From: Candidatus Multivoradales bacterium
GTDB taxonomy: Bacteria > Acidobacteriota > Thermoanaerobaculia > Multivoradales > JAHEKO01
Length of the DNA stretch: 64,000 bases
Assembly: GCA_965223855.1 (NCBI GenBank)
Contig: CBDCXM010000009.1
Coordinates: 1,152,001 to 1,216,000 of the forward strand
Direction of reading: 5' to 3'
Part shown: positions 1-64,000 of the stretch, one piece after another
How the letters are laid out: each line of letters starts with the position of its first letter
Numbering within the stretch: the stretch's first letter is position 1
Made by a program: the position numbers and the translations under genes
The notes under the pieces: model-generated
Seen by the model: only the letters and a program-made list of their open reading frames with translations
The model's database searches: none
What the model was told of the DNA's origin: nothing

Positions 1-1
1 G

Positions 2-948
<947 letters not shown>

Positions 949-952
<4 letters not shown>

Positions 953-2604
953 GAGCGTTCCTCGAGCGACTCGAGCGGGCGCAACCGTCGTCGCGATCCG
1001 GGCGGCGCTGGCTCTACGTCCCTTACGACCAGCTCAGCGACGCGATCGGCCCGCTGTCGCGCGAGCCGTCCGATTCGATCGGCATCGTCCTCGTCGAGTG
1101 CGCCGGCAAGGCGGCGCGGCGGCCCTATCACCGCCAGAAGCTGGCACTGGTGCTCGCCAACCAGCGCCACTTCGCGCTCGAGCAGGCGGCGCGCGGAGTG
1201 GCGGTGGACTATCGCTTCGCCCGGGACTCCTATCTCGAGGCGCTCGAGCCGGCCGTCTCGGAGCACGGCGGGCTCGAGATGATGGCGGCCGCCGAGCGGG
1301 AACTCTCGCGGGAGCTCGAACCGCTGTTCGGCGACGGGATCGAGGTGACGCCCCACGAGGGATGGCTGACGACCGCCGAACAGTTCGCGGCCGCGGGGCC
1401 GGCGCCGTGGCGGATGGACCGCTTCTACCGGAAGGTTCGCCAGGACACGGGGCTGCTGATGATCGACGGACGCCCGGAAGGAGGCAAGTACAGCCACGAC
1501 GCCGACAACCGGAAGCCGTGGCGGGGGGAGCCTCCGGTGCCCCGCCCGCCGAGGTTCCGTCCGGACGACGTCACGCTCGAGGTGGGCGAGCTCGTCCGCT
1601 CGCGCTTCGACCGCCACCCGGGCCGCCTCGACCTGGAGGCGCTGCCGGCGACCGCCGGGGACGCCGAGGCCTGCTGGACATGGGCGCTCGAGGAGTGTCT
1701 CGAGCACTTCGGTCCCTACGAGGACGCGATGTCCGCTCGTTCGCGCAGTCTCTTCCACACGAGGATCTCGCCGCTGCTGAACCTCCATCGTCTGCTCCCG
1801 AGTCGGGTCGTGGCCGACGTGGCGGCGTCCGCGGTGCCGCTGTCGAGTCGCGAGGGTTTCGTGCGTCAGGTCCTCGGCTGGCGGGAGTTCGTGCGGCACG
1901 TCCATCGCGAGACGGACGGCTTCCGGGAGCTTCCCGGTGGAGGCTTCGTTCCAGAGGGAGGGCACTCCGGCGACGGAGGGTGGAGCGGATGGACCGGGGA
2001 GAGCTGGGCCGAGACTTCCTCGCCGGCAGCTTCGGGCGACGGCGGGGCGAGGCCTTCGGTCCTCGGGGCCGACCGCCCTCTACCGCCGGCGTTCTGGGGC
2101 GAGCCGTCAGGCCTCGCTTGTCTCGACCGGGTGGTCGACGAGGTGTGGTCCCAGGGTTACACCCACCACATCCCGCGCCTGATGGTGCTGTCGAACCTCG
2201 CCGCCCTGCTCGACGTCGACCCGCGCGAGCTCACCGACTGGTTCTGGGTCGCCTTCGTCGACGCCTACGACTGGGTGGTCGAACCCAACGTCCTCGGTAT
2301 GGGGACCCACGCGGCCGGCGACGTCATGACGACGAAGCCCTACGTCTCGGGCGCCAACTACATTCATCGGATGAGCGACTACTGCGCCGAGTGCCGGTTC
2401 GACCCGAAGTCGAACTGCCCGGTGACGCCGCTCTACTGGGCCTACCTCGCCCGGCATCGCGAGCGCCTTGCGGGCAACCGAAGGATGTCGCTCGTCTACG
2501 GTTCGCTGTGGAAGCGCTCGGAGGAGCGAAGGCAGGAGGACGCCGCCGTCTTCGCGCGCACGTCCCGGGCGCTCGAACGCGGAGAGCGACTGGAGCCGCG
2601 ATGA
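949..2604 (+). CDS. Cryptochrome/photolyase family protein, FeS-BCP (CryB/PhrB-like, prokaryotic 6-4 photolyase type)
   Basis: GTG overlaps the upstream stop (GTGA). Motifs PYDQLS, YHRQKL, FGPYEDAM, HHIPRLMV, DAYDWV, TKPYVSGANYI; four Cys (LAC, YCAEC, NCP) fit a 4Fe-4S cluster. Confidence 0.88.
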
Positions 2605-4109
2605 GCGAGCGCAAACCGATCTTCCTCACCGGAGCGACCGGCTACATCGGGGGTCGTCTCGTGCCGCGGCTGCTCGACCGTGGTTGGAGGGTGCGCTGCC
2701 TGACGAGGAGCGCCGGCAAGCTCGCCAGCCGGGCGTGGTCGGAGCGCGAAGGTGTCGAGACGGTCGAGGGGGACGTGGCCGATCCGTCGCTCGCCGACCG
2801 AATGCGTGGCTGCGGCACCGCCTACTACCTCGTTCACTCGATGCTCGCCGCCGGGTCCGGGTACGCCGAGAGGGATCGCGAGCTGGCTCGCAACTTCGCT
2901 CGCGCAGCCGCCGAAGCGGGTTGCGAGCGCATCGTCTACCTCGGAGGCCTCGGAGAGACCGGAGAGGGGTTGAGCCGGCACCTGAGCTCGCGGCGCGAAG
3001 TGGAGGACGCTCTGGCCGAGGGCCCCGTGCCGGTGACGACGCTTCGCGCGGCGATGATCATCGGCTCGGGCTCCGCGTCGTTCGAGATTCTGCGCTACCT
3101 CGTCGAGCGGCTGCCGATCATGGTGACGCCCCGCTGGGTGCGCACACCGTCCCAGCCGATCGCGGTGAGCAATGTTCTCGAGTATCTGGAGAGGGTGCTC
3201 GAGGTGCCGGAGACGATCGGCGACACCCTCGACATCGGCGGGCCGGAGGTGCTGTCCTATCGGCAGATTCTGGAGCGGATGGCCGAGTGCCGAGGGCTGC
3301 CGCGCAGGTGGATCGTGCCGGTGCCGGTCCTCACGCCGCGACTGTCGTCGCTGTGGATTCACCTGGTGACCCCGCTGAGTCGCGACATCGCCCGCCCGCT
3401 GGCCGAAGGTCTGCGCAACCCGGTCGTCTGCCGGGATCACCGGGCCGTCGAGCTGATACCGCAGAAGCTGCTGACGGTGAGCGAGGCGATCCGGGCGGCG
3501 CTCGGACACCTCGACGACGACCGGGTCGAGACCGCGTGGAGCGACGCCGGGGTCGTGCCGGGAGATCCCGACTGGGCCGGTGGCACCACCTTCCGCGATC
3601 CGAGAGCGACCGCCATCGCGGCACCGCCCGCTGAGGTGTTTCGCGCTATCCGCAGGATCGGCGGAGGCAACGGGTGGTACGCCGCCGACATCCTGTGGCG
3701 GATCCGTGGCTGGATGGATCGTCTGGTGGGAGGACCGGGGCTGCGTCGCGGACGGCGACAGCGGGAGCGTCTCGGCTACGGTGACGCGCTCGACTTCTGG
3801 CGTGTCACCGGGATCGAGGAGGATCGCTATCTACGCCTGCGGGCGGAGATGAAGGTGCCCGGAGAGGCGGTCCTCGAGTTCGAGATCGAGCCCCGGCGGG
3901 GCGGCAGCCGCCTGCTGCAGACGGCGCTCTTCAAGCCGCGCGGCCTCTTCGGCATGCTCTACTGGTATGCGGTGGTTCCGCTGCACGGCTTCGTGTTCCG
4001 CGGCATGCTCGAAGGGATCCGCCTCGAGGCGGAGCGGCTCTCTGCTGCGGAGCAGGCCGAGGAGCAAGCAGAGGAGAAGGCGGCGGGGGAAGGAGAAGCG
4101 CCCGCATGA
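2601..4109 (+). CDS. Atypical SDR/NAD(P)-binding oxidoreductase with C-terminal DUF2867 (YbjT-like)
   Basis: TGATGYIGG Rossmann motif, YYLVHSM, IIGSGSASFE; C-terminal GDALDFWRV and LRAEMKVPG. ATGA overlap with the upstream gene. Confidence 0.85.
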   Translation: MSERKPIFLTGATGYIGGRLVPRLLDRGWRVRCLTRSAGKLASRAWSEREGVETVEGDVADPSLADRMRGCGTAYYLVHSMLAAGSGYAERDRELARNFARAAAEAGCERIVYLGGLGETGEGLSRHLSSRREVEDALAEGPVPVTTLRAAMIIGSGSASFEILRYLVERLPIMVTPRWVRTPSQPIAVSNVLEYLERVLEVPETIGDTLDIGGPEVLSYRQILERMAECRGLPRRWIVPVPVLTPRLSSLWIHLVTPLSRDIARPLAEGLRNPVVCRDHRAVELIPQKLLTVSEAIRAALGHLDDDRVETAWSDAGVVPGDPDWAGGTTFRDPRATAIAAPPAEVFRAIRRIGGGNGWYAADILWRIRGWMDRLVGGPGLRRGRRQRERLGYGDALDFWRVTGIEEDRYLRLRAEMKVPGEAVLEFEIEPRRGGSRLLQTALFKPRGLFGMLYWYAVVPLHGFVFRGMLEGIRLEAERLSAAEQAEEQAEEKAAGEGEAPA

Positions 4110-5473
4110 CACTGACGACGATCAATCCGGCGACCGGCGAGGCGATCCGCAGCTACGAGCAGCACTCCGCCGACGAGATCGAGTCGATCCTCGAGCGAGC
4201 GAACCGCTCCTTCGAGGGCTGGCGACGGAGCTCGTTCGAAGATCGCGCGGCCCTGTTGCGTGAGGTGGCGTCGCTCCTGCGCTCACGCCTGCGCCCCTAC
4301 GCCGAACTGATGGCGATCGAGATGGGCAAGCCGCTCGCACAGGGAGAGGCGGAGGCGGAGAAGTGCGCGTGGGTGTGTGAATACTACGCCGATCGTGCGG
4401 CCGACTTCCTTGCCGACGAGCCGGTCGAAACCGACGCCGGCGAGAGCTTCGTCGCCTGCCGCCCGCTGGGCGCCGTGCTGGCGGTGATGCCGTGGAACTT
4501 CCCTTTCTGGCAGGTGCTCCGCTTCGCCGCCCCGTCGCTCGCGGCCGGCAACACGGCGGTGCTCAAGCACGCCTCGAACGTCACCGGTTGTGCGCTGGCG
4601 ATCGAGACGCTGTTTCGCGACGCCGGCGCCCCGGCCGGTCTCTTCCAGACGCTGGTCGTCGATCGCGAGCGGGTCGGAGACGTCATCGACGACTCGCGTG
4701 TCCGCGCGGTCACCCTGACCGGGTCGGTCGGCGCCGGACGCGCGGTCGCCGCTCGCGCCGGCCGCGCGCTCAAGAAGACGGTGCTGGAGCTCGGCGGGAG
4801 CGACCCCTACCTGATTCTCGCGGATGCCGACCTCGAGAGCGCGGTCGAAGCGTGCGTCACCAGCCGGATGATCAACAGCGGGCAGAGCTGCATCGCCGCC
4901 AAGCGTTTCGTCGTCGTCGAGTCGATCGCCGAAGACTTCGAGCAGCGGCTCGTCGCCGCCATGGAACAGCAGCGGATGGGCGACCCGTTCGAGCGCGGGA
5001 TCGACCTCGGCCCGCAGGCGCGAGCCGATCTGCGCGACGAGCTCCACGACCAGGTGACCGCGAGCATCGATGCCGGCGCCCGCTGCCTCCTGGGAGGCGA
5101 AGTGCCGGAGCAGCCGGGGGCGTGGTATCCGCCGACGGTGCTCACCGACGTCGTGGCGGGCATGCCGGCGAGCGACGAGGAGCTGTTCGGCCCGGTGGCC
5201 GCGATCCTCGAGGTGGAAAGCGAGGAGGAGGCGATCGAGGTCGCCAACGCCAGCAGTTTCGGCCTCGGCGCGGCGGTCTTCTCGCGCGACGAGAAGCGCG
5301 CGCGCACGATCGCCAGGGAGCGCCTCGAGGCGGGGAGCTGCTTCGTCAACGACTTCGTGCGCTCCGATCCGCGGCTGCCCTTCGGCGGGATCAGGGACTC
5401 CGGCTACGGCCGCGAGCTGGGATCGCTCGGCATTCGCGAGTTCGTGAACGCCAAGACGGTCTGGGTGAGCTGA
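4106..5473 (+). CDS. NAD(P)-dependent succinate-semialdehyde dehydrogenase-like aldehyde dehydrogenase
   Basis: MPWNFP, LKHASN, LELGGSD, GQSCIAAKR, EELFGPV, PFGG..SGYGRE. Confidence 0.9.
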   Translation: MTLTTINPATGEAIRSYEQHSADEIESILERANRSFEGWRRSSFEDRAALLREVASLLRSRLRPYAELMAIEMGKPLAQGEAEAEKCAWVCEYYADRAADFLADEPVETDAGESFVACRPLGAVLAVMPWNFPFWQVLRFAAPSLAAGNTAVLKHASNVTGCALAIETLFRDAGAPAGLFQTLVVDRERVGDVIDDSRVRAVTLTGSVGAGRAVAARAGRALKKTVLELGGSDPYLILADADLESAVEACVTSRMINSGQSCIAAKRFVVVESIAEDFEQRLVAAMEQQRMGDPFERGIDLGPQARADLRDELHDQVTASIDAGARCLLGGEVPEQPGAWYPPTVLTDVVAGMPASDEELFGPVAAILEVESEEEAIEVANASSFGLGAAVFSRDEKRARTIARERLEAGSCFVNDFVRSDPRLPFGGIRDSGYGRELGSLGIREFVNAKTVWVS

Positions 5474-5492
5474 CGAGCCGGCGCCGTAGGCC

Positions 5493-6101
5493 TCACGGGC
5501 CGCGGTCCGACTCCGCCGGTCTCCGCACGTCGGCTTCGGTGACGATGGCCGTCATCCGCAGGTCGTGGTCCTCGGCCGGCAGGCGATCGATCAGCTGCGC
5601 TTCGAATGCGAGCCCGATCGCGACGATCCCGGTGGCGGCGAGGAAGCGATCGAAGTAGCCGCCGCCGTGGCCGAGGCGGAAGCCGCGGGAGTCGAAGCCG
5701 AGGCCGACGAGGAGAGCCAGATCGATCCGGGCCGGATCGATCTCCGGCGCCGCGGCGGTCGGCTGCTCGAGACCGAACGGGAGGGTTTCGAGCGGCGAGT
5801 CCCAGGGGTGGAGCGTCAGGAGCGAAGAGCCGGCCGCGATCCTCGGCAGCACGAGTCGTTTGCCCGCTGTCAGCAGGCCTTCGTTGAGGGGCGCCGTGTC
5901 CGGCTCGATGCCGAACGACCTGCAGACGAGGAGCGCTCGTGCCTGTCGGACTTCGGGGAGGGCGAGTGCCCTCTCGGCGAGCGCTCGCGAGTTCGCTTCG
6001 CGATTCCCGATCTCCGCGAGACGCTCGCGCATCGCGTTCCTGAGGGCGCGCTTGGCTCGCGAGCGGTCTTCGCCCCGCCCGTGGTTTTCCCGAACGCTCA
6101 C
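5493..6101 (-). CDS. ygfA: 5-formyltetrahydrofolate cyclo-ligase
   Basis: KRALR N-terminus, GLGFD..GFRLGHGGGYFDRFL, PAEDHD. GTG start overlaps the upstream stop. Confidence 0.88.
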   Translation of the reverse strand: MSVRENHGRGEDRSRAKRALRNAMRERLAEIGNREANSRALAERALALPEVRQARALLVCRSFGIEPDTAPLNEGLLTAGKRLVLPRIAAGSSLLTLHPWDSPLETLPFGLEQPTAAAPEIDPARIDLALLVGLGFDSRGFRLGHGGGYFDRFLAATGIVAIGLAFEAQLIDRLPAEDHDLRMTAIVTEADVRRPAESDRGP

Positions 6102-6529
6102 GGCGAACGAAGAGTCAGGGAGACCAGCCACAGAAACCGCAGCGACCAGGCAGCCGTGCGGATCCAGTTGGTCGCCACGAGGCGCCGATGCGCGGCCTCG
6201 TCGAAGCCGGTCTCGAGACGTCGGTGAAGAGGAATCTGGAGGAAGGCGGTCGAAGCCCAGGCGAGAACGACGAGGGCGAAGGCGACTGCCGTCTCGAGCG
6301 GGGTCACCTCCGGTGGTGGTAGGACCAGCCAGATCGCCGCCAGGACGAGCTCCGCGATCATCATCGGCGCCACCACCGGAGTGATGCGCAGGGAGTGCGA
6401 TCGGTGAAAGTGCCGGAACTCCTCCGGCGCCACACGGTCGAACAGCGGGTAGTGCACACACTGGACCACCCAGATCAGCCCGGTGAGGTAGGCGGTGACG
6501 GCGAGCTGCAGCGCGAGAAAGAGGGGCAT
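6098..6529 (-). CDS. Conserved 4-TM membrane protein, function unknown
   Basis: Four hydrophobic segments; GLIWVVQ.VHYP, QIPLH, NWIRT. Confidence 0.75.
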   Translation of the reverse strand: MPLFLALQLAVTAYLTGLIWVVQCVHYPLFDRVAPEEFRHFHRSHSLRITPVVAPMMIAELVLAAIWLVLPPPEVTPLETAVAFALVVLAWASTAFLQIPLHRRLETGFDEAAHRRLVATNWIRTAAWSLRFLWLVSLTLRSP

Positions 6530-6567
6530 CGGGATGGGTTGACAGAGCCTCCATGGCACCCTATCAT

Positions 6568-6583
6568 TTTTGAGCGCCCAAAA
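6568..6583. promoter_or_regulatory. Palindromic operator TTTTGAGC/GCCCAAAA (DtxR/MntR-like)
   Basis: 16-bp inverted repeat with one mismatch, in an AT-rich patch between divergent genes and upstream of the TonB receptor. The regulator family is inferred. Confidence 0.5.
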
Positions 6584-6630
6584 TAACTCTAGCGAGGGTG
6601 CGAAACCCCCCTGGAACGAGGCTCGAAGAG

Positions 6631-8880
6631 ATGAGGAAACTGACCGGCAGGTTCGCATGGCTCGCTGCGCTGGCGACGGCCGCAGCCGCCTCCGGTGAAG
6701 AGTGCCGGTTGGCGGGGAGGGTCGTCGATCCGGCCGGTAGGCCGGTGGCGGCGACGGTGACCGTGGTCGGCGGCGGGGCGAGCCGGACGACCGACGCCGA
6801 AGGCCGCTTCTGCTTCGACGCTCTCGAGACCGGTCGCCACGAGCTGGTGGTCGTCGCTCCGGGCTTCTCGATCGGCGGTGGGAGCGTCGAGCTCGGCGAC
6901 GCCGACCGGGAGATCGAGATCCCGCTCGCACCGGCGTTCGGCGAGGAGGTCGTCGTCACCACCACGGGGACCGAGCGGCGGCTCGCGGACTCTCCGATTC
7001 ACGTTCAGACGTTCGGCAGGCGGCAGCTCGAGGACGTCGCCGCCCGCACCCTGGCCGATGCGGTGGAGTGGACACCGGGCCTGCGGGTCGAGAGCAACTG
7101 CCAGAACTGCAGTACCACTCAGGTGCGGATGCTGGGGCTCGACGGTGCCTACACTCAGCTCCTCGTCGACGGACAGCCGACGGTCTCGTCGCTGGCACTG
7201 GTCTACGGCGTCGAGCAGCTCCCCGCGCGGCTGATCGACTCGATCGAGGTGGTCAAGGGGGGAGCGTCGGCGCTCTACGGCGGCGGAGCGATCGCCGGGG
7301 TCATCAATCTGATTCCGCATGACGCCTCGTCGAACGGCGTGGTCGTCGAGACGAGAGCTTCCCAGATGGGCGGTGTGCCCGGCTCTTCTCTGAACGCCGG
7401 AGTGGACTGGGTCGGGAGCGCCGGTCGCACCTCCTGGACCCTCTACGGTCAGCGCGACCGGGTCGGAGCCGCCGATCTCGACGGCGACCAGTTCACCGAG
7501 GTGACGCGCCGTCGCTTCGAGGCGCTCGGGCTTCGAGGGGCGCGCTACCTCTTCGCCGACCGGGCACGGCTGTCGATCGATCTGAGCGCGACCGCGGAAG
7601 ACCGGCGCGGCGGCGATCTGGCTGCCATCGACCTGCCGCCGGAGGCGTCGCGCGTGGCCGAGGAGATCGTGAGCGAACGCTCCGGCGGCTCGATCGCCTG
7701 GCTCCACTCGGCCCGTTCCGGTGCCTTCGACTACCGCCTTGCGGCGTCGTACTCGCGAACCGAGCGAGACAGCTACTACGGCAGCGATTTCGACCCCGAC
7801 GCCTACGGCTCGACCGACAATCCGCTGTGGGTGTTCGACGCCCGGATCCATCACTACCGCGACCGCGGGACCTTCACCTGGGGGCTCCAGCGCTCCGAGG
7901 AGCGGATCGACGACCGGCAGCCCGGCTACGACCGCTTCCTGGCCGAGCGATATCGCAGCACCGGCCTCTTCGGGCAGCACGACGTGCGCCTCGGACGCCG
8001 GGTGACGGCGCTCTACGGCGCCCGGATCGACGAGCATTCGGGTCTCGACGAGCCGATCGTTTCGCCGCGCGGGGCGCTCCTGTGGGCACCGCGCGACAAC
8101 GTGGCGGTGCGGGCGGCGGTGGCGCGCGGCTTCCGGCCGCCGATCTCCTTCGACGAGGATCTGCACATCGCTCTCGTCGGCGGGGGTGAGACCCGGGTGG
8201 TGCGCAACGCCTCCGATCTCGAGCCGGAGACCTCGCTCAACCGCTCACTCAGCTTCGAGTGGCGTCCGGAGGTGGGTCGCAGCGGCTCGGCACTCCTGGA
8301 GGCGCAGCTCTTCCGTACGACGATCGACGGGCTGTTCCACTCCGTCGAGACCGACGACCCGGCGACGGCGCAGATCGAGCTCACCAAGATCAACCAGGGG
8401 GCGGCGACAGTCGAGGGGATCGAGGTGAGCGGGGCCTTTCGCTGGCGCTCGGCATGGTCCGTGGAGGCCGGCTTCGTGCGGCAGCAGGCGCGCTTCGGCG
8501 ATCCGGAACCCGACTTCGGCAGCCGCGACTTCTTCCGCACGCCGGAGCGCTACGGCAACGCCCTCGTCTCCTGGACGCCGGGCCCGGCCGACGTCTTCCT
8601 CGGCCTGCGCTACACCGGGTCGATGAAGGCGCCCCACTACGCAGGCTTCATCGACACCGACAGGCTGGAGACGACGCCGTCCTTCCTGACCGCCGACCTC
8701 AACGTCGCCCGGACGATCCCTCTCGGCGACGCGGCCTCTGTGCGACTGTCGATCGGAGCCCGCAACCTCACGGACGCCTACCAGCGCGACCTCGACCGCG
8801 GGCCCCTGCGCGACCCGAGCTACGTCTACGGCCCGCGCTTTCCGCGGTCGCTGTGGGTGGGCCTCAGGTTCCAGCGGTGA
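6631..8880 (+). CDS. TonB-dependent receptor (CQNC plug subtype)
   Basis: Signal peptide, carboxypeptidase-regulatory-like N-domain, EEVVVT TonB box, IEVVKGGASALYG, beta-barrel C-terminus. Confidence 0.92.
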   Translation: MRKLTGRFAWLAALATAAAASGEECRLAGRVVDPAGRPVAATVTVVGGGASRTTDAEGRFCFDALETGRHELVVVAPGFSIGGGSVELGDADREIEIPLAPAFGEEVVVTTTGTERRLADSPIHVQTFGRRQLEDVAARTLADAVEWTPGLRVESNCQNCSTTQVRMLGLDGAYTQLLVDGQPTVSSLALVYGVEQLPARLIDSIEVVKGGASALYGGGAIAGVINLIPHDASSNGVVVETRASQMGGVPGSSLNAGVDWVGSAGRTSWTLYGQRDRVGAADLDGDQFTEVTRRRFEALGLRGARYLFADRARLSIDLSATAEDRRGGDLAAIDLPPEASRVAEEIVSERSGGSIAWLHSARSGAFDYRLAASYSRTERDSYYGSDFDPDAYGSTDNPLWVFDARIHHYRDRGTFTWGLQRSEERIDDRQPGYDRFLAERYRSTGLFGQHDVRLGRRVTALYGARIDEHSGLDEPIVSPRGALLWAPRDNVAVRAAVARGFRPPISFDEDLHIALVGGGETRVVRNASDLEPETSLNRSLSFEWRPEVGRSGSALLEAQLFRTTIDGLFHSVETDDPATAQIELTKINQGAATVEGIEVSGAFRWRSAWSVEAGFVRQQARFGDPEPDFGSRDFFRTPERYGNALVSWTPGPADVFLGLRYTGSMKAPHYAGFIDTDRLETTPSFLTADLNVARTIPLGDAASVRLSIGARNLTDAYQRDLDRGPLRDPSYVYGPRFPRSLWVGLRFQR

Positions 8881-9368
8881 GCCGGCTCGCCGGTCTCGCT
8901 CTCGCCTTCGCAGTGACCGGACTGTCGGCCGATGCTCCGGCGACCGGCTCTCTCTGGGACGACCTCGGGTTCCGCGATCTCGACGGTCGCGAATGGAGGC
9001 GCCCGGAGCTCGAAGGGCGGGTCGTCCTGCTCGACTTCTGGGCCACCTGGTGCGCCCCCTGCCTGGCGCAGTTCCCGGTCTTCCGCGAAGCTCTCGAGCG
9101 CTTCGGCGACGACGGACTTCTCATCGTCGGCGTGTCGATGAACGAGAGCGATCGCGCCACGCTCGAGCGCTTCCTCGCCAGCCGCGATGTCGGCTGGCCG
9201 CAGGTCCACGACGGCCGCGGGCTCACCGGGCCGCTGGCACGCAGGTTCGACGTCACCGCTCTGCCGCGAACGGTTCTGGTGGATCGTCGCGGCAGGGTGG
9301 TGGGAGTCGATCTCGAGGCCGAGCTGCTGCTTGCCGCCTTGCCGGCACTGCTGTCGACCGAGCGATGA
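8877..9368 (+). CDS. TlpA/ResA family thiol:disulfide oxidoreductase
   Basis: LLDFWATWCAPC, ALP cis-Pro motif, signal peptide. GTGA overlap with the receptor gene. Confidence 0.88.
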   Translation: MSRLAGLALAFAVTGLSADAPATGSLWDDLGFRDLDGREWRRPELEGRVVLLDFWATWCAPCLAQFPVFREALERFGDDGLLIVGVSMNESDRATLERFLASRDVGWPQVHDGRGLTGPLARRFDVTALPRTVLVDRRGRVVGVDLEAELLLAALPALLSTER

Positions 9369-9393
9369 GTTGACAGCTCTCGTTGGGCAGCAG

Positions 9394-10593
9394 TCAGGGC
9401 CTGCGATCGGCGGCCCGGCGGCTCAGCTCCACCCGCAGACGAGTTTCGTGGGGCCCTTCCTGCTCTTCGAAGAGGAGAGTGACGAGACCCTCTCCGGGTC
9501 TTTCCCACGAGGTCGTCGCCCGACCGGGGGCTGGGAGCAGGGGATCGGGGAGGGAGAACGGTTCGAGCTCGCCTCGGATGGCGAGCTCCGGATGGTGGAC
9601 GAAGACGAGGTCGGCGGTGTCCTCGGTGCTGAGCCGATATTGGTGTGTCGTGCCAGGCCTGTTGTCCAGGTGATAGGTGAACCACACCCCGACCGAGGGG
9701 CGGTAGGTGATCGCCTGGAGAATCTGCCGACCCCCCCACGAAAGCACGGAGAGCACTCCGCAACCGTTCTGAAACCGGGCGGCAACGAGGCGGGCTGGCC
9801 AGCTCTCGCCACGTTCGTTCGTGGCTTCGCCGCGCCAGTCGCCTTCGAGCCAGTCGAAGCGGTGGAACGGGCGCTCCGTGCAGTGAGAACCGTCGAACCA
9901 GTCGGGCAGCGGCTGCCCCACTTTCGGTAGCGTCAGGCCCTCTACCTTGCGCCGGAACTCCGTGATCTGACCCGGTCGCCAGGTGTCGCCCGAGTCCCTG
10001 GTCTCTGCACTGTCCCAGCGAAGTCGCGCGGGGTGGATGTCGGAGAAGGTGTAGCGACGGGTGACCAGGCCGGCGTCATCCGTCCAACTCGAGTAGAGCT
10101 GTACCCGACCGTGCCGCATGCCTCCCTGCAGTTGATCCAGGTAGGCGTAGCTCTTGTCGGGTCCGGCCCAGTTCTGTGCCATCACCCAACGCTGCCTGGC
10201 GGGGTCGAAGTAGCGAATGGAGAAGCCCTGAGTCCGGCTCCCGTCCTGAACGGTCTGGCCGCGGGCGAGCTCGACGAGGGCCTTGCCGTGGAGGACCGGG
10301 AAGATCCAGGCATCGGTGGTCTCCGTTGAATCTGCGTTCTCGAGTCGGCCCTCGACAGCAGCGCGCCAGTTCGCCTCCCAGGCTCCGATCCAGAAGTCGA
10401 ACTGCCGACTCGGACCCTGGTCGAAGGGGGGCTTCACCTGTCCACCGAACGCCTCCAGGAGGCTCTCGGTCTCGTTGATGTGCTCGGCAGCAGTGCCCGG
10501 GCCGGCAAGGCACACCGAGGCCGTCGCGACGATCGCGAATGTACGGAGTCCCGGGGTGGCGAAACGGAAGACCGATGGCAAGCTTCGGATCAT
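9394..10593 (-). CDS. Secreted protein with two DUF1579-like beta-barrel repeats
   Basis: Signal peptide; repeated motif FDFWIGAW / FDWLEGDW; GGAGG RBS 5 nt before the ATG. Confidence 0.65.
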   Translation of the reverse strand: MIRSLPSVFRFATPGLRTFAIVATASVCLAGPGTAAEHINETESLLEAFGGQVKPPFDQGPSRQFDFWIGAWEANWRAAVEGRLENADSTETTDAWIFPVLHGKALVELARGQTVQDGSRTQGFSIRYFDPARQRWVMAQNWAGPDKSYAYLDQLQGGMRHGRVQLYSSWTDDAGLVTRRYTFSDIHPARLRWDSAETRDSGDTWRPGQITEFRRKVEGLTLPKVGQPLPDWFDGSHCTERPFHRFDWLEGDWRGEATNERGESWPARLVAARFQNGCGVLSVLSWGGRQILQAITYRPSVGVWFTYHLDNRPGTTHQYRLSTEDTADLVFVHHPELAIRGELEPFSLPDPLLPAPGRATTSWERPGEGLVTLLFEEQEGPHETRLRVELSRRAADRRP

Positions 10594-10719
10594 GAGCACC
10601 TCCTGGCGTGCGGGACACGGCCGGGCGCGGCGCGCCTCTGACCGCCACGGTAGGACCTTGGTCCCCGGGCCGCTATCAGGATCGTGCTCGGTAGGCGAAC
10701 GGGCGCCCGGTGGTAGCGG

Positions 10720-10785
10720 GCGCCGGGACGCTCGTCAGGTCGGCCCTTGAGACCGACGACGGCCTCGGAGCGAGCGCCCCGGCGC
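10720..10785 (-). other. Intergenic nested stem-loop
   Basis: 15-bp arms (10720-10734 and 10771-10785) enclose a GTCGG..CCGAC hairpin. Mismatches become G-U pairs on the minus strand. Confidence 0.4.
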
Positions 10786-10796
10786 GATGACCACTT

Positions 10797-13700
10797 CTAG
10801 TTCGGCATCCCGCGTCCCGTCGACCATGGCACGCCGGCGTCGTCCAGCGCCTGTTCGAGAGCCGGCAGCTCGTCGAAGAGGGTCTTCAACTCCGCTGCCA
10901 GCGCCGCGTACTCCTCGCGCACGATCTCGAGCTGGCGCTGCTGCGCCGGTGTCGGACCGTAGGTCGAGAAGGCGTTGCCGAACGAGACGTTGCCGAGGCG
11001 GTCGGCGATCGGGATGCTCTCGCGCTGGATGTTGTAGATCTCGTGGCGCTCGTCGCCGTCCCAGCGGAAGTGGAGGTCGAGCAGAGTGCGTCGCATCGTG
11101 CGGGTGCGCTCGGCGAGCGAGTGGTCCGCGACGGGCGCACGCTCGAGCGCCTCGAGCATGCCGTCGAGCTTTTCCTCCGCTTCGGTCATCACCTGGTGCG
11201 TGCCGCCGGTGCGGCGCTCGAACTCGGCGAGGTCCGAGAAGAAGGCGGCCACCTGCGCCGGCTCCATCCCGGGCAGGCCACGAGTGCGCAGCGGCACGAC
11301 CTCGAACGACTCGGCGAGGCCGAGGTCGGTGACCTCGCCGTCGACGCTCTTCGAGAGCGAAACGCTGTAGCTGCCCGGGGCGACGAGATAGCCGCTGCCG
11401 TTGTCGCCGAAGAAGCCGCCGCCTGCGCCGACGGGATCGCTCGATGGATGGCGCAAGTCCCAGGCGACACGATGGAAGCCGGCCGAGGTCGGACCGTCGA
11501 GGCGCCGCACGACGTTGCCAGAGGCGTCGCGGATCGTCAGGTGGATCGCCGGATCGGCCTCGAGCTCCTCCTCGCGCAGGGCGTCCCATCCGGGGTAGGG
11601 GGTGTCTTCCCCTTCCTTGGCGAGCTTCGCCTCCTCCTTCTGGCGCTTCTGCTTGGTGGTTTCGAGGCTCTCGGCGAGGTAGTAGGTCACCACGGCGCCG
11701 AACGGCGGGTTCGGGGCGACGTAGAACGAGTCGCCCTGGCTCCCCTTCTCGCCGAAGCCGTAGATCCGGCGGGGGATGTACCACTTGGCTTCGCGCACCG
11801 GGAAGAGCAGCGCCTCGCTCGCGAGCGCCTCCTCGTTGACGTGCCGCAGCGGCGTGTAGTCGTCGAAGATGAAGAAGCCGCGGCCGAAGGTCGCACCGAC
11901 AAGATCGTTCTCGCGAGTCTGGATGGCGAGGTCGCGGAACGAGATGTTCGGCACGCCGCCGGTGAGCTCGATCCACTGCTCGCCGCCGTCGACGGTGAAG
12001 AAGACCCCGAACTCGGTGCCGGCGAAGAACAGCTCCGGATCGACGTGGTCCTGAACCAGCCGCCAGACGAGGTGGCGCTCCGGCAGATCGCCGGCCATCG
12101 ACTTCCAGCTGCGCCCGCGGTCGGTCGAACGGTAGAGGTACGGTGCGAAGTCGCCCGCCTTGTGCTGGTCGACCGCCACGTAGACCGTATCGGCGTCGTG
12201 GAGGTCGGCCTTGATGTCGTTGACGAAGAAGAAGTCGTCGACGCCCGGAAGCGAGTCGACCTCGCGCCAGGTCGCGCCGCCGTCCTCGGTGATCTGAACG
12301 AGGCCATCGTCACTGCCGGCGTAGATGAGATTCTCGTCGAGCGGCGACTGGGACAGCGAGGTGATCGTGCCGTACTGCGACATGGCATAGAGGTCCCAGG
12401 CGGCGTCGATGCTCCACACCCGTCCCATCATCGGCTCGGTGAGACGGTCGAGGCCGCGGGTCAGGTCGCCCGAGATGGTCCGCCACGAGTCGCCACGGTC
12501 GTCGCTCTGCCAGACCCGATGGCCGGCGAAGAAGATCGTCGTCGGGTCGTGGGGGCTGATGAGGATCGGCGAATCCCAGTTGAAGCGCTCGCTCGGCTCG
12601 CCCTGCTCGGGCTGCGGCTTGATGTAGACGATCTCGCCCGTCTTGCGGTCCCAGCGGACGAGATTGCCCTCCTGCCACTCCGAGTAGACGATGTTCGGAT
12701 CGGACGGGTCGATCGCCGGCTGATGACCGTCGGCGAAGACCGTGATCTCCCAGTCGGCATTGCGGATGCCGGAGCTGTTGTCGGTGCGCGACGGTCCGTA
12801 CTGCGTGCTGTTGTCCTGGGTGCCGCCGACCACGTGGTAGAAGGGCTCGTCGTAGTCGACCGCGACCTTGTAGAACTGTGTCACCGGCAGGTTGGCGGCG
12901 AACTTCCAGGTCGAGCCGAGATCCCAGCTCTCATAGATGCCGCCGTCGGTGCCGGCGAGCAGGTAGTGCGGGTCGTGCTTGCTGAAGGCGAGCGCGTGGT
13001 TGTCGCCGTGCTTCGTCTGCTGGTTGAGCGAGATGAAGTTCTCGCCGCCGTCCTCCGTCACGCTCTGGGCGTTGTTCATCTGGTAGACGCGGTCGAACTG
13101 GTGCGGGCTGGCGATGAGCTCCTGGTAGTAGTGCGGGCCGGTGCCGCCGGAGACGAAGTCGCTCCGCTTCTCCCAGCTCTCGCCACCGTCGGTGGAGCGG
13201 AAGAAGCCGCCCTCCCGGGCGCCGAGTTCGATCGTCGCGTAGACGACGTTCGACTGGAGCGGCGAGTAGGCGAGGCCGATCTTCCCCTTGTCTCCCGACG
13301 GGATGCCGCTCGTGAGTTCCCGCCAGGTGGCGCCGCCGTCGGTCGACTTGTGAATTCCGCTCTCCGGGCCGCCGTTCATCAGCGCGGCGACGTTGCGGAA
13401 GCGCTGATGAGTCGCCGCCAGCAGGGTCTGCGGGTCGTCCGGGTGCATCACCACCTCGTTGACGCCGGTGTACTCGCCGACGCCGAGGATCTTCTCCCAG
13501 CTCTCGCCGCCGTCGGTCGACTTGTAGAGCCCGCGCTCGCCGCCGGCGGACCACAGCGGGCCCTGCGAAGCGACGTAGATCGTGTTCGAGTCGGTCGGGT
13601 CGATGACGATGTTTCCGATGTGCTCGGACTCCGAGAGCCCCTTCGACTCCCACGACTTGCCGCCGTCGCGGCTGACGTAGACGCCGTCGCCGTAGGCGAC

Positions 13701-14087
13701 GTGACGGCCGCCGACGTTCTCGCCGGTGCCGACCCAGAGCACATCGGGGTTGTTCGGGTCGAGAGTCAGGCAGCCGATCGAGTACGACGGCTGGCTGTCG
13801 AAGATCGACTCCCAGGTGGTGCCGGCGTTGGTGGTCTTCCAGATGCCGCCGCTACCGATCGCGACCCACCAGACCGATTCGTCTTCGGGGTGCATGACGA
13901 TGTCGGAGACCCGGCCCGACATCATCGCCGGCCCGATGCCGCGCAGTTCGAGGCCGGCGAACGTCGCCGCCTTCATCTTCGAGTCGTCTTCTTCCTCGTG
14001 ATCGTCCGCCCAGGCGCCGGGAAGCGGCAGGAGCAGGAGAGCGAAGAGCGCGAGCAGGGTGTAGAGCGGCGTCGAACGTCGGTCCAT
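10797..14087 (-). CDS. VPS10/sortilin-like BNR-repeat (glycosyl hydrolase-like) secreted protein
   Basis: Signal peptide, RGIGPAMMSGR, many SxDGGxxW Asp-boxes, GGTQDN, GATFGRG, C-terminal coiled coil. Confidence 0.88.
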   Translation of the reverse strand: MDRRSTPLYTLLALFALLLLPLPGAWADDHEEEDDSKMKAATFAGLELRGIGPAMMSGRVSDIVMHPEDESVWWVAIGSGGIWKTTNAGTTWESIFDSQPSYSIGCLTLDPNNPDVLWVGTGENVGGRHVAYGDGVYVSRDGGKSWESKGLSESEHIGNIVIDPTDSNTIYVASQGPLWSAGGERGLYKSTDGGESWEKILGVGEYTGVNEVVMHPDDPQTLLAATHQRFRNVAALMNGGPESGIHKSTDGGATWRELTSGIPSGDKGKIGLAYSPLQSNVVYATIELGAREGGFFRSTDGGESWEKRSDFVSGGTGPHYYQELIASPHQFDRVYQMNNAQSVTEDGGENFISLNQQTKHGDNHALAFSKHDPHYLLAGTDGGIYESWDLGSTWKFAANLPVTQFYKVAVDYDEPFYHVVGGTQDNSTQYGPSRTDNSSGIRNADWEITVFADGHQPAIDPSDPNIVYSEWQEGNLVRWDRKTGEIVYIKPQPEQGEPSERFNWDSPILISPHDPTTIFFAGHRVWQSDDRGDSWRTISGDLTRGLDRLTEPMMGRVWSIDAAWDLYAMSQYGTITSLSQSPLDENLIYAGSDDGLVQITEDGGATWREVDSLPGVDDFFFVNDIKADLHDADTVYVAVDQHKAGDFAPYLYRSTDRGRSWKSMAGDLPERHLVWRLVQDHVDPELFFAGTEFGVFFTVDGGEQWIELTGGVPNISFRDLAIQTRENDLVGATFGRGFFIFDDYTPLRHVNEEALASEALLFPVREAKWYIPRRIYGFGEKGSQGDSFYVAPNPPFGAVVTYYLAESLETTKQKRQKEEAKLAKEGEDTPYPGWDALREEELEADPAIHLTIRDASGNVVRRLDGPTSAGFHRVAWDLRHPSSDPVGAGGGFFGDNGSGYLVAPGSYSVSLSKSVDGEVTDLGLAESFEVVPLRTRGLPGMEPAQVAAFFSDLAEFERRTGGTHQVMTEAEEKLDGMLEALERAPVADHSLAERTRTMRRTLLDLHFRWDGDERHEIYNIQRESIPIADRLGNVSFGNAFSTYGPTPAQQRQLEIVREEYAALAAELKTLFDELPALEQALDDAGVPWSTGRGMPN

Positions 14088-14277
14088 CTTGGGAGTTCTC
14101 CTCGAGAGAGTGATCCGGTACGGCGAGTCGGGAAGGTTAGCAAGGTACGAAACCGGAGAGCGCCGTGTTGCGTCCTCTCTGATGAAGGGCGCGGACTCCG
14201 GGGCCGGGAGGGATCGCTTCCGGTCGAGTACCGGCGAGGTCGCGCCGTCGCAAACATCAAGAGGGAAGGGAGCCACG

Positions 14278-15336
14278 ATGAACGACAGTCGACCGACGAA
14301 GTTTCTGCTCTGGTGTGCCGGTGCCGATCGCCGGCTGCTCGACCGGGTCCCTGCCACCGAGCGCACCCGCCAGGTCGGCCTCGGGACGCTCGTTCTCGTG
14401 CCGGCGGTCCTCGCGCTGGTGTCGATGAGCTATGCCCTCTCGACCCTGACCGACGCACCCGCCGTCTACTGGGGCGGCGGCCTCCTGTGGGCGGCGATCG
14501 TCTTCTGCTTCGATCGCTACGTCGTCTCGACCCTGCGCAAGTCCGAGTCGGTCGCCGCCGACCTCGGGTCTCCGATCTTCCTCAGCCGGGTGCTGCTGGC
14601 CGCCTTCGTCGGCATCGTCGTCGCCCATCCGCTGGTGCTACTGGTTTTCGATCGCTCGATCGAGCAGCGTCTCGATCGTGACGAGCGAGGGGTGCGCCGG
14701 GCGATGGCGATCGAGAGCACCGCGACGATCGAGGAACTGCGGGAGGAGATCGCCGCTCGTGAGGCAGGTCTCGAACGGCTCGCCGAGCGGCGCAACCGAC
14801 TCCAGCAGACCCTGACCGAGGAGATCGACGGCATCGTCACCGGCCGCACGACCGGCATCGCGGGCCGCGGAGCCTCGGCGCGGGAGAAGGAGCGGCAGCT
14901 CGTGCTCGCCGAAGAGGAGTTCGAACGGATGCGGACTTCGGTGGACGAACAGGTGGCAGGGCTGCGAGCCGAGATCGGTGATCTGCAGGCGGTCGATCGG
15001 TCGGGCGCGGCCGCCTTCTCGGCTTCACGCGACTACCTGGCGCGGGTGGAAGCGCTGGCCGCTCTGGCGACCGAGTCGCGCCACGTGCGGTGGGTGCAGG
15101 CGTTCCTGATCCTCTTCTTCGTGTTCGTCGACACCCTGCCGATCCTCTTCAAGGGGATGTCGGCCCGGGGCCCGTACGACGAGCTCCTGGCGGCGGAGGA
15201 GCTCGATTCTTCGCTCGCCACCTCAGCGCGGACCGAATCGCTCGAGGGCGATGCTCTCGTCGCCCGGCGGGCGCGGGCGCGTGAGTTCCATCTGGACGGC
15301 GGCGGCTACTCGAGCCTCGACGAAACCGGCGTCTGA
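14278..15336 (+). CDS. DUF4407 family membrane coiled-coil protein
   Basis: WCAGAD, three N-terminal TMs, FDRY, coiled coil, GRG loop, C-terminal TM with DTLPILFK. Confidence 0.75.
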   Translation: MNDSRPTKFLLWCAGADRRLLDRVPATERTRQVGLGTLVLVPAVLALVSMSYALSTLTDAPAVYWGGGLLWAAIVFCFDRYVVSTLRKSESVAADLGSPIFLSRVLLAAFVGIVVAHPLVLLVFDRSIEQRLDRDERGVRRAMAIESTATIEELREEIAAREAGLERLAERRNRLQQTLTEEIDGIVTGRTTGIAGRGASAREKERQLVLAEEEFERMRTSVDEQVAGLRAEIGDLQAVDRSGAAAFSASRDYLARVEALAALATESRHVRWVQAFLILFFVFVDTLPILFKGMSARGPYDELLAAEELDSSLATSARTESLEGDALVARRARAREFHLDGGGYSSLDETGV

Positions 15337-15370
15337 AGCCGGGTGACAGGAACGCGGCCGGGGTGCCTCG

Positions 15371-16456
15371 CTACCCGCTGCCGCTTCCGCGGCCGGAGAC
15401 GAGGGTCGAGATCTTGTCGTTCACGACCTCCTGGACTCGCTGCGAGAAGAGCTCGCTCTTGGTGCGAGCCTTGTTGAGCAGGCGGCGCGCCTTGCGCGGC
15501 TCGCCGCGATCGAACTGGATCCGGGCGAGGTGAAGGTAGATCTCGGGCAGGTCCGGTTCGAGCCGTCGCGCGCGCTGGAGCATCTGCTCGGCGGCGGCGA
15601 CGTCCCTGACTTCGAGCATCCGCTCCGCTTCGGCGACGAGGAAGAACGGGTTCTGCGTCTGGAGCTGGAGCAGTCGGGCGTTGACCTCCTCGGCCTCGTC
15701 ATGCTGCCCGGTACGCCGATAGAGGCCCGAGAGGTTCTCGAGTGCCGACAGCAGTTCCGGCTCCAGTTCGAGGGCCCGCTCGAGAGCGACGAACGCTCCC
15801 GAGAAGTCGTCCTGACGACGCTTGAGGATGGCGACGTTGTTCCAGGTGGCGGCGAAATCGGGGTCGATCTCGAGTGCGACGTCGAACCATCGCTCGGCGG
15901 TGTCGAGGTCGTCGTCGATCAGAGCCTCGGTCGCGATCGCCTTGTAGTAGTGGGCCATCGCCCGCGCGTCGCTGATGGAGCGCAGCTCGTAGTAGCTCTT
16001 GGCCTGGCCGGGGAGAAAATCGATGGTCAGCAGCTCGCCACCGACCCGTACCCCGCCGACGATGTGATCGCTCCTCACGACCACTCCGTCATCGCGGTAG
16101 AAGACCTCGTAGTCTTCGACCTCGACGAAGTGCGCCTTGAGCCCGGCGCTGCGCCCGAGAGCGACGAACAGGTTGACCAGCGAGAGACAGTTGCCGGCCC
16201 GCTCTTCGAACGCCTCGGCGCCCGTAAGGGTGGGCCGCCTGCGGTAGGTGAAGCCGAGGCCGTCCTCTTTGTCGAAGATCAGCTCGACGATCGCCTGCAT
16301 CTTCGCCTCGGTGCCCCGCGGGAGTTCCCCGAGGCGGGCCTTCATCTCGGCCGTCGCCTCGAAGGGCGACGGAGCCGGGCCTTCGTAGGCGGTGGCCGTC
16401 GTGACCCCGGCCTGGGTCAGCAGGCCTGCGACGATGGCGAGGGCACGCAGTCTCAT
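15371..16456 (-). CDS. Secreted transglutaminase-like domain + TPR protein
   Basis: Signal peptide; GNCLS, DHIV, IDF as a putative Cys-His-Asp triad; C-terminal TPRs (WNNVA, ALENL). Confidence 0.78.
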   Translation of the reverse strand: MRLRALAIVAGLLTQAGVTTATAYEGPAPSPFEATAEMKARLGELPRGTEAKMQAIVELIFDKEDGLGFTYRRRPTLTGAEAFEERAGNCLSLVNLFVALGRSAGLKAHFVEVEDYEVFYRDDGVVVRSDHIVGGVRVGGELLTIDFLPGQAKSYYELRSISDARAMAHYYKAIATEALIDDDLDTAERWFDVALEIDPDFAATWNNVAILKRRQDDFSGAFVALERALELEPELLSALENLSGLYRRTGQHDEAEEVNARLLQLQTQNPFFLVAEAERMLEVRDVAAAEQMLQRARRLEPDLPEIYLHLARIQFDRGEPRKARRLLNKARTKSELFSQRVQEVVNDKISTLVSGRGSGSG

Positions 16457-16538
16457 GTGCGGTTCAACGGGCTTGGACCGAACGGGCATTCCGTCCCGTC
16501 CGGCGTCGAGTGGTGCGGGCGCCGGCAGTCAGCGCTCT

Positions 16539-19052
16539 CTACTGGATATAACCGAGCGAGCGCAGTTGCTGCAACTGCTCGGGGGATAGCTCGACGTCGC
16601 CGGCGGCCTGGAAGCGACCGGCCAGAGCCTGATGCGCCTCCCACTGCTCGAGCAGCAGCGCTCGGTAGCGCTCGACCAGTTCCGGGTACTCCTCGTTGAC
16701 GGCCCTGGTGGCGAACGGGTCCGCGTCCAGGTCGTAGAGCAGCAGGCGCGGCACTTCGGGGAAGTGCGGGTGGAGCGCCCCCCATCGACCGCCGACCGGC
16801 ACGGCGTAGCGGCCCCTGCCCGGTTCGCTCCCCTCGGGCTGCGGCCCGATCTCGAGCGACGCCCCCCAGCGGCCGTCCACGATCTCGAGATTGCCGATCA
16901 GTTCGCCGCTCGCCTCGTCGATCCGGAACTCGTCGAGGATCACCGGTCGCAGCTCCTGACCTCCACCGCCGAGCATCGGAGCCAGCGACTGTCCCTGGAG
17001 AACTTCGGGCAGCGGCAGGCCGACGAGCTCGAGTACGGTCGGCAGCACGTCGATCATCGACACCGGATCGGCGAAGCGCTGACCTGCCGGGATCCTGCCC
17101 GGCCAGATGAAGATCAGCGGCACGCGTGAGGAGTAGGCGTCGAAAAGCGCTCCCTGCCACGGCTCCGGCTGCGGATCGAGCCGACCGCGACCCCAGCGGG
17201 CGAACGAGCCTGCCGGATGACCGTGGTCGGCGCCGATGACGAGCAGGGTGTTCTCCCACTCGCCGCGCCGTTTGAGCTCTGCCACGAGAGCGGCGAGCTC
17301 GTGATCCTGGTGGAGCATCGTCTCGTCGTGGAGATCGCGTCGGCCGTCGAAGTAGGTGCCGCGGTCGATCCCCGTCTGGGTCATCGCCCGGTCGTAGAAG
17401 TCGGCGATCGAGGTGCGTCCGAAGAGGTAGCCGGCGGAGCGGAACATCTGCTGCTCCCAGCCGCGCAACTCCTCGTGCCGCTCCTCGCTGATCCAGGTGC
17501 CGGCGTGCGGCGCTTCCGGGTGGTTCGGCTCATGGACGTCGGTCGTCTGGAAGTGAGTCCAGGTCGGGCCTCCCGGGTAGGCGCTTCGCAGCCCCCAGTA
17601 GCGCTCATGGAGCTCGTGCGACGAGGTCGAATGATGCTCGACTCCGCTGTCGCGCAGCACATCGACCCCCTTCTCGAGCCCCAGAATCCGTCCGGCGTTC
17701 GGATTGGCGCCGAAGGAGGAGGTCTGGTAGCCCGCAGCACGGAAGTGCTCGGCCATCGTCGTGGCGTTCGCCGGCACGGCGGTCGAATGCACGCCGCGTC
17801 GCAGGCCCCCCAGCACGCTGTGCTGGAGCGAAGTCATGAACGAGACGGTGGACGGCTGGGTCCAGGTGGCATTCGAGTAGGCGCGCTCGAAGACCGCCCC
17901 CTCGGCGGCGAGAGCCTCGAGGAACGGCGTCGTCGGCCGTTCGTAGCCGTAGACGCTCATGAAGTCGCTGCCGCCGCCGTCGATGACGTAGAAGATGACG
18001 TTGGGCCGTTCTCCGGAAGGGGAGCCCGAGACGATCGGCGCTCCCCAGAAGGCGACCGCCCCTTCGCGCTCGCTCTCGGCCTCGAACGTGAGCCGAGCGG
18101 TGTCGCCTCCGAGCGCGGCGAGGTCGATCGAGCGTTGCTGCCAGCTCGCGGCGTCGGCGACGGTCTCCTCCCACAGGGTCTCCCTCTTCTCACCGTCGCC
18201 GGCGGTCACCCGGTAGGTGACCGGTTCCCCGGGAGCTGTCGTCACACCGAGGTCGAGACGTCCCCCCTCGGGAATCTCGACCTCCCACGTGAGCGATGCG
18301 GGCACGTGGGCGAACAGGGTGCTGCGGGTCTCGCCGTCTCGCACGACGTGGGTGCTGCCGGAATCGTCGAGGTAGCTGGCGCCGCGCGGGACGAGCTCGA
18401 TCGACTGGAGGTCGATCGAAGCCGGATCGACGGCGGCGACCAGGATCCCGAAGTCCTCGAGCGGCGTGCCGGCGCCCTCCCCCTCGCGCGGGCGCAGGGG
18501 AATCGAGTAGATCTGCTCCGAGCCGTCGCTGAAGACCGGCGGCGCCTCGTCGGTCGAGAAGAAGAACACCATGTCGTTGGGGAGCGCTCCGGCGTCGCCG
18601 GTGTTGTGCACCACCGTCATGCCGGCGAACCTCTGATTCGACCGTGCGCGGATCTTCACCGCCTCGAAGTCCTCGAGCAGCAAGCCGTCCTCGAGTGCAT
18701 GGCCGACGCCGCCGATGCGGAGCATCGTCCGCGGCGCGGGAGGCAGATCGACGGACAGTCGCAGCGCTCCTTCGACCGGCTCGAGCGAGACCGCCGACAG
18801 GACCGGGCCGACCTCGAAGTCGAGGGGGTACCAGCCGGGCTGCGGCTCATGGAAGCTCCACCGGCGCTGCTGACGCGCGACGAGCGGCGCGGCGCCCGAC
18901 TCGACGGTCGCCGTGTCGAAGCGAGCGAACAGGTTGACGAGCCCCGAGGTCCCGGCAGTCGGGGTCGTGTCGGGGCTGCACGCCGCGAGGGGGATCAGGG
19001 TGGCGGCGAGGGTGCAGGCCAGGGCCCTGTCGGTCAGGCGCAGCTCAATCAT
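16539..19052 (-). CDS. Lipoprotein, sulfatase-like hydrolase (alkaline phosphatase superfamily)
   Basis: LAAC lipobox, RPNVIFYVID, AYSNATWTQPS, DVHEP, ADHG, VSMIDVLPT, C-terminal LRSLGYIQ. Confidence 0.85.
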   Translation of the reverse strand: MIELRLTDRALACTLAATLIPLAACSPDTTPTAGTSGLVNLFARFDTATVESGAAPLVARQQRRWSFHEPQPGWYPLDFEVGPVLSAVSLEPVEGALRLSVDLPPAPRTMLRIGGVGHALEDGLLLEDFEAVKIRARSNQRFAGMTVVHNTGDAGALPNDMVFFFSTDEAPPVFSDGSEQIYSIPLRPREGEGAGTPLEDFGILVAAVDPASIDLQSIELVPRGASYLDDSGSTHVVRDGETRSTLFAHVPASLTWEVEIPEGGRLDLGVTTAPGEPVTYRVTAGDGEKRETLWEETVADAASWQQRSIDLAALGGDTARLTFEAESEREGAVAFWGAPIVSGSPSGERPNVIFYVIDGGGSDFMSVYGYERPTTPFLEALAAEGAVFERAYSNATWTQPSTVSFMTSLQHSVLGGLRRGVHSTAVPANATTMAEHFRAAGYQTSSFGANPNAGRILGLEKGVDVLRDSGVEHHSTSSHELHERYWGLRSAYPGGPTWTHFQTTDVHEPNHPEAPHAGTWISEERHEELRGWEQQMFRSAGYLFGRTSIADFYDRAMTQTGIDRGTYFDGRRDLHDETMLHQDHELAALVAELKRRGEWENTLLVIGADHGHPAGSFARWGRGRLDPQPEPWQGALFDAYSSRVPLIFIWPGRIPAGQRFADPVSMIDVLPTVLELVGLPLPEVLQGQSLAPMLGGGGQELRPVILDEFRIDEASGELIGNLEIVDGRWGASLEIGPQPEGSEPGRGRYAVPVGGRWGALHPHFPEVPRLLLYDLDADPFATRAVNEEYPELVERYRALLLEQWEAHQALAGRFQAAGDVELSPEQLQQLRSLGYIQ

Positions 19053-19199
19053 CGGTGCACTCCCAGGGTTGCGTTGCAGCGAAGAGGCGGGCAGGCGCGG
19101 CGGCCTGCCCCAGCGGTCTGCTCGGGGACCTGTTGAGTATAGGTGCCTGGTCGGGAGCGGAATTCCCGGGCGGCCGTCGACCTCCCCGCTGGCCAGTCT

Positions 19200-20753
19200 T
19201 CAGTCGAGGTAGCCGAGCGCCCGCAGATCGTCGAGGATCGCCTCGTCGGCCTCGGAGGCGGTGGTCGAGGAGCCCTCGAGCGTGCCCCACGACTCGACCC
19301 GGCGGACAGGCCGATTCCGCAGCTCCGATGTGAAGAGCGAGAGGAACGGCTCGCCGGCGAAGTCTTCGGCGACCGGGAGGCGCAGTGCGTGGAGCAGGGT
19401 CGGCGTGATGTCGTGGATGTCGAAGCCTTCGAGGGTGACGCCGGTCTCGACGTCCGGCCCGGCGGCGAAGAAGACACCGGCGGTGTGATCGCTGTGGGAG
19501 CCCGACAACCGCTCGATCGGAGGGAGGAAGTCGTCCCAACGTCGATCGCCGTAGAGAAGGTCGCGCGTCGCGCCGTTCGTGAAGACCTCGACGACGAGGT
19601 CGGCGTCCTCGCCGGCTGAGGGCTCCGCGGGCTCTTTGAACACCGGTTCGCCGCCCGCGTAGCTGATCGTCGCCAGCCCGGCGGCGAGCCGGCGTCGGAT
19701 CCGCTCTCGCTCGGCCGGCTCGACCTGCGGCCCGAACCTGAGCTTCTTGCGGGTGCGGAAGTGGGGAGTCTCGTGGACGAAGAGGCTCGTCTTCTCCCAG
19801 CGGATGCCGTCTGGGCCGCGCTGCTGCAACCCCAGCCGGACGAGCACCTGGTCGAAGTTGAGGAACAGCCGCACCCGCTCGCTGCGCATGGCGTGAAAGC
19901 CGTGATCCGACAGCACGACGACGTTGGTGTCGGGCCCCGCGGCGGCGACCAGCCGGCCGATCGCGATGTCGAGAGCCCGGTAGGCGTCGGGCACCAGCTC
20001 ACGCTCGTCGTCGCGGAACTCGGCGCCGGGGAACGCCTCCGGCTCCCAGTACTTCCAGAAGCGGTGGCTCGCGATATCGACGCTCCGCAGATAGGAGAGC
20101 ACGAGCTCGAAGTCGAGTTCGAGCAGCCGCAGCGTCGCTTCGAGCGTCAGGTCGTCGCGCTCGGCGCTCGCCAGCCGGGCATCGAAGAGCAGCCCATCGG
20201 CACCCGCCGCTTCGCTCCATTCGGCCACCGTCGCCGTGAGGTCGGGCGGAAACACGGCGTCTTCGAGCCCGTGCTTCCAGCGATCGCTCAGCACCACACC
20301 GTGGACCGGTTCCGCCGGCCAGCTCACCCACCAGCTCACCACCGCGACCCGCCGGCCGGCGGTGGAGAGCATGTTCCACAGCGCCGGCACCTTCCTTACC
20401 GTCGAGGAGACGGGCACGTCGCCGCGCTCGGTGGGGACGGCGAAGTCGGTGATGCCGTGCACCTCGGGGACCGTCCCGGTGGCGACCGTCGTCCAGATGA
20501 CGGGTGAGGAGCCGTAGTCGGTCCCCAGCCGCCCGGCGCTGCCGGCTGCCGCCAGCGCTCGCAGGTGCGGGAGCTCACCCCGGCTCCAGAGAGCCTCGAT
20601 GACGTTCCATTCCGCACCGTCGACACCGACCACCAGCCATCTCGGCTCCTGTTCGGGACGGGGGTCGGCGCATCCGCTCAGCAGCGGGATGGCGAGCGCA
20701 ACGATGGAGAGCAAGCCGCGAACGAAGCGGAGGCGATGAGGGCGTCCGGGCAT
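19200..20753 (-). CDS. Lipoprotein, type I phosphodiesterase/nucleotide pyrophosphatase family
   Basis: LSGC lipobox, VVGVDGA, SPVIWTTVATG, SDHGF, DITPT, C-terminal LRALGYLD. Confidence 0.85.
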   Translation of the reverse strand: MPGRPHRLRFVRGLLSIVALAIPLLSGCADPRPEQEPRWLVVGVDGAEWNVIEALWSRGELPHLRALAAAGSAGRLGTDYGSSPVIWTTVATGTVPEVHGITDFAVPTERGDVPVSSTVRKVPALWNMLSTAGRRVAVVSWWVSWPAEPVHGVVLSDRWKHGLEDAVFPPDLTATVAEWSEAAGADGLLFDARLASAERDDLTLEATLRLLELDFELVLSYLRSVDIASHRFWKYWEPEAFPGAEFRDDERELVPDAYRALDIAIGRLVAAAGPDTNVVVLSDHGFHAMRSERVRLFLNFDQVLVRLGLQQRGPDGIRWEKTSLFVHETPHFRTRKKLRFGPQVEPAERERIRRRLAAGLATISYAGGEPVFKEPAEPSAGEDADLVVEVFTNGATRDLLYGDRRWDDFLPPIERLSGSHSDHTAGVFFAAGPDVETGVTLEGFDIHDITPTLLHALRLPVAEDFAGEPFLSLFTSELRNRPVRRVESWGTLEGSSTTASEADEAILDDLRALGYLD

Positions 20754-20792
20754 CGGCCGCCAGAGGCTATCCCGGATAGTGGGGTGGCGCCG

Positions 20793-22295
20793 TCAGACGC
20801 TCGCCGAAACGACGCTCGCGGCCCGGCCTGCCGCTGCACCCACCGCGAGGCGACGCCGGAAGCCGAGGTGGCGGCGGCGGCTCAGCTCGATGAGCGGCCG
20901 CCAGACCGGGCCGGTCAGGTCGTGGCGGATCAGCCCGGGCCACCACCGGTTCGAGCGCTTGTACAGGTAGCTCATCGCCAGGTAGGCGGCCACCGCGCGG
21001 CGATCGGTCGGCCGGCGGCGCCAGATCGACGCCGAGGAGAAGAGCCGCCGGTAGCAGCCCGTGTAGCCCTCCATCAGCTCGTCCGGAGACATGCGTCGCG
21101 GGCGGAAGACGACGTTCGCCGTGTCGTACCGCGACCAGTCGCGATGGAGGATCCGGCCCTCCGCCTCCATCTGCTCGAACAGCGGAGTACCGGGGTAGGG
21201 GGTGAGGATGTGGAAGGTCGCGCACTCGAGGCGCTCGGCCTCGATCCATTCCACCGTGCGGTCGAAGACGGAGGCGTCGTCCTCGTCGAAGCCGAAGACG
21301 AAGCTGCCGTTGACCTGTATGCCGTGGTCGTGGAGCAGGCGCACCCGGCGCGCGTAGTCGGCCGTCAGCGGAGAGCGCTTCCGGGAGCCGCGGATGTTGA
21401 GATCCGACAGTGATTCGAAGCCGACGAAGACCCCCGTGCAGCCGGCCATCGCCATCGCCCTGACGAGCGACGGGTCGTCGGTGACGTCGATCGATACCGC
21501 CGCGCTCCAGATCTTTTCGAGCGGCTCCAGGCGCTCGCACAGTGCTCGCAGGTAGTCGGGCCGCGAGCCGAGGTTGTTGTCGACGAAGACGCCGTAGGGT
21601 TCGCCGGTCGCCTCGAACTCTTCGGCGATCTGGTCGGGCGTGCGCATCTGGTAGGGCATCTGAAGCCCCTCGGTGGCGAGGTAGCAGAAGGTGCACCGGT
21701 TGTGGCAGCCGCGCGTCGCGATCAGGCTGGCGGTGGTCAGGAAGGACCTGCGCGGCAGGATCGAGCGGTCGGGGGCGGGTTCGTCGCGGTACGGGCGCCG
21801 GAAGGAGCCGCGGTACTCGCGCCGAAGGGTGCCGGCGGCCACGTCGTCGAGGATCGACGGCCAGACCTGGACCCCCTCGCCGATCGCCAGCGCGTCGGCA
21901 TGCGGCCTCGCCTCCTCGGGACAGGAGAGCACGTGGAGCCCGCCGAGCACGACCAGCGCCCCCTGAGCGCGGTACCAGTCGGCGAGCTCGTAGGCGCGCT
22001 CGGCGAAGGTCAGGTGGACGGTGATGCCGACCACCTGAGGAAACGGCTCCGTCGGTGGCGGCCCCTGGAGCAGGTTCTCGTCCCAGTAGGAGAGCTTCCA
22101 CCCCTCCGGCGTGGCCCCGGCGATGCTGGTCAGCGCGAGGGTCGGGGTCAGCACGTGCTTGCCGAAGCTCGCGTGCGGGTCCTTCGGGTAGAACGGGTTG
22201 ATGAGCAGGGCTCGGCGGGGCTCGACGGCGCCCGGAGGCGGGGAGGCGGCGAGGGTGGGAGGCTGACGCATGAGGGAGGGCAGAGCGGTTCGCAT
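20793..22295 (-). CDS. B12-binding radical SAM protein
   Basis: LGGLH cobalamin-binding domain; TRGCHNRCTFC (CxxxCxxC); FVDNN, GFES, LTPYPGT. Confidence 0.9.
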   Translation of the reverse strand: MRTALPSLMRQPPTLAASPPPGAVEPRRALLINPFYPKDPHASFGKHVLTPTLALTSIAGATPEGWKLSYWDENLLQGPPPTEPFPQVVGITVHLTFAERAYELADWYRAQGALVVLGGLHVLSCPEEARPHADALAIGEGVQVWPSILDDVAAGTLRREYRGSFRRPYRDEPAPDRSILPRRSFLTTASLIATRGCHNRCTFCYLATEGLQMPYQMRTPDQIAEEFEATGEPYGVFVDNNLGSRPDYLRALCERLEPLEKIWSAAVSIDVTDDPSLVRAMAMAGCTGVFVGFESLSDLNIRGSRKRSPLTADYARRVRLLHDHGIQVNGSFVFGFDEDDASVFDRTVEWIEAERLECATFHILTPYPGTPLFEQMEAEGRILHRDWSRYDTANVVFRPRRMSPDELMEGYTGCYRRLFSSASIWRRRPTDRRAVAAYLAMSYLYKRSNRWWPGLIRHDLTGPVWRPLIELSRRRHLGFRRRLAVGAAAGRAASVVSASV

Positions 22296-22301
22296 GGAAG
22301 C

Positions 22302-22334
22302 ACTGTAGAGCAATTTACTTTGAAAGGCAAAGTA
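22302..22334 (-). promoter_or_regulatory. Sigma70 promoter (TTGCCT-17-TACAGT) overlapped by inverted repeat TACTTTG-N5-CAAAGTA
   Basis: -35 at 22325-22330, -10 at 22302-22307, ATG 6 nt downstream. Perfect 7-5-7 palindrome at 22316-22334. Confidence 0.7.
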
Positions 22335-22392
22335 TAGGTCTGAGAGCGGTGGGAGCTGCCGTTCTCGACTCCCTCGCGAGCCGGCGCCGTCG

Positions 22393-23211
22393 TCAGGAGG
22401 CTCGGCGCGCCGCGACGATGAGGCCGGGATTGCGGATTTCGAGCGCCGTCACGACGCCGTCCTGCACCAGGAAGCGGATCCGGGCCGAGGGCGCTCCGGC
22501 CGGATGGAAGACGTGGTCCCCCTGGTGGAAGAGAGTCCGCGCCGTGCCGCCGCTGCGCTCGATCGTCAGGCCGAAGCGGCCTACCGCGACGTCGAAGCGA
22601 TCGAGCGTGTCGCTGCCGAAGGTGTAGCCGCCGACGTAGGCCTCCTGCTCGATCAGGAGCGGCTCGGTTCGGGCCCCGCGGTCGGCGCCGCCGATCTCGT
22701 CGAGGTAGGCGAGCACCTCCTCCGCCCGCTCGCCACCGAGCTCGGCGTGGCGGCGCATCGGGATGCCGTGCGGCCCGGGCATCGACTGCAGGCCCGGATG
22801 CGCTTCGACCAGGGCGCGAACTGCCGGCAGGTTGCCCATCATGACGGCGGTGAAGATGTCCGGCCGCGCGCCGTTGGCGATCAGGTACTCGGCGATCTCG
22901 TAGTTGCCGGTGTGGGAGGCGGCGCCGAGAGCGGTCTCCCAGTCGCCGAACCCCCAGTCCCACGCCGAGCCGGCGAGCTCGGGTCGCTCGTCGACGAGAG
23001 CCTGGACCTTCTCGAGGCTGAAGTGGGCGGCGCCGACGACCTCCTTGATCGCCTCCGCTTCCTGCGACGGGTAGTGCTCGTGAAGGAGGGGCTTGCCGGC
23101 TACCGCTGCGGCGGTCTCCGCGGAGACGGCACGCGTCGGGTCCAGCAGGAACGTGCCCAGAGCGAGGGGGGCGGTCGTCAGCAGGGCACGGCGGTCGAGG
23201 TCACGGGGCAT
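22393..23211 (-). CDS. Tat-exported ankyrin-repeat protein
   Basis: DRRALL Tat signal; ETALGAASHTG, YLIANGA; C-terminal beta domain. Confidence 0.75.
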   Translation of the reverse strand: MPRDLDRRALLTTAPLALGTFLLDPTRAVSAETAAAVAGKPLLHEHYPSQEAEAIKEVVGAAHFSLEKVQALVDERPELAGSAWDWGFGDWETALGAASHTGNYEIAEYLIANGARPDIFTAVMMGNLPAVRALVEAHPGLQSMPGPHGIPMRRHAELGGERAEEVLAYLDEIGGADRGARTEPLLIEQEAYVGGYTFGSDTLDRFDVAVGRFGLTIERSGGTARTLFHQGDHVFHPAGAPSARIRFLVQDGVVTALEIRNPGLIVAARRAS

Positions 23212-24100
23212 CAGCGGTCTCCTTGGAGAGATTCGAGGGCTCGAGGACGGCGGTCACCTGCCGCTTCGCTTCGCGAGCGATCCGGCGCCAGTCGCCCGGA
23301 TCCGACCAGGTGTCGGCCCACGGATGCGTGCCGTCGTCGAGCCGGATCAGTTCGAGGACCAGCAGCCGCTCGTCCTCCTGGTCGAAGTAGCGGGCGTTGA
23401 GGACGAAGTCCGCTCCGAGGTCGGCGGCGAGCTCCCTCATTCGGGGGAAGGGGAAGGCTGAGTACGGGGCGGTCGAGCGCGGTCCGATGACCTGGACGTC
23501 ATCGGCTTCGCCGCCGGAGAACTCGACGACGAGCCACTCGGAAATCCGGGCGAGGTCGTCCCCCTCGTCGCCCACCGCAGCGAGCTCGAACGGCATGATC
23601 GCGAGCCGCGGGCCGGAAGCGACCGTGGTCGAACTCCGACCGCGGGCCAGGAACCCTGCGACGACCGCCAGCAGCAGGACGGCTCCCGCCAGGGCCCAGC
23701 GGCCCGCACGGGAGCTGCCGGTGACGCCCCGATCGCCGGCAGCCGTCCGGTCTTCCGGCAGCTCGACTTCGGGAATCAGCCGGTAGCCACGGCGGGGGAG
23801 GGTTTCGACGTAGCTCGGCTCGGCCGCCGAATCTCCGAGCGCCGCGCGGATCTGGCGGATGCAGAAGTTGACGCTCTGGTCGAAGTCGACGTGGGAGTCG
23901 GGCCACAGCTCGTCGCGGATCTCCTCGCGGGTCACCAGTTCGCCGCGCTTCCGCGCCAGGAGTTCGAGCAGCTGTGCCGGCTGTGGCGCGAGCCGGACGG
24001 TCTCCTCGGACCCGGACGCCTGGAGCGGTCGAATCTCGCCCGTCGACGGCTGGAACAGGAACTCGGCGATTCGAATCGGTGGACTCTGCCGGCGCGACAT
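23201..24100 (-). CDS. CadC/ToxR-like membrane one-component regulator (wHTH-TM-TolB_N-like)
   Basis: LVTREEI..LW, IRQIRAALGD, YVETLPRRGYR, one TM, then LAIMPF periplasmic domain. Confidence 0.85.
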   Translation of the reverse strand: MSRRQSPPIRIAEFLFQPSTGEIRPLQASGSEETVRLAPQPAQLLELLARKRGELVTREEIRDELWPDSHVDFDQSVNFCIRQIRAALGDSAAEPSYVETLPRRGYRLIPEVELPEDRTAAGDRGVTGSSRAGRWALAGAVLLLAVVAGFLARGRSSTTVASGPRLAIMPFELAAVGDEGDDLARISEWLVVEFSGGEADDVQVIGPRSTAPYSAFPFPRMRELAADLGADFVLNARYFDQEDERLLVLELIRLDDGTHPWADTWSDPGDWRRIAREAKRQVTAVLEPSNLSKETADAP

Positions 24101-24188
24101 GCCCCAAGCATAGGGCCCGGGGGTTCGGTCGGATCGACTTGCGAGCGGTTCCACACCGGCACACTACGGCTCCGCCCGCCGGGTCTCC

Positions 24189-24216
24189 CTGAGTGAGAGC
24201 TGAGAAAGAGCTGAGA
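24189..24216. promoter_or_regulatory. 11-bp-period direct repeats (CTGAG x3; AGAGCTGAGA x2), putative wHTH binding site
   Basis: CTGAG at 24189, 24200 and 24211, between the wHTH regulator and the divergent lipoprotein. Confidence 0.55.
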
Positions 24217-24293
24217 TCCGGCGGCCTGCTTCTGCCGGAGCGTCCGGTAGGCTACGGGCGTTCATGCTTGGAAAGAGCGAACGGGCCGGGCGG

Positions 24294-26726
24294 ATGCCGG
24301 AGAGCCTCGTCGCGAGCGCGGTCGGTCTGGCGCTCGCGTTGAGCCTCCCTGCCTGTCGCTCGGAGCCGTCGAAGCCGGAGGAGGCCGTTCGGGTGGCGCA
24401 GGAAGGCTCCGCCGAGCGGCAGGACGAGACCGCGGCGGTCGTTGCAGCCCAGACCGCGCCGCCACCACCCCCGAAGCCCGCCCCGGTTCCGAAGTGCGAG
24501 ACGGAGGGCTACCCCTGCACCTGGGCGGAGGTGGCATCGGAGATCGTCGAGAGGACGGATGACCTGGCGCGGGAGGGCCTCGGTCGAATGGCCGACGGTG
24601 CCGCGGTGCCGGAGGTTGCCGGCTGGCTGGCGTCGCAGGGAGACGTCGAGGCGGTGATGACCGACGGCCGCATGGTTCGTTTCCGTCTTGCCGGCGGGCG
24701 CCCGGTGTGGGTGACGGAGGCGCTCCCGGAGAGTTTCGACACCCGGGGGTTCGCCTCTCCGGCGTTCGCGCAGCCCCCCGGTTCCGGCGCCGGAGGGCCG
24801 GACGACCCGATCGGGAAGAATCCGCCGGGCAGGATTCCCTGGAAGAAGGCGCTCATCCTGGCGCCCTTTCAATGGCACTTCGGCGATCGCGAGGTCGACG
24901 ACCTTCTCCTGCATCTGGGACTGGCTGGCGAGGCCGATCAGGATCCCTTCGCCGTGCGCGACTACCGGTGCGGCGGCGACTCCCAGTGCGTGGAGATCAA
25001 GGCCAACGATCTCGTGCAGCTCGATCCCAACGTGATGTGCTCCGCCATCCCCGGCAGTTGCCCGATGGCGTACGGCGTCGACCGAAGCGACTTCAAGGGT
25101 TGGCAGAACTACGACCTCATCCACGTCGGAACCCACGGCTTCTATCTTTGCGGCACGAGCGATCCCGAGGAGGTCGTGCAGTGGCTCACGGCCACCACGT
25201 CGGCCGTCGGCGGCCGGGATCTCGCAGGGACATCCGCCAAGCTGGTCGGAGGCGGCTGCGTCGTCGGGCTGGCCACCGGCCGGGTGTTTCCCGAGGGGAG
25301 CGTGGCGGTCGGCTCGGTGACCGACCCCGGAGTCGAGTACATCTATGCCGGCATCGGGCGCTACTGCGACCATGCGCCGCCCGGCTCGGTACGGTGGGTC
25401 CAGCAGTTCTGCGACAAGCCCGACTTCCTGCTGGAGCTGGTGACCGACGACTTCTTCGTCGCCGAGTACGGCGGGGCGCTCAAGGACAAGATGATCTTCC
25501 TCAACGCCTGCTCGGCGCTGGCGGACGGCGGCATCGCGCTCGGGCTGAGCTCGGGCGACTCGGTGGTTCTCGGCTGGAGCGACCCGGTGCCGGTCGGCAC
25601 CGCGCTGAGGGTGTCGGAGACCTTCTACGAAGCCTACCTGCGCAACAACCTGCCGGCGGTCGATGCATGGCTCGAGGCGGCGCAGAGTGTCGGAGCGAAC
25701 ATCCCCGTGAGCCTCGAGATCGACCAGGCCTGGAGAACCTCGCTGCCGGCGGATCTGGAGCCGGCGGTGCTCGAGTCGACCGAACTCGAGTCGAGCGGCA
25801 CCCGCCAGCGTCGCGGTCGCGAGATGGTCTCGGTGCGCTGGAAGGACTCCGACGTCGAGATCGAGGACGGCTCCACGCTCGAGACCCGCAGCGCGGACGA
25901 TGAGACGTGCGAGGTGGAGCTGGGGCTGGTGCTCGAGGGGGTGCCGGAGGAGCAGGATCCCGCTTCGATGCCGCTGACGCTCGAGGCGAACGGCAACCGG
26001 GTCGACCGCCAGTTCAGGGCGACCGAGGAGGCCGGCCCGTATCGCTTCCGCTTCGACGGGACGGTGCCGATCCCGAAGAGTGAAGCGCGCTCCTTCGATC
26101 TGGAGATCTCGGCACAGCTTCCCAGGGGCGGCGTCAGCCGGTGGCGCTATGAGGACCTCAGCACTCCGTGCGGCGAGTGCTACTTCAAGGCTCGTCTGAG
26201 CGGGGATCCCGCGCGCACCCTCGTCGAGGGAGAAGCCGCGATCTGGAGCGAGCCGCTGCAGGACTCCGCCCGCATCGCCCGCCCGCTGATGAACATGCTC
26301 GAAGCCCTAGGGATGCAGGAGGAGCTGGTCGGCGCCGACTCCGAGACCGTGGACCGTGTCCTCGACGAGATGGCCGGCACGAGCTCCTTCGTCCTCAAGT
26401 TCAACGAAGCCTCGGGAGAGATGCTCTCGTTCGACCTCACCACCCAGCCGAACGAAGGGGGGCTCGGCAGCGGAGAGGTCGGAGGGATGCTGGCCATTGA
26501 CGGACTGGGCTTCATCCTCAACGCCCAGCTCGAGATACACACTCGCGACGAGGGCTGGATCGAAGGGACGCTCTCCGGAACCGGGGTCGGGGCCACCCTC
26601 GAAGGGGGGGCTGGCGTCATGACGTCACCCACCACCGCGCGGCCACTGAAGGTGCAGGTCGACGTCGAGTTCCGCGCCGGCAATCCGGCACGGGGTGCCT
26701 TCTGCACGATCGACGAAGGAGAGTGA
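24294..26726 (+). CDS. Large Cys-rich lipoprotein with putative caspase-like (clan CD) peptidase domain
   Basis: LPAC lipobox, Pro-rich linker, LIHVGTHG and IFLNACS motifs. Alternative start at 24264. Confidence 0.65.
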   Translation: MPESLVASAVGLALALSLPACRSEPSKPEEAVRVAQEGSAERQDETAAVVAAQTAPPPPPKPAPVPKCETEGYPCTWAEVASEIVERTDDLAREGLGRMADGAAVPEVAGWLASQGDVEAVMTDGRMVRFRLAGGRPVWVTEALPESFDTRGFASPAFAQPPGSGAGGPDDPIGKNPPGRIPWKKALILAPFQWHFGDREVDDLLLHLGLAGEADQDPFAVRDYRCGGDSQCVEIKANDLVQLDPNVMCSAIPGSCPMAYGVDRSDFKGWQNYDLIHVGTHGFYLCGTSDPEEVVQWLTATTSAVGGRDLAGTSAKLVGGGCVVGLATGRVFPEGSVAVGSVTDPGVEYIYAGIGRYCDHAPPGSVRWVQQFCDKPDFLLELVTDDFFVAEYGGALKDKMIFLNACSALADGGIALGLSSGDSVVLGWSDPVPVGTALRVSETFYEAYLRNNLPAVDAWLEAAQSVGANIPVSLEIDQAWRTSLPADLEPAVLESTELESSGTRQRRGREMVSVRWKDSDVEIEDGSTLETRSADDETCEVELGLVLEGVPEEQDPASMPLTLEANGNRVDRQFRATEEAGPYRFRFDGTVPIPKSEARSFDLEISAQLPRGGVSRWRYEDLSTPCGECYFKARLSGDPARTLVEGEAAIWSEPLQDSARIARPLMNMLEALGMQEELVGADSETVDRVLDEMAGTSSFVLKFNEASGEMLSFDLTTQPNEGGLGSGEVGGMLAIDGLGFILNAQLEIHTRDEGWIEGTLSGTGVGATLEGGAGVMTSPTTARPLKVQVDVEFRAGNPARGAFCTIDEGE

Positions 26727-26775
26727 CGCTCTCCCCGCCTTCGTTCGCCGCGCGCCGTCGAGTTGCGGGGCTGGA

Positions 26776-28404
26776 CTAGAGCTTTCGCGCCGTGTTGATG
26801 ACGTTCGCACCGTCGAAGCGCGTCGTCGAGCTGCCGTGCGACACGGCGCTCACCTGGCCCGGCTGCCCCTTGCCGTCGAAGAAGGTGCCGAAGGTGCGGT
26901 AGTCGCGCTCGTCGCAGATCGCCGAGCAGGAGTTCCAGAACTCCTGGGTGTTCGACTGGTAGGCGACGTCGCGCAGCATCCCCTTGATCTCGCCGTTCTC
27001 GATCTCGTAGAAGAGCTGGCCGCCGAACTGGAAGTTGTAGCGCTGCTGGTCGATCGAGTACGAGCCACGGCCGATGATGTAGATCCCCTTCTCGACGCCG
27101 GCGATCATCTCGGCGACCGACAGCGGCTCCTTGCCCGGCGCGAGCGAGACGTTCGGCATCCGCTGAAACTGGATCGAGCTCCACGAATCGGCGTAGCAGC
27201 AGCCGTGCGACTCCTTCTCGCCGAGGATGTGGACCTGATCGCGGATCGCCTGGTAGTTGACGAGAATGCCGTCGCGCACCAGGTCCCAGCGCTTCGTCGG
27301 CACTCCCTCGTCGTCGTAGCCGACGTGGCCGAGCGAGCCGACCTGCGTCTTGTCGGCGAAGAGGTTGACGATCTTCGAGCCGTACTCGAACTTCTTCGAC
27401 TGCCATTTGTCGAGGGTCGCGAAACTGGTGCCGGCGTAGTTGGCTTCGTAGCCGAGCACCCGGTCGAGCTCGAGCGGGTGGCCGACCGACTCGTGGATGG
27501 TGAGCCCCAGGTGCGTCGGGTCGAGCACGAGGTCGTACTTGCCGGGCTCGACCGACCTGGCACCGTGCTTCGCCTTCGCCTGCTGCGCCGCCGCGATCGC
27601 GTCCTCGCGCATGTCGTACGACTTGCGGTAGAGGGTCGTCTCGCCCGCGATCTTGTCTTCCTTCTTCCCCGCCAGGTACTCCCACCCCATCCCCATCGGC
27701 GAGGCGAGACCGTTCCTGGTCTCGAACTTGCCGCTCTCGGCATCGACCGCGGTGACGGTGAAGGTCGGCCACAACCGATGGACGTCCTGGTCGATGTAGG
27801 AACCATCGGTCGAGGCGAAGTACTTCTGCTCGTTGACCTGAAAGAGGTTGTTCGAGATGAAGCTCGCCCCCGCCTCCATCGCCGCCGCGTTGACGTCGAG
27901 CAGCAGCTCGACCTTCTCGGAGAGCGGTACGTCGAAGCAGCTCTTCTCGATCGGTGTGCGCCAGCTGACCTCGCCGACCCCCTTGACCGGGGCGAGTTGC
28001 ACCGTCTCGGTCTGGAGCCGCGCGTTGGCCTTGGCGATCGCCACCGCCTGCTTCGCGGTGGCGGCGAGCGCGTCGGTCGTGACGTCCGAAGTGGCGGCGA
28101 ACCCCCAGGCACCGTCGGCCAGCACCCGAACGCCGGCACCGTAGGACTCGGTATCGACGAGGTTCTGCACCTTGTCCTCGCGGGTGATGACGAACTGGTT
28201 GAGGTAGCGGCCGATCCGCACGTCGGCGTAGGCGGCACCCGAACCGGTCGCCGCTTCGAGCGCCGCGTCGGCGAGCGCCTTGCGGCCGCCCTCGGCGACC
28301 GGCGTCGTCGCGCCCAGGAGGCGCGGGCTTCCGAGGACCGGCACGGCGAGGGTGCCGACTCCGAGTCCGCTCAGACGAAGAAACTCTCTGCGATCCACGG
28401 CCAC
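26776..28404 (-). CDS. tldD: TldD/PmbA family metalloprotease with Tat signal
   Basis: DRREFL Tat motif, YADVR, HESVGH, YDDEG, QRMPN; GGGAGG RBS. Confidence 0.88.
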   Translation of the reverse strand: MAVDRREFLRLSGLGVGTLAVPVLGSPRLLGATTPVAEGGRKALADAALEAATGSGAAYADVRIGRYLNQFVITREDKVQNLVDTESYGAGVRVLADGAWGFAATSDVTTDALAATAKQAVAIAKANARLQTETVQLAPVKGVGEVSWRTPIEKSCFDVPLSEKVELLLDVNAAAMEAGASFISNNLFQVNEQKYFASTDGSYIDQDVHRLWPTFTVTAVDAESGKFETRNGLASPMGMGWEYLAGKKEDKIAGETTLYRKSYDMREDAIAAAQQAKAKHGARSVEPGKYDLVLDPTHLGLTIHESVGHPLELDRVLGYEANYAGTSFATLDKWQSKKFEYGSKIVNLFADKTQVGSLGHVGYDDEGVPTKRWDLVRDGILVNYQAIRDQVHILGEKESHGCCYADSWSSIQFQRMPNVSLAPGKEPLSVAEMIAGVEKGIYIIGRGSYSIDQQRYNFQFGGQLFYEIENGEIKGMLRDVAYQSNTQEFWNSCSAICDERDYRTFGTFFDGKGQPGQVSAVSHGSSTTRFDGANVINTARKL

Positions 28405-28522
28405 CTCCCTGGAAGTCCTGCCTCGTTGCGTCGTGTGGAGCTCGCGACTGTACGCTCACCGATGGTACGGCAAACTGCCCGGGAGAGTTCGCCCGTCCCG
28501 TTCGGCTCCCTGGAGGTTGATG

Positions 28523-29728
28523 ATGTTGCGTTCCCCGGCTCGTTTCGCGCTGTCGCCCCGATTCATGGTGCTTGTGCTTCTCGGGCTTGCAGTTCTCGGC
28601 GCGGGCGCCCTGCCGGCGACCGACATTCAGGTCGACACGACGCTCGACGAAGTTGCCGACAACGGCAACTGCACCCTGCGGGAGGCGATCCTCGCGGCCA
28701 ACACCAATCTGGCGGTCGATGGCTGTGACGCCGGGCAGGCAGGGCCGCCGAACACCGATCGGGTGCTGATCCCGGCGGGCCTCTACGTGCTGAGCGTCGG
28801 TGCTTCCGGGGAGGATGACGGCGAGGAGGGTGACCTCGATCTCACCGACAACGTGTCGGTCGAGGGGGCGGGAGCGCGGTTGACGGTGATCGACGGCGGC
28901 GGGATCGATCGGGTCTTCGACGTCGATCCGAACGGCGACAACGTCGTCGCCGCGATCGTCGGCCTCACGGTGCGCAACGGCGACGCCGGTGGCGGCGAGG
29001 GCGGCGGGGTGCGCAACGATGCGACGCTGACGATCGACCGGGTGCTGCTGACGGGCAACTCCGCCGGCGGTCCGGGCGGTGCGATCCGCAACGACGACGA
29101 CCTGTTCGTCCTCCGGTCGACGCTCGCCGGCAACACGACCGGCGATCACGGCGGCGGTCTCGACAACCACGGCAGCGCGTTCCTCGAGAACGTCACGGTG
29201 TCCGGCAACATGGTCACCGGCGGTGGGGTGGGCGGCGGTCTCTACAACCTGTCGGGGGAGACGATGACGATCTCCGCCGTCACGGTGGTCGGCAACTCGG
29301 CGGGGGCGGGCGACGCGATCCACAACGCCGGAACCCTGACGGCGACCAACGCCCTGCTGTCCGGAGACTGCGACGGCGAGATCGACACCAGCAACGGAGG
29401 GAGCCTCGAGAGTCCGGGGGACACCTGCGGGCTGGACGGCCCGGGCGACCAGGTGTCGGTCGCCGATCCGGTGCTCGGGCCGCTCGCGGACAACGGCGGG
29501 GAGACCGATACTCACGCACTCCTCCCCGGCAGTCCGGCGATCGAGGCCGGAAACACCGCCGCCTGCCCGGCCGCCGATCAACGCGGCGTGACACGGCCGT
29601 TCGACGGCGACGGCGACGGCACTCCGGAGTGCGACGGCGGCGCCTTCGAGTCGGACCTCGGGGTCTTCGTCTTCGGCGACGGCTTCGAGAGCGGCGACAC
29701 CTCGGCGTGGTCGGCGACCGTGCCCTGA
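28523..29728 (+). CDS. Secreted CSLREA / choice-of-anchor Q beta-helix protein
   Basis: Signal peptide, CTLREAI, GGA/GGG repeats, LGPLADNGG.T.THALLPGSPAI, DQRG, CDGGAFE; C-terminal VFGDGFESGDTSAWS. Confidence 0.88.
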   Translation: MLRSPARFALSPRFMVLVLLGLAVLGAGALPATDIQVDTTLDEVADNGNCTLREAILAANTNLAVDGCDAGQAGPPNTDRVLIPAGLYVLSVGASGEDDGEEGDLDLTDNVSVEGAGARLTVIDGGGIDRVFDVDPNGDNVVAAIVGLTVRNGDAGGGEGGGVRNDATLTIDRVLLTGNSAGGPGGAIRNDDDLFVLRSTLAGNTTGDHGGGLDNHGSAFLENVTVSGNMVTGGGVGGGLYNLSGETMTISAVTVVGNSAGAGDAIHNAGTLTATNALLSGDCDGEIDTSNGGSLESPGDTCGLDGPGDQVSVADPVLGPLADNGGETDTHALLPGSPAIEAGNTAACPAADQRGVTRPFDGDGDGTPECDGGAFESDLGVFVFGDGFESGDTSAWSATVP

Positions 29729-29811
29729 CGGTCGGCGCCGCGGTCGCCCATGGGCTACTGCGCCCTGTGGGCGCCGAGTAGAATCGCGGGCTCGCACCGC
29801 ACGGAGCCGCT

Positions 29812-31017
29812 GTGTTTCTACTCGAGAACGCCGACGTCTATTCGCCCCGACCTCTGGGCCCGCAGTGGATCCTCGTTGCCGGCGAGAGGGTGGCGTGGAT
29901 GGGCGACTCTGCCCCCGACCTCGGCTCGCGGCTGGAGGTCGAACGGATCGATCTCGAGGGTCGACGACTGATCCCGGGGCTGATCGACGGCCACGTCCAC
30001 GTCACCGGTGGCGGTGGTGAGTCGGGGCCGGCGAGTCGCGTTCCGGCACCACCCCTGAGCGGCTACACCCTCGGCGGCGTGACGTCCGTCGTCGGTCTGC
30101 TGGGCACCGACGACCTCACCCGCACGACCGGCGACCTGGTGACGCGAGTCCGGGCGCTCGAGGAGGAAGGGCTCTCGGCGTGGTGCTACACCGGCGGCTA
30201 CCACTATCCGCCGACCACCCTGACCGGCTCGGTGCGCGGCGACATCGTCTACCTCGATCGGGTGATCGGGGTCGGCGAGCTGGCGATCTCCGACCACCGC
30301 TCGAGTCAGCCGTCGTTCGACGAGTTCCTGAGGGTCGCCGCCGACGCTCACGTCGGCGGGCTGATGACCGGCAAGGCGGGGACCCTGCATCTCCATCTCG
30401 GCGACGGCGAGCGCGGGCTCGAGCTCGTGCGACGCGCTCTCGCCGAGAGTGAGCTGCCGGCGCGGGTCTTCCATCCCACTCACGTCAACCGCCGCGACGC
30501 CCTGCTCGACGAGGCGTTCGCCATGGCGCAGCAGGGGGTGACGATCGACCTGACGGCGTTCCCGGTGGCGGACGACGAGGACGGCCGGACGGCCGCCGCC
30601 GCGCTCGGCGCCTATCTCGACGCCGGGCTGCCCGGCGAGCGGGTGACCGTGAGCTCGGATGGAGGCGGCTGTCTGCCGACCTTCGACGGCGACGGGCGGA
30701 TCGTCGAGATGGAGGTCGGCGACCCGGCGGCGATGCTCGGTGCTCTGGAGGCGCTGCTGATGGCGGGCCGCGCCCTCGAGGCCGTCCTCCCGGCTTTCAC
30801 CAGCAATGTCGCCGACCTGTTGCGGCTGCCCGGCAAGGGGCGGGTCGCGGTCGGGGACGACGCCGACTTCGTGGTGCTTGACGAGCACCACTGCGCTCGC
30901 GACGTGATGGCGCGCGGCCGCTGGCACGTGCGTGGCGGCGAGGCGGTGCGACGCGGTACTTTCGAGGGCGCTGTTTTCGAATCTCCGGCAACCCGCGATC
31001 CGAAGCCAGGATCGTGA
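29812..31017 (+). CDS. iadA: Isoaspartyl dipeptidase (beta-aspartyl peptidase)
   Basis: DGHVHVTGGGGE, GLLGTD, AISDHRSSQP, PTH, SSDG; TAGAAT -10-like hexamer at 29779-29784. Confidence 0.92.
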   Translation: MFLLENADVYSPRPLGPQWILVAGERVAWMGDSAPDLGSRLEVERIDLEGRRLIPGLIDGHVHVTGGGGESGPASRVPAPPLSGYTLGGVTSVVGLLGTDDLTRTTGDLVTRVRALEEEGLSAWCYTGGYHYPPTTLTGSVRGDIVYLDRVIGVGELAISDHRSSQPSFDEFLRVAADAHVGGLMTGKAGTLHLHLGDGERGLELVRRALAESELPARVFHPTHVNRRDALLDEAFAMAQQGVTIDLTAFPVADDEDGRTAAAALGAYLDAGLPGERVTVSSDGGGCLPTFDGDGRIVEMEVGDPAAMLGALEALLMAGRALEAVLPAFTSNVADLLRLPGKGRVAVGDDADFVVLDEHHCARDVMARGRWHVRGGEAVRRGTFEGAVFESPATRDPKPGS

Positions 31018-31030
31018 ACCGAGGTGTGAC

Positions 31031-31891
31031 ATGAGCGGTGGTTTGATCATTCCGATCGGCGGCGCCGAGGACCGGATGCGCGATCCTGCGATCCTGCAGA
31101 AGTTCGTCGACGTCTGCGGCGGCAGGGACGCCCGGATCGCCATCATCCCGACGGCCTCGAGCCTCCCCGAGACCGGCCCCGGCTACGAGAAGGTCTTCGA
31201 GGAACTCGGCGTGCGGCTGGTGCGCTCACTGCCGCTCGAGACGCGCGAGGACTGCAACGATCCGCGCTGGCTCGAACGGCTGGAACGCGCCGACGGCGTC
31301 TTCCTGACCGGCGGCAACCAGTTGAAGCTCTCGACCACCATCGGCGGCACCGAAGTGGCTCGGACCCTCAGGCGGCGCAATGCCGAAGAGGGGCTCCACG
31401 TCGCCGGCACCTCGGCCGGCGCGGCGATCCTCTCCGAGCACATGATCGCGTTCGGCGACGAGGGGTCGACCCCGCACGCCGACATGGTGACGCTGGCGCC
31501 CGGTATCGGGCTCACCCAGAGGGTGATCATCGATCAGCACTTCCGCCAGCGCGACCGGCTGGGGCGACTGCTGACCGCACTGGCCTTCAATCCGCGCGGC
31601 ATCGGCATCGGGCTCGACGAGGACACCGCCGCCTTCCTCTCTCCCGACGGCCTGCTGAAGGTGCGCGGCAGCGGCGCGATCACGGTCGTCGATCCCTCGG
31701 AGCTGGAGTTCTCGTCGATGGATTCGGCGAAACGGCTCGAGCCGGTGTGCATGCTCAACGTGCGGCTTCACATCCTGATCGAGGGGGCGACCTACGACAT
31801 CCCGTCGCGCAGCGCCGCGCCGCCGCCCGCACTCCAGCCGGAGGAGACGCCGTCGAAGGAGCCCGCGCCGAAGGAGGCGGTCACGCCATGA
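31031..31891 (+). CDS. cphB: Cyanophycinase (intracellular)
   Basis: IGGAED, TGGNQ, GTSAGA (Ser), IDQHF (His), GLDEDT (Glu); no signal peptide. Confidence 0.93.
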   Translation: MSGGLIIPIGGAEDRMRDPAILQKFVDVCGGRDARIAIIPTASSLPETGPGYEKVFEELGVRLVRSLPLETREDCNDPRWLERLERADGVFLTGGNQLKLSTTIGGTEVARTLRRRNAEEGLHVAGTSAGAAILSEHMIAFGDEGSTPHADMVTLAPGIGLTQRVIIDQHFRQRDRLGRLLTALAFNPRGIGIGLDEDTAAFLSPDGLLKVRGSGAITVVDPSELEFSSMDSAKRLEPVCMLNVRLHILIEGATYDIPSRSAAPPPALQPEETPSKEPAPKEAVTP

Positions 31892-34683
31892 AGGTCCTGT
31901 CGCGAGCGGTCTACCTCGGGCCGAGCCTCTACGCCCACTTCCCGGTCATCCGGCTGACCCTCGACCTCGAGGAGCTAGAGGAGTGGCCGAGCGGGCGACT
32001 CGGCGCCGAGTTCAACGACCGGCTGCTCGAAGCGCTCCCGGGCCTGGGTCAGCACGGCTGCTCCTACCGAGAGCCGGGGGGTTTCGTCCGCCGGCTCACC
32101 GAGGGCGACGGCACCTGGATGGGGCACATCCTCGAGCACGTGGCGATCGAGCTGCAGAACGTCGCCGGGTCCGCCGTCACGTTCGGCAAGACCCGTGGGA
32201 CCGGCAATCCGCGGGAGTACGACGTCGTCTACCAGTATCTCGATCGCGACGTCGGCCTCGAGGCGGGCAGCCTGGCGATGGAGCTGCTCGAGAGTCTGTT
32301 GCCGGACGAGGTTCGTCCCGCCTCGACCGACCCCGACGGATTCAACTGGGACGACACCCGGGATCGCTTCATCCGCTCTACCCAGCGCCGCGCGCTCGGC
32401 CCGAGCACCGCGTCGATCGTCAAGGCGGCGGAGGAGCGCGACATCCCGTGGCTGCGGCTCAACCGCTACAGCCTGGTGCAGCTCGGTCACGGTGCCTACA
32501 GCCGCCGCATCCAGGCGACGGTGACCGGCGAGACCAAGCACATCGCCGTGGAGCTCGCCTCCGACAAGGAGGAGACCAACAAGATCCTCGCCGATCTCGG
32601 CCTGCCGGTGCCGCGTCAGGAGATGGTCTACGACGAGCGCGACGCCGTTCGAGCGGCGGAGCGCATCGGTTACCCGGTGGTCGTCAAGCCGCTCAACGCC
32701 AACCACGGCCGCGGCGTGTCGATCAACCTGACCGACCGCGAGTCGGTCGCCGTGGGATTCGCCAAGGCGCGCGAGCACAGCCGCGCGGTGCTGGTGGAGA
32801 GCTTCATCACCGGGCTCGACCACCGGCTGCTGGTGGTCAACGGCGAGCTGATCGCCGCCTCGAAGCGGGTCCCGGGCCACGTCGTCGGCGACGGCGAGCA
32901 CACGATCGAGCAGCTGGTGGAGATCGTCAACAGCGACCCGCGGCGCGGCGTCGGCCACGAGAAGGTTCTCACCCGGCTCGAGTTCGACCATCAGGCGGAA
33001 CGGCTCCTGGCGCTCAACGGCCTCGACCACACCAGTGTGCCGGCGGAAGGCGATGTCGTCTTCCTGCGCAAGACCGCCAATCTCTCGACCGGCGGCACGG
33101 CGATCGACGTCACCGACATCATCCATCCCGACAATCGCGAGATGGCGATCCGGGCGGCCCGCGCGATCGGGCTCGACTGCGCCGGCATCGACTTCCTGAC
33201 CGACGACATCTCGCAGTCGTTCCAGGAGAACGGCGGCGCGATCTGCGAGGTCAACGCGGCACCCGGCTTCCGCATGCATGTCGCTCCCAGCGAGGGGCAG
33301 CCGCGGGATGCCGCCGGCCCGGTGATCGACATGCTCTTCCCGCCGGGGACGCCGTCGCGGATCCCTATCGCCTCGATCACCGGCACCAACGGCAAGACGA
33401 CGACCAGCCGCATGACCGCGCACGTCCTCAAGATGAGCGGCAAGCGGGTCGGGCTGACGACTTCGGACGGCGTCTACATCGACGGCTACCGCACCGTGGC
33501 GGGCGACATGACCGGACCGACCGCCGCCCGCATGGTGCTGCGCGACGCGACCTGCGACGTCGCCGTGCTGGAGACCGCGCGCGGCGGCCTGCTGCGTGCC
33601 GGGATGGGCTACCGGCGCAACAACGTCGGCGCGGTGCTCAACGTCGCTGCCGATCATCTGGGCTTGAAAGGGATCGAGACGGTCGAGGAGCTGGCGCGGG
33701 TCAAGCGGATCGTCGTCGAGGTCTCCCGCGACACGGCGGTGCTCAACGCCGACGATCCGCTGTGTCTCAAGATGGCGGACTACACGAGGGCCGATCATCT
33801 CTGCTACGTGACGATGAACCCGCGCCACCCGCTGGTGCGCGAGCACATCAACGCCGACGGCCGCGCCGTGGTCCTCGAAGAGGGGATGAACGGCCACATG
33901 ATCACGATCTACGACGGCGGCACCCACATCCCGCTCCTGTGGACTCACCTCATCCCGGCGACGGTCGAAGGCAAGGCGCTCCACAACGTGCAGAACGCGA
34001 TGTTCGCCGCGGCGATCACGTACTCGATGGGCGTCGGTCTCGACGACATCCGCCAGGGGTTGAGGACCTTCGACACCAGCTACTTCCAGGCGCCGGGGCG
34101 GCTCAACATCTACAACGAGCACCCGTTCAAGGTGATCCTCGACTACGCGCACAACCCGCATGCGGTGCAGGCGATCGTGCGGCTGTGCGACCAGCTCGAC
34201 GTCGAGGGATCGAAGCGCTGCGTGCTGGCGGCGCCGGGCGATCGGCGCGACGAGGACATCGACGAGATCGCGACGATCTGTGCCGGGCACTTCGACCGCT
34301 ACATCGTCAAGCGCGACGACGATGCGCGCGGCCGCGGACCGACCGAGGTGCCGGAGCGGCTCCACAGAGCGCTCGTCGCGGCGGGGGTCGACGAAGCGGC
34401 GATCGAGATCATTGTCGACGAGAAGGAGGCGATCCATACCGCCCTCAAGCGCTCGCAGCACGGCGACTTGCTCCTCATCCTCGGCGACAAGATCAACCGT
34501 TGCTGGAAGCAGATCACCACCTTCTCGCCCGACCTGGAGATGCCTCCCGAGGAAGAGGTGGCGCCGCCACCCAAGGCGGCCGCCCCGGTCGACGATCTGC
34601 CCGAGCTCGACCTGCCGCCGATCGACGACCTGATTCGCGACGAGCGGGGCGTGCGCCTGGCGCGCGAGGAAGAGAACGACTGA
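31888..34683 (+). CDS. cphA: Cyanophycin synthetase CphA1
   Basis: N domain C..GGF..GTWMGHILEH; ATP-grasp VVKP, ANLSTGG, EVNAAPG; Mur domain TGTNGKTT, LETARGG, DHLG, DYAHN. Confidence 0.95.
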   Translation: MKVLSRAVYLGPSLYAHFPVIRLTLDLEELEEWPSGRLGAEFNDRLLEALPGLGQHGCSYREPGGFVRRLTEGDGTWMGHILEHVAIELQNVAGSAVTFGKTRGTGNPREYDVVYQYLDRDVGLEAGSLAMELLESLLPDEVRPASTDPDGFNWDDTRDRFIRSTQRRALGPSTASIVKAAEERDIPWLRLNRYSLVQLGHGAYSRRIQATVTGETKHIAVELASDKEETNKILADLGLPVPRQEMVYDERDAVRAAERIGYPVVVKPLNANHGRGVSINLTDRESVAVGFAKAREHSRAVLVESFITGLDHRLLVVNGELIAASKRVPGHVVGDGEHTIEQLVEIVNSDPRRGVGHEKVLTRLEFDHQAERLLALNGLDHTSVPAEGDVVFLRKTANLSTGGTAIDVTDIIHPDNREMAIRAARAIGLDCAGIDFLTDDISQSFQENGGAICEVNAAPGFRMHVAPSEGQPRDAAGPVIDMLFPPGTPSRIPIASITGTNGKTTTSRMTAHVLKMSGKRVGLTTSDGVYIDGYRTVAGDMTGPTAARMVLRDATCDVAVLETARGGLLRAGMGYRRNNVGAVLNVAADHLGLKGIETVEELARVKRIVVEVSRDTAVLNADDPLCLKMADYTRADHLCYVTMNPRHPLVREHINADGRAVVLEEGMNGHMITIYDGGTHIPLLWTHLIPATVEGKALHNVQNAMFAAAITYSMGVGLDDIRQGLRTFDTSYFQAPGRLNIYNEHPFKVILDYAHNPHAVQAIVRLCDQLDVEGSKRCVLAAPGDRRDEDIDEIATICAGHFDRYIVKRDDDARGRGPTEVPERLHRALVAAGVDEAAIEIIVDEKEAIHTALKRSQHGDLLLILGDKINRCWKQITTFSPDLEMPPEEEVAPPPKAAAPVDDLPELDLPPIDDLIRDERGVRLAREEEND

Positions 34684-34696
34684 CGGGGTTCCGCTC

Positions 34697-36382
34697 TTGG
34701 AAGTCCGCGACAGCCGCCGCCTGACCGGCCCCAACATCGTCTCCGACGGTCCGGCTGCGGTCTTGGACGTCGTGCGCGGCGAGGGTGACGACGCCGAGGC
34801 TGCGATCGCCGCCTGGCGATCGCAGCTCGAGCGGATGCTCATGGCGGTCGGCTGGCAGGGAGCCCAGACCTTCACCCGGATCTTCCACGGCGGCCTGAGC
34901 GTCGCCTTCGCCGCCCCGATCGACGCCCTCTACGCCGCCACCGAGGTCAACGAATGGGCGTGGGCCGCCGCGGTCGAGGAGCTGGGTGGCGACCCGGCGC
35001 CGGAGTTCGAGGCGGAGGCGGAGCGGCTGCGCGCCGAGATCGCGGGCGAGCTGAATCCGCCGGTCCTCGCGCTCCAGAAGGCAGCCGCCGTGCACGGGGT
35101 CCAGTTCCTGTGGGACGACGACTTCGTCTCGGTCGGCCTCGGCTCCGGTTCGCGAACCTGGAAGGTGTCCGGCGTGCCCGACCCGGGCGACGTCGACTGG
35201 GCGTCGGTTCACGATGTCCCGGTGGCTCAGGTGACCGGAACCAACGGCAAGACGACCACGGTGCGGCTCCTCGCTGCGATGGTGCGTGCCGCCGGCAAGG
35301 TCCCCGGCGTTTCGTCGACCGACTGGATCGCCGCGGGTGACGAGCTGCTCGATCGGGGCGACTACTCCGGCCCCGGGGGAGCGCGCCAGGTGCTGCGCGA
35401 CCGCCGGGTCGAATGCGCAATCCTCGAGACCGCGCGCGGCGGGATGCTGCGACGAGGGCTGGCGGTGGAGGCGACCGACGTCGCGCTGGTCAACAACATC
35501 GCGGAGGATCATCTCGGCGAGTTCGGCGTCCACGACCTCGACGCGCTGGCCGAGTGCAAGTTCATCGTCTCCCGGGCGGCGCGGCACATGGTGCTCAATG
35601 CCGATGACCCGGTGGTGCGGCGGCACGGCGAGGCGGTCGAGCAGCCGATTACCTGGTTCTCGCTGGATCGAGAGAACCCGCTCATCATCGCCCATCGCGA
35701 GCGCGGCGGTTCGACGTGCGTCCTCGAGTGGGGGCGGATCGTACTGGCGCAGGGAGACGACAAGGTGGCGGTCGCGGAGGTCGCCGAGGTTCCGGTGACC
35801 CTCGGCGGGGCGGCACGTCACAACGTCGCCAACGTTCTCGCTGCGACGGCGGTCGCGCAGCAGCTCGGCCTTTCCGTGCGCGCGATCGGCGAGGGGTTGC
35901 GCAACTTCGAGAGCACTCCCGACACCAACCCCGGCCGCCTCAACGAGTTCGAGGTCGGCGGTGCGCGGGTCATCGTCGACTTCGCCCACAACCCACACGG
36001 CGTCGAGGCGCTGCTCGAGATGGCGGCGGCACTGCCTGGCAAACGGCGGTTGATCACGATCGGCCAGGCGGGGGATCGCGACGACGACTCGATTCGCGAT
36101 CTCGCCCGGGCGACCTGGAAGGCGGCGCCCGACCGCGTGCTGATCAAGGCGATGACCGCCTATCTCCGAGGCCGCGAGGAGGGCGAGATCCCGGCGATGC
36201 TCGAGGCCGAGATGCGCGCGCACGGCGCGACCGACGCGCATCTGGTGCACACCGGGGACGAGCTCGACACGGCGCGCGCCGCTCTCGACTGGGCCGAGAA
36301 GGGCGATCTCGTGCTCCTGATAGTCCACTCCGATCGCGAGCGGGTGGTCGAGTTCCTGCGCGAGCAGGCTAACGAACGGTGA
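34697..36382 (+). CDS. CphA-like Mur ligase family protein lacking the ATP-grasp domain
   Basis: RLTGPN N-terminus, TGTNGKTT, LETARGG, EDHLG, NADDP, PGRLN, DFAHN; TTG start. Confidence 0.85.
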   Translation: MEVRDSRRLTGPNIVSDGPAAVLDVVRGEGDDAEAAIAAWRSQLERMLMAVGWQGAQTFTRIFHGGLSVAFAAPIDALYAATEVNEWAWAAAVEELGGDPAPEFEAEAERLRAEIAGELNPPVLALQKAAAVHGVQFLWDDDFVSVGLGSGSRTWKVSGVPDPGDVDWASVHDVPVAQVTGTNGKTTTVRLLAAMVRAAGKVPGVSSTDWIAAGDELLDRGDYSGPGGARQVLRDRRVECAILETARGGMLRRGLAVEATDVALVNNIAEDHLGEFGVHDLDALAECKFIVSRAARHMVLNADDPVVRRHGEAVEQPITWFSLDRENPLIIAHRERGGSTCVLEWGRIVLAQGDDKVAVAEVAEVPVTLGGAARHNVANVLAATAVAQQLGLSVRAIGEGLRNFESTPDTNPGRLNEFEVGGARVIVDFAHNPHGVEALLEMAAALPGKRRLITIGQAGDRDDDSIRDLARATWKAAPDRVLIKAMTAYLRGREEGEIPAMLEAEMRAHGATDAHLVHTGDELDTARAALDWAEKGDLVLLIVHSDRERVVEFLREQANER

Positions 36383-37571
36383 CGAGGTCGAGTCCGACGG
36401 CTCGTGCATGCCGGTCGAGGGCGACGTCGATCGCCCGGTCCTCACGCGCGCCGCAGCCGTCCTCGAGGTAGCGCGCCAGCGTCGCGATCGTTCCCGCGCG
36501 CCGGTCGGCCTTGAGATCGACCCGCCCGACCAGCCGTTCGCCGGCGAGCACCGGCAGGCAGTAGTAGCCCCACCGCCGCTGGTGAGCCGGCTTGAAGATC
36601 TCGAGCACCTGTTCGAAGCCGAACAGCAGCTTCGTGCGCTCCCGGTCCCACAGTGCCGGGTCGAAGGGGGAAAGGAGAACTCCCCGGTCGCTCCGCGGGC
36701 GCAGCGTCGCGGCCCGCTCGGCGAGGTCGAGATCCCGAGGCCGGATCCACCCCGCCTGCCGCTTGCCCTGAGGGAGCTGCAGGCTGCAGGGGACGACTCG
36801 ACCCTCCGACTCCAGTTCGGCCAGGGCGGCGTCGATCTCGGCAGTGAGATTGCTCAGCCTCCAGGTGCGGGCGAGGGTCCCCCGGGTCGCCCATCCGTGG
36901 CCGGCGAGCGCGCGCTCGAGGAGGACCTTGAGGCCCCGATGGCGATCGAGCGGCCGCCGTCGGATCTCCTCGGGGATGACCCGCTCGGCGAGGTCGAAGG
37001 AGCGCTGGAAACTGCGGCGCTCGCTGACGGCGAGCACACCGTTCGACCAGTAGGCGCGCAGTACCCGCTTGGCGGCCTTGGGATACCAGCCGCTCCCAGC
37101 GGGTGTCTCCCCCTCGAAGTCGGCGGATCGCAGCGGGCCCTCGTGCTCGATCCGATCGAGCACCTCGCGAGCCAGCGCCGGGTCCTTGCCGACGACGTCG
37201 CCGTACCAGGGGTCGTACTCGAAGTCGCCGCGCCGGAACTCGAACGCCGGGTAGAGCTCCATCGGCAGCCAGCACGCCTCGTGGGCCCAGTACTCGAAGA
37301 CCGGCTCGCCCGGCCGCAGCAGCGCCTCGCCGAAGTCCGGGTCGATTCCCTCGAAGCGCGACAGCAGCACCAGCACGTGACTGCGCGCCCCGGCGACGCC
37401 GACGGTGTCGAGTTGCAGATAGCCGAAGCGCCGCAGCAGCCGGTGAGCCGCGCGCCGTGCGCGCTTGCCGCCGCCCCTCGCCCGTCGCGGCAGACCGGTC
37501 CACTCCGGCTTGACCAGCCCGCCCCGGACGAGCGCCAGCCTGCGGGCGCGGCGGACGTCGATCGAGTTCAA
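36369..37571 (-). CDS. ycaQ: YcaQ/AlkZ (HTH_42) crosslink-repair DNA glycosylase
   Basis: LQLDTV (QxD), EYWAHEAC, LSPFDP, EIFKP..RRWGYY.LPVL, GRVDLKADR. Confidence 0.85.
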   Translation of the reverse strand: MNSIDVRRARRLALVRGGLVKPEWTGLPRRARGGGKRARRAAHRLLRRFGYLQLDTVGVAGARSHVLVLLSRFEGIDPDFGEALLRPGEPVFEYWAHEACWLPMELYPAFEFRRGDFEYDPWYGDVVGKDPALAREVLDRIEHEGPLRSADFEGETPAGSGWYPKAAKRVLRAYWSNGVLAVSERRSFQRSFDLAERVIPEEIRRRPLDRHRGLKVLLERALAGHGWATRGTLARTWRLSNLTAEIDAALAELESEGRVVPCSLQLPQGKRQAGWIRPRDLDLAERAATLRPRSDRGVLLSPFDPALWDRERTKLLFGFEQVLEIFKPAHQRRWGYYCLPVLAGERLVGRVDLKADRRAGTIATLARYLEDGCGAREDRAIDVALDRHARAVGLDLVTVR

Positions 37572-38311
37572 CTGCGCTCGCGCCCGGCCGGCGGCCGGCG
37601 CCGTGCCGAGCGGCGGCCGAAGATCGGCATGACGATCGCCAGCAGCGAGTAGGTCCAGCCAGGCAGGGCGAGCGCCGCCCACCGCTCGGGGAGGACGATC
37701 GCCAGCAGCATCGAGGCGACCCCGGCACCACCGACGATCGACCACGCCACGATCTCCGCGCGGGTCTCGTGGCGTTCGAGCGCGTCGAGCCCAAGAGCAT
37801 TCCGTAAGCGCCAGGCGTGCAGGTTGAGCAGCAGGATCGAAGCACACATGGCGACGAAGCCGGCGCCGTAGATCAGGAACATCTGATTGACCTGTGCCGC
37901 CGACTCGATGCCGGAGCGCCCGCGATCGCTGCCGAGGAGGAGAGAGAACTGATCCGCCATCGCTCCCGACATGAAACGCAGCGGGTAGACATAGACCAGG
38001 ACCGTGAAGACCAGCAGGCAGCTCAGCAGGATGGTCGGCGTGTCGTCGAGGCCGAAGCGGCGGCTCCAGTTGTGGTGGGCTGTCCAGAACATCATCAGCA
38101 GCACCGCGCTGAAGAGGAACGGCGGGATCTCCCACATCACCGCGACCAGGCCTGCGTAGTCATCCGGAACGTCGGTCGCCAGGACGAGAAGCGTCAGCGC
38201 GAAGGCGAACGCCGCGTCGGTGAAGGTCTCGATGCGGGTGGTGGCGAGGCCGCGCAGGCGGAAGCCGTCGCGGGTCGGCAGGTCGGCGAGCTGGCGATCG
38301 GTGAGGCTCAC
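37568..38311 (-). CDS. TMEM175/DUF1211 family membrane protein (K+ channel-like)
   Basis: RIETFTDAAFAFALTLL (RxxxFSD variant), FW.AH, about six TMs. Confidence 0.8.
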   Translation of the reverse strand: MSLTDRQLADLPTRDGFRLRGLATTRIETFTDAAFAFALTLLVLATDVPDDYAGLVAVMWEIPPFLFSAVLLMMFWTAHHNWSRRFGLDDTPTILLSCLLVFTVLVYVYPLRFMSGAMADQFSLLLGSDRGRSGIESAAQVNQMFLIYGAGFVAMCASILLLNLHAWRLRNALGLDALERHETRAEIVAWSIVGGAGVASMLLAIVLPERWAALALPGWTYSLLAIVMPIFGRRSARRRPPAGRERS

Positions 38312-38434
38312 TGGAACCGAAGGATCATACCGGCGAAGTGACGGACGGCACGGTTTCGGAGACCTCTTCCCCTCAGGTAGGGTTGGGGGAAGTGCACGAA
38401 TGAAAGATCGACAAGGTTCGAGATGGGGATCCCG

Positions 38435-39073
38435 ATGAGGTTCTACCGAACTGCTGCGCTCGCCACCCTCTCGCTGGCCGGAGTTCTGGCCAGTGCCGAG
38501 ACGGAGGGTCGAGAACGCCGCCAGCGCGGTGAGCGGGTCGGAGCTCCGATCCGGGGTCTGGAACGGGCGGAACGCTTCGAGGGCGGCGGTCTGGTGCAGT
38601 ACGACCCTGGTCTCCCAGACGGTACTCGTTTCACCGATCAGGGCTTCAGTTGGCTGGGCAACCTCTTCGACACTCGGAGCGGTTCGCCGCTGGGACCAGG
38701 CACGATAACCCAGATTCAGTGGTACAACGGTCAAACCAACCCGACCGACAACTATCTCGTGATCTTCCCGCAGTCCGGTCCCGACTACGGTGGTTTCGTG
38801 GGGTCCGTCGACAGCTTTGCTTTCAACACCTATAACCTCATCCATGGGCCCGTGACGGCGCCGGTTTTCGTCGGGTTCTACGCGGCCGACCAACCGGCCA
38901 CGCCGGTCAGCCTCGGTTACGCCAATGGCAGCTACAACGGCCAGGGCTTCCATGCATCGCAACGGACGTTCTTCGACAGTGCGGGCGAGACCATCCCTGG
39001 AATGAACATCGTGCTGCGCATCTCCGGAAGTCTCATCATTCCGGTGGAGTTGCTCGAGTTCGAGGTCGAGTAG
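38435..39073 (+). CDS. Secreted hypothetical protein with C-terminal PVELLEFEVE motif
   Basis: Signal peptide, Asn/Gly/Phe-rich beta domain, visibly lower GC than neighbours. Confidence 0.7.
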   Translation: MRFYRTAALATLSLAGVLASAETEGRERRQRGERVGAPIRGLERAERFEGGGLVQYDPGLPDGTRFTDQGFSWLGNLFDTRSGSPLGPGTITQIQWYNGQTNPTDNYLVIFPQSGPDYGGFVGSVDSFAFNTYNLIHGPVTAPVFVGFYAADQPATPVSLGYANGSYNGQGFHASQRTFFDSAGETIPGMNIVLRISGSLIIPVELLEFEVE

Positions 39074-39163
39074 TCGTGATCCCGGGCAGCGAGGCTTGCG
39101 GTGACGGGGAACCGCGGGAGGTGAGCAGCTGCCTCCAGAACCCCCGGTAGTAAACTCCTCGAC

Positions 39164-40045
39164 TTGAAGCCGGCACCATTCGAATACCGGGCTCCCCGCA
39201 CGCTCGACGAGGTTCTCGAGCTGCTGGCGGAGCACGGCCCGGAGGCGAAGCTGCTGGCGGGCGGGCAGAGCCTGATCCCGGTGATGAACTTCCGGCTGGC
39301 GCAGCCGGCGCTGCTGGTCGATCTCAACGGTGTCGAGGGGCTCGACGGTTGGGAGCCGACGGCGGACGGGGGCGTGCGGATCGGCGGTCTGAGCCGCCTG
39401 AGCGCGCTCGAGCGGCGGCCGGAGTTGGCCGCCCACTCTCCGCTGCTGGCCGAGGCGCTGCCGTGGGTCGCTCATCCGCAGATCCGCAATCGCAGCACCC
39501 TGGGCGGGACCCTCGCCCACGCCGACCCGGCCGCCGAGGTACCGGCGGTCTGTCTCGCCGAGGGGGCGCGGTTCCGGATCGCTCGTCGGGAGGGCGAGCG
39601 CTGGGTCGAGGCGCGCGACTTCTTCCGCGGTCTCTTCGACACCGCGCTCGAGCCGGAGGAGGCGCTGGTCGAAGTCGAGCTGCCGCCGCCGTCCGCCGCT
39701 ACCGGCAGCAGCTTCCAGGAGATCGCCCGCCGGCACGGCGATTACGCTCTCGCCGGCGTCGCGGCGCGCGTCGAGCTCGACGGTGACGGCGCGATCCGTC
39801 GCGCCCGGCTGGTCTACCTGAGTGTCGGCGATACGCCGGTCGAGGCGCGGGCGGCGAGCGACATGCTCGAAGGCGAGAGCCCTTCGTCCGAGCTCTTCGC
39901 CGCCGCCGCGGCGCACGCTGCGGAGCACGAGGTCGATCCGGCCGGCACGATCCACGCCACGCCGGAGTTCACCCGCCATCTGGTCGGGGTGCTCACCCGG
40001 CGAGCGCTGACGGCGGCCGTCGCCCGCGCGGGAGGGGCGGCATGA
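39164..40045 (+). CDS. Xanthine dehydrogenase family FAD-binding subunit (CoxM/CutM-like)
   Basis: KPAPFEY, LAGGQSL, HPQIRNRSTLGG, HADPAAE. Confidence 0.92.
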   Translation: MKPAPFEYRAPRTLDEVLELLAEHGPEAKLLAGGQSLIPVMNFRLAQPALLVDLNGVEGLDGWEPTADGGVRIGGLSRLSALERRPELAAHSPLLAEALPWVAHPQIRNRSTLGGTLAHADPAAEVPAVCLAEGARFRIARREGERWVEARDFFRGLFDTALEPEEALVEVELPPPSAATGSSFQEIARRHGDYALAGVAARVELDGDGAIRRARLVYLSVGDTPVEARAASDMLEGESPSSELFAAAAAHAAEHEVDPAGTIHATPEFTRHLVGVLTRRALTAAVARAGGAA

Positions 40046-40551
40046 GCGACCGGGCTCAGGGCGCCCGTCTACCGGTGCGGCTCGAGGTCAACGGCGCGAG
40101 CTATGAGGGCGAGGCGGAGCCGCGGACGCTCCTTTCCGACTTCCTGCGCCACGACCTCGGGCTGACCGGCACGCACGTCGGCTGTGAGCACGGGGTGTGC
40201 GGCGCCTGTACGGTGCTCTTCGACGGCGAGGCGGTGCGTGCCTGCCTGCTGCTGGCGGTGCAGGCCGACGGCCATCGGATCGAGACGGTGGAGGGGCTCG
40301 CTCCCGCCGACGGCGACGAACGGCTTCATCCGCTGCAGCAGGCGTTCCAGGACGCGCACGGGCTGCAGTGCGGTTTCTGCACCCCGGGCTTTCTGATGAC
40401 GCTGGTGCCGTTCCTCGAGGCGAATCCCGACCCGAGCGAAGAGGAGATCCGGCACGCCATCTCCGGCAACCTGTGCCGTTGCACCGGCTACCAGCACATC
40501 GTCGATGCGGTGCAGCTCGCGGCGCGCCGGCAGCGCGGGGAGGACGAGTGA
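40042..40551 (+). CDS. (2Fe-2S)-binding subunit (CoxS/CutS-like)
   Basis: GCEHGVCGACTV, QCGFCTPG, NLCRCTGY. Confidence 0.94.
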   Translation: MSDRAQGARLPVRLEVNGASYEGEAEPRTLLSDFLRHDLGLTGTHVGCEHGVCGACTVLFDGEAVRACLLLAVQADGHRIETVEGLAPADGDERLHPLQQAFQDAHGLQCGFCTPGFLMTLVPFLEANPDPSEEEIRHAISGNLCRCTGYQHIVDAVQLAARRQRGEDE

Positions 40552-41837
40552 TCGCGAGTCCGGCGCCCGGTTCGCTCGCGGCAGCGTCGGACGTCGACCG
40601 CTGGCTCGAAGGGCTGCGACTCGCCTTCGACGAGGTCGAACCTCTGGTCGGCGCCTTCGTCGAGGAGCCCGATCGCTGGTCGCGGCTCGCGGCTGCCGCG
40701 CGGAGCCTCCTCCTGCGCTACCCCGACGAGCGCGATCGTCCGCCGTTCTTCGGCGTCGCGGTCGGGGTCAAGGACATCTTCCATGTCGACGGTCTCGAGA
40801 CCCGGGCGGGAAGCAGCGTACCGCCGGCCGAGCTCGCCGGCCCGCAGGCGGAGTCGGTACGCCGCCTCGCGGCCGCCGGAGCGATCGTCCTCGGCAAGAC
40901 GGTGACGACCGAGTTCGCCTACTTCGCGCCGCGCGGCACGCGCAACCCGGCCGATCCCGACCGCACTCCGGGCGGGTCGTCGAGCGGCTCGGCCGCGGCC
41001 GTCGCTGCCGGGCTGTGTCCTCTTTCTCTGGGGACACAGACGATCGGCTCGATCTCCCGACCCGCCTCCTACTGCGGCGTGGTCGGCTTCAAGCCGAGCT
41101 ACGAGCGCATCCCGAGGACGGGAGTCATCCCGCTGGCGCCGTCGGTCGATCACGTCGGCTTCTTCACCCCGGATGTCGCGGCCGCCCGCCGGGCCGCCGC
41201 CGTGCTCCTCGACGGCTGGCTCGGCGGGGGAGACGGGCGGCCCCCACGGCTGGCGATTCCGACCGGGCCTTACCTCGACGCCCTCGAGCCGGGTGGGCGC
41301 GAGCGCTTCGAGCGCGGCTGCCGTCTGCTGGCGGACGCCGGGCTGGAGTGGCAGGACGTCCCTGCGATGCCGGACTTCGACGACGTGGTTGCCCGTCACC
41401 GGCGTCTCGTCGCCGCCGAAGCCGCCGAGGTGCATCGCGAGTGGTTCGCGCGCTACGGCGAGAGCTACCACCCGAAGACCCGCGAGCTGATCGAATCGGG
41501 GCTCGAGGTCGACGCCGAAGAGCTGGAAGCGGCACGGCGCGGGCGTCTGCGGCTCCGACAAGAGCTCGAGTCCGAGATGGAGCGCCACGGGATCGACGTC
41601 TGGCTGACGCCGGCCTCCCAGGACGTTGCGCCGACCGGCCTCGACTCGACCGGGGATCCGATCCTCAACCTGCCATGGAGCCATGCCGGTCTGCCATCGA
41701 TCACCCTGCCGTCGATCACTCCGGCGGCTTCGGCGAAGGGCGAGCTGCCGTTCGGGCTGCAGTTCGTCGGCCGGTTCGGCGCCGACGAGGCGCTTCTCGA
41801 GGCGGCAGCCGCGTGGGAAAGGGGGCTCGGCCGTTGA
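40548..41837 (+). CDS. Amidase signature family enzyme
   Basis: GVKD (Lys), PGGSSSGSAAAV, GTQTIGSI.RPASYCG. Confidence 0.9.
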   Translation: MIASPAPGSLAAASDVDRWLEGLRLAFDEVEPLVGAFVEEPDRWSRLAAAARSLLLRYPDERDRPPFFGVAVGVKDIFHVDGLETRAGSSVPPAELAGPQAESVRRLAAAGAIVLGKTVTTEFAYFAPRGTRNPADPDRTPGGSSSGSAAAVAAGLCPLSLGTQTIGSISRPASYCGVVGFKPSYERIPRTGVIPLAPSVDHVGFFTPDVAAARRAAAVLLDGWLGGGDGRPPRLAIPTGPYLDALEPGGRERFERGCRLLADAGLEWQDVPAMPDFDDVVARHRRLVAAEAAEVHREWFARYGESYHPKTRELIESGLEVDAEELEAARRGRLRLRQELESEMERHGIDVWLTPASQDVAPTGLDSTGDPILNLPWSHAGLPSITLPSITPAASAKGELPFGLQFVGRFGADEALLEAAAAWERGLGR

Positions 41838-43495
41838 GCGTCGAGCGCCACATCGTCCGCACCGGGTCCTACTTCGACTCGGTCGTGCTGATGCAGTTGC
41901 AGCGCCGGCTGGCCGAGCTCGACGGGGTCGAGGAGGCGGGGGTGGTCATGGCGACTCGAGCCAACCTCGAGCTGCTCTCGCGAGCGGGTTTGCAGACCGA
42001 GCGAATCGAGGCACGACCGGACGACCTCCTGGTCCTGGTCCGGGGCACGACCGAAGCCGCGGCGCGCAGTGCTCTCGACCGCTTCGACGAGCTGGCGGGC
42101 GAGCGGACCGCGGCCGCGGCGACCGACTACCGCCCGAAGAGTGTGGCGACGGCGCTCAAGGAGCGCCCGGAGGCGAACTGGGTCCTGGTGTCGGTTCCCG
42201 GAGAGTACGCAGCCGCCGTCGCCCGCCAGGCGATCGATGCCGGGCGACACGTCTTCCTCTACAGCGACAACGTGTCGCTGGAAGACGAGGTGGCACTCAA
42301 GCGCCATGCCGAGCGCCGCAGGCGGCTGGTGCTGGGGCCGGACTGCGGCACCGCGATGATCGGCGGGGCGGGCCTCGGCTTCGCCAACCGGGTGCGTCGG
42401 GGGGACGTCGGTATCGTCGCCGCGTCGGGGACCGGTCTCCAGACGATCGCCTCGAGGCTCCATCGTGAGGGGAGAGGGGTGTCGCACGGCATCGGCACCG
42501 GTGGTCGCGATCTGGCGAGCGACGTCGGCGGTCGCACGGCGCTGGCCGCCCTGGCCGCGCTGGCGGCGGACGAGGAGACCCGGGTCGTGGTGCTGGTCTC
42601 GAAGCCGCCGCATCCCGAAGTCGCGGCGCGCCTCCTGTCGGCCGCCGCGAGGGTCGGCAAGCCGGTGGTCGTCCATTTCCAGGGGCGCGGCCTTGCCGGG
42701 CGGCGCCTCGGCCCGCTCCACTTCGCCGTCGACCTCGAGCATGCGGCCGCTCTGGCAGCCGAGCTGGCCGAGAAGCCTCCGCCGCCGTTCGAGCCGACAG
42801 GCGACGGCCTCCTCCGCGGCCTCTTCTCGGGAGGCACGTTGGCGGGCGAGGCGGTGGTGCGGCTCGAGCCTCTGCTGCCGGAACTGGTCTCCAACCTGTC
42901 CAAGGAGAGTTCGATCGTCGATCTTTCGACCTTCGCCGGCCACGCAGTGCTCGACCTCGGGGCCGACCAGTTCACCGTCGGTCGGCCGCACCCGATGATC
43001 GATCCGCAGGTGGTGGCGGAGCACCTCTCCCACGCGGCCGCCGACAAGAGGGTCGCGACGATCGTCGTCGACGTCGTCCTCGGTGACGGTGCCCACCCCG
43101 ACCCGGCGTCAATCCTCGCTCCGGCGATCGAGCGTGCCCGCAGGAAGGCACGCGAGGACCTGGCCGTCCTCGCCCTCGTCGTCGGTACCGAGGAAGACCG
43201 CCAGGAGATCGGCGCGCAGTGCGACCGGCTCGAGGAGGCGGGTGCCGAGGTGTTCGATTCGCTGTCGCCGGCGCTCGAGCGGGTCGTCGCGCGTTCGCTC
43301 CCTCCGAGGACCGAAGACGAGGTTCGGGCGATCGCCCTCGAGCCGCCGCGGGAGGTGATCAACGTCGGCATCGATCTCTTCCGCGAGAGCCTCGAGGCGC
43401 AGGAGGTGCCGGTGCTGCAGGTCGATTGGCGGCCGCCCGCCGGCGGCAACGAGAAACTCGCCACGATCGTGGCGCGACTGAGGGAGAGCGCATGA
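41834..43495 (+). CDS. fdrA: FdrA family acyl-CoA synthetase-like protein
   Basis: YFDSVVLM, SVPG.YA, GPDCGT, IGTGGRDL, GLFSGGTL, GRPHPMIDP; C-terminal DWRPPAGG segment. Confidence 0.9.
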   Translation: MSVERHIVRTGSYFDSVVLMQLQRRLAELDGVEEAGVVMATRANLELLSRAGLQTERIEARPDDLLVLVRGTTEAAARSALDRFDELAGERTAAAATDYRPKSVATALKERPEANWVLVSVPGEYAAAVARQAIDAGRHVFLYSDNVSLEDEVALKRHAERRRRLVLGPDCGTAMIGGAGLGFANRVRRGDVGIVAASGTGLQTIASRLHREGRGVSHGIGTGGRDLASDVGGRTALAALAALAADEETRVVVLVSKPPHPEVAARLLSAAARVGKPVVVHFQGRGLAGRRLGPLHFAVDLEHAAALAAELAEKPPPPFEPTGDGLLRGLFSGGTLAGEAVVRLEPLLPELVSNLSKESSIVDLSTFAGHAVLDLGADQFTVGRPHPMIDPQVVAEHLSHAAADKRVATIVVDVVLGDGAHPDPASILAPAIERARRKAREDLAVLALVVGTEEDRQEIGAQCDRLEEAGAEVFDSLSPALERVVARSLPPRTEDEVRAIALEPPREVINVGIDLFRESLEAQEVPVLQVDWRPPAGGNEKLATIVARLRESA

Positions 43496-44757
43496 CTTCC
43501 AACCCGGTGGACGCGGCCAACCGCGAGGCGCTCGAACGGATGATGGCGGTCCGCCCGGTACTCGAGACCGTGGCGGTGGCCGGTGACGTCGTTCCCGGCC
43601 TCGACGCCAAGCGGATCCTTCACGCCGGGCCGCCGATCGAATGGGCTCGGATGTCGGGCCCGCTGCGCGGCGCGGTGATCGGGGCGCTGCTCTTCGAAGG
43701 GCTCGCCGACTCGCGCGAGTCGGCCATCCACCTCATCGAGCAGGGGGAGATCGCTTTCTCGCCGTGCCACCACCACCACGCCGTCGGCCCGATGGCCGGT
43801 GTGACGTCGGCCTCGATGCAGGTCTACGTCGTGCGCGACGCCGAGGGCAAGGGGCACGCCTATTCGACCCTCAACGAGGGCTACGGCAAGGTGCTGCGCT
43901 ACGGCGCCTACGCCCCCGAGGTGCTGGAGAAGTTGCGCTGGATGAACGTCCAGATGGGGCCGATCCTCGCCGCCGCCCTCGACGCGTGCGGCGGCATCGA
44001 TCTGCGGGCGCTGCTGGCGGAGGCGCTCCATATGGGCGACGAGGGGCACAACCGCAACAAGGCGGGATCGCTCCTCTTCACCCGGCACCTGGCGCCGAGC
44101 ATCTTCGAGGTCGCCGGGGACCGCGCCCTCGGCTCGGCGATCGTCGAGTTCCTCGGCGACAACGCGCTGTCGGTGCTCAATCCGGTGATGGCGGCGTGCA
44201 AGGTGATGGCGGACTCCGCCCACGGCGTCGAGCGCTCGACCCTGGTGACGACGATGGCGCGCAACGGCACCGACTTCGGCATCCGGGTCAGCGGGCTCGG
44301 CGAGCGCTGGTTCACGGCGCCCGCCCAGGTGCCCGACGGCCTCTATTTCCCGGGCTTCACCAGCGACGACGCCAACCCGGACATCGGCGATTCGACGATT
44401 ACCGAGACCGCCGGCATCGGCGCCTTCGCCATGGCGGCGGCGCCTGCGATCGTTAACTTCGTCGGCGGCGCGCCCGAAGAGGCGACGCACGCGACGCTCG
44501 AGATGTACGAGATCACCGCCGGCGAACACAAGCACTTCACGATCCCTCAGCTCGGCTTCCGGGGGACGCCGGTGGGGATCGACCTGCGCGACGTCGTCGA
44601 GCTCGGGGTGACGCCGCGGGTCAACACCGGCATTGCCCATCGCGAGGCCGGTGTCGGCCAGGTGGGAGCGGGCCTCGTGAGGCCGCCGATGAAGATCTTT
44701 GAAGAGGCGCTCGAGGCGTTCGCCGAGCGCTACCTGCCGCGCGAGGCGCGTCCGTGA
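43492..44757 (+). CDS. DUF1116 (YlbE/YahG-like) protein
   Basis: LHAGPP, PCH, AVGPMAG, MGDEGHNRN, ARNG..FGI, DIGDS.ITET, NTGIAH. Confidence 0.9.
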   Translation: MTSNPVDAANREALERMMAVRPVLETVAVAGDVVPGLDAKRILHAGPPIEWARMSGPLRGAVIGALLFEGLADSRESAIHLIEQGEIAFSPCHHHHAVGPMAGVTSASMQVYVVRDAEGKGHAYSTLNEGYGKVLRYGAYAPEVLEKLRWMNVQMGPILAAALDACGGIDLRALLAEALHMGDEGHNRNKAGSLLFTRHLAPSIFEVAGDRALGSAIVEFLGDNALSVLNPVMAACKVMADSAHGVERSTLVTTMARNGTDFGIRVSGLGERWFTAPAQVPDGLYFPGFTSDDANPDIGDSTITETAGIGAFAMAAAPAIVNFVGGAPEEATHATLEMYEITAGEHKHFTIPQLGFRGTPVGIDLRDVVELGVTPRVNTGIAHREAGVGQVGAGLVRPPMKIFEEALEAFAERYLPREARP

Positions 44758-47120
44758 GCGCGGGCGAGAAAACGCTCGTCGGCAAGCGGGTACGGCGCAA
44801 TGAGGACCCGCGCCTGCTGACCGGGCGGGCGCTCTTCGTCGACGACGTCGTGCGCCCGGACATGCTGCACGTGGCGTTCCTGCGCAGCCCCTTCGCCCAC
44901 GCGCGGATCAACGAAGTCGACGTCGATCTGGCGCGCGATCTCGACGGCGTCCACGCTGTCTACACCGCCGCCGACCTGGGAGAGTACTGGCAGCACGGCC
45001 CGCTGCTGGTGCCGCCGCCGCCGGTCGAGGGGGTGGTGTTCCACGAGCGCACCCAGGTGCCGCTGGCGCGTCATAAGATCCGCCACCTCGGCGAGCCGGT
45101 GGCGATGGTGGTGGCGGACAGCCGGGCGATCGCCGAGGACGCGGTCGATCGGATCTTCCTCGATTGCGATCCGCTCGACGCGGTCGTCGACCTGGAACAG
45201 GCGTTGGCGGAGGGGGCGCCGCTCGTTCACGACGACCTGGAGTCGAACCTCGCCGCCTTCGTGCCGCAGAAGAAGGGCGACTACGCCGCGGCGCTCGAAC
45301 GCGCGGACCTCGTGCTGCGTCGGCGCTACGTCTACGACCGCGGTGCTTCGGCGGCGATCGAGAACCGCGGCGTGGTGGCGGAGTGGAATCGCCTCAGCGA
45401 GCGGCTGACCGTCTGGGACACGACGCAGGCGCCGATCCCGATCCGCAACGGCCTCGCGGCGATGCTGGGACTGTCGGAGTCGCAGGTGCGGGTCGTCGCG
45501 CCCTTCGTCGGCGGCGGCTTCGGGCCGAAGATCATGATGTTCTATCCCGAGGAGGTACTGCTGCCGTGGGCGGCGATGCGGCTCGACCGGCCGCTCAAGT
45601 GGATCGAGGATCGCTCGGAGAACTTCGTCGCCACGACCCAGGAACGGGGCCAGATCCACGACGCCGAGATCGCGCTGTCGAAGGACGGGCGTGTGCTGGG
45701 GGTCCGGGACAGCTTCCTCCACGACACCGGCGCCTACGATCCCTACGGCCTCACGGTGCCGCTCAACAGCCAGTGCACGCTGCTCGGGCCCTACGACATC
45801 CCCGCCTACGAGAGTGAGCTGCGGGCGGTCTTCACGAACAAGACGATCGTCACTCCGTACCGCGGCGCCGGTCGCCAGCACGGGGTGTTCGTCATCGAGC
45901 GGCTCCTCGACGCCGCCGCCAGGGAGCTGGGGATCGACCGCATCGAGATTCGGCGGCGCAACTTCATCCGCCCGGAGCAGTTCCCGTACGCCAACGAGGT
46001 GATCTACCAGGACGCGGCGCCGCTGGTCTACGACAGCGGCAACTACGAGCCGCTGCTCGACAAGGCGCGTGAGCTCATCGGCTGGGACGAGTTCGTCACC
46101 ACGACGCAGCCGGAGGCGCGGGCCGCCGGCCGGCACGTCGGCATCGGCATCGTCGCCTACGTCGAAGGGACCGGTATCGGCCCCTACGAGGGGGCGCGGG
46201 TGCAGGTCGAGCCGACGGGGAAGATCACCGTCGTCACCGGCGTCGGCACCCAGGGGCAGGGCCACTACACGGTGCTCGCACAGATCGCCGCCGAGCTGCT
46301 GGGGGCGGAGGTGGACGAGGTCGAGGTGACGACCGGCGATACCGACCAGTTCCACTGGGGGAGCGGCACCTTCGCTTCACGGGGAGCGGTGGTCGCCGGC
46401 AACGCGGTGCGCGCGGCGGCGGCGGACGTGCGGCAGAGGATGCTCGCGCTGGCTGCACGCCACCTCGAGGCAGAAATCGATGAACTCGAGGTCGTCGCCG
46501 GCCATGTCCGGGTCGCTGCGGAGCCGGATCGCACGGTCGATCGTCGCGAGCTGGCGCGCCTCGCCAATCCGCTGCGCGGCGCCGTCGAGCCCGGGACCGA
46601 GCCGGGTCTCGAGTCGACCCAGTACTTCGGGCCGTACCGTGGCGCTACCGCGAGTGGCGTGCATGCCGCGATCGTCGAGATCGATCCGGAGACGATGCTG
46701 GTCGAGATCCTCGACTACGTCGTGGTGCACGACTGCGGCAAGGTGCTCAACCCGCTGCTGGTCGACGGGCAGGTGCACGGCGGGGTGGCGCAGGGGGTCG
46801 GCAACGCCTTCTACGAGCAGCTCGTCTACGACGACGGCGGCCAGCTCCTCAACGCCTCGTTCATGGATTTCCTGTTGCCGACGGCGCTCGACGTGCCGCG
46901 GGTCAAGGTCGGCCACCTCGAGACGCCGTCGCCGCTCAATGAGCTGGGCTCCAAGGGAGCCGGAGAGGCGGGCGCGATCCCGACCGGGGCGCTCTTCGTC
47001 CAGGCGGTCGAGGATGCACTGCGCATCCCCGGATTCGAGATCCGGGAGATCCCGCTCCACCCAAGTCGCCTGTGGGAGCTGGCGACGGCAGCCCGCGCGG
47101 AGGCGGAGGAGGCCTCATGA
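44754..47120 (+). CDS. Xanthine dehydrogenase family molybdopterin-binding subunit (form II CoxL/CutL-like)
   Basis: EDPRLLTG, VGGGFGPK, PYRGAGR, QGQGH, GTFASR, GQVHGG, KGAGEAG. Confidence 0.93.
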   Translation: MSAGEKTLVGKRVRRNEDPRLLTGRALFVDDVVRPDMLHVAFLRSPFAHARINEVDVDLARDLDGVHAVYTAADLGEYWQHGPLLVPPPPVEGVVFHERTQVPLARHKIRHLGEPVAMVVADSRAIAEDAVDRIFLDCDPLDAVVDLEQALAEGAPLVHDDLESNLAAFVPQKKGDYAAALERADLVLRRRYVYDRGASAAIENRGVVAEWNRLSERLTVWDTTQAPIPIRNGLAAMLGLSESQVRVVAPFVGGGFGPKIMMFYPEEVLLPWAAMRLDRPLKWIEDRSENFVATTQERGQIHDAEIALSKDGRVLGVRDSFLHDTGAYDPYGLTVPLNSQCTLLGPYDIPAYESELRAVFTNKTIVTPYRGAGRQHGVFVIERLLDAAARELGIDRIEIRRRNFIRPEQFPYANEVIYQDAAPLVYDSGNYEPLLDKARELIGWDEFVTTTQPEARAAGRHVGIGIVAYVEGTGIGPYEGARVQVEPTGKITVVTGVGTQGQGHYTVLAQIAAELLGAEVDEVEVTTGDTDQFHWGSGTFASRGAVVAGNAVRAAAADVRQRMLALAARHLEAEIDELEVVAGHVRVAAEPDRTVDRRELARLANPLRGAVEPGTEPGLESTQYFGPYRGATASGVHAAIVEIDPETMLVEILDYVVVHDCGKVLNPLLVDGQVHGGVAQGVGNAFYEQLVYDDGGQLLNASFMDFLLPTALDVPRVKVGHLETPSPLNELGSKGAGEAGAIPTGALFVQAVEDALRIPGFEIREIPLHPSRLWELATAARAEAEEAS

Positions 47121-47731
47121 AACTCGCCGGAACGCACATCTTCGCCGTCCCGAGGGAGCGGTTGTGGGAAGCACTGCTCGATCCCGAGATCCTCGCCCGC
47201 ACCCTGCCGGGCTGCGACGCCCTCGAGCGGATCGAGGAGAACAAATACCGCGGCGCCCTCACTGTCGCCATCGGGCCGGTGCGCGGCCAGTTCCAGGGAA
47301 CGCTCGAGCTCTCCGATCTCGATCCGCCCGACGGCTACGACATGGTGGTCAAGGGACAGGGCCCCGCCGGCTTCATGAAGGGGAAGGGCCGGATCTCCCT
47401 GGCCGAGGCGGAGGGCGGTACCGAGCTGACCTACGACCTCGACGCCCAGGTGGGCGGCCGGATCGCCGGCGTCGGTCAGCGCCTGCTCGACAGCTCCGCG
47501 AAGGTGGTGGCGCAGCAGGGGCTCGAGGGATTGGCGGCGCAGGTCGAGGGTGGTGGGGATGGCGCCGAAGCGACCGAGCCCCCCGCTCCCCCCAGCCAGA
47601 CACAGATGGCGGCGCGCTTCGCCGGCGGACTGTGGAAAGAGATGGTGCCCGCCCCCGTGCGCAAGGGGCTGGAGATTCTTGTCTGGCTGGCGCTGGGAGC
47701 GGCGCTCGGCTGGTGGCTGCGCGGCGGCTGA
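47117..47731 (+). CDS. coxG: CoxG (SRPBCC) family protein with C-terminal TM
   Basis: DPEILARTLPGC, IGPVRG, GGRIAGVGQRL. Confidence 0.88.
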   Translation: MKLAGTHIFAVPRERLWEALLDPEILARTLPGCDALERIEENKYRGALTVAIGPVRGQFQGTLELSDLDPPDGYDMVVKGQGPAGFMKGKGRISLAEAEGGTELTYDLDAQVGGRIAGVGQRLLDSSAKVVAQQGLEGLAAQVEGGGDGAEATEPPAPPSQTQMAARFAGGLWKEMVPAPVRKGLEILVWLALGAALGWWLRGG

Positions 47732-47741
47732 GAGGTTCAGG

Positions 47742-50045
47742 CTAGAAGCGGTAGCGCACTGAAGCGACGACTTGCCGCGGCGGGATCAGCTCGTCGCTCG
47801 TCGTGTGGAGACCGAACGGGTTGGTGAAGCGGCTGTTGACGCCCGCTTCGTCGAGCAGGTTGGTGGCCCGCAGGTCGAGGCTCCACGGGCGTTCGGCCGG
47901 CTGCCATCCGAGGCGCAGGTCGAGGCTGTCCCAGGCGGGTACGCGATCGACGATCGCGTGGTTGTAGACCCGGTACCAGAAGGCGCCGCGGTGGATGTGT
48001 GCGAGGGTCGCGGTCCACTCCGAGTTCGCCGCGTAGTGAGCCCAGTCGAGGGCGATCCGCGAGGTGGCGTCGGTGAGCTTGGGCGGGGTGTTGCCGCGCA
48101 GGTCGACGCGCAGCGAGGCGCGATCCTCGATCGCCGTCGGCGTGAAGCGGCCGAAGCCGGAGGCGCGGAAGTCGGCCGGGTCGAGCGTCAGGTGGGAGGA
48201 GTCGATCCGCCCGTCGAGCGCCGAGAGCTGACCGGAGAGGCGCCAGGCCGGGGCGAGCTGCCACCGTGCGTCCAACTCGACGCCGTGGATCGAGACACGC
48301 GGGATGTTGCCGGTTCCGGCGGCGAAGGGCACCGGATCCTCCTGGAGGTACTGGTAGTTGCGGTAGTCGTAGGCGAAGGCGGTGAGGTCGAGGCGGGCGC
48401 GGCCGCCGGCGAAGCGGTTGCGCGAGCCGACCTCGAGCGCCGTCACCTCTTCCGGGGCGAAGGTCGCCGGCACGTCGAGCGCTCCCGACAGGGCGCCGGG
48501 GTTGCTGCCGCCGTTCTTCCAACCGGTCGAGAGCGAAGCGTAGAAGAGGTGGTCGTCGGTCAATCGCAGGTCGAGCCCCAACCGGCCGGTCACGGCGTCG
48601 TCGACGAGCACCTCCCGCGCGTCGAGGAACCAGAACTGGGTCGAGGCGTCGGTCGAGCGGTCGCGCTGCGCCCTCAGCCCGGCCGTGAGCGACCAGCGCT
48701 CCGCCCCCCGAAGCGTGGTGTCGGCGAAGAGCGCGACGTCCTCGCGCTCCACGGTGCGCTCCTCGACGAACTCGAGCGGCGGCGTGAACGGGGGGAGGGT
48801 CTCAGGTGACGGGTTCTCGATCCGCTCGCGGAACTGCTCGAACGGCGCCGGCCCGATCGCCTCGAGGAAGAAGTTGCGGTTCTCGTGCAGCAGGTAGTAG
48901 CCGCCGAGGCGCCACTCGCCGCGCTCGCCGCTGCCGAAGAGCACCACCTCCTGGCTCACGGCGTCGGAGTCGTTGTCCCAGAACGGCAGCACGTCGAACG
49001 CCGCCGGACCGAAGCCGGTGAGGTCGATCGCTACCAGGTCCTGGGTCAGCCGGTCGCCGTCGACGCTCTGGCGCTTGCGCAGACGCTGGACCCCCGTGAG
49101 CGAGCGTAGCGTCACTCCCGAGGAAGCACGCCATTCGGCCACCACCGAGAGGCTGTCGTTGTCGAGTGCGAAGCTCGAGGGATAGTCCTGCGTCAGTCGA
49201 CGCGGATCGGGGTTGGGATCGAGCCGGCTCTTCTGCGCCGCTCCGTGCTGGTCGGAGCGGTGCGAGAAGGCGGTGAGACGCACCGAGGTCGAGGCGGTCG
49301 GCGCCCAGTCGGCTGCCAGGTGGCCGCTCCAGGCATCGGCGTCGTCCAACTGATAGCCGTCGAGGGCCCCGCCCTCGATCCGGGCGAAGCCGTCGCGTAC
49401 CAGTCGGCGGCCGGCGAGGCGCACGGCGGCCTCCTCGCCGAGCGGCGCCTCGAAAGCGACCGAGCCCTGGCGGTGCCGATAGTTCCCCAGCTCGAGCCGC
49501 GCCGCACCGCCGAAGGATCCTTCCGGTCTCCGGGTGACGAGGTTGATCGCCCCTCCGGTGGTCCCCTGGCCGAACTCCGTCCCCTGGGGGCCTCGGAAGA
49601 TCTCGATCCGCTCGAGCTCGCCGAGGAACAGCCCGTAGGCGAGCGGATTGGCGACGTAGACGCCGTCGAGGTAGAGCAGCACGCTCGGCTGGGTGCTGAG
49701 GTTCTGCGCCGTCTCCCAGCCGACACCGCGGATCGACGCGACCCGGCCGGCGCCGTCGTTGCGCGACACCATCAGCCCCGGTGCCCAGCCGTTGAGGCGA
49801 TCGAGCTGCTCGATGCCGTGGTCCCCGAACGCCTCTCCCGAGACGACGGCGACGGAGGTCGTCGCCTCTGCGAGCGCCACCTCGGCACGCCTTGCGGTGA
49901 CGGTGATCTCCTCCAGGACGAGGGAATCGCCGGCACCGTTCTCGTCGGCAGTGAGCAGCGAGGGGATCAGGAGGCAGAGCGCTACCGGAAGGCAGCGTCG
50001 CAGAGAGGTTCGCTCCGTCGAGCCGCAGCTCGATCGTTCGTTCAT
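47742..50045 (-). CDS. TonB-dependent receptor
   Basis: Signal peptide, LEEITVTARR, IEIFRGPQGT.FG, NLLD, C-terminal YRF. Confidence 0.92.
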   Translation of the reverse strand: MNERSSCGSTERTSLRRCLPVALCLLIPSLLTADENGAGDSLVLEEITVTARRAEVALAEATTSVAVVSGEAFGDHGIEQLDRLNGWAPGLMVSRNDGAGRVASIRGVGWETAQNLSTQPSVLLYLDGVYVANPLAYGLFLGELERIEIFRGPQGTEFGQGTTGGAINLVTRRPEGSFGGAARLELGNYRHRQGSVAFEAPLGEEAAVRLAGRRLVRDGFARIEGGALDGYQLDDADAWSGHLAADWAPTASTSVRLTAFSHRSDQHGAAQKSRLDPNPDPRRLTQDYPSSFALDNDSLSVVAEWRASSGVTLRSLTGVQRLRKRQSVDGDRLTQDLVAIDLTGFGPAAFDVLPFWDNDSDAVSQEVVLFGSGERGEWRLGGYYLLHENRNFFLEAIGPAPFEQFRERIENPSPETLPPFTPPLEFVEERTVEREDVALFADTTLRGAERWSLTAGLRAQRDRSTDASTQFWFLDAREVLVDDAVTGRLGLDLRLTDDHLFYASLSTGWKNGGSNPGALSGALDVPATFAPEEVTALEVGSRNRFAGGRARLDLTAFAYDYRNYQYLQEDPVPFAAGTGNIPRVSIHGVELDARWQLAPAWRLSGQLSALDGRIDSSHLTLDPADFRASGFGRFTPTAIEDRASLRVDLRGNTPPKLTDATSRIALDWAHYAANSEWTATLAHIHRGAFWYRVYNHAIVDRVPAWDSLDLRLGWQPAERPWSLDLRATNLLDEAGVNSRFTNPFGLHTTSDELIPPRQVVASVRYRF

Positions 50046-50106
50046 GTTCGGCCTTTTCGGGAAGACGGGCGTGAGATTGCGCGTGGAGTGCGCCGTTCCG
50101 CGGCAC

Positions 50107-50127
50107 TTAGTCTACCAGTGAGCACAA
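50107..50127 (-). promoter_or_regulatory. Extended -10 (TGG-TAGACT) within a 21-bp imperfect palindrome upstream of the TonB receptor
   Basis: Minus strand reads TTGTGCTCACTGGTAGACTAA. Confidence 0.4.
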
Positions 50128-50134
50128 GTTGGGT

Positions 50135-50161
50135 GTGCGATCCGTCTCCCTCCGGCGTTTC
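50135..50161 (+). promoter_or_regulatory. Putative ECF sigma promoter, copy 1 (GTGCG-N14-GGCGTTTC)
   Basis: GTGCG atccgtctccctcc GGCGTTTC upstream of the gene at 50237. Confidence 0.7.
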
Positions 50162-50236
50162 CGAAAGAAGACCGACTGCGGTCGGCTTACAGTCGCGGAT
50201 TCGCCGTGACCGTCAGGAGAACAAGGAGACAGGATC

Positions 50237-50752
50237 ATGAGAATGGGAAGAGGACTGAATTTCGTGGGGCTCGTCGTCTGGGCCGTCGTTGCCGGCTGCG
50301 GGGCGGCCGACGCCGGCGAACGTTGCGTAGCCGACATCTCCGGCACCGTTCACTCCTTCGAACACGTCTATGTGCTGAGGGCTCACGATCCCTACGACGG
50401 AGACGACACCACACGGCTCGCGAGGATCGTCTGCTCCGACACCGAGATCGGCGAGCTGCCGACCACCGAAGGCGAGGCGATGGAGGCTCTGATGATGAGG
50501 CCTGACCGGGGTCTGGTGGTGGAAGTGAGAGACAACGGTGAAATCGTCACCGCCGCCGTGACCTGGGACGGGAAGGATGCGTACTGGCCGGGGCCGTTCG
50601 GCGGCTTCTCGGAGCTGACCTTCACCGGTACCAGCGACGGCGAGCGGATCTCGGGGAGCGTCGAGACGAACACGAAGCTCGAGGACTCCGAGAGCGGAGT
50701 GTCGCTCTCGCTCACCGCCGAGATCGACGCCGCGGTCGATGTGACGTTCTGA
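50237..50752 (+). CDS. Small secreted/lipoprotein hypothetical (paralog of 54378..54884)
   Basis: AAGGAG RBS, signal peptide with VAGC, beta-rich mature part. Confidence 0.72.
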   Translation: MRMGRGLNFVGLVVWAVVAGCGAADAGERCVADISGTVHSFEHVYVLRAHDPYDGDDTTRLARIVCSDTEIGELPTTEGEAMEALMMRPDRGLVVEVRDNGEIVTAAVTWDGKDAYWPGPFGGFSELTFTGTSDGERISGSVETNTKLEDSESGVSLSLTAEIDAAVDVTF

Positions 50753-50911
50753 GGGATGGACGGCACGCTCGACCTTGCTCCGGGAACCCCGCCGATCGCG
50801 ACGGTGTGTCTGGACACTCTCGACGCCGTGAAGCTGGGCAGCTCCCGCCGTGCGCCAGGCGCCCCGGTAGAATCGGGTTCGACCGCCAGCCAACGGAGGG
50901 ACCGTTCCAGA

Positions 50912-51496
50912 GTGACATCCGACGACTCAGAAGGTGCGGTCGACCTCGAGTCGACCGCCGTGCTGATCGACCGGGCTCGCTCGGGCGACGACGGGGCGAA
51001 GAACCGGCTGATGGCGCGGTACGTGCCGATCCTTCATCGCTGGGCCCGCGGTCGCCTCCCCTCCTATGCGCGGGATCTCTCCGAGACCGCCGACCTGGTG
51101 CAGATCACGCTGCTGCGTGCGTTGCGCAACCTGGAGCGCTTCGAGTCGCGGGGCGAAGGGGCGTTCCTCGGCTACCTGCGACAGATTCTGCTCAACGCCA
51201 TTCGTGACGAGAAGCGCCGGGTGTCGCGGCGGCCGGGTCACGACGAGTTGCCGGAGAGGCTCGAGGCTCACGAGCCGTCGGCGTTGGAGCGAGCGATCGG
51301 CAGGGAGCGCATGGAGCGCTACGAGGCGGGCCTCGCGACGTTGGAGGAACGTCAGCGGCAGGCGGTGATGTTGCGCCTGGAGTTCGGATTCACCCACGCC
51401 CAGATCGCGGAGGCGATCGACGCTCCGAGCGCGAATGCCGCCCGGATGGTCGTCTCCCGTGGGCTTCTGAGGCTCGCCGAAGCGGTCGCGGCATGA
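50912..51496 (+). CDS. ECF sigma-70 factor, kinase-associated type
   Basis: Region 2 ETADLVQ and F.GYLRQILLNAIRD; region 4 RQAVMLR..GFTHAQIA..A.MVVSRG. GTG start is inferred. Confidence 0.88.
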   Translation: MTSDDSEGAVDLESTAVLIDRARSGDDGAKNRLMARYVPILHRWARGRLPSYARDLSETADLVQITLLRALRNLERFESRGEGAFLGYLRQILLNAIRDEKRRVSRRPGHDELPERLEAHEPSALERAIGRERMERYEAGLATLEERQRQAVMLRLEFGFTHAQIAEAIDAPSANAARMVVSRGLLRLAEAVAA

Positions 51497-51515
51497 CGGT
51501 CCGGTCGGGGGCGCG

Positions 51516-54239
51516 ATGAGCGACGAACGTCGGCCGACGCCGGCCGAGCGGCTCGCTCAGCGGGTCGCGGACGGTGGCGAGGTCGTCTGGGAGAACGAGC
51601 GTCGTCACTCGACGGACGATCGTCTCTCGGGCCTCGAGCTGTTGGAGGCGGTCGGTCGGGTCTTCAAGGGGGAGGCTGCCGGCGAACCGGTCCTCTTTGA
51701 ATGGGGGCCGCTGCAACTGCTCGAGAAGCTGGGGGAGGGTGCGTTCGGGGAGGTCTATCGGGCGCTCGATCCACAGCTCGGGCGACAGGTGGCGCTCAAG
51801 TTGCGGAAGGGCGACGACGGCGCATCGGAGAGCGAAGAGTGGCTGGAGGAGGCACGACGGTTGGCGCGCATTCGCCACCGCAACGTGTTGACCGTCCACG
51901 GGGCCGGCAGCTTCGACGGACGCCAGGGGATCTGGTCGGATCTGATCGAGGGAGAGACGTTGCAGGCCCGGCAGCTTCGGGACGGGCCGATGGGGGCGGG
52001 AGAACTCGTAGCGGTCGGGTCGTCGCTGCTCCAGGCGCTGGCGGCGATCCACGCCGCCGGCATGGTGCACGGCGACGTCAAGCCGTCGAACCTCGTACGC
52101 GAGGTTGGAGGTCGCCTGGTGCTGGTGGACCTCGGGGCCGGAGGATCGATCGGTGCGGCCGAGGCGGCGACCCGCGGGTCGCCGCAAACCGCCGCTCCCG
52201 AGCGGATCCGTGGTGAGCCCTCGTCTGCGCGGGCGGATCTCTACAGCGCCGGAGCGACGCTCTACCAGTTGGCAGCGGGGCGCCCGCCGATCGAGGCGGG
52301 CTCCCTCGGCGAGCTCGCTGAAACCGATCGGGCCGCGACGCCGCTACGCGACCTGAGGCCGGACCTTCCCGCGGAACTCGTCGACGTAATCGAGCAATCG
52401 CTTTCGTTCGCCCCGGGCGACCGCTTCGCTACGGCCGGCGAGATGGAGGCTCGCCTCCGACGCTCGGTGAGCGGCGGCCGCCGGAAGATGCCGTCCCACC
52501 GACGATCTGCGGCGCGCCATCTCACTCTGACCCTGGTCGCCCTCGCGGCCGTTGGCGCCGCGTGGTGGTGGAGCGCCGCACGCCGCCCGGTGGCACTCGG
52601 TCCGGCACACGGTGAGCTGGAGGTCACCCGTCTTCAGGCACAGGGGACAGCGGTGTTCGCGGCGATTTCGCCCGATGGACGCTACGTGAGCTATCTGTCC
52701 GACTTCGGTGAAAAGAGCGCGATACGGCTTCACCAGGTCGCGACCGGTTCCGACCTCGCGCTCGCCGAGTTCACCCGCCACCACCAGGTCAACTACATCG
52801 GCTTCACTCCCGATGGCGCTTACGTCCGCTACACCCTGGGGGAGTTGGGGCAGGCCAATCGTCTGTTCGAGGTGCCGGTCCTCGGAGGGCCGGCAAGCCG
52901 TCTCCTCGACGACGTGGTTCTCGGACTGACGTTCTCGCCCGACGGCTCCGAAGCGGTCTACGTCTCGGGCACGGAGATGGACCAGAGGTGGCAGAGGCTC
53001 GAGCGGGTGCGACTTGCCGACCGGGATCGGCGGACGATCCTGGAGGTCGAGGACGAGTGGGACATCGAGAACGCCGCCTGGTCCCCGAAAGGCGACCGAC
53101 TCGCTCTTTCCCTTTCCGACACCTCGGCGGATCGACTCATGCTGCTACCTGCGGAAGGGGGCGAGCTGGAACCGGTGGTCGGCGATCCGTTCTTCGCCAT
53201 TGGCGACCTGTGCTGGCTTCCGGACGGGCGGCGGATGATCGTCGTGGGTTCGGAAACCGAGCGGGACACCGTCCGACAGTCGTGGCTCGTCGATGTCGAG
53301 ACCGGCGATCGCCGACGACTGTTGCGCGACGTCTCGAACAGCTTCGGCTGCTCGACGACAGCGGATGGCCGGCGGACGGTGCTGACGCGGCATCGGACCC
53401 AGTCGCGACTGTGGGTGACGGAGCTGGAGGAGGGGTCGAGGCCGTCGCTCGTGAACACGACGACCGGCTTCGACGACGGCGTCAGCGCGGTTGCCTGGAT
53501 AGACGACGATTGGGTCGCCTACGTCGCGCCGGATGGCGACACCTACAATCTCTGGCGAGTGCCGATCGACGGCGGGACCTCTGAGCGGCTGACGACCGGA
53601 GGGGCTGAGGCGGTGACGGCGAGTCGCGCCGGCTCGATCGCCTACGAAGCAGGATGGAGTCGAGACAACCGGCAGGGCATCTACCTGATGGAGTTCCCGT
53701 CGCGGGCTGCCCGGCGTCTTTCGCCCGATGGGGTCTATGCCGAGGTGCCGGCTCTCTCACCTGACGGCAGAACGGTGGCCTATTCGCTCCTCGGGGCCGA
53801 GAGGCTTCAGCTCGTGGTGCAGGCGGTCGATGGAGGCGAGCCGAGGGTGGTTTTCGACGGCCCCGCTCACGCAGCGACGTTCTCCCCCGACGGACTTTGG
53901 CTCGCTCTCCATGCCCTCCATCCCGAGGAACGAGTCTGGAAGACCGCGGTCTTCCCGGTAGACGGAAACGGCCCGACCGAGTGGCTCGACATTCACTCGG
54001 ACTCCATGTCCCCGTGGCTGTCGATGGAGACCGTCCTCGTCAGCAAGACCGTCGATCGCGTGGGGAACGTGCTGGCCGTCCCTCGCGACAACTCGGGACC
54101 GCGACCGATAACGGCATTCCAGGAGGGAATGGTCTTTTCCTTCGCCGTCTCGCCGACGGGAGATCGACTCGTCGTCGCGAGAGGCGACTGGGTGAGCGAT
54201 CTGCTGCTCTACGAAGGACACCTCCCGACCGTCGAGTAG
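51516..54239 (+). CDS. Membrane Ser/Thr kinase with extracytoplasmic TolB/PD40 beta-propellers (kinase 1)
   Basis: LGEGAFGEVY, VALK, HGDVKPSN, DLG, APE, DLYS; one TM; many SPDG repeats. Confidence 0.9.
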   Translation: MSDERRPTPAERLAQRVADGGEVVWENERRHSTDDRLSGLELLEAVGRVFKGEAAGEPVLFEWGPLQLLEKLGEGAFGEVYRALDPQLGRQVALKLRKGDDGASESEEWLEEARRLARIRHRNVLTVHGAGSFDGRQGIWSDLIEGETLQARQLRDGPMGAGELVAVGSSLLQALAAIHAAGMVHGDVKPSNLVREVGGRLVLVDLGAGGSIGAAEAATRGSPQTAAPERIRGEPSSARADLYSAGATLYQLAAGRPPIEAGSLGELAETDRAATPLRDLRPDLPAELVDVIEQSLSFAPGDRFATAGEMEARLRRSVSGGRRKMPSHRRSAARHLTLTLVALAAVGAAWWWSAARRPVALGPAHGELEVTRLQAQGTAVFAAISPDGRYVSYLSDFGEKSAIRLHQVATGSDLALAEFTRHHQVNYIGFTPDGAYVRYTLGELGQANRLFEVPVLGGPASRLLDDVVLGLTFSPDGSEAVYVSGTEMDQRWQRLERVRLADRDRRTILEVEDEWDIENAAWSPKGDRLALSLSDTSADRLMLLPAEGGELEPVVGDPFFAIGDLCWLPDGRRMIVVGSETERDTVRQSWLVDVETGDRRRLLRDVSNSFGCSTTADGRRTVLTRHRTQSRLWVTELEEGSRPSLVNTTTGFDDGVSAVAWIDDDWVAYVAPDGDTYNLWRVPIDGGTSERLTTGGAEAVTASRAGSIAYEAGWSRDNRQGIYLMEFPSRAARRLSPDGVYAEVPALSPDGRTVAYSLLGAERLQLVVQAVDGGEPRVVFDGPAHAATFSPDGLWLALHALHPEERVWKTAVFPVDGNGPTEWLDIHSDSMSPWLSMETVLVSKTVDRVGNVLAVPRDNSGPRPITAFQEGMVFSFAVSPTGDRLVVARGDWVSDLLLYEGHLPTVE

Positions 54240-54297
54240 ACGTCCCTGATCCCCCGCCTTCCCCGCGGTTCCGGCCCGCAGCGCTCTTGCCAGGTCC

Positions 54298-54324
54298 GTG
54301 CGGTCCTCGGAGCGAAGGCGTTTC
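54298..54324 (+). promoter_or_regulatory. Putative ECF sigma promoter, copy 2
   Basis: GTGCG gtcctcggagcgaa GGCGTTTC upstream of the gene at 54378. Confidence 0.7.
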
Positions 54325-54377
54325 ATGGGGTGGCGATCGGCAGCGGATGCCGGTGCCTTCGACCGCAAGGAGGAGTT

Positions 54378-54884
54378 GTGAAGAAGAAAGCAGGAATGCG
54401 AGTTGCTGCCACGGTTCTCGGGCTGATGTGCCTGGCCGGTTCGCTCGAGGCTGACTCGAGTTGCTCGTTGACGGTCGGGGGAGAGGAGTTGTCTTTCCCC
54501 CACGTCGTTGCCGTGGCCACGAAGAACTGGTTCGACGACAGTCTCGAGGACGTCGACGTCTACTGCTTCCGGGTGCCGGTCCCCGAGGACAAGCGCTCCT
54601 CCGAAGCGATCCTCTGGTTCGAGAACGACAACCACATCACGATCTCCATCGCCGCGCCCCAGATGCACGTCGGCGCGGTCAGGATTCACACCGAGGAGGT
54701 CAGCGCCTCGATCTCGGGGATCGGCTTCGGGGTCGACTTCGAAGGGAGCCGGAGCGGCGACAGGCTCTCCGGAACGATCTCCACCCCGGAACCGAAGTCG
54801 ACGCTGAGCGATGGCGAGCGTGGGCCCGAGTGGAAGCTCTCCGCGGAGCTCGATCTCCAGGTATGGCCTCAGATCGAGCGCTGA
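54378..54884 (+). CDS. Small secreted hypothetical (paralog of 50237..50752)
   Basis: AAGGAGG RBS then GTG; signal peptide; beta-rich. Confidence 0.72.
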   Translation: MKKKAGMRVAATVLGLMCLAGSLEADSSCSLTVGGEELSFPHVVAVATKNWFDDSLEDVDVYCFRVPVPEDKRSSEAILWFENDNHITISIAAPQMHVGAVRIHTEEVSASISGIGFGVDFEGSRSGDRLSGTISTPEPKSTLSDGERGPEWKLSAELDLQVWPQIER

Positions 54885-54894
54885 CGTCTCCTCG

Positions 54895-54923
54895 GCTCAG
54901 CACTGGGCCGCTCAGCGCTGGGC
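54895..54923. repeat. Tandem 15-bp-period repeat GCTCAGCRCTGGGC x2
   Basis: Copies at 54895-54908 and 54910-54923, each near-palindromic, just before TATGCT at 54931. Confidence 0.55.
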
Positions 54924-54969
54924 GCTCTTGTATGCTGGAACCGTCTGCAGGAGGACGGCGCAAGACGAG

Positions 54970-57570
54970 ATGGGTGGCAACCACCGGCACGACGCAGCTG
55001 CCGACACCGGCCTCCCCTTTGAGTGGGGTCCGCTCCAAGTTCTCGAGAAGCTGGGTGAAGGCAGCTTCGGAGAGGTCTATCGAGCGCGCGATCCCGCGCT
55101 CGGTCGAGAGGTCGCCCTCAAGCTCCTGCGCGGTGACGAGGCGACCGGGTCGACGGACGACTGGCTCGATGAGGCCAGGCGGCTGGCGAAAGTCCGACAC
55201 CCCAATGTGCTGACGGTGCACGGGGCCGGCACCTTCTCGGGCCTGGCCGGATTGTGGTCGGATTTGCTCGAGGGTGAGTCGCTCGAGGAGCGCCTGCTTG
55301 CAGATGGCCCTTTCGGCGAAGGGGAGGTCGTCGCCGTCGGCTGCGCGCTGTGCCGCGCTCTGGCCGCGCTTCATCGCGGCGGCCTGGTACACGGGGACAT
55401 CAAGACCTCCAACGTGATTCGCACGGAGGACGGTGAGTTCGTGCTGATCGACCTCGGCGCGTCCAGCGAGGTCGATCAGCCGTCGACGGTTTGGCGCCAG
55501 GGCTCGCCGGCGACGAGCGCTCCGGAGGTGCTTCGAGGCGAGGCTTCGACCTCATCGTCCGACCTCTACTCTCTCGGAGCTCTCCTCTACCGGCTGGCCT
55601 CCGGCGCGCCGGTCCTCCGGGCTCGGAGCCTCGAGGAGTTACTCGAGCGGGCGTTGTCCGGCGACATCGCGCCCCTCGTCGACCTGCGCCCCGATCTTTC
55701 TCCCTCGCTGACGTCCGTCATCGCCAGGGCGCTCAGCGCCGACCCGGGGGAGCGCTATCCGACTGCGGGCGCCATGGAGGCGGCCCTGGTGTCCGGGGGG
55801 CGTGTGCGTCGGCGAGGGCGTTCCTGGAGCTGGGCGGCGGCAGCCCTGGCGGCCTTGGGTGTCGTGGCGGGAGCTTCACGTTTCTGGTTCGCGCAGCCGG
55901 AGGGGGGAGCGCGTTCGGAGGGACGTGTCCGACGACTGGTGACTCAGGGGGACCCGGTAGTCGCGGCGATCTCTGCGGACGGCGAGTACGTGGCCTACAC
56001 CTCGTCCGAGGGGGGATTCCGCCTCGTCGGCGGCGGCAATTCGGTGCGCCTCCAGCAGATCGAGTCGGGTCGCGACATCGAGCTCGTGCCGGCGGTCGAC
56101 TTCGGGTTCTTCTTCGAGTCCCTCGCCTTCAGCCCGGACGGAGAGTACGTTCGCTACACGGTCGGTTCGACCGGCACAGCCAAGGCCGTCTGGCAGGTAC
56201 CGATCCTCGGAGGTGACGCGGAGTTGCTCGCCGAGGATGTTCTGGGTCGACCGACGTATTCGCCTGACGGCGGAAGTCTGGCCTTTGCGGCAGCCGAGGA
56301 GTTCACCGACCCGTGGATCCGGCTCGATGTCGTCGACCTCGAGCGAGGGGGGCGCCGAACCCTCCTCGAGTTGACCGACGGCGGCGAACTCGAGGAGGTG
56401 GCGTGGTCGCCTGACGGCAAGAGGATCGCCTTCGTCGTCTGGGACGGAGGCCGCGAACGCCTGCGGGTGGTCACTCCCGATGGGTCGGACTCACGAGCGG
56501 TGCCTTCCGTGTCGTTCCCCGACATCGAGGGTCTCTGCTGGGCTCCCGACGGTCGAGATCTGGTCGTTCTCGCAGGCTCGATCGACCCCTTCTCCATGCA
56601 CCCCTGGCTGGTCGATCACAGGACCGGGGAGCAGCGCCGGCTGTTGCGTGACTTTCATCGCTACTCCGGGTGTTCGCGAGACCGCACCGGTGCGGTGACG
56701 GCGATGATCAGGATCGAGGAGCGAGCACAGCTGTGGGTCGCCCCCGTCGGCAGCCCGGAGGGTGCGTACCCGGTCAGGACGACGACCGGGCGGTCCGACG
56801 GCAGCATTCGGGTAACCTGGGAGAACGACGACAGCCTCCTCTACGAGGCTCCCGGAGGGGAAGGCTGGTACTTGTGGCGAGTCCCAGCCACTGGTGGTCT
56901 CTCGACTCGCGTCGCGGCCGAGCCCGCGCGTGCTGCTGCGGTCGACGACTCAGGGCGGATCGTCTTCTATTCCGGTTGGACCTTCGACGACCGGGCCGGC
57001 ATCTACACGGTGCCCGGCAACGGCGGCCCGCCACGCCGTCTCTCGCCGCTGCACTCTTACGCCGAGCGACCGACGGTCTCGCGAGATGGTGAGTGGATCT
57101 TCTACGAGCTTTTCGACGGCGAGAGGTGGCACTTCGTGCGATCGGAGCGCAGCGGCGGCGAACCCATCGCCGTCAGCCGCAGGCAGTCGCATCTCGCCAG
57201 CTTCTCCCCCGACGGGCGACGCTTCGCGTTGCACGAGTTCGACCCGGTGATCGGCCGGTGGGGGACAGCGATCTATCCGTTCGACACAGACAGTCGCCAA
57301 GAGAGCGAGCCTACGAGATGGCTCGATCTTCACTCCGAGACCTACTCCCCCTGGGCCGACGACGGCTCGCTCTTCGTGTCCAGGATGATCGACGGAGTCG
57401 GCAACATCTACCGGGTGGACCTCGATGACCTGGAGGAGCAACAGGTCACGTTCTTTCGTGAAGGGGTCATCTTCTCCTTCGATCTCTCTCCGGACGGGAC
57501 GCGCCTGGCGGTCAGCAGGGGTTCCGTGATCAACGACCTGCTTCTGGTCGAGGGGCTGCTGGAGCGCTAG
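54970..57570 (+). CDS. Membrane Ser/Thr kinase with TolB/PD40 beta-propellers (kinase 2)
   Basis: FEWGPLQVLEKLGEGSFGEVY, HGDIKTSN, DLG, APE; TM; SPDG repeats; collinear with kinase 1. Confidence 0.9.
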   Translation: MGGNHRHDAAADTGLPFEWGPLQVLEKLGEGSFGEVYRARDPALGREVALKLLRGDEATGSTDDWLDEARRLAKVRHPNVLTVHGAGTFSGLAGLWSDLLEGESLEERLLADGPFGEGEVVAVGCALCRALAALHRGGLVHGDIKTSNVIRTEDGEFVLIDLGASSEVDQPSTVWRQGSPATSAPEVLRGEASTSSSDLYSLGALLYRLASGAPVLRARSLEELLERALSGDIAPLVDLRPDLSPSLTSVIARALSADPGERYPTAGAMEAALVSGGRVRRRGRSWSWAAAALAALGVVAGASRFWFAQPEGGARSEGRVRRLVTQGDPVVAAISADGEYVAYTSSEGGFRLVGGGNSVRLQQIESGRDIELVPAVDFGFFFESLAFSPDGEYVRYTVGSTGTAKAVWQVPILGGDAELLAEDVLGRPTYSPDGGSLAFAAAEEFTDPWIRLDVVDLERGGRRTLLELTDGGELEEVAWSPDGKRIAFVVWDGGRERLRVVTPDGSDSRAVPSVSFPDIEGLCWAPDGRDLVVLAGSIDPFSMHPWLVDHRTGEQRRLLRDFHRYSGCSRDRTGAVTAMIRIEERAQLWVAPVGSPEGAYPVRTTTGRSDGSIRVTWENDDSLLYEAPGGEGWYLWRVPATGGLSTRVAAEPARAAAVDDSGRIVFYSGWTFDDRAGIYTVPGNGGPPRRLSPLHSYAERPTVSRDGEWIFYELFDGERWHFVRSERSGGEPIAVSRRQSHLASFSPDGRRFALHEFDPVIGRWGTAIYPFDTDSRQESEPTRWLDLHSETYSPWADDGSLFVSRMIDGVGNIYRVDLDDLEEQQVTFFREGVIFSFDLSPDGTRLAVSRGSVINDLLLVEGLLER

Positions 57571-57617
57571 CGGCGCGCTTCATGTGTGGCCGCGGATCGA
57601 GCGCTGAGAGACGGCAG

Positions 57618-58574
57618 CTACCGACCCGAGGAAGAGACGACGAGGCCTCCTTCCAGGACCTCGAACTCCTGCCACACAGACCACTTGCGCGCGCACTCGG
57701 GGTCGTAGGGCCGAACCCGCACCTGGAAGATGCCCGGGCCGGTGTTGGTGCGTGTCGCGGAGAGGACGATCGTCAGGGGGAAGTTGCGAGCGGCGGCGAC
57801 GGTGACCAGGCCCGGGAGCGGTGTGAATCTCCGCCCCTCCAGCTTCTCCCACTCGATCTCGACGAGCTCGGGCCGCGGGTCTCGATCGAGCTGTTGGAAG
57901 TCGAGCTGGAACGATGCGATCTCGCCGACCTTGTACTGCTCGTTCGCGGGTGGGGAGGAGACCATCAGCGCCGGGATCCGTTCCGGGGTGCAGACCTCCT
58001 CGGCGATCGGCGGTGGGAACGCCTCGACCGGCGGCAGCGCGGCCGGCTCCTGAGACGGGGCGCAATTCTCCTCTACCGGATGTTCGGCGAGATCGGCCTC
58101 GGAGAAGAGCAATCTCGCGACCGGCTTCGCCTCCTTCGCGGCATCGAGAAAGGCGATCGGCAGGGGTGAGATCGTCGTATGGAAGTCGGCGTCGCTGCAC
58201 GTCGCTGCGGCGTCGGTGAACGGGTCGAGATCGCAGGTGGCCGAGAACCAGATCTCTCCGGGCCCGACCTGGTACTGGTTGAGGATCGGGCGCACGGAGT
58301 AGGTTTCGCCGACGCTGCCGCCGTCGGCCTTCCAGCTGAGAGTGCCCTCGATGAAGTGCACGCCGTACGGGCTCTTGCAGTAGCCCTCGACCTGGTACGA
58401 GGACTTGAACCCCGGGCAGCGGTACGCCTCGATGACGTCGAACCCGCAGTAGTTGGAGACCGCTTCGATTCGCGAGAGATCGTGCCCCAGAAGGAGGCAC
58501 CCCTGCACGGTCAGGCCGAGAGCGCCGACAAGGACCGCGCCGGCGAGCCGAGGTGACGATCTCGAGAGATTCAT
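57618..58574 (-). CDS. Cys-rich putative lipoprotein, function unknown
   Basis: VQGC lipobox-like motif, multiple Cys, Ig-like C-terminus; ATGA overlap with the upstream gene. Confidence 0.65.
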   Translation of the reverse strand: MNLSRSSPRLAGAVLVGALGLTVQGCLLLGHDLSRIEAVSNYCGFDVIEAYRCPGFKSSYQVEGYCKSPYGVHFIEGTLSWKADGGSVGETYSVRPILNQYQVGPGEIWFSATCDLDPFTDAAATCSDADFHTTISPLPIAFLDAAKEAKPVARLLFSEADLAEHPVEENCAPSQEPAALPPVEAFPPPIAEEVCTPERIPALMVSSPPANEQYKVGEIASFQLDFQQLDRDPRPELVEIEWEKLEGRRFTPLPGLVTVAAARNFPLTIVLSATRTNTGPGIFQVRVRPYDPECARKWSVWQEFEVLEGGLVVSSSGR

Positions 58575-58870
58575 CCTTCGGTCGTCGACTCTGTCTCGAG
58601 CCGGACACCACCGGCCCACTTGAGACCGAAGTTCGTCAGCCAGGTGAGGATGAGCATGCCGACGAAGCCGACGAGCCCGTAGCCGATCGGCAGAAAGAGG
58701 ATCGCGCCGAAGCCGAGGATTCCTCCGAGGGCGCCGGCTTCGCCTCCGGCGGCCTGGCCGCCGACGAGCGCGAGGAGAGTCAGTAGCAAACCGGACACCA
58801 GGCCGACGAGAACGTAGGTGATGCCGACGACCTTGGCGACGGAGACAGGGTCAAAACGGGTGATACGCAT
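58571..58870 (-). CDS. Small 2-TM membrane protein (DUF3566-like)
   Basis: ITRFDPVSVAKV, two TMs, C-terminal GGVRLE; AAGGAG RBS. Confidence 0.72.
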   Translation of the reverse strand: MRITRFDPVSVAKVVGITYVLVGLVSGLLLTLLALVGGQAAGGEAGALGGILGFGAILFLPIGYGLVGFVGMLILTWLTNFGLKWAGGVRLETESTTEG

Positions 58871-58948
58871 GGGGGCTCCTTTCAGGCGGCTCGGCTCCAT
58901 GCCGAGCCCGGTTGTAGCGATGGACTTGTGGTGCTGCACTCAGAAGGG

Positions 58949-58975
58949 GAAACGCCGGCGCCGGCCCGAGCGCAC
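58949..58975 (-). promoter_or_regulatory. Putative ECF sigma promoter, copy 3
   Basis: Minus strand GTGCG ctcgggccggcgcc GGCGTTTC upstream of the gene starting at 58870. Confidence 0.7.
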
Positions 58976-58976
58976 G

Positions 58977-59714
58977 CTAGTCGTTGCCGAAGGCGGCCTC
59001 CCACCAGCGCGGCCGGATCCAGCCCAGGCTGAAGTGGAGCGTCTCGGTCAGGTAGGACCGACCGTCCTCCTCGATCCGGTAGTCGACGACGACGCTCCCT
59101 CTTCCCTGGGGAATCGTGAAGGCGGCGACCAGGCTCTCGCGTTGGTTCCAGTCGGCCGGAAACCACCGCTCGAGGTGGCGGTCGCTCGCGCGAGTCCAGA
59201 GCGGGTCGAGCCGTTGCCCGTCGACCCTCCACACCACGTCCGTCGGGTAGAGCACCCGCTGGTCGTGGAACGTGCGCGAGCTGTACGGGCGCGGTGGATC
59301 CTCGAAGCGCCACAGCACGGCCCAGACCTCTGGTGCGGCGAGCTTGCGGGCCTCCTCGAGGTCGATCGCTTTACAGCCACGACTGCGCCCCATCAGGTAG
59401 AGGCGCAGGTAGGGGGTCAGTAGCACCCCGTGCGCGTTCCGGGCGCCGGTTCGGGCGAGGTAGAGCGGGCCGGGGAAGTCGAAGTTCCCGTCCGCTCCGC
59501 GGTAGAGCTCGAAGCGCTCGGCTCGATCGCAGCCTCGATGGACGGCCTGGACGATGGCATCGTCGGTCCAGGGCTCTCCAGCGACGGCGGGGAGAGAGAC
59601 GGCCGCCAGGGCGACGAGCACCTGGACGGGATGCCACAGCGGCGACGAAGAAGCTGCACAGGCCTGCAAGGAAGGTCTCCTCTCGATTGCGAGGCGCCCC
59701 GTTGCGCCGCGCAT
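58977..59714 (-). CDS. Secreted hypothetical protein
   Basis: Hydrophobic signal-like segment VLVALAAVSLPAVA followed by a Trp/Arg-rich domain; start codon uncertain. Confidence 0.6.
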   Translation of the reverse strand: MRGATGRLAIERRPSLQACAASSSPLWHPVQVLVALAAVSLPAVAGEPWTDDAIVQAVHRGCDRAERFELYRGADGNFDFPGPLYLARTGARNAHGVLLTPYLRLYLMGRSRGCKAIDLEEARKLAAPEVWAVLWRFEDPPRPYSSRTFHDQRVLYPTDVVWRVDGQRLDPLWTRASDRHLERWFPADWNQRESLVAAFTIPQGRGSVVVDYRIEEDGRSYLTETLHFSLGWIRPRWWEAAFGND

Positions 59715-59719
59715 ACAGA

Positions 59720-59746
59720 GAAACGCCGCGTCTGCCGCGCCCGCAC
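59720..59746 (-). promoter_or_regulatory. Putative ECF sigma promoter, copy 4
   Basis: Minus strand GTGCG ggcgcggcagacgc GGCGTTTC, ending 5 nt before the ATG at 59714. Confidence 0.7.
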
Positions 59747-59770
59747 GCAGAACCGGGCGGCTGCTGCCGG

Positions 59771-61138
59771 TCAGTCGTCGTGGCGGCGGGGAAGAACCCT
59801 CTGCAGGAGCAGGGCGGCCAGCCCGCCGGTGATCAGTCCGGCGCCGAAGATCTCCTGGGCCCATCCCGGTAGCTTTCCCAAAGCGTCGGGCCGCAGCTCG
59901 ATGCCGAGACCGAGACCGATCGACACCGCCATGATCACGAGCGTTCGTTGATTCCACGCCTCACCCTCGTGCACCATCCGCGCGCCGCTGGTGAAGATCA
60001 TGGCAAACAGCACCAGTCCGGCGCCGCCGATCACCGACGCCGGGATCGCGGCAAAGAGCGCACCGAACTTGGGGACGAGCCCCATCAGGCAGAGCAGCCC
60101 TCCGGTGACGGCGGTGACGTGGCGGCTCGCCACGCCGGTGAAATTCACGAGGCCGACGTTCTGCGAGTAGGAGGTGTTGGGAAAGGCGCTCCAGACGGCG
60201 GCCAGTGCGCTCATGACGCCGTCGGCCAGGAGGCCCCCTCGAAGCTCCCGAGTGGTCGGCTCGCGACCCGCGACGGCCAGTGTGCCGGCGATGTCGCCGA
60301 GTGTCTCCATCGTCGAGACGACGTAGAGGAAGGCGACGACCACGATCGGCTGCCAGTGGAACTCGAGGCCGAAAGTCAGCGGGCGCGGCAGAGACCACCA
60401 GTCGGCTTCGGTCACAGCGCCGAGATCGAAACGGCCGAGGGCCAGTGCCACGCCGCAGCCGAGAGCGATGGCGAGGAAGATGCTGCCGTAGCTGGCGAAG
60501 CCGCGGCCCCACTGCTGGAGAGCGACGGCGGCGACCAGGACGAGCGCGGCGACGCCCAGGTGGAGTGGGTCGCCGTAGTCGGCGGCACCGATGCCGCCCG
60601 CCGCGAAGTCGACCCCCACCGGGATCAGGGTGAGCCCGATCAGCATGACGACGATGCCGTTGACCAGCGGCGGGAACCAGTGGCGCACCCGCTTCAGACC
60701 GAGTCCCAGCACGACCTCGACGCTCGCCGCAGCCAGACAGGCGCCGAAGACCGTCGGCAGCCCGTACTGCCGGCCGACGGCGATCAGCGCGCCGGCGAAG
60801 GCGACGGAGGTTCCCATGACGATCGGGATCCGTCCGCCGATCGGACCTACGGGAAAAGCCTGGACGATCGTCGCCAGCCCTGCCATCACCAGCACCATCT
60901 GCACCAGCACCGCGGTGTCCGCAGGCGAGACGCCGATGCCGCGGGCGATGATCAGCGGCACCGCGACGTTCGACAGGATCATCGCCACCAGGTGCTGAAG
61001 GCCCAGTGGCAGCGCCTCCCGCAGAGGAGGCCGGTCGTCGAGGCCGTAGACGACTCGCGACGGCGAGGGAGAGTTGCTGGTGTCGATGGGGCCGATGTTA
61101 GCGGCGCGGCTGGAGGGCGGGTACCGGCCCGGCGTCAC
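59771..61138 (-). CDS. NCS2/NAT xanthine/uric acid permease
   Basis: GLQH, MGTS, FPPLV.G, ETLGD, DG, signature SYSQNVGLVNFTGVASR; start codon uncertain. Confidence 0.9.
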   Translation of the reverse strand: MTPGRYPPSSRAANIGPIDTSNSPSPSRVVYGLDDRPPLREALPLGLQHLVAMILSNVAVPLIIARGIGVSPADTAVLVQMVLVMAGLATIVQAFPVGPIGGRIPIVMGTSVAFAGALIAVGRQYGLPTVFGACLAAASVEVVLGLGLKRVRHWFPPLVNGIVVMLIGLTLIPVGVDFAAGGIGAADYGDPLHLGVAALVLVAAVALQQWGRGFASYGSIFLAIALGCGVALALGRFDLGAVTEADWWSLPRPLTFGLEFHWQPIVVVAFLYVVSTMETLGDIAGTLAVAGREPTTRELRGGLLADGVMSALAAVWSAFPNTSYSQNVGLVNFTGVASRHVTAVTGGLLCLMGLVPKFGALFAAIPASVIGGAGLVLFAMIFTSGARMVHEGEAWNQRTLVIMAVSIGLGLGIELRPDALGKLPGWAQEIFGAGLITGGLAALLLQRVLPRRHDD

Positions 61139-63998
61139 CGGAGAGGACGAAGCCCGCCCAGTAGTAGGGGTGCCTCGTCCCCTCGAGTTCCGGATCCTCG
61201 CTGCCGAGGCCCAGCCTCGTAGAGCCTCGGCTCAGGACACCGGCTCCGCCGGGGAGCGCTTCGCCGGAGAGAGCCGCCAGCTGAACGCTGCGAAGAGCCT
61301 CGGCTCGACCGGCACCGGACATGAGCTGGCGGTACCACGAGGCCATCAACTCGCGGGTTGCGACATCGTCGATCTGCCACAGGGTCGTCAACTGGCTGCG
61401 TGAGCCGGCCAACAGGAGCGCCCGGCGCAGGCCGAAGACCCCCTGGCCGTCCCGCACCTCCCCTTTGCCGGTCTCGCACGCCGAAAGCGCGACGATCTCG
61501 GTACCCGCCAGATCGAGATCGAGCATCTCGAGGGCGGTCAGCACGCCGTCGTCGGTTCCGTCCTCGCGGCTGCCTCGCTCGTTGAAGCCGGCGAGCGCGA
61601 GCCCCGAGGCGGTCAGCGAGTCGAACGAGCGTCCATCCGCGCGTGGCGGGGCGTCGGGTGGCGGCGGCGGGGCGACGGTGTCGGTGGCGAGAAAGAAGCC
61701 GTGGGTCGCCAGGTGGAGGACCGCCGGCGCTCTTGCGGTCCGCAGTGCCGCCTCGCTGGCCTCGGCGCCGGCGAGGGTCACGGGCCCGAGGGCGGCCATC
61801 AGGGCGGAGATCTCGCGCACCTCGCCGGCCGTGCCCGGAAGCTCGGCGAAGCTGACCGCCCCGAGAGGGTCTCCGTCGGTCGTTCCTCCACCTTCGCCGA
61901 AGTCGATGCCGCCCATCAGAAGGGGCGCGCTCTGCGGTCTCGACTCGGTTCGGCGCGCCAGGTCTCGACCGCTCGTCAGGAGGGTGATCTCGAAGGTCTC
62001 GACCAGGTAGCGCCCGTCCTCGTCGACCAGCGCGGCAAAGGGCACCAGATGCAACACGCCGTCGGGGGCGATCAGCAGCCGGGTGCGATCCTCCAGGAAC
62101 GGGCGGAGAGGCTCGAAGGCGAGCCTCGACAGCGCCGCACCGAGGGCACGGACGTCATGGCGGATGTTGCCGACAGATTCAGCGAACGCGAGGGCCGCTT
62201 CGTCGATGACGTCGGCGGGCCCGAGGTCGACGGCCCTCACGCCGCCGAGAGCGTCGAGCACGTAGGCGGCGTAGCGTCGCGTTCCGTGGCGCCTCCCCGG
62301 CGCCGCCTCGAAGTCGACCGGCCAGTAGCCGACGAACTCGACCAGTGCGGTTCCACGTCCCAGCCCCCGCGTTACCTGCTCCACGGTGACGCTGGTTCGT
62401 TCGACGGGTACGAGTTCCGACAGGTCCCCTGCCATGCGCTCGATCGCGGCGTCGACGATGGCGATGTCGCGACGGTGCTTTCGCTCCGAGGAGTCGAGGC
62501 GCGCCCGACGGGCTCTGAGGTCGGCGAGCCGTTTCTGGATGTCCCGGGCCTGAACGCCGAGACCATCGTGGAAGAGCGAACGTGCTGCGGCCTCGACGTC
62601 GAGCGGCCTCCCCTTGCGGCGAAGGATCGCGCTCAGCGCGATCCGAGCCGCCCGTGGATCGTCGCTTCGGTGCAGCAGGTGCAAGTCGACCGCCCAGTTG
62701 GCAGTGCTCCGCCCCTGCTCCAGGAAGAGTCGCTTTTCGGCATCGGTGCCCTGTGAGAGGACGTCGATGAGCAGGGCCTCCTCACTCTCCAGGCTCTTCT
62801 CGAGCGCATCGAGCGCGCCGTCGAGGTCGCCGGTTCGCTGGGCGAGGATCGCCAGATTGACCTGGCTCACCCGGGCGAGGGCCGCTCCGCGAGCCGTCTG
62901 GGCCGCCAGCACGTCCTGGTAGAGCGCCCGCGCCGCCTCGAAGTCGCCCGAGTCGGCGAGCAGCGTCGCCAGGTTCATGCGCGCGATGTCGCTGTCCGGG
63001 TCGTCGAGCCCCTGCTCGGCGACCTGGCGGCTTGCGGCTTCGCGCGCGCGCGCCAGAGCCTTCTGCTCGCTGCCCTCCAGCCAGTCGAGGGCGGCCAGGT
63101 TGTTGAGCACCTGAGCTGCGTAGGAGCCGTCGGGCTGAGCGTCGAGGATCGGCAGCACCGCTTCGAACTCCGATCGTGCTTCGCTGCGGCGGCCGAGCTG
63201 CTGGAGGATCGAGGCGCGGTTCGAGCGCGCGATTGCCGCCTGGATCGAAGTCGGTCCGGCGGCGGTCTCCAGCGTCTCCACCGCCCGGTCGGCGCGCTCG
63301 AGCGCGCTCTCGAAGTCGCCCACGGCGTGCAGCAGGGTGGCAAGGTTGTCGTAGCTCTTGCCGAGTTCCTCCGGTGGCGTGAGTGGGTTGCGTTCCGAGA
63401 TCGACAGCGAGCGCTCGAGGTACGCGCGCGCCCGCGAGAAGTCGCCGCGGTCGCGCAGCAGCAGACCGAAGTTGTTGAGCGTCACCCCGGTCAACGGGTC
63501 GATCGGGCCGAGCTTCTCCTCCCGCACCGCGAGGGTGCGCTCGAACTCGCGCCCGGCCTCGTCCCACTCGCCGATCTCGTAGAGCAGTCCGGCGAGTTGA
63601 TGGCGGTAGGTCGCCGTCTCCTCGTGATCCGGTCCCAGCAGACGCTCGAACGATAGAACCACGCGCCGTGCGAGCGGCACTGCCTCCGCCGGCCGGCCCG
63701 CGTCGCCCAGGGCCAAGGCGAGGAAGGAGGCGGTCATCAACGCCTCGGGGTCGTCCGGGTCGCCCGCGCGGTCGAAGGTCGCGAGCGCCGCCTGGTAGAG
63801 CGGGATCGCACGATCCGGGTCGCCCAACTGCCAGTGGAGCTGGGCGAGTGCCGAGGCGGCTCCGGCAGTCAACTCGTGCTCGGCGCCGACGGCGTCCGTC
63901 AGATGATCGAACACGATCGCCGCCAGCTCGCGGGCCGCGTCGAGGTCGCCGAGCGCCCGGTGCACATTCACCAGCAGGACGGCGCACGCCGTCGCGTC
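61098..63998 (-). CDS. TPR + CHAT (caspase-like) domain protein (5'-truncated by window edge)
   Basis: Kinesin-light-chain-type TPRs; IAPDG.L..VPF.AL, LHLATHGF, LSACETG, LWQIDD, HPYYWAGF. Confidence 0.92.
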   Translation of the reverse strand, partial: DATACAVLLVNVHRALGDLDAARELAAIVFDHLTDAVGAEHELTAGAASALAQLHWQLGDPDRAIPLYQAALATFDRAGDPDDPEALMTASFLALALGDAGRPAEAVPLARRVVLSFERLLGPDHEETATYRHQLAGLLYEIGEWDEAGREFERTLAVREEKLGPIDPLTGVTLNNFGLLLRDRGDFSRARAYLERSLSISERNPLTPPEELGKSYDNLATLLHAVGDFESALERADRAVETLETAAGPTSIQAAIARSNRASILQQLGRRSEARSEFEAVLPILDAQPDGSYAAQVLNNLAALDWLEGSEQKALARAREAASRQVAEQGLDDPDSDIARMNLATLLADSGDFEAARALYQDVLAAQTARGAALARVSQVNLAILAQRTGDLDGALDALEKSLESEEALLIDVLSQGTDAEKRLFLEQGRSTANWAVDLHLLHRSDDPRAARIALSAILRRKGRPLDVEAAARSLFHDGLGVQARDIQKRLADLRARRARLDSSERKHRRDIAIVDAAIERMAGDLSELVPVERTSVTVEQVTRGLGRGTALVEFVGYWPVDFEAAPGRRHGTRRYAAYVLDALGGVRAVDLGPADVIDEAALAFAESVGNIRHDVRALGAALSRLAFEPLRPFLEDRTRLLIAPDGVLHLVPFAALVDEDGRYLVETFEITLLTSGRDLARRTESRPQSAPLLMGGIDFGEGGGTTDGDPLGAVSFAELPGTAGEVREISALMAALGPVTLAGAEASEAALRTARAPAVLHLATHGFFLATDTVAPPPPPDAPPRADGRSFDSLTASGLALAGFNERGSREDGTDDGVLTALEMLDLDLAGTEIVALSACETGKGEVRDGQGVFGLRRALLLAGSRSQLTTLWQIDDVATRELMASWYRQLMSGAGRAEALRSVQLAALSGEALPGGAGVLSRGSTRLGLGSEDPELEGTRHPYYWAGFVLSGDAGPVPALQPRR

Positions 63999-64000
63999 CG

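Follow-up and report, generated by a model that had tools for sequence, protein, structure and literature searches.

We found that gene X, the last gene of a cyanophycin operon in a window of 64,000 nucleotides (the whole stretch of DNA analysed) from a Candidatus Multivoradales bacterium, encodes a homologue of cyanophycin synthetase (CphA) that lacks the ATP-grasp G domain: an N-like domain and a short G remnant are followed directly by a complete Mur-type M domain (34697..36382, forward strand; 561 aa from a TTG start, stop included). Judged from its sequence, the product is likeliest an ATP-dependent ligase that puts Arg or Lys on the Asp side chains of cyanophycin in trans, and we give an even chance to the reading in which X functions on its own as an 'N-M' member of the CphA family, the mirror image of CphA2, and serves as an arginine-adding ligase in trans. 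The family is widespread, and no description of a G-less CphA family was found in the literature searched (genome surveys and paper supplements could mention such genes), in keeping with the original prediction, which knew of no characterised example.

Operon context of gene X

The gene order is iadA-cphB-cphA1-X, with all four genes on the forward strand. The frame of X is open from 34697 to 36382 with no internal stop in its 561-aa translation, and its start agrees with the starts of homologues (M-x-[LV]-x-DSRRLTGPN). The first gene, iadA (29812..31017), encodes a beta-aspartyl (isoaspartyl) dipeptidase (TIGR01975 382 bits, cutoff 331), and the second, cphB (30932..31891), a cyanophycinase (TIGR02069 254 bits, cutoff 126.6; Pfam S51), the true start of which is probably downstream of 30932. 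The cphB stop overlaps the start of cphA1 (ATGA), the partner of X, which encodes a full N-G-M cyanophycin synthetase 1 of 931 aa from its ATG (31888..34683; TIGR02068 1144 bits, cutoff 850). This CphA1 has intact M motifs, the motif Cx21HILEH in its N-terminal part (32059-32139, with HILEH at 32125-32139) and a C-terminal tail motif, LIRDERGVRLAREEEND, with an Asp at its end (34630..34680). A spacer of 13 nt lies between the cphA1 stop and X. Promoter and terminator, Rfam and tRNA scans gave nothing useful.

Domain architecture and predicted fold

Pfam recognises only two domains in X, Mur_ligase_M (aa 179-387; 35231..35857, +), which is the Mcore part of the M domain and also carries the invariant residues described below, and Mur_ligase_C (aa 413-541; 35933..36319, +), which is Mlid. 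Both place the protein in the Mur ligase superfamily, with 71 bits for PF08245 (cutoff 24) and 63.1 bits for PF02875 (cutoff 28.4). No Pfam ATP-grasp model matches X, whereas the neighbouring CphA1 matches seven ATP-grasp-type models, and there is no match to Pfam Cyanophycin_syn (PF18921). The NCBIfam cyanophycin synthetase model TIGR02068 scores 368.6 bits over model positions 477-860 only, below its cutoff of 850.

The first 118 residues (34697..35050, +; DSRRLTGPN and APIDALYAATEVNEWAW) appear by profile alignment and predicted fold to be a diverged N domain of the CphA type, the likeness being remote. With hhalign, X 1-67 aligns to CphA1 2-67 (E 1.9e-6), and X 1-153 aligns to the CphA1 N domain and the start of G with a probability of 95% (E 3.6e-8). 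Residues 119-171 (35051..35209, +) comprise remains of the ATP-grasp G domain, from its first helix and strands (NPPVLALQKAA..VSVGLGSGS), followed by the linker that leads to the P-loop; in hhalign the alignment with the start of G is confined to aa 119-153. Against a profile of the whole G domain, X 101-153 selects precisely the N/G junction that is colinear with it (E 3.6e-5, probability 71%), so that the match originally proposed between LNPPVLALQKAA..VSVGLG in X and LGPSTASIVKAA..VQLGHG in the adjacent CphA stands at the profile level. It does not stand in pairwise comparison, where BLASTP of the remnant against CphA1 gives a non-significant 25% over 40 aa (E 0.85), and profiles are therefore required to see it.

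The AlphaFold (AF2) model of X (pLDDT 94.9, pTM 0.93) finds whole CphA1 chains as its best PDB matches in Foldseek (7lgj, 7lg5 and 7lgq; E 1e-40 to 4e-42, TMq 0.84-0.86), with the G domain as the sole gap; against MurE, TMq is about 0.5. Like CphA1 (structures 7LG5/7LGJ/7LGQ and 7WAC-7WAF), the model has an N domain fold and an M domain (Mcore and Mlid), arranged alike relative to each other, and this predicted match corroborates the N-terminal likeness to CphA.

The peptidase site of the N domain is absent. HxxEH does not occur in the first 175 aa of any of 128 X-family members, whereas 57 of 64 CphA1s examined carry it, including the neighbour (HILEH). The N domain of X contains no Cys, and the CphA1 stretch with Cx19-21HxxEH aligns to a gap. 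This primer-generating site, Cx19HxxEH, is described as present in about 80% of CphA1s (PMC9262961). The architecture first read from the letters, a CphA-like N-terminus running through a short piece of the G start into an intact Mur domain, is borne out by Pfam, hhalign and fold; the loss of HxxEH in X and its retention in the neighbour are confirmed as well.

Conservation of the M site

All four motifs noted at the outset are present in X and invariant or nearly so among the 128 members: TGTNGKTT (aa 180-187, the P-loop, at 35234-35257, +), LETARGG (aa 243-249), DHLG (aa 271-274) and DFAHN (aa 428-432). In an alignment to SuCphA1 487-855, K185, T208, E244 and D271-H272 (the last pair at 35507-35512, +; all in Mcore) are invariant across the 128 sequences and correspond to K499, T522, E558 and D585/H586 of SuCphA1/TeCphA1 (PMC9427784, PMC9262961); mutations at D585/H586 are reported to inactivate M (PMC9262961). 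The ATP, Mg and catalytic residues are likewise invariant in 10 proteins of a second G-less type.

Conservation of at least 90% among 63 CphA1s marks out 67 columns of the M domain. Of these, 52 were the same in the X family (same residue in at least 80% of the 128 members), 13 were variable and two were conserved but different. Columns that X shares with CphA1 but not with E. coli MurE include R190, D222, A246-R247-G248, N432 and G492-R493. In the alignment, R491 stands opposite a conserved MurE Arg (E. coli), the one in the motif known as DNPR. Mlid contains DFAHNPHG, GQAGDRDD and RGREEGE (36167-36187, +). Invariant residues specific to X are G228 (Ser in CphA1, S547), D173 (Arg in CphA1, R492), R234, R253, N411, H434 and Q457.

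As a stand-alone arginine-adding ligase, X would have kept the polymer-holding N domain and the Mur-type M domain, the two modules that together make up the arginine-adding site of CphA1, and would have lost the ATP-grasp G domain, which extends the poly-Asp backbone, together with the peptidase site. Mur ligases work through an acyl-phosphate intermediate. The cyanophycin chain would be held between the N-like domain and Mcore; binding of polymer by this highly diverged N domain is suggested by its predicted fold. With ATP-Mg (K185, T208, E244), X would phosphorylate the free beta-carboxylate of an Arg-less Asp, with D271/H272 acting as in CphA1, and would join to it the alpha-amino group of L-Arg (possibly Lys), the amino acid being held by RGR..GE of Mlid. 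In this accessory role to the CphA1 of the preceding gene, X could complete or salvage chains with a terminal Asp that CphA1 had left undecorated. We infer the substrate, the amino acid added and the action in trans. Several observations count against this: the partner's M domain is apparently intact, which leaves the need for a second one unexplained; the X-specific invariant residues might point to another acceptor or amino acid; the N domain is highly diverged; and two loci described below, L002 and L074, break the pairing of X with a working CphA1.

Those same residues give one reason to consider that X is an active ligase for another substrate pair (Lys, Orn, citrulline or another amine, or another polymer carboxylate) and makes a variant cyanophycin, which we think unlikely. 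They sit within or close to the M site and depart from the consensus of CphA1, and the partner already owns an Arg-adding M domain. However, 52 of the 67 conserved columns are unchanged and only two have become conserved but different, and the RGR..GE of Mlid is kept with its first Arg aligned to the MurE Arg. The early suggestion of another amine or a cyanophycin variant has found little support in these columns.

Linkage to one CphA1 clade and its C-terminal tails

Scoring linkage in genome contigs (loci of +-8 kb), we found both cphB and a CphA-type gene of N-G-M architecture, at 0.8-3.9 kb, in all eight loci found via X, and X follows cphA1 at 3-46 nt in five of them; the linkage to cphA that had been set as a check in other genomes is therefore seen. 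Across the X loci there were no further conserved neighbours beyond iadA, cphB and cphA1. In one locus (L001), a 2-kb gap is occupied by unrelated OMP and DUF4349 genes. In another (L002), an intact X stands beside a degenerate CphA-like gene without an ATP-grasp match or a DH motif, and X need not, therefore, depend on a working neighbour.

The CphA1s encoded next to X group in one clade (11 rows, SH-aLRT 100) and those next to the second G-less type in its sister clade (7 rows, SH-aLRT 100), while none of the 45 other CphA1 rows has a G-less neighbour of either type in its locus; X thus co-diversifies with a single CphA1 clade. The partners also have long C-terminal extensions after the last M motif (median 63.5 aa vs 23 in other CphA1s). 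The tail motif [DE]ERG[VIL]R..A.E..D occurs in 8 of the 11 rows of the X-partner clade, in none of 46 other CphA1s and in none of the seven second-type partners, and all eight CphA1s that carry it end in Asp. The second-type partners have a different tail motif in which Asp is not terminal. The association of tail and X is not strict: in L006, X is present with a CphA1 lacking the tail motif, and in L074 a close CphA1 has the motif with no X within 8 kb. A complex prediction for X with the C-terminal 60 aa of the partner CphA1 gave a score of 0.00 in each of two runs, the tool verdict being 'no answer'.

Such tails bring up a role in priming, which we consider quite unlikely. Starting from free Asp and Arg, X would produce beta-Asp-Arg or short seeds; alternatively, it would arginylate the C-terminal Asp of the partner's tail. 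In either case G would extend the product. The clade-specific, Asp-ending tail of the partners, from which that of the second-type partners differs, would fit this, as would the reports that the M site needs a C-terminal Arg-less Asp (PMC9427784) and that CphA1 is slow to initiate de novo (PMC9262961). Against it, the partner retains Cx21HxxEH, the known primer-generating site, L006 pairs X with a CphA1 without the tail motif, second-type tails do not end in Asp, and contact between tail and X is a candidate only.

A decidedly unlikely elaboration is that X and its partner make up a two-component, tail-primed synthetase in which the Asp-ending tail (..DERGVRLAREEEND) is a built-in pseudo-primer. 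X would dock on the tail and arginylate its terminal Asp, leaving a protein-bound beta-Asp-Arg end that G would extend and from which the HxxEH site could later release the polymer, a glycogenin-like start for a non-ribosomal polymer. The clade-specific tails, different in the partners of the two G-less types, would then be a docking code.

No more probable, in our judgement, is that X is chiefly a subunit that joins CphA1 oligomers in a structural or regulatory capacity, its own catalysis being unimportant. Its co-diversification with one CphA1 clade and the clade-specific tails would suit this, and in the CphA1 tetramer as described Mcore touches the G cores of neighbouring protomers (PMC9427784). 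Yet the invariance of the ATP, Mg and catalytic residues in the 128 members and the 10 second-type proteins would be unexpected in a pseudoenzyme.

Distribution and phylogeny

A profile of the N-terminal ~170 aa (N domain and G remnant) retrieved 633 clusters at 50% identity (E<=1e-10); among the best 150 of these, full-length X-family proteins have about 556-620 aa. Named relatives come from Gemmatimonadota, Acidobacteriota, Pseudomonadota, Planctomycetota and Myxococcota, where their source annotations read 'UDP-N-acetylmuramyl tripeptide synthase' or 'Mur ligase family protein', and the ESM Atlas matches are unnamed 'Mur ligase family' clusters only. The second G-less type is found in Actinomycetota/Chloroflexota.

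The M domains of X and its neighbour are 34% identical, and in the M-domain tree the X lineage and the second G-less type are separated from the M domains of all 63 CphA1s sampled (SH-aLRT 99). It follows either that the loss of G is ancient or that the root is undecided. When the tree is rooted on E. coli MurC/D/E/F, CphA1 stays one clade (SH-aLRT 99) and the root is placed within the G-less proteins, weakly supported (73 and 86) and on very long outgroup branches. Given that root and those branches, we claim neither an 'ancestral form' nor 'two independent losses' of G. The two G-less types share only ~25 alignable residues in their N domains (hhalign, probability 66%), too few to demonstrate a common G-less ancestor of both. 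The trees and the sequence identity indicate that X is an old, separate lineage and no recent deletion copy of its neighbour, and a reading of X as a recent paralog of the adjacent cphA1 that underwent a clean ATP-grasp deletion is not borne out.

That X is a functionless, decaying remnant of a duplicated cphA is very improbable and already contradicted: the absence of a whole domain and the visibly degenerate cphA-like neighbour in L002 might suggest it, but the frame is intact, the N-terminal profile finds 633 clusters, with constant length among the full-length proteins of the best 150, members occur in several phyla, the catalytic residues are invariant and the fold is confidently predicted. 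We give almost no credence to an ordinary peptidoglycan Mur ligase (MurE/MurF-like) standing beside cphA by chance, which the annotations of relatives and the two Pfam domains would suggest, since X reaches only 106.2 bits with the NCBIfam murE model (cutoff 257.3) and 64.5 with murF (cutoff 288.6) against 368.6 with cyanophycin synthetase, scores 348 bits with CphA1 in a PDB profile search in which no non-CphA Mur-type entry exceeds 93, has the N fold of CphA in place of a Mur N domain, keeps a CphA-type gene in 8 of 8 loci and groups in the tree with CphA, E. coli MurC/D/E/F falling outside. A grouping with MurE/MurF had been named as a check on the original prediction, and X is not among them.

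Comparison with known cyanophycin enzymes

X has in common with CphA1 its ATP, Mg and catalytic residues, most of the conserved M columns (52/67) and the operon; it differs in having only a ~50-aa remnant of the ATP-grasp G domain, in lacking Cx19HxxEH, in scoring below the TIGR02068 cutoff and in an M domain that falls apart from those of the 63 CphA1s sampled, which together form a clade. CphA2, as described in PMC10273328, is like X a derived, simplified CphA member with one biosynthetic site and a non-catalytic N domain. The two are opposites, however: CphA2 has an active G and a truncated, inactive M, whereas X has a complete M and has lost G, and CphA2 is described there as cyanobacterial, whereas the relatives of X come from five other named phyla.

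Tandem cphA'/cphA pairs have been reported in Sideroxydans and Gallionella (PMC5178258), and we saw tandem pairs in five loci (L055, L059, L064, L072 and L075), each with an N-G-short-M gene followed by a G-M gene. These betaproteobacterial pairs ('CphA1, CphA2') resemble X and cphA1 in being two adjoining CphA-family genes with signs of divided labour, but both of their genes contain G, the M of the upstream gene is shortened and none has the N-M architecture of X. With MurE and other Mur ligases, X shares the central and C-terminal domains, the P-loop, the Mg ligands, the DH motif and the Arg of the C-terminal domain; it differs by its CphA N fold, far lower scores and the lack of a cell-wall gene context.

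Implications for cyanophycin synthesis

Cyanophycin synthesis is currently described with two classes of enzyme, CphA1 with all three domains active and CphA2 with G only. If X is the stand-alone ligase that we favour, a third widespread class would exist, M-only and tied to one CphA1 lineage, and it would be possible in nature to uncouple backbone extension from side-chain decoration. X would also be a soluble, trans-acting side-chain ligase for studies of the M reaction or for tailoring of the polymer, and it makes the role of the long conserved C-terminal tails in some CphA1s testable. It is probable that cyanophycin enzymes account for hundreds of the database entries now named 'UDP-N-acetylmuramyl tripeptide synthase' or 'Mur ligase family protein'.

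A cyanophycin synthetase homologue without a G domain

The 561-aa gene studied here (X, 34697-36382, +, TTG start) adjoins a gene for cyanophycin synthetase 1 (cphA1, window 31888-34683, +) in a tightly packed operon; the window has ~70% G+C. The cphB stop and cphA1 start share an ATGA overlap (31888-31891), and the spacer from the cphA1 stop to the X start is 13 nt (34681-34697). Both genes found 5' of cphA1 score above their cutoffs: cphB (cyanophycinase; TIGR02069, 254 bits) and iadA (beta-aspartyl dipeptidase; TIGR01975, 382 bits). With these genes upstream and the unit closed downstream by a convergent AlkZ-like gene (36369-38135, -; 14-nt overlap with the 3' end of X), X is the final gene of an iadA-cphB-cphA1-X operon. 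A few kb away lies a nitrogen-catabolism-type gene cluster (39164-47120) containing xanthine-dehydrogenase-family FAD-binding (39164-40045), 2Fe-2S (40042-40551) and molybdopterin (44754-47120) subunits, an FdrA-like CoA-ligase-domain protein (within 40505-43495) and an AllG oxamate carbamoyltransferase (43219-44757). At 51516-57570 and 61098-63971 are a pair of neighbouring Ser/Thr protein kinases that bear PD40 beta-propeller repeats, together with a TPR-CHAT protein. No tRNA genes or Rfam families were found across the whole 64 kb.

The partner CphA1 matches Cyanophycin_syn, seven ATP-grasp-type models and both Mur domains in Pfam, and is a cyanophycin synthetase by NCBIfam (1144 bits, cutoff 850). 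The only Pfam matches of X are Mur_ligase_M (aa 179-387) and Mur_ligase_C (aa 413-541), its first 170 residues having none, and the NCBIfam cyanophycin synthetase model aligns at positions 477-860 only (368.6 bits). The N-terminal region is nevertheless strongly conserved in homologues (DSRRLTGPN, APIDALYAATEVNEWAW, NP..LAL..AA, SVGLG.GS). The original prediction of a CphA-like N-terminus running into the start of a G domain was borne out by profile-profile comparison: X 1-153 matches the CphA1 N domain plus G start (probability 95%, E 3.6e-8), X 1-67, the N part alone, matches the N domain (E 1.9e-6), and X 101-153, run against the whole G-domain profile, hits precisely the colinear N/G junction (E 3.6e-5, probability 71%). 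The CphA1 stretch bearing Cx19-21HxxEH aligns to a gap in X, and HxxEH, correctly noted as missing from X and kept by its neighbour, occurs in the N-termini of 0/128 X-family members vs 57/64 CphA1s. The seven CphA1s without it (L030, L043, L053, L055, L059, L072 and L075) all belong to a betaproteobacterial-type clade; five of these loci (L053, L055, L059, L072, L075) and also L064 have upstream a gene that combines N and G with a shortened M, fitting a cphA'/cphA tandem.

An AlphaFold2 model of X built on 128 sequences (pLDDT 94.9, pTM 0.93) found whole CphA1 chains as its best PDB matches (7lgj, 7lg5 and 7lgq; E down to 4e-42, TM-score 0.84-0.86 normalised to X). At ~880 columns, these alignments leave a gap that corresponds to the G domain. 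Because M makes up 70% of X, a TM-score of 0.86 is not attainable from M alone, which argues that, in the model, the N-like part is packed on M in the CphA1 manner.

The Mur domain proved as intact as had been proposed. Across the family, K185, T208, E244, D271-H272 and RGR..GE show no or almost no variation, and the first five residues align with K499, T522, E558 and D585/H586 of SuCphA1 and TeCphA1, which PMC9427784 and PMC9262961 describe as ATP and Mg ligands and M-inactivating mutation sites. Among 67 M columns at least 90% conserved across 63 CphA1s, the X family has the same residue in 52, is variable in 13 and is conserved but different in two (R to D173, S to G228). Many M residues common to X and CphA1 differ from E. 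coli MurE. Judged by these residues, the M domain looks active, and X thus keeps exactly the modules (N and M) that form the M-side, side-chain site of CphA1.

Distribution, linkage and origin

A word-indexed search with X scored 8000 candidates, of which at least 7995 were significant matches. The top 120 (550-632 aa, the same two Pfam domains) come from Gemmatimonadota, Thermoanaerobaculia and Acidobacteriota and go under the names 'Mur ligase family protein', 'UDP-N-acetylmuramyl tripeptide synthase' or 'cyanophycin synthetase'. With a profile built on the N-terminal ~170 aa of X, 633 cluster representatives reached E<=1e-10; in the top 150, full-length proteins have ~556-620 aa and the shorter ones are probably fragments. 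One 757-aa member (P0236) has a DUF559/restriction-endonuclease-like insertion after ~residue 101 of the N-like domain.

Scanning genome contigs gave 76 loci. The search patterns fit both genes, so the majority of these loci are true cphA1; one (L015) is interrupted by a contig end. Linkage to cphA in other genomes, a check set in advance, held in all eight loci matched through X itself (L001-L006, L011, L019), each having a CphA-type N-G-M gene and cphB within 0.8-3.9 kb. X lies 3' of cphA1 after 3-46 nt in five of the eight, and no other window genes were found conserved across them. In L002, an intact X adjoins a 602-aa CphA-like gene (9717-11528, -) with a good N domain, HxxEH and a P-loop GSFGKT, in which ADSG replaces ARGG and the ATP-grasp Pfam match, DH motif and Mur_ligase_C are absent; this gene is a cphA in decay or else a non-catalytic form.

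A second G-less type was found in ten loci from Actinomycetota, Chloroflexota and Thermomicrobiota (L020, L021, L022, L024, L028, L050, L056, L060, L062 and L073; for example L022 7530-9212, +). Its CphA-type N domain (hhalign probability 97%, E 8.7e-11 against that of CphA1), which retains the peptidase helix and has lost HxxEH, is fused straight to the Mur P-loop. Seven of the ten loci contain a cphA1 G domain, two of these having been fetched via cphA1.

Not supported as stated is the claim that X is a 'clean deletion' paralogue of the adjacent cphA. Their M domains are 34% identical (377 aa, E 3e-60), and in a quick IQ-TREE M-domain tree with SH-aLRT support only (106 rows: 33 of 128 X, 10 second-type and 63 CphA1, one short row dropped), X and the second type each form one side of a branch (98 and 96) and together split from all CphA1s (99), which rules out a recent deletion derivative of the neighbour. 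The CphA1s that adjoin X group as a single clade (11 rows, support 100), sister to a clade of those that adjoin the second type (7 rows, 100; joint clade 84); the loci of the other 45 CphA1 rows are all free of G-less genes. A further tree of 66 rows, which took in E. coli MurC/D/E/F and 35 of the 63 CphA1s, again has CphA1 monophyletic (99), and its root is placed within the G-less proteins, weakly supported and on long branches. The G remnant of X speaks tentatively for an early loss of G from an N-G-M ancestor.

Partner tails and possible functions

The C-terminal extension past the last M motif has a median of 63.5 aa in X-adjoining CphA1s vs 23 in 46 others. It ends in [DE]ERG[VIL]R..A.E..D, Asp always being the last residue, in 8 of the 11 rows of the X-accompanying clade (window 34630-34680; extensions at L001 5784-5963, L003 7810-7989, L004 7803-7982, L005 7795-7974, L011 7816-7995, L019 7773-7952 and L074 9138-9317) and in 0/46 other CphA1s examined. 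L006 and L069 are without the motif, L036 ends at the contig edge, and L074 has the motif with no X within 8 kb. Unlike these tails, those of second-type partners carry DP[DG][LFE]. This pattern suggests that the partner tail may be a docking or pseudo-substrate element.

On rival readings to the one favoured below, X could ligate a changed amine or use a changed acceptor, act as a priming enzyme, including by arginylating the tail of its partner, or be mainly a structural subunit. A cell-wall Mur ligase is contradicted by the scores (murE 106 bits, far below 368.6 for cyanophycin synthetase in NCBIfam; TM-score ~0.5 for MurE against the model), and the pseudogene reading is also contradicted. 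G-less CphA is not mentioned in the literature searched, which included passages of PMC10206079, PMC5178258, PMC9262961, PMC9427784, PMC9974463, PMC10687191, PMC10273328, PMC11915815 and PMC7527133. X is most economically read as a putative trans-acting, ATP-dependent cyanophycin side-chain ligase that adds Arg (possibly Lys) and serves a single CphA1 lineage.

Follow-up and report, generated by a model that had tools for sequence, protein, structure and literature searches.

A conserved operon of seven genes in the genome of a Candidatus Multivoradales bacterium (Acidobacteriota) may well represent a hitherto undescribed route for the degradation of bases of the pyrimidine type. The operon occupies positions 39164-47731 on the + strand of the window, the 64,000-nucleotide stretch of DNA that was analyzed, and consists of seven consecutive ORFs that encode the medium (M) and small (S) subunits of a molybdenum hydroxylase, an amidase (Ami), an FdrA/AllF homolog, an AllG/YlbE (DUF1116) homolog, the hydroxylase large subunit (L) and a CoxG-type protein. 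Judging from the sequences, we tentatively read it as encoding the oxidative breakdown of a nucleobase of the pyrimidine type, with uracil or thymine as the likeliest substrate.

Gene products and coupling of the operon

All seven ORFs end in TGA, and the six junctions, which in order read ATGA, GTGA, TTGA, ATGA, GTGA and ATGA, are all 4-nt start/stop overlaps, in agreement with the original prediction that each gene overlaps the next by 4 nt. Such overlaps join 12 of the 31 same-strand neighbor pairs in the window. Thus, the 4-nt overlap is the usual operon style of this genome, and the run of six indicates one translationally coupled unit and is not an oddity in itself; what raises the arrangement above chance is its conservation in other genomes. 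Most of the operon starts are preceded by G-rich stretches that resemble Shine-Dalgarno sequences. A terminator scan of 38200-48200 revealed no terminator-like sites on the + strand and only chance-level sites on the - strand, and a promoter scan of the operon region revealed no sigma-70-like site. A 216-aa ORF at 38423-39073 was rejected as a member of the operon: it is absent from the loci of relatives, matches no Pfam family, begins with a stretch that resembles a signal peptide and has approximately five paralogs.

M (39164-40045; 293 aa, TTG start) is the medium subunit, which binds FAD, of a molybdenum hydroxylase of the xanthine dehydrogenase family; it scores 157 bits with the Pfam domain FAD_binding_5 and 76 bits with CO_deh_flav_C, and orthologs with 52-74% identity are found at the same position in relatives. 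S (40042-40551; 169 aa, ATG start) is the [2Fe-2S] small subunit, with matches to Fer2_2 (115 bits) and Fer2 (32 bits), and L (44754-47120; 788 aa, GTG start) is the molybdopterin-binding large subunit, with the domains Ald_Xan_dh_C, MoCoBD_1 and MoCoBD_2. Together, the three subunits contain the full set of FAD, two [2Fe-2S] and molybdopterin domains of the xanthine dehydrogenase family. As had been predicted, L carries the motif PYRGAGR, which forms residues 368-374. Its closest solved relatives are quinoline 2-oxidoreductase Qor, at 517 bits, and the CoxL of M. smegmatis, at 507 bits. The clade to which L belongs stands at 64-75% identity, the next best being at 45%, and throughout the clade a P[Y/V]RGAGRQHGV loop is accompanied by a GAGEAG motif. 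The window L has GAGEAG as well, and the glutamate of this motif is presumably the C-terminal active-site catalytic glutamate of solved family members. The last gene of the operon encodes a CoxG-type SRPBCC protein (47117-47731; 204 aa, ATG start; PF06240, COXG, 89.5 bits) whose hydrophobic C-terminal tail includes a segment at approximately residues 187-201. The operon resembles the putative form II CoxL/quinoline 2-oxidoreductase branch in its M, S, L and CoxG components and in the xYRGAGR form of the loop. It differs from that branch in that the clade has PYRGAGR or PVRGAGR in place of the AYRGAGR of form II CoxL (PYRGAGR is termed atypical in PMC6053391), in its M-S-[Ami-FdrA-AllG]-L gene order, and in a context that is nucleobase-related and not CO-related.

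FdrA (41834-43495; 553 aa, TTG start) is a succinyl-CoA-synthetase-alpha-like subunit that scores 500.7 bits with the NCBIfam model NF004760 (cut-off 433) and contains the Pfam domains Ligase_CoA, Succ_CoA_lig and CoA_binding. It is 37% identical to E. coli AllF over its full length (556 columns), and its motif G383-R-x-H386-P-M-x-D390 is invariant across 61 FdrAs including E. coli AllF. AllG (43492-44757; 421 aa, ATG start) matches PF06545 (DUF1116, now named AllG) with 313 bits and is 49% identical to E. coli AllG, but lies in a separate clade on a branch far from the E. coli protein. A Foldseek search with the AF2 model of AllG (pLDDT 85.9) matched only 3clq, with a TM-score of 0.90 (next E-value 0.36), and VIA-align against 48,161 chains likewise gave 3clq a Z-score of 53 and the next chain 3.5. 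A role for AllG as a succinyl-CoA-synthetase-beta-like partner is unsupported, as the fold matches 3clq only. The predicted binding score for FdrA and AllG is 0.84, and the best of three controls scored 0.00. Of 80 solved complexes, 58 reach this level, as do 2 of 110 mismatched pairs; the prediction runs agreed in at least 89% of contacts, with a partner pLDDT of at least 91. In one locus from a relative (L042), FdrA and AllG are fused in a single 972-aa ORF. This fusion and the modeled binding suggest that FdrA and AllG constitute an enzyme pair.

The E. coli enzyme AllFGH converts oxalurate and phosphate to carbamoyl phosphate and oxamate and requires AllH, according to PMC11326118. Homologs of two of its three subunits are present here, with the G-R-x-H-P-M-x-D motif shared with AllF, and the reaction is likely to be of the same kind, in which phosphate cleaves an N-acylurea to give carbamoyl phosphate and an amide. 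The host also lacks urease, as has been argued for E. coli (PMC11326118). Unlike its E. coli counterpart, the pair in the window is embedded between molybdenum hydroxylase subunits and coupled to an amidase, with no AllH, no allantoin-pathway context and a carbamate kinase gene that lies outside the operon; the absence of YlbF (DUF2877) and carbamate kinase genes from the operon had been recognized in the original prediction. The paralogous E. coli FdrA/DUF1116 pair, YahF-YahG, is similar in that the yahG-annotated DUF1116 protein is approximately 50% identical to the window AllG. We take that pair to be accompanied by genes for a DUF2877 protein and a carbamate-kinase-like protein, and not by a molybdenum hydroxylase.

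The amidase (40548-41837; 429 aa, GTG start) is of the amidase-signature type (PF01425, 213.8 bits). Its top solved relative is malonamidase E2 (MAE2) of Bradyrhizobium (PDB 1ock and others; the next relative scores 142 bits), and its residues Lys75, Ser144 and Ser168 correspond to positions 62, 131 and 155 of MAE2, which we take to be the Ser-cisSer-Lys triad positions of this GGSS signature family. However, MAE2 is the top of many amidase matches, at approximately 170 bits (168.9 bits over residues 65-423), which counts against the pathway favored below, and malonamate is a putative substrate. Among 301 Acidobacteriota genomes, window-type amidases (at least 52% identity) were found only in AllG-bearing genomes (5/5 matches).

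Conservation of the gene set and a related cluster

We surveyed 80 AllG-centered loci from other genomes. FdrA adjoins AllG in 65 of these loci, Ami-FdrA-AllG is found in 26, and the longer order M-S-Ami-FdrA-AllG is found in 20, where it is mostly followed by a PF04199 cyclase and L; CoxG follows L in 9 of these 20. Of the 80 loci, 41 have an L subunit (at least 60% identity in 28) and 56 have a cyclase gene, which in 52 comes directly after AllG. AllH is present in just 15 loci, and carbamate kinase lies beside none of the 80. Thus, the synteny search that the original prediction had called for finds the gene order conserved. The comparison of genomes also supports the proposed link of hydroxylase, FdrA and amidase, whose genes form a conserved unit with AllG, but the purine-like substrate suggested for it is now less likely, given the lack of AllC, AllD and urease in the host and the malonyl signals described below.

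As labeled in their records, the carriers belong to Acidobacteriota, Chloroflexota and Gemmatimonadota, together with one 'Deltaproteobacteria' MAG and one 'Firmicutes' MAG. A third arrangement occurs in the actinomycetes Nonomuraea and Embleya, where NCS2-M-S-L-CoxG is divergent from [AllH]-FdrA-AllG. In Chloroflexota, a xanthine-dehydrogenase-like L' (29% identity, MRGFGMPE loop) is found beside FdrA-AllG-cyclase. That two hydroxylase lineages accompany FdrA-AllG suggests that the FdrA-AllG back end acts on the product of ring hydroxylation.

The cyclases, both AllG-linked and FdrA-free, were aligned (n = 57). The motif H-x-x-T-H-x-D-x-x-x-H is present in all 55 ORFs that cover it, the ORFs of loci L010 and L061 beginning downstream of the motif. 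The possibility that the AllG-linked cyclases are dead replacements for AllH was rejected, as all sequences that span the site keep the His-His-Asp-His core. The strict cyclase motif pattern alone matched just 7 of 46 AllG-linked cyclases.

The L clade is present in 22 of the 301 Acidobacteriota genomes and AllG in 8. Where the clade occurs without FdrA-AllG, the order S-L-M is accompanied by an NCS1 permease, a cyclase and a different amidase, designated d1; among 13 loci from AllG-less genomes, 11 have the cyclase and 11 have d1. The FdrA-free cyclases are 65-73% identical to the AllG-linked cyclase, and d1 scores just 125 bits with MAE2, its best score being 196 bits. In the hydrolytic scheme given in PMC3758960, barbiturate is converted to ureidomalonate and then to malonate and urea, and by analogy the FdrA-free gene set of cyclase and d1 matches that scheme. 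Since the window-type amidase occurs only with AllG and the host genome contains no d1, the amidase, FdrA and AllG appear to occupy the place of d1. Release of urea by the FdrA-free clusters predicts urease in those genomes, and this prediction failed: urease alpha (E-value of 1e-50 or better) was found in 0 of 25 genomes tested. Neither this sister cluster nor the PF04199 cyclase, which is present in most relatives and elsewhere in the host, featured in the original prediction.

Several accessory genes of relatives bear on the substrate. The ligase of locus L013 exceeds the cut-off of the malonyl-CoA synthase model (562.3 against 558), and in locus L103, which comes from the same taxonomic order as the window, a ligase directly before M has that model as its best match at 488 bits, below the cut-off. 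Cytosine-deaminase-like amidohydrolases occur in five loci, and CDA-fold deaminases and PnrA-type ABC transporters are also found among the relatives. NCS1 or NCS2 permeases are present in 13 loci; their best models are xanthine, uracil or allantoin permeases, which is ambiguous as all score below the cut-offs. The malonamidase-E2-like amidase, the malonyl-CoA-synthase-like ligases and the cytosine-deaminase-like genes together suggest that the ring is a pyrimidine and that its breakdown gives a malonyl unit.

Elsewhere in the host genome, which is 92.5% complete, AllH (PF11392) has no match, the E. coli control being positive, and a tblastn search of the genome with three AllH proteins found no match. 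The genome contains a single carbamate kinase gene, on another contig. These results answer the genome search for YlbF and carbamate kinase proposed in the original prediction. In a sample of the phylum, carbamate kinase was found in 8/8 AllG-bearing and 21/28 AllG-less genomes (the unpublished G024 among the latter), and the idea that it tracks AllG was set aside because this comparison does not discriminate. The genome has no AllC (best match 28 bits), Ldh_2/AllD or urease alpha (best match 30 bits), so a purine or allantoin route is unlikely here. A 563-aa double-domain PF04199 cyclase gene is located at C9:2631919-2633610, and its second domain keeps the H-x-x-T-H-x-D-x-x-x-H metal motif; however, it stands alone outside the operon, 1.43 Mb away, which counts against our preferred reading. 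PF09663 (AtzD/barbiturase) had no match in the host or the 301 phylum genomes, and the model also matched no control genome. Within the window, a xanthine-permease-family gene lies 12 kb from the operon.

A candidate pathway and its alternatives

Molybdenum hydroxylases usually attack an sp2 C-H beside a ring nitrogen, and uracil C6 fits this better than the CH2 of hydantoin. In the pathway that we favor, M-S-L would hydroxylate the ring carbon beside a nitrogen and convert uracil to barbiturate, with the electrons passing to the membrane via the tail-anchored CoxG. A PF04199 cyclase-type metal hydrolase, for which C9:2631919-2633610 is the host candidate, would then open the ring to give ureidomalonate. 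An FdrA-AllG heteromer without AllH would convert ureidomalonate and phosphate to carbamoyl phosphate and malonamate, the type of reaction that E. coli AllFGH carries out on oxalurate. The malonamidase-E2-like amidase would convert malonamate to malonate and ammonia, and the sole carbamate kinase could convert carbamoyl phosphate to ATP, ammonia and CO2. Several further observations count against this pathway: the E. coli enzyme depends on AllH, which the host lacks; carbamate kinase adjoins none of the 80 loci and does not follow AllG across the phylum; the urease prediction failed; the permease models are ambiguous; and relatives have a family III CoA-transferase with kinship to oxalate and formyl-CoA transferases. 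To our knowledge, no gene has been assigned to uracil/thymine dehydrogenase activity, and in our literature searches we came across neither a report connecting DUF1116/FdrA to a molybdenum hydroxylase nor one that gives uracil dehydrogenase genes. Barbiturate, ureidomalonate and malonate, as proposed here, are also the compounds of the oxidative pyrimidine pathway of Rhodococcus and other organisms, which proceeds through uracil/thymine dehydrogenase, barbiturase and ureidomalonase (PMC3758960), and both have an amidase-signature amidase and a ring-opening hydrolase beside the dehydrogenase. The two differ in that a PF04199 cyclase-type hydrolase would take the place of AtzD/barbiturase here, and in that the window version would phosphorolyze the ureide and not hydrolyze it to urea.

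The preferred pathway has to be weighed against alternatives that assign the same genes to other substrates. It is unlikely, though deserving of attention, that the substrate is another N-heterocycle or a modified base, with FdrA-AllG cleaving a different acylurea or amide and the amidase finishing the job. The nearest solved relatives of L act on quinoline, 6-hydroxypseudooxynicotine and CO, the transporter and deaminase assignments in relatives all fall below curated cut-offs, and the Clade B clusters contain an extra thiolase, a DUF35 protein and an uncharacterized 229-aa protein that a pyrimidine scheme leaves unexplained; yet the clusters show no recurrent dioxygenase or monooxygenase of the ring-cleaving kind, the recurrent transporters belong throughout to nucleobase or nucleoside families, and the malonyl signals also speak against this alternative. 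Quite unlikely, in our judgment, is a two-carbon remnant, in which the hydroxylase and cyclase make oxalurate from a hydantoin- or parabanate-type five-membered ureide or from a purine breakdown product, FdrA-AllG serves as an oxamate carbamoyltransferase and the amidase converts oxamate to oxalate. The lack of AllC, AllD and AllH in the genome, the distance of the window AllG branch from E. coli AllG, the site preference of molybdenum hydroxylases noted above, and the absence of oxalyl-CoA decarboxylase from the recurrent neighbors all argue against it, and the ligases and amidase of malonyl type point to a three-carbon remnant. On its side are the identities of AllG and FdrA to their E. coli counterparts, the NCS1 permeases found in relatives, whose highest scores (269-294 bits, below the cut-offs) are with models of allantoin permeases, the kinship of the family III CoA-transferase of relatives to oxalate and formyl-CoA transferases, the xanthine-permease-family gene in the window, and the status of oxalurate as the sole proven substrate of the enzyme family according to PMC11326118.

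Two further alternatives change the enzymes and not only the substrate. FdrA-AllG might make no carbamoyl phosphate and instead transfer the acyl part of an acylurea or amide to CoA, giving, for example, malonyl-CoA, which we consider improbable. The CoA-related domains of FdrA, the recurrence of thiolase, CoA-transferase and acyl-CoA-ligase genes in relatives and the lack of an adjacent carbamate kinase in all 80 loci are in keeping with such chemistry, and the missing AllH means that the enzyme is no plain copy of AllFGH. However, according to PMC11326118 the sole characterized member yields carbamoyl phosphate and does not need CoA. With such chemistry there would also be no call for a separate ligase of the malonyl-CoA synthase type, the close linkage of the amidase implies that the product is a free amide, and urease for the released urea is found in none of the 25 genomes. 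It is scarcely credible that M-S-L-CoxG is a form II carbon monoxide dehydrogenase (CODH) with the three inner genes as unrelated passengers. These genes are conserved with the hydroxylase across phyla, the six 4-nt overlaps favor one unit, and the FdrA-free loci of the L clade likewise have genes for a nucleobase permease, a cyclase hydrolase and an amidase as neighbors. Moreover, the form I loop AYxCSFR with its copper-binding cysteine is missing from L, which has PYRGAGR instead and reaches 525 bits with the form I model TIGR02416, whose cut-off is 991. The CODH assignment draws on the nearest NCBIfam model of L, NF040766, which is named for the large subunit of aerobic CO dehydrogenase (948.8 bits against a cut-off of 950), and on MAG papers in which PYRGAGR CoxL is taken as an atypical form II CODH (PMC6053391, PMC10773090).

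If the pyrimidine pathway is correct, the operon would supply genes for oxidative pyrimidine degradation, which is biochemically known but genetically thin, and would add to it a phosphorolytic, energy-conserving branch. The AllFGH type of transcarbamylase would widen from an enzyme of one enterobacterial substrate to an acylurea-cleaving family in which AllH is dispensable, and a clade of 'form II CO dehydrogenases', from which MAG studies read CO-oxidation potential (PMC6053391, PMC10773090), would be reassigned. In its fullest and more speculative form, which we regard as somewhat unlikely as a whole, this hypothesis would make the PYRGAGR clade the uracil/thymine dehydrogenase, the PF04199 cyclases the enzymes that open barbiturate and FdrA-AllG AllH-independent acylurea phosphorylases, and would give several phyla an ATP-yielding, urease-independent degradation of pyrimidines. 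Cultured carriers exist (Nonomuraea gerenzanensis and Embleya sp. NBC_00888), so the hypothesis is directly testable.

The operon and its proteins

The stretch from 39164 to 47731 carries seven plus-strand ORFs, all of which end in TGA. Pfam and NCBIfam models assign them, in order, to the FAD subunit M of a molybdenum hydroxylase (39164-40045), its [2Fe-2S] subunit S (40042-40551), an amidase-signature amidase (Ami, 40548-41837; 213.8 bits), FdrA (41834-43495; NF004760, 500.7 bits against a cut-off of 433), a DUF1116 protein whose current Pfam name is AllG (43492-44757; 313 bits), the molybdopterin subunit L (44754-47120) and CoxG (47117-47731). All six junctions are exact 4-base overlaps (ATGA, GTGA, TTGA, ATGA, GTGA and ATGA), as the original prediction had described, and the PYRGAGR motif that it had read in L is present at residues 368-374. 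Six overlaps in a row indicate a single translationally coupled unit. They are not odd by themselves, as this style is normal for this genome of 70% G+C: across the window, 12 of the 31 adjacent gene pairs on one strand overlap by 4 bases. A terminator scan revealed no terminator-like sites on the plus strand inside the operon.

The flanks are unrelated to the operon. Upstream are minus-strand genes for an AlkZ-like glycosylase and a TMEM175-like protein, followed by a plus-strand ORF for a secreted-looking 216-aa protein (38423-39073), and downstream is a convergent gene for a TonB-dependent receptor. The 216-aa protein has a signal-peptide-like N-terminus, matches no known family and has at least six copies in the genome at 33-39% identity (paralogues at C9:2579697, C9:433850, C9:1074816, C9:1092143 and C7:30). 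Just upstream, on the plus strand at 29812-36382, lies a cyanophycin gene set comprising an isoaspartyl dipeptidase (TIGR01975, 382 bits), an S51 cyanophycinase-type peptidase, a full-length cyanophycin synthetase (TIGR02068, 1144 bits) and a truncated CphA2-like ligase with the Mur-ligase half only; cyanophycin synthetases are common to the window and the related locus L003. The segments 51516-57570 and 61098-63965, also unrelated to the operon, hold an ECF sigma factor gene followed by two Ser/Thr kinases with PD40/beta-propeller tails, and a 955-aa TPR-CHAT protein.

The hydroxylase is a member of the xanthine dehydrogenase family. L has near-equal kinship to quinoline 2-oxidoreductase (517 bits) and Mycobacterium smegmatis CoxL (507 bits) and carries a GAGEAG motif near its C-terminus. 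It is not a form I CODH, since it scores 525 bits on that model, whose cut-off is 991, and has no AYxCSFR loop. Among solved proteins, the amidase comes closest to malonamidase E2 (168.9 bits over residues 65-423), with which it shares the triad positions, followed by an uncharacterised amidase (142 bits) and GatA (about 126 bits).

FdrA contains a G-R-x-H-P-M-x-D motif that is invariant over 61 sequences, E. coli AllF included, and the predicted structure of AllG has as its sole fold match an uncharacterised Enterococcus faecalis protein (3clq). Complex prediction gave FdrA-AllG a score of 0.84, compared with 0.00 for the best of three controls; of 80 solved complexes, 58 attain the mark set for this score, as do 2 of 110 mismatched pairs. 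Contact agreement between runs was at least 89% and partner pLDDT at least 91. This model confidence, as distinct from a measurement, supports binding of FdrA to AllG, with the C-terminal tail of FdrA set against the C-terminal helices of AllG and its N-terminus. Such an interface fits the fusion of the two proteins in an Acidobacteriota MAG (L042:8318-11236), where one 972-aa ORF spans Ligase_CoA (336-482) and AllG (644-857).

Conservation and two back ends

A scan with the window's AllG protein, over one genome per species, gave 136 confirmed relatives. We mapped the window proteins and recurrent neighbours by tblastn on the best 80 of these loci, many of which end at contig ends. Among these best 80 of 136, FdrA adjoins AllG in 65, and a PF04199 hydrolase gene, here called the cyclase, is present in 56 and lies immediately 3' of AllG in 52. 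Any L subunit is found in 41 (at 60% identity or more in 28, below 40% in 14), Ami-FdrA-AllG in 26 and the complete M-S-Ami-FdrA-AllG in 20. Other neighbours are a thiolase (20 loci), AllH (15), an NCS1 or NCS2 permease (13), a CN-hydrolase (7), a cytosine-deaminase-like amidohydrolase (5) and a malonyl-CoA-synthase-like ligase (4), and carbamate kinase is beside none of the 80. Synteny over these loci therefore indicates that the arrangement, from which possible N-heterocycle catabolism had originally been proposed, is conserved.

Acidobacteriota and Anaerolineae usually arrange the genes as M-S-Ami-FdrA-AllG-cyclase-L-(CoxG). PF04199 was detected in 11 of 15 gap ORFs scanned (113-137 bits), and the cyclases keep a His-His-Asp-His metal motif; the gene is missing between AllG and L in the window, in L003, which is its nearest relative, and in L042. 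In the AllG tree, clade B (Chloroflexota, 25 of 72 rows) has the order NCS2 permease-M-S-L'-FdrA-AllG-cyclase-unknown-thiolase-DUF35-AllH, in which L' is about 29% identical to the window L, has an XDH-like MRGFGMPE loop and best matches the XdhA and 4-hydroxybenzoyl-CoA reductase models. Nonomuraea gerenzanensis and Embleya sp. NBC_00888 carry NCS2-M-S-L-CoxG (L at 48%) divergent from [AllH]-FdrA-AllG, with a CN-hydrolase in addition in Embleya. Counting the window type, one FdrA-AllG core is thus combined with three hydroxylase lineages or arrangements. The clade B clusters (L061, L080, L082 and about 20 other Chloroflexota loci; L104-L106) have no amidase; their extra genes encode a 229-aa protein without a Pfam or NCBIfam family, a thiolase-like protein, a DUF35 OB-fold protein and AllH.

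Within a sample of 301 Acidobacteriota genomes, AllG occurs in 8 and L at 64-75% identity in 22, the next best matches being at most 45%; the L-scanned set includes the unpublished G049, which has only 41% matches. All six AllG-bearing genomes whose context was examined have a cyclase or hydroxylase beside FdrA-AllG. The most informative is locus L103, from a member of the window's taxonomic order, which runs ligase-M-S-Ami-FdrA-AllG-L-AllH-CoxG-NCS2 permease on a single strand. The AllH there has a PF11392 score of 72 bits, and the best model for its ligase is malonyl-CoA synthase (488 bits, under the 558 cut-off). The ligase adjacent to the L013 cluster passes that model at 562.3.

Of 14 L-clade loci examined, 13 come from AllG-less genomes. 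The same cyclase is present in 11 of these 13 (65-73% identity to an AllG-linked one), a different amidase-signature amidase of 466-469 aa, d1, also in 11, and an NCS1 permease in 9. This FdrA-free version typically runs S-L-M-NCS1-cyclase-d1; genes for an NCS2 permease and CoxG are close by, and both versions share the L loop P[Y/V]RGAGRQHGV. d1 ranks solved relatives differently from Ami (9je9 best, 196 bits; MAE2 125 bits). Amidases of the window type (at least 52% identity) are confined to 5 of the 301 genomes, all with AllG; the next matches (42-44%) are in nine genomes, all without it. This distribution indicates one hydroxylase and cyclase front end with two back ends, either d1 alone or the trio Ami, FdrA and AllG. 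In two Gemmatimonadota MAGs (L024, L044), FdrA-AllG stands head-on to an FdrA-free-type cluster of d1 amidase, cyclase, CoA-transferase, NCS1 permease, M, CoxG and L, an arrangement that may be intermediate between the two. Lone in-frame TGA codons occur within otherwise full-length L matches at G098:C17:41523-43850, at G039:C2:3669297-3671609 and in several more distant homologues.

Host genome content

The assembly (4.52 Mb, 9 contigs, 92.5% completeness), in which the window occupies C9:1152001-1216000, has its nearest relatives, by AllG and shared flanks, among Thermoanaerobaculia MAGs of the Acidobacteriota. It holds a single copy of AllG. The original prediction had noted that AllH (DUF2877) and carbamate kinase are missing from the operon. 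AllH was found nowhere in the assembly, either by Pfam, whose model matches in the E. coli control, or by tblastn with two relatives' and E. coli AllH. One carbamate kinase is encoded elsewhere (C8:449052-449978; 366.9 bits, cut-off 358.25). Within the locus C8:449046-452257 it adjoins a 737-aa fusion of pyridine-nucleotide-disulphide oxidoreductase and AIR-synthase (SelD/PurM-like) type, with thymidine kinase and phosphoribosyltransferase genes near. Searches of the same genome detected neither a urease alpha subunit (best 30 bits) nor AllC (best 28 bits), an Ldh_2/AllD family member or a d1 amidase (best 28-29% identity). Its own cyclase, a 563-aa double-domain form, stands alone at C9:2631919-2633610, 1.43 Mb from the operon, and shares 62% identity with a double cyclase encoded after AllG in several relatives, one of them of the same family.

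A candidate pathway and its alternatives

In its homologous series, ureidomalonate comes directly after oxalurate. The AllFGH study reports that the E. coli enzyme converts oxalurate and phosphate to carbamoyl phosphate and oxamate, that all three genes are required, and that its authors see it as serving urease-negative bacteria (PMC11326118). In the published oxidative pyrimidine pathway, pyrimidine is converted to barbiturate, then by barbiturase to ureidomalonate and by ureidomalonase to malonate and urea (PMC3758960). Given the homology of ureidomalonate to oxalurate, we tentatively read the window operon as a phosphorolytic variant of this pathway, a specific and testable mechanism that we consider plausible, if somewhat less likely than not, and the FdrA-free cluster as a hydrolytic version with the cyclase in barbiturase's place. 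M-S-L-CoxG would oxidise uracil or thymine, the cyclase would open the ring, FdrA-AllG would cleave ureidomalonate to carbamoyl phosphate and malonamate, and the malonamidase-like amidase would yield malonate and ammonia. Carbamate kinase could then harvest ATP from the carbamoyl phosphate.

Several results count against the phosphorolytic pathway. AllH, required in E. coli (PMC11326118), is missing from this genome. Carbamate kinase adjoins none of the 80 loci and is common in the phylum regardless of AllG (8 of 8 AllG-bearing versus 21 of 28 AllG-less genomes, the latter including the unpublished G024). Transporter models split among xanthine, uracil and allantoin carriers with every score under cut-off, and the scheme does not account for the thiolase-DUF35-unknown trio of clade B. 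An AtzD/barbiturase model had no matches in the genomes searched and matched no control either. A two-carbon version, from oxalurate through oxamate to oxalate, would begin with the E. coli substrate and is a less likely possibility; the amidase has malonamidase E2 as its best solved relative. A CoA-dependent role for FdrA is a further possibility, less likely still. As for CO, MAG papers class proteins with the PYRGAGR loop as atypical form II CODH and read them as evidence that CO is oxidised (PMC6053391, PMC10773090); the gene contexts argue for a nucleobase substrate instead.

A predicted link between urease and the FdrA-free version, which would release urea, failed, urease being absent from all 25 genomes tested, 18 of them with that version. 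Either urea is not its product or it is handled otherwise.

The gene cluster is real and conserved. In the literature searched, which covered few subscription journals so that a prior description elsewhere is possible, we found no paper linking DUF1116 or FdrA to a molybdenum hydroxylase and none assigning a gene to uracil dehydrogenase. The cluster is undescribed there and would vary two known kinds of system, the oxidative catabolism of pyrimidines and enzymes of the AllFGH type. It would work like AllFGH, with two defining features of that system missing, AllH and the allantoin/carbamate-kinase context. In comammox Nitrospira, allFGHK is reported beside triuret and biuret genes (PMC12625717), which fits a broader acylurea role of the AllFGH family.

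Follow-up and report, generated by a model that had tools for sequence, protein, structure and literature searches.

The 64-kb stretch of DNA analyzed here (herein referred to as the window) encodes an ECF sigma factor and two receptor kinases within a locus in which one two-part motif recurs four times, and the sequence evidence supports its interpretation as an ECF sigma/kinase regulon with its own promoter. We consider it likely that the four motif copies (P1–P4) are promoters read by the local sigma factor and that the kinase encoded directly downstream of it (kinase 1) is its cognate regulator, most likely through phosphorylation. To our knowledge, genomes commonly encode kinase-linked ECF sigma factors, but bench studies cover ECF43 alone; the locus would represent a second kinase-linked ECF type, and an unusually testable one, with one sigma factor, a cognate kinase and four identical promoters in 10 kb. 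The motif would also allow regulon prediction for this sigma clade in metagenome-assembled genomes, and the pairing of promoter and sigma factor could be developed as an orthogonal expression part.

Four Identical Motif Copies in the Window

The exact pattern GTGCG-N14-GGCGTTTC occurs four times in the 64-kb window, at 50135..50161 (P1, + strand), 54298..54324 (P2, + strand), 58949..58975 (P3, − strand) and 59720..59746 (P4, − strand), which agrees with an earlier description made from the DNA alone (the sequence-only reading) and compares with 0.01 occurrences expected; none of 100 dinucleotide shuffles of the window reached at least four exact matches. Copies with a single mismatch are absent from the 64-kb window, and when up to two mismatches are tolerated the six matches found are at chance level (4.47 expected), both of the additional ones carrying two mismatches. 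The GGCGTTTC octamer is found five times in the 64 kb, and four of these occurrences are the motif sites themselves. All four copies are intergenic by inspection of the sequence, with spacers of equal 14-nt length and variable sequence, as had also been noted; these spacers are unlike each other and the flanks cannot be aligned, and hence the four copies do not derive from one duplicated segment.

Each copy is placed a short distance before a gene (51–79 nt from motif to start codon). P1 sits between gene A and a TonB-receptor gene that is transcribed divergently (start 50045), with 76 nt from its last base to ATG 50237, and P2 lies between the kinase 1 stop codon (54239) and gene D, 54 nt from GTG 54378, which has an AGGAGG site. 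P3 begins one base past the gene F stop codon, and 79 nt separate its last base from ATG 58870 of gene G; P4 begins 24 nt past the stop of a permease gene, with 51 nt from its last base to TTG 59669 of gene F. The start codons proposed earlier are retained at 50237, 54378 and 58870; the fourth, the in-frame ATG 59714, is only 6 nt from P4, and we prefer TTG 59669, a start codon with a GAGGAG ribosome site. Rfam gave no match between 49900 and 60000 at E up to 1, and thus the motif is not a known RNA element; a scan for sigma-70-type promoters likewise found none. Terminator-like sites are weak (seven found versus 3.9 expected) and none falls between gene A and the sigma gene, where the spacer folds worse than its shuffles (z +2.06), such that this gap holds neither a terminator nor a stable structure.

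A Sigma Factor with ECF Domains and an Invariant Threonine

The sigma gene (50912..51496, + strand) encodes a protein of ~194 aa from GTG 50912, which is preceded at 10 nt by GGAGGG; the ORF is open from ATG 50756, and the homologues, of ~190–200 aa, align from residue ~55 of this longer frame. Only ECF domains are present: the Pfam models Sigma70_r2 (45 bits), Sigma70_r4_2 (31.3 bits) and Sigma70_ECF (29.1 bits) all score above cutoff, as does TIGR02937 (63 vs. a cutoff of 42.9), and the combination of regions 2 and 4 in 194 aa agrees with the definition of ECF (group 4) factors as having regions 2 and 4 only in about 170–220 aa. The best NCBIfam match, TIGR02984 (planctomycete subfamily 1), scores 78.8 bits and is well below its cutoff of 183.75. 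ECF target promoters are two-part elements with a CGT-type −10 and are often found upstream of the sigma factor's own gene; the motif has this architecture (GTGCG, 16 nt, CGTTT), and P1 appears to head the operon of the sigma gene.

Region 2.2 of this family is distinctive. The sequence [D/E]-T-x-D is found in 119 of 120 sigma homologues (E-T-A-D in the window), and the Thr of the extended form [D/E]-T-x-D-[LIVM]-V-Q is present in all 120, at a position where canonical ECFs have Ala; in the window it is Thr59 in the numbering of the 194-aa protein, which corresponds to position 111 in the long ORF. A nearly invariant Ser is found in the linker, at residue 123 (175 of the long ORF). Pfam and NCBIfam return no anti-sigma family among the neighbors in the window, and the gene directly downstream encodes a kinase, consistent with the arrangement suggested by the sequence-only reading.

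Two Nonequivalent Receptor Kinases

Kinase 1 (51516..54239, + strand) comprises an N-terminal motif, a Hanks-type domain (Pfam Pkinase, 8.5e-30), one membrane segment at about residues 336–354 by hydropathy and a PD40/TolB-like beta-propeller (PD40, 3.2e-10; the TolB propeller similarity is below cutoff). Kinase 2 (54970..57570, + strand; likely start ATG 54970, with the ORF open from ATG 54811) is a paralogue with 44% identity over 867 residues, the same Pfam domains (Pkinase, 4.7e-37; PD40, 1.4e-14) and a membrane segment at residues 343–361 of the long ORF. Pfam thus bears out the earlier assignment of one ECF sigma factor and two kinases. The catalytic motifs of both (a GEGxFGEV glycine loop, the VALK lysine, HGDxKxSN, DLG and APE) indicate that they are Hanks-type kinases, and their nearest solved relatives are PknE, PknA and PknB. 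A role as a defense system was considered and rejected, PADLOC having given generic kinase-domain matches only (PD-T4-6, mad6), with no match to any of the other seven proteins.

The pairing of sigma and kinase genes is widely conserved. A Hanks-type kinase gene directly follows the ECF sigma gene in 61 of the 68 relatives' loci with 1200 nt of room, across several phyla, and the neighbors in the window include no anti-sigma family, as in other kinase-linked ECF groups; the closest relative, L001 (sigma factor 81% identical), has the sigma gene and the motif and no kinase within 10 kb. Most of these sigma-adjacent kinases (50 of 67) share the N-terminal motif of kinase 1, a module of ~55 residues with the pattern A-x-x-[IV]-[AS]-D-x-x-x-V-D-W followed by L-x-x-L. 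The conserved positions in kinase 1 are Ala14, Asp19, Trp25 and Leu40, of which the last three are invariant in 30 sequences, and residues 1–62 contain no Cys; searches with the module gave nothing in Pfam at E up to 1 and nothing in the PDB better than E 0.76. This motif is absent from kinase 2 in all three frames. The two kinases are therefore not the equivalent twins that had been described, and kinase 2 may not act on the sigma factor at all. Sensor domains are variable: among 21 relatives' kinases scanned, 13 carry DUF4384, four carry TPR without DUF4384 and none carries PD40.

The Motif Recurs beside Related Sigma Genes

The set of relatives comprises 80 loci, of which L001–L009 are the nine closest, from Thermoanaerobaculia-like, Eisenbacteria, Latescibacteria, Krumholzibacteriia and Gemmatimonadetes genomes. 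Only three of the 80 contain the exact 13-base pattern, and we hence relaxed it to GTGCG-N13-16-CGTTT, which precedes the sigma gene in L004, L005, L006, L008 and L009 and the F homologue in L003, L004 and L006, that is, in all three loci that have one. A weight matrix was then built from 15 sites (four from the window and 11 from L003–L009), and is accordingly post hoc and partly derived from relatives chosen with the relaxed pattern. At a threshold of at least 18 bits it identified 34 sites in the 74 non-training loci (1.09 Mb), compared with one in the reversed sequence and 0–3 in five shuffles, a ~30-fold enrichment, seen in several phyla, at distances of up to 10 kb from sigma genes of this family. 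The enrichment near relatives' sigma genes, together with the upstream placement in the closest relatives and the position before F homologues, argues that the motif is a promoter tied to this sigma family. Within the window, a matrix match at 40366–40394 (13.8 bits) falls within an amidase gene, and we regard it as a chance occurrence.

Non-training matrix sites precede the sigma start in L001 (106 nt), L002 (189 nt) and L003 (115 nt), and the motif is upstream of the sigma gene in eight of the nine closest loci. Among non-training loci, six of 68 have a site in the 500 nt preceding the sigma gene, compared with 24 of 1360 control windows (Fisher 0.002); the count is only 12 of 74 loci overall, indicating that autoregulation is a trait of the closest clade and not of the whole family. 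Several Eisenbacteria loci have the motif between the sigma gene and the kinase gene instead. L003 repeats the layout of the window (motif, F, motif, next gene), two copies in L004 face the sigma gene and the F homologue divergently, and the motif-headed genes of the relatives encode the sigma factor, the kinase, and secreted or surface proteins.

The family form of the motif is GTGCGGTT, a 13–14 nt gap, CGTTT, and then T-G-A ~8 nt further on, and the same directional two-part motif adjoins sigma relatives in other phyla; uncultured Acidobacteriota-like, Eisenbacteria, Latescibacteria and Gemmatimonadetes genomes share this promoter consensus. The T, G and A lie outside the matrix, at +7, +8 and +9, and are conserved in 21, 31 and 29 of 49 sites, respectively (binomial p = 7.5e-6, 3e-5 and 4e-11), a pattern compatible with a fixed start site. 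In most relatives GTGCGG is followed by TT, which is missing from the −35 element in the window.

Motif-Headed Genes Encode Rare Envelope Proteins

The five small proteins encoded behind the motif were earlier proposed to be envelope proteins, and all of them have signal peptides, lipoboxes or membrane segments. Gene A (50237..50752, + strand) encodes a predicted lipoprotein of 171 aa (lipobox VAGC at residue 18) with no Pfam or NCBIfam family and a single homologue (52% identity) in a set of 5.8 billion proteins. Its fold model (pLDDT 65.9) has no counterpart in the PDB at a threshold of E 0.001; the top-ranked chain is an LpqH-like lipoprotein (E 0.019, TM 0.25/0.34), and the Atlas offers a lead only, to DUF6252 (0.86). 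Gene D (54378..54884, + strand) encodes a 168-aa predicted secreted protein that is a weak paralogue of A (BLASTP, 23% identity, E 4e-7); A and D both match one and the same domain in L006, and the A/D family has two invariant Cys.

The remaining targets are on the opposite strand. Gene F (58977..59669, − strand) encodes a 230-aa protein of a rare family, predicted to be secreted from its signal-peptide-like N-terminus, with one homologue in the 5.8-billion-protein set and a fold model (pLDDT 72.8) that has no PDB match at E 0.001 or better; the F homologues of L003, L004 and L006 adjoin the sigma gene. Gene G (58571..58870, − strand) encodes a 99-aa predicted membrane protein with hydrophobic segments at ~7–42 and ~44–83 and no family in Pfam or NCBIfam. 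Gene H (57618..58574, − strand) encodes a 318-aa predicted lipoprotein (N-terminus ...TVQGC) with only six relatives among 1.84 billion representatives and a weak Ig-like lead only (Atlas, Big_7 at 0.86); its start overlaps the stop codon of G (ATGA), such that the coupling of the two genes stands as first described. The target proteins are rare orphans.

A further gene recurs in this neighborhood. At 61098..63971 (− strand) the window encodes a protein with a CHAT domain (Pfam, 1.8e-74) and TPR repeats, whose ORF runs without a stop to the window end and whose N-terminus may lie beyond it. Homologues are found in 24 of the 80 relatives' loci; those that can be read through are ~1060–1120 aa and several have a signal-peptide-like N-terminus. 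This recurrence is at odds with the description of the locus as self-contained, and the TPR-CHAT protein is a possible third component of the sigma/kinase system.

Proposed Mechanism and Alternative Explanations

We hypothesize that the sigma factor (50912–51496) reads all four motif copies, with GTGCG as the −35 core and CGTTT as the −10 element separated by 16 nt, and with transcription probably starting ~8–9 nt past the last motif base. P1 would direct expression of gene A, the sigma gene and kinase 1 as a presumptive operon, constituting positive autoregulation, P2 that of gene D and kinase 2, P4 that of F, and P3 that of G and H, and the regulon would consist of the regulators themselves plus the five small secreted, lipoprotein or membrane proteins. 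The sequence-only reading had pointed P1 at a small envelope gene, which is right for gene A and leaves out the sigma and kinase 1 genes behind it; it had also treated both kinases as inputs, whereas kinase 2, preceded by P2, is apparently an output as well.

In this model kinase 1, a single-pass receptor kinase whose beta-propeller is predicted to be periplasmic and may perceive the signal, would be the cognate regulator of the sigma factor, most likely by direct phosphorylation as in other kinase-linked ECF sigmas, with Thr59 of region 2.2 and Ser123 of the linker as candidate sites. Kinase 2 would be a duplicated sensor under sigma control, probably providing a second input or a feedback loop. 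The analogy to EcfP/PknT that had been drawn for the locus is weaker than stated: the sigma factor keeps the acidic residues of region 2.2 that ECF43 has lost, and is hence not an ECF43 member to which that phospho-switch can simply be transferred. With both acidic DxxD-contact positions retained, it might bind core RNA polymerase unphosphorylated and phosphorylation could even be inhibitory; for the same reason, this sigma factor can reveal whether phosphorylation does more than supply a missing charge.

These retained acidic residues also suit an explanation in which the motif is a real promoter of the sigma factor, control of the sigma factor comes chiefly from its own transcription or from some other factor, and the kinase acts on other substrates or only tethers or inhibits the sigma factor. 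The phosphorylation dependence of ECF43 is attributed to its lost charges in PMC8999054, the charges are kept in nearly every homologue here, L001 has sigma gene and motif without a nearby kinase, and kinase 2 lacks the conserved N-terminal module. We nevertheless regard such kinase-independent control as unlikely, given the conservation of the kinase gene behind the sigma gene and of the module across several phyla, the invariant Thr where canonical ECFs have Ala, and the lack of any anti-sigma candidate. It seems quite unlikely, too, that some other regulator encoded elsewhere (another sigma factor or a DNA-binding protein) recognizes the motif, with the local sigma gene merely one of its targets. 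The link between motif and sigma factor does rest on placement and conservation, the motif is just upstream of the sigma gene in a minority of relatives, and bacteria of this kind have many ECF sigmas (an average of about ten per genome; PMC7826278); yet the motif has the layout of an ECF promoter, being directional and bipartite with a constant 16–17 nt gap and a CGT-type −10, its enrichment follows this sigma family through several phyla, and in L004 one copy appears to drive the sigma gene and a second, pointing the other way, the F homologue.

That the four copies are chance occurrences or functionless remnants of local duplication is very improbable. The motif was defined post hoc, and A/D and kinase 1/kinase 2 are paralogue pairs, such that P1 and P2 could descend from one duplicated unit; yet the encoded proteins have diverged to 23% and 44% identity while 13 motif positions remain identical between unrelated spacers, P3 and P4 head unrelated genes, the number of copies far exceeds expectation, and the recurrence of the motif in other organisms already contradicts a chance or remnant origin. 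A promoter read by the local sigma factor under the control of kinase 1 hence remains our preferred explanation. Unlikely, and put forward tentatively, is an elaboration of it in which the N-terminal kinase module is a sigma-docking or anti-sigma-like domain. If true, this widespread clade would use a fused holder and kinase that keeps a competent sigma factor at the membrane, to be released or switched by phosphorylation of the invariant Thr; the exported TPR-CHAT protease would join them as a third component, in the periplasm, interchangeable sensors (PD40, DUF4384, TPR, FG-GAP, STAND) would plug into one conserved core, and kinase 2, which has no module, would signal only through kinase 1.

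Comparison with Known Systems

The nearest solved structure by sequence is that of ShbA of Streptomyces (PDB 9isn / 9m84; PMC12019637; E 4.2e-11, residues 7–189); the similarity is distant, its region 2.2 reads VEDLAQE and it is not kinase-linked in the alignment seen. None of the papers searched mentions Thermoanaerobaculia, ECF and "sigma factor" together, and the supplement text of PMC7826278, as far as it was accessible, contains no GTGCG or TGCGG promoter.

The recurrence of an exported TPR-CHAT protein beside the sigma gene resembles two known systems, the DdvS/DdvA pair of Myxococcus xanthus, in which the anti-sigma factor bears a periplasmic TPR-CHAT domain (PMC11506125), and ECF54, which has a neighboring CHAT-TPR protein (PMC7826278). 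Unlike in DdvA, the TPR-CHAT protein here is separate and in the relatives shows neither an anti-sigma domain nor a membrane anchor, and a kinase takes the place of the anti-sigma factor.

Closer likenesses are found among ECF62 and the planctomycete kinase-linked groups ECF59, ECF61 and ECF217, which are described from genomics only (PMC7826278). These groups also have the kinase gene at +1, one membrane helix and an extra N-terminal kinase module, and the WD40-type beta-propeller sensors of ECF62s1 and ECF62s2 are reminiscent of the kinase 1 propeller (PMC7826278). The ECF62 kinase N-terminus is a zinc finger, however, whereas that of kinase 1 is Cys-free, the ECF62 promoters are reported there as not conserved whereas the promoter here is sharply conserved, and the taxa differ from those of the ECF62-type planctomycete groups.

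Direct phosphorylation by adjacent kinases has been published for ECF43 sigmas (EcfP/PknT of Vibrio parahaemolyticus and EcfK/PknS of Xanthomonas citri; PMC8999054, PMC13147305). As in the system described here, these sigmas carry a Sigma70_ECF signature, with a conserved Thr in region 2.2 and a conserved Ser/Thr in the linker; the next gene downstream encodes a receptor Ser/Thr kinase that spans the membrane once, and an anti-sigma gene is absent. They differ in having lost the acidic DAED/DxxD (consensus QTTA, with the phospho-Thr at position 3; PMC13147305, PMC8999054) where the present family has [D/E]-T-x-D with Thr at position 2, in sensing through extracytoplasmic TPR repeats where kinase 1 has a PD40 propeller and its relatives mostly DUF4384, in a predicted GTC (−35) / CAG (−10) promoter (PMC7826278) in place of GTGCG / CGTTT, and in being confined to Proteobacteria in the 2021 classification. 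We regard the locus as a previously unstudied branch within an established class of bacterial signaling switches and not as a new class.

Four Copies of a Two-Part Motif around the Sigma and Kinase Genes

The pattern GTGCG-N14-GGCGTTTC has exactly four matches in the 64-kb window against 0.01 expected, at 50135–50161 (+; P1), 54298–54324 (+; P2), 58949–58975 (−; P3) and 59720–59746 (−; P4), and none of 100 dinucleotide shuffles of the window reached four copies. This exact-pattern search confirmed the positions claimed in the sequence-only reading, together with its description of the copies as intergenic and directed at gene starts: all four are intergenic and each faces a start codon 51–79 nt downstream. 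The window scan returned no copy with one mismatch, and the two extra sites admitted at up to two mismatches (both with two) are at chance level. The window has five GGCGTTTC octamers, four of them within P1–P4. The 14-nt spacers and flanking sequences of P1–P4 are unrelated to one another.

P1 precedes gene A (50237–50752, +), encoding a 171-aa lipoprotein, behind which lies the ECF sigma gene (+). The sigma ORF, open from 50756, encodes 246 aa from ATG 50756 and 194 aa from GTG 50912; we place the start at GTG 50912 because homologues are ∼190–200 aa long and a GGAGGG ribosome site is present. Between gene A and this start is thus a 159-nt untranslated spacer (+) that lacks a terminator and a stable fold and could accommodate a second, basal promoter. 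Kinase 1 (51516–54239, +) lies between the sigma gene and P2, and downstream of P2 are gene D (54378–54884, +), a paralogue of A (23% identical), and kinase 2 (+), a paralogue of kinase 1 (44% identical) whose ORF is open from 54811 and likely starts at ATG 54970. Each kinase combines a Hanks-type domain, complete in its catalytic motifs, with a single membrane segment of weak hydrophobicity and a PD40/TolB-like propeller. On the opposite strand, P4 precedes gene F (59669–58977, −), encoding a secreted protein, and P3 begins one base past the F stop, directed at gene G (−), a 99-aa membrane protein coupled through an ATGA overlap to gene H (−), a 318-aa lipoprotein. A xanthine/uracil-type permease gene (−) separates P4 from a TPR-CHAT gene (61098–63971, −) that continues past the window end, with its N-terminus and promoter probably outside the window.

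The sequence outside the sigma/kinase locus is unremarkable chromosome. At 31747–36382 (+), a cyanophycin synthetase-like gene precedes a second Mur-ligase-type gene; together with the gene immediately 5′, for a peptidase S51 of the cyanophycinase family, they look like an ordinary cyanophycin locus without relation to the motif.

Distribution of the Motif beside Sigma Relatives

We fetched 80 loci encoding relatives of the sigma factor (47–81% identity) from Thermoanaerobaculia, other Acidobacteriota, Eisenbacteria, Latescibacteria, Krumholzibacteriia and Gemmatimonadetes assemblies. The exact window pattern is present in just 3 of them. Relaxed to GTGCG-N13–16-CGTTT, it occurs 120–350 nt upstream of the sigma gene in five of the nine closest loci (L004, L005, L006, L008 and L009) and upstream of the F homologues of L003, L004 and L006, the only three such homologues among the 80 loci. 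Two divergent copies in L004 point toward the sigma gene and the F homologue, and L003 shares the window's layout of motif, F, motif and next gene. A weight matrix built from 15 sites (11 relaxed-pattern picks from relatives and the four window copies) detected untrained sites before the sigma start in L001 (106 nt), L002 (189 nt) and L003 (115 nt); with the relaxed-pattern sites, the motif thus precedes the sigma gene in eight of the nine closest loci.

The sequence-only reading had proposed a scan of orthologous loci. Across 74 nontraining loci (1.09 Mb), with a tolerance of ±1 base in the gap, 34 sites scored at least 18 bits, against 1 in the reversed sequence and 0–3 in five shuffles. The motif lies on the strand of the sigma gene in 36 of 45 sites. 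Only 12 of the 74 loci have it in the 500 nt before the sigma gene, and in four Eisenbacteria loci (L060, L061, L062 and L070) it stands between the sigma and kinase genes, ∼630 nt past the sigma start, where the sigma factor would control the kinase gene and not its own; autoregulation therefore appears restricted to the close clade.

Conservation extends beyond the matrix positions: among 49 sites, T is found at +7 past the motif in 21, G at +8 in 31 and A at +9 in 29, which fits a fixed transcription start. Among the window copies the full TGA is found only at P3 (58941–58943, −), with TGG at P2 and TGC at P4. Should transcription start at this element, ATG 59714 would lie upstream of the transcript and gene F would start at TTG 59669.

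Sigma–Kinase Pairing and Kinase Architecture

Of the 68 loci that offer enough space for it, 61 have a kinase gene immediately 3′ of the sigma gene. Among the other seven is the closest relative, L001 (9864–10582; sigma 81% identical), which carries the motif but lacks a kinase gene in the 10 kb to each side. For 50 of the 67 adjacent kinases, the similarity to kinase 1 begins no later than residue 20 of the latter and takes in an N-terminal module, A-x-x-[IV]-[AS]-D-x-x-x-V-D-W and then L-x-x-L (alignment A3), that lies in residues 1–62 of kinase 1 (51516–51701, +). Its Asp19, Trp25 and Leu40 are invariant in 30 sequences; no relatives of the module were found in Pfam or the PDB, and it is absent from kinase 2 in every frame.

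The sensor part differs between lineages (e.g., the kinases of L002, L003, L006, L008, L009, L040, L044, L023 and L072). The scan covered 21 of the 32 complete kinases from relatives: 13 carry DUF4384, 4 TPR without DUF4384, 2 FG-GAP and 3 AAA/STAND, the L023 kinase being entered in two groups for its TPR and AAA domains. Sensor parts of sigma-adjacent kinases are interchangeable. PD40 occurs in none of the 21, so the window's propeller kinases are a local variant, later duplicated along with the small gene and its promoter.

Genes behind the Motif

In relatives the motif stands ahead of the sigma gene, the kinase gene and genes for a varying set of exported proteins, among them LVIVD and RCC1 repeat proteins, a Sel1 protein, proteins bearing type IX secretion sorting domains, DUF3592 membrane proteins and small secreted proteins that match no family. 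In L016, L024, L034, L040 and L048 (Latescibacteria and Eisenbacteria) it stands before large proteins with Por_Secre_tail/FlgD_ig type IX sorting domains. The window's own targets are rare: genes F and A each have one homologue among 5.8 billion proteins, and gene H has six relatives among 1.84 billion representatives. A and D both match one domain in L006, encoded beside an F-like piece in a single ORF (5591–6277, −) that joins the F C-terminus-like piece to the A/D-like domain and may be an assembly frameshift or a true fusion; either way, both target families co-occur behind the motif in this organism. Neither fold models nor Atlas searches yielded a usable function for the target proteins.

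In 24 of the 80 loci (e.g., L010, L015, L017 and L019) a gene for a TPR-CHAT (caspase-like) protein lies no more than 10 kb from the sigma gene, and the 11 relatives read through measure ∼1060–1120 aa, several with a signal-peptide-like N-terminus. Because the anti-sigma DdvA carries a periplasmic TPR-CHAT domain (PMC11506125), the TPR-CHAT protein may by analogy be a third component of the sigma–kinase system.

Regulatory Model and Comparison with Known Systems

We consider the motif most likely the promoter of this ECF sigma factor, in which case the locus would form a small, autoregulated envelope-protein regulon with additional feedback on kinases 1 and 2. Domain content suggests that the propellers receive the signal, and direct phosphorylation by kinase 1 is a somewhat favored route of sigma control. 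The regulon interpretation of the sequence-only reading was right in kind and wrong in several details. The value of the locus lies in its clean testability.

ECF43 sigmas (EcfP/PknT and EcfK/PknS; PMC8999054 and PMC13147305) have an uncharged QTTA-type motif where region 2.2 otherwise carries the acidic DxxD, and phosphorylation of its third residue supplies the charge needed for core polymerase binding. The window sigma, in contrast, keeps the acidic contacts and has Thr at position 2: its four residues are E-T-A-D, and [D/E]-T-x-D is present in 119 of 120 homologues, with Thr in all 120. A nearly invariant linker Ser recalls the linker sites of EcfK. The predicted GTC/CAG promoter, TPR sensors and proteobacterial range of ECF43 likewise do not match the window system. 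Planctomycete ECF62 shares a propeller sensor and a kinase N-terminal add-on; however, that add-on is a zinc finger, unlike the window's module, and the ECF62 promoters are reported as nonconserved, unlike the window's. The window sigma also scores far below the cutoff of the planctomycete sigma model TIGR02984. The searched part of the PMC7826278 supplement text describes no GTGCG- or TGCGG-containing promoter, and the nearest solved sigma structure is ShbA (E = 4e-11). We would file the system under the general kind of ECF sigma with an adjacent Ser/Thr kinase and no anti-sigma, its sigma factor representing, by these sequence features, an uncharacterized clade set apart from ECF43 by region 2.2, promoter, sensor and range.
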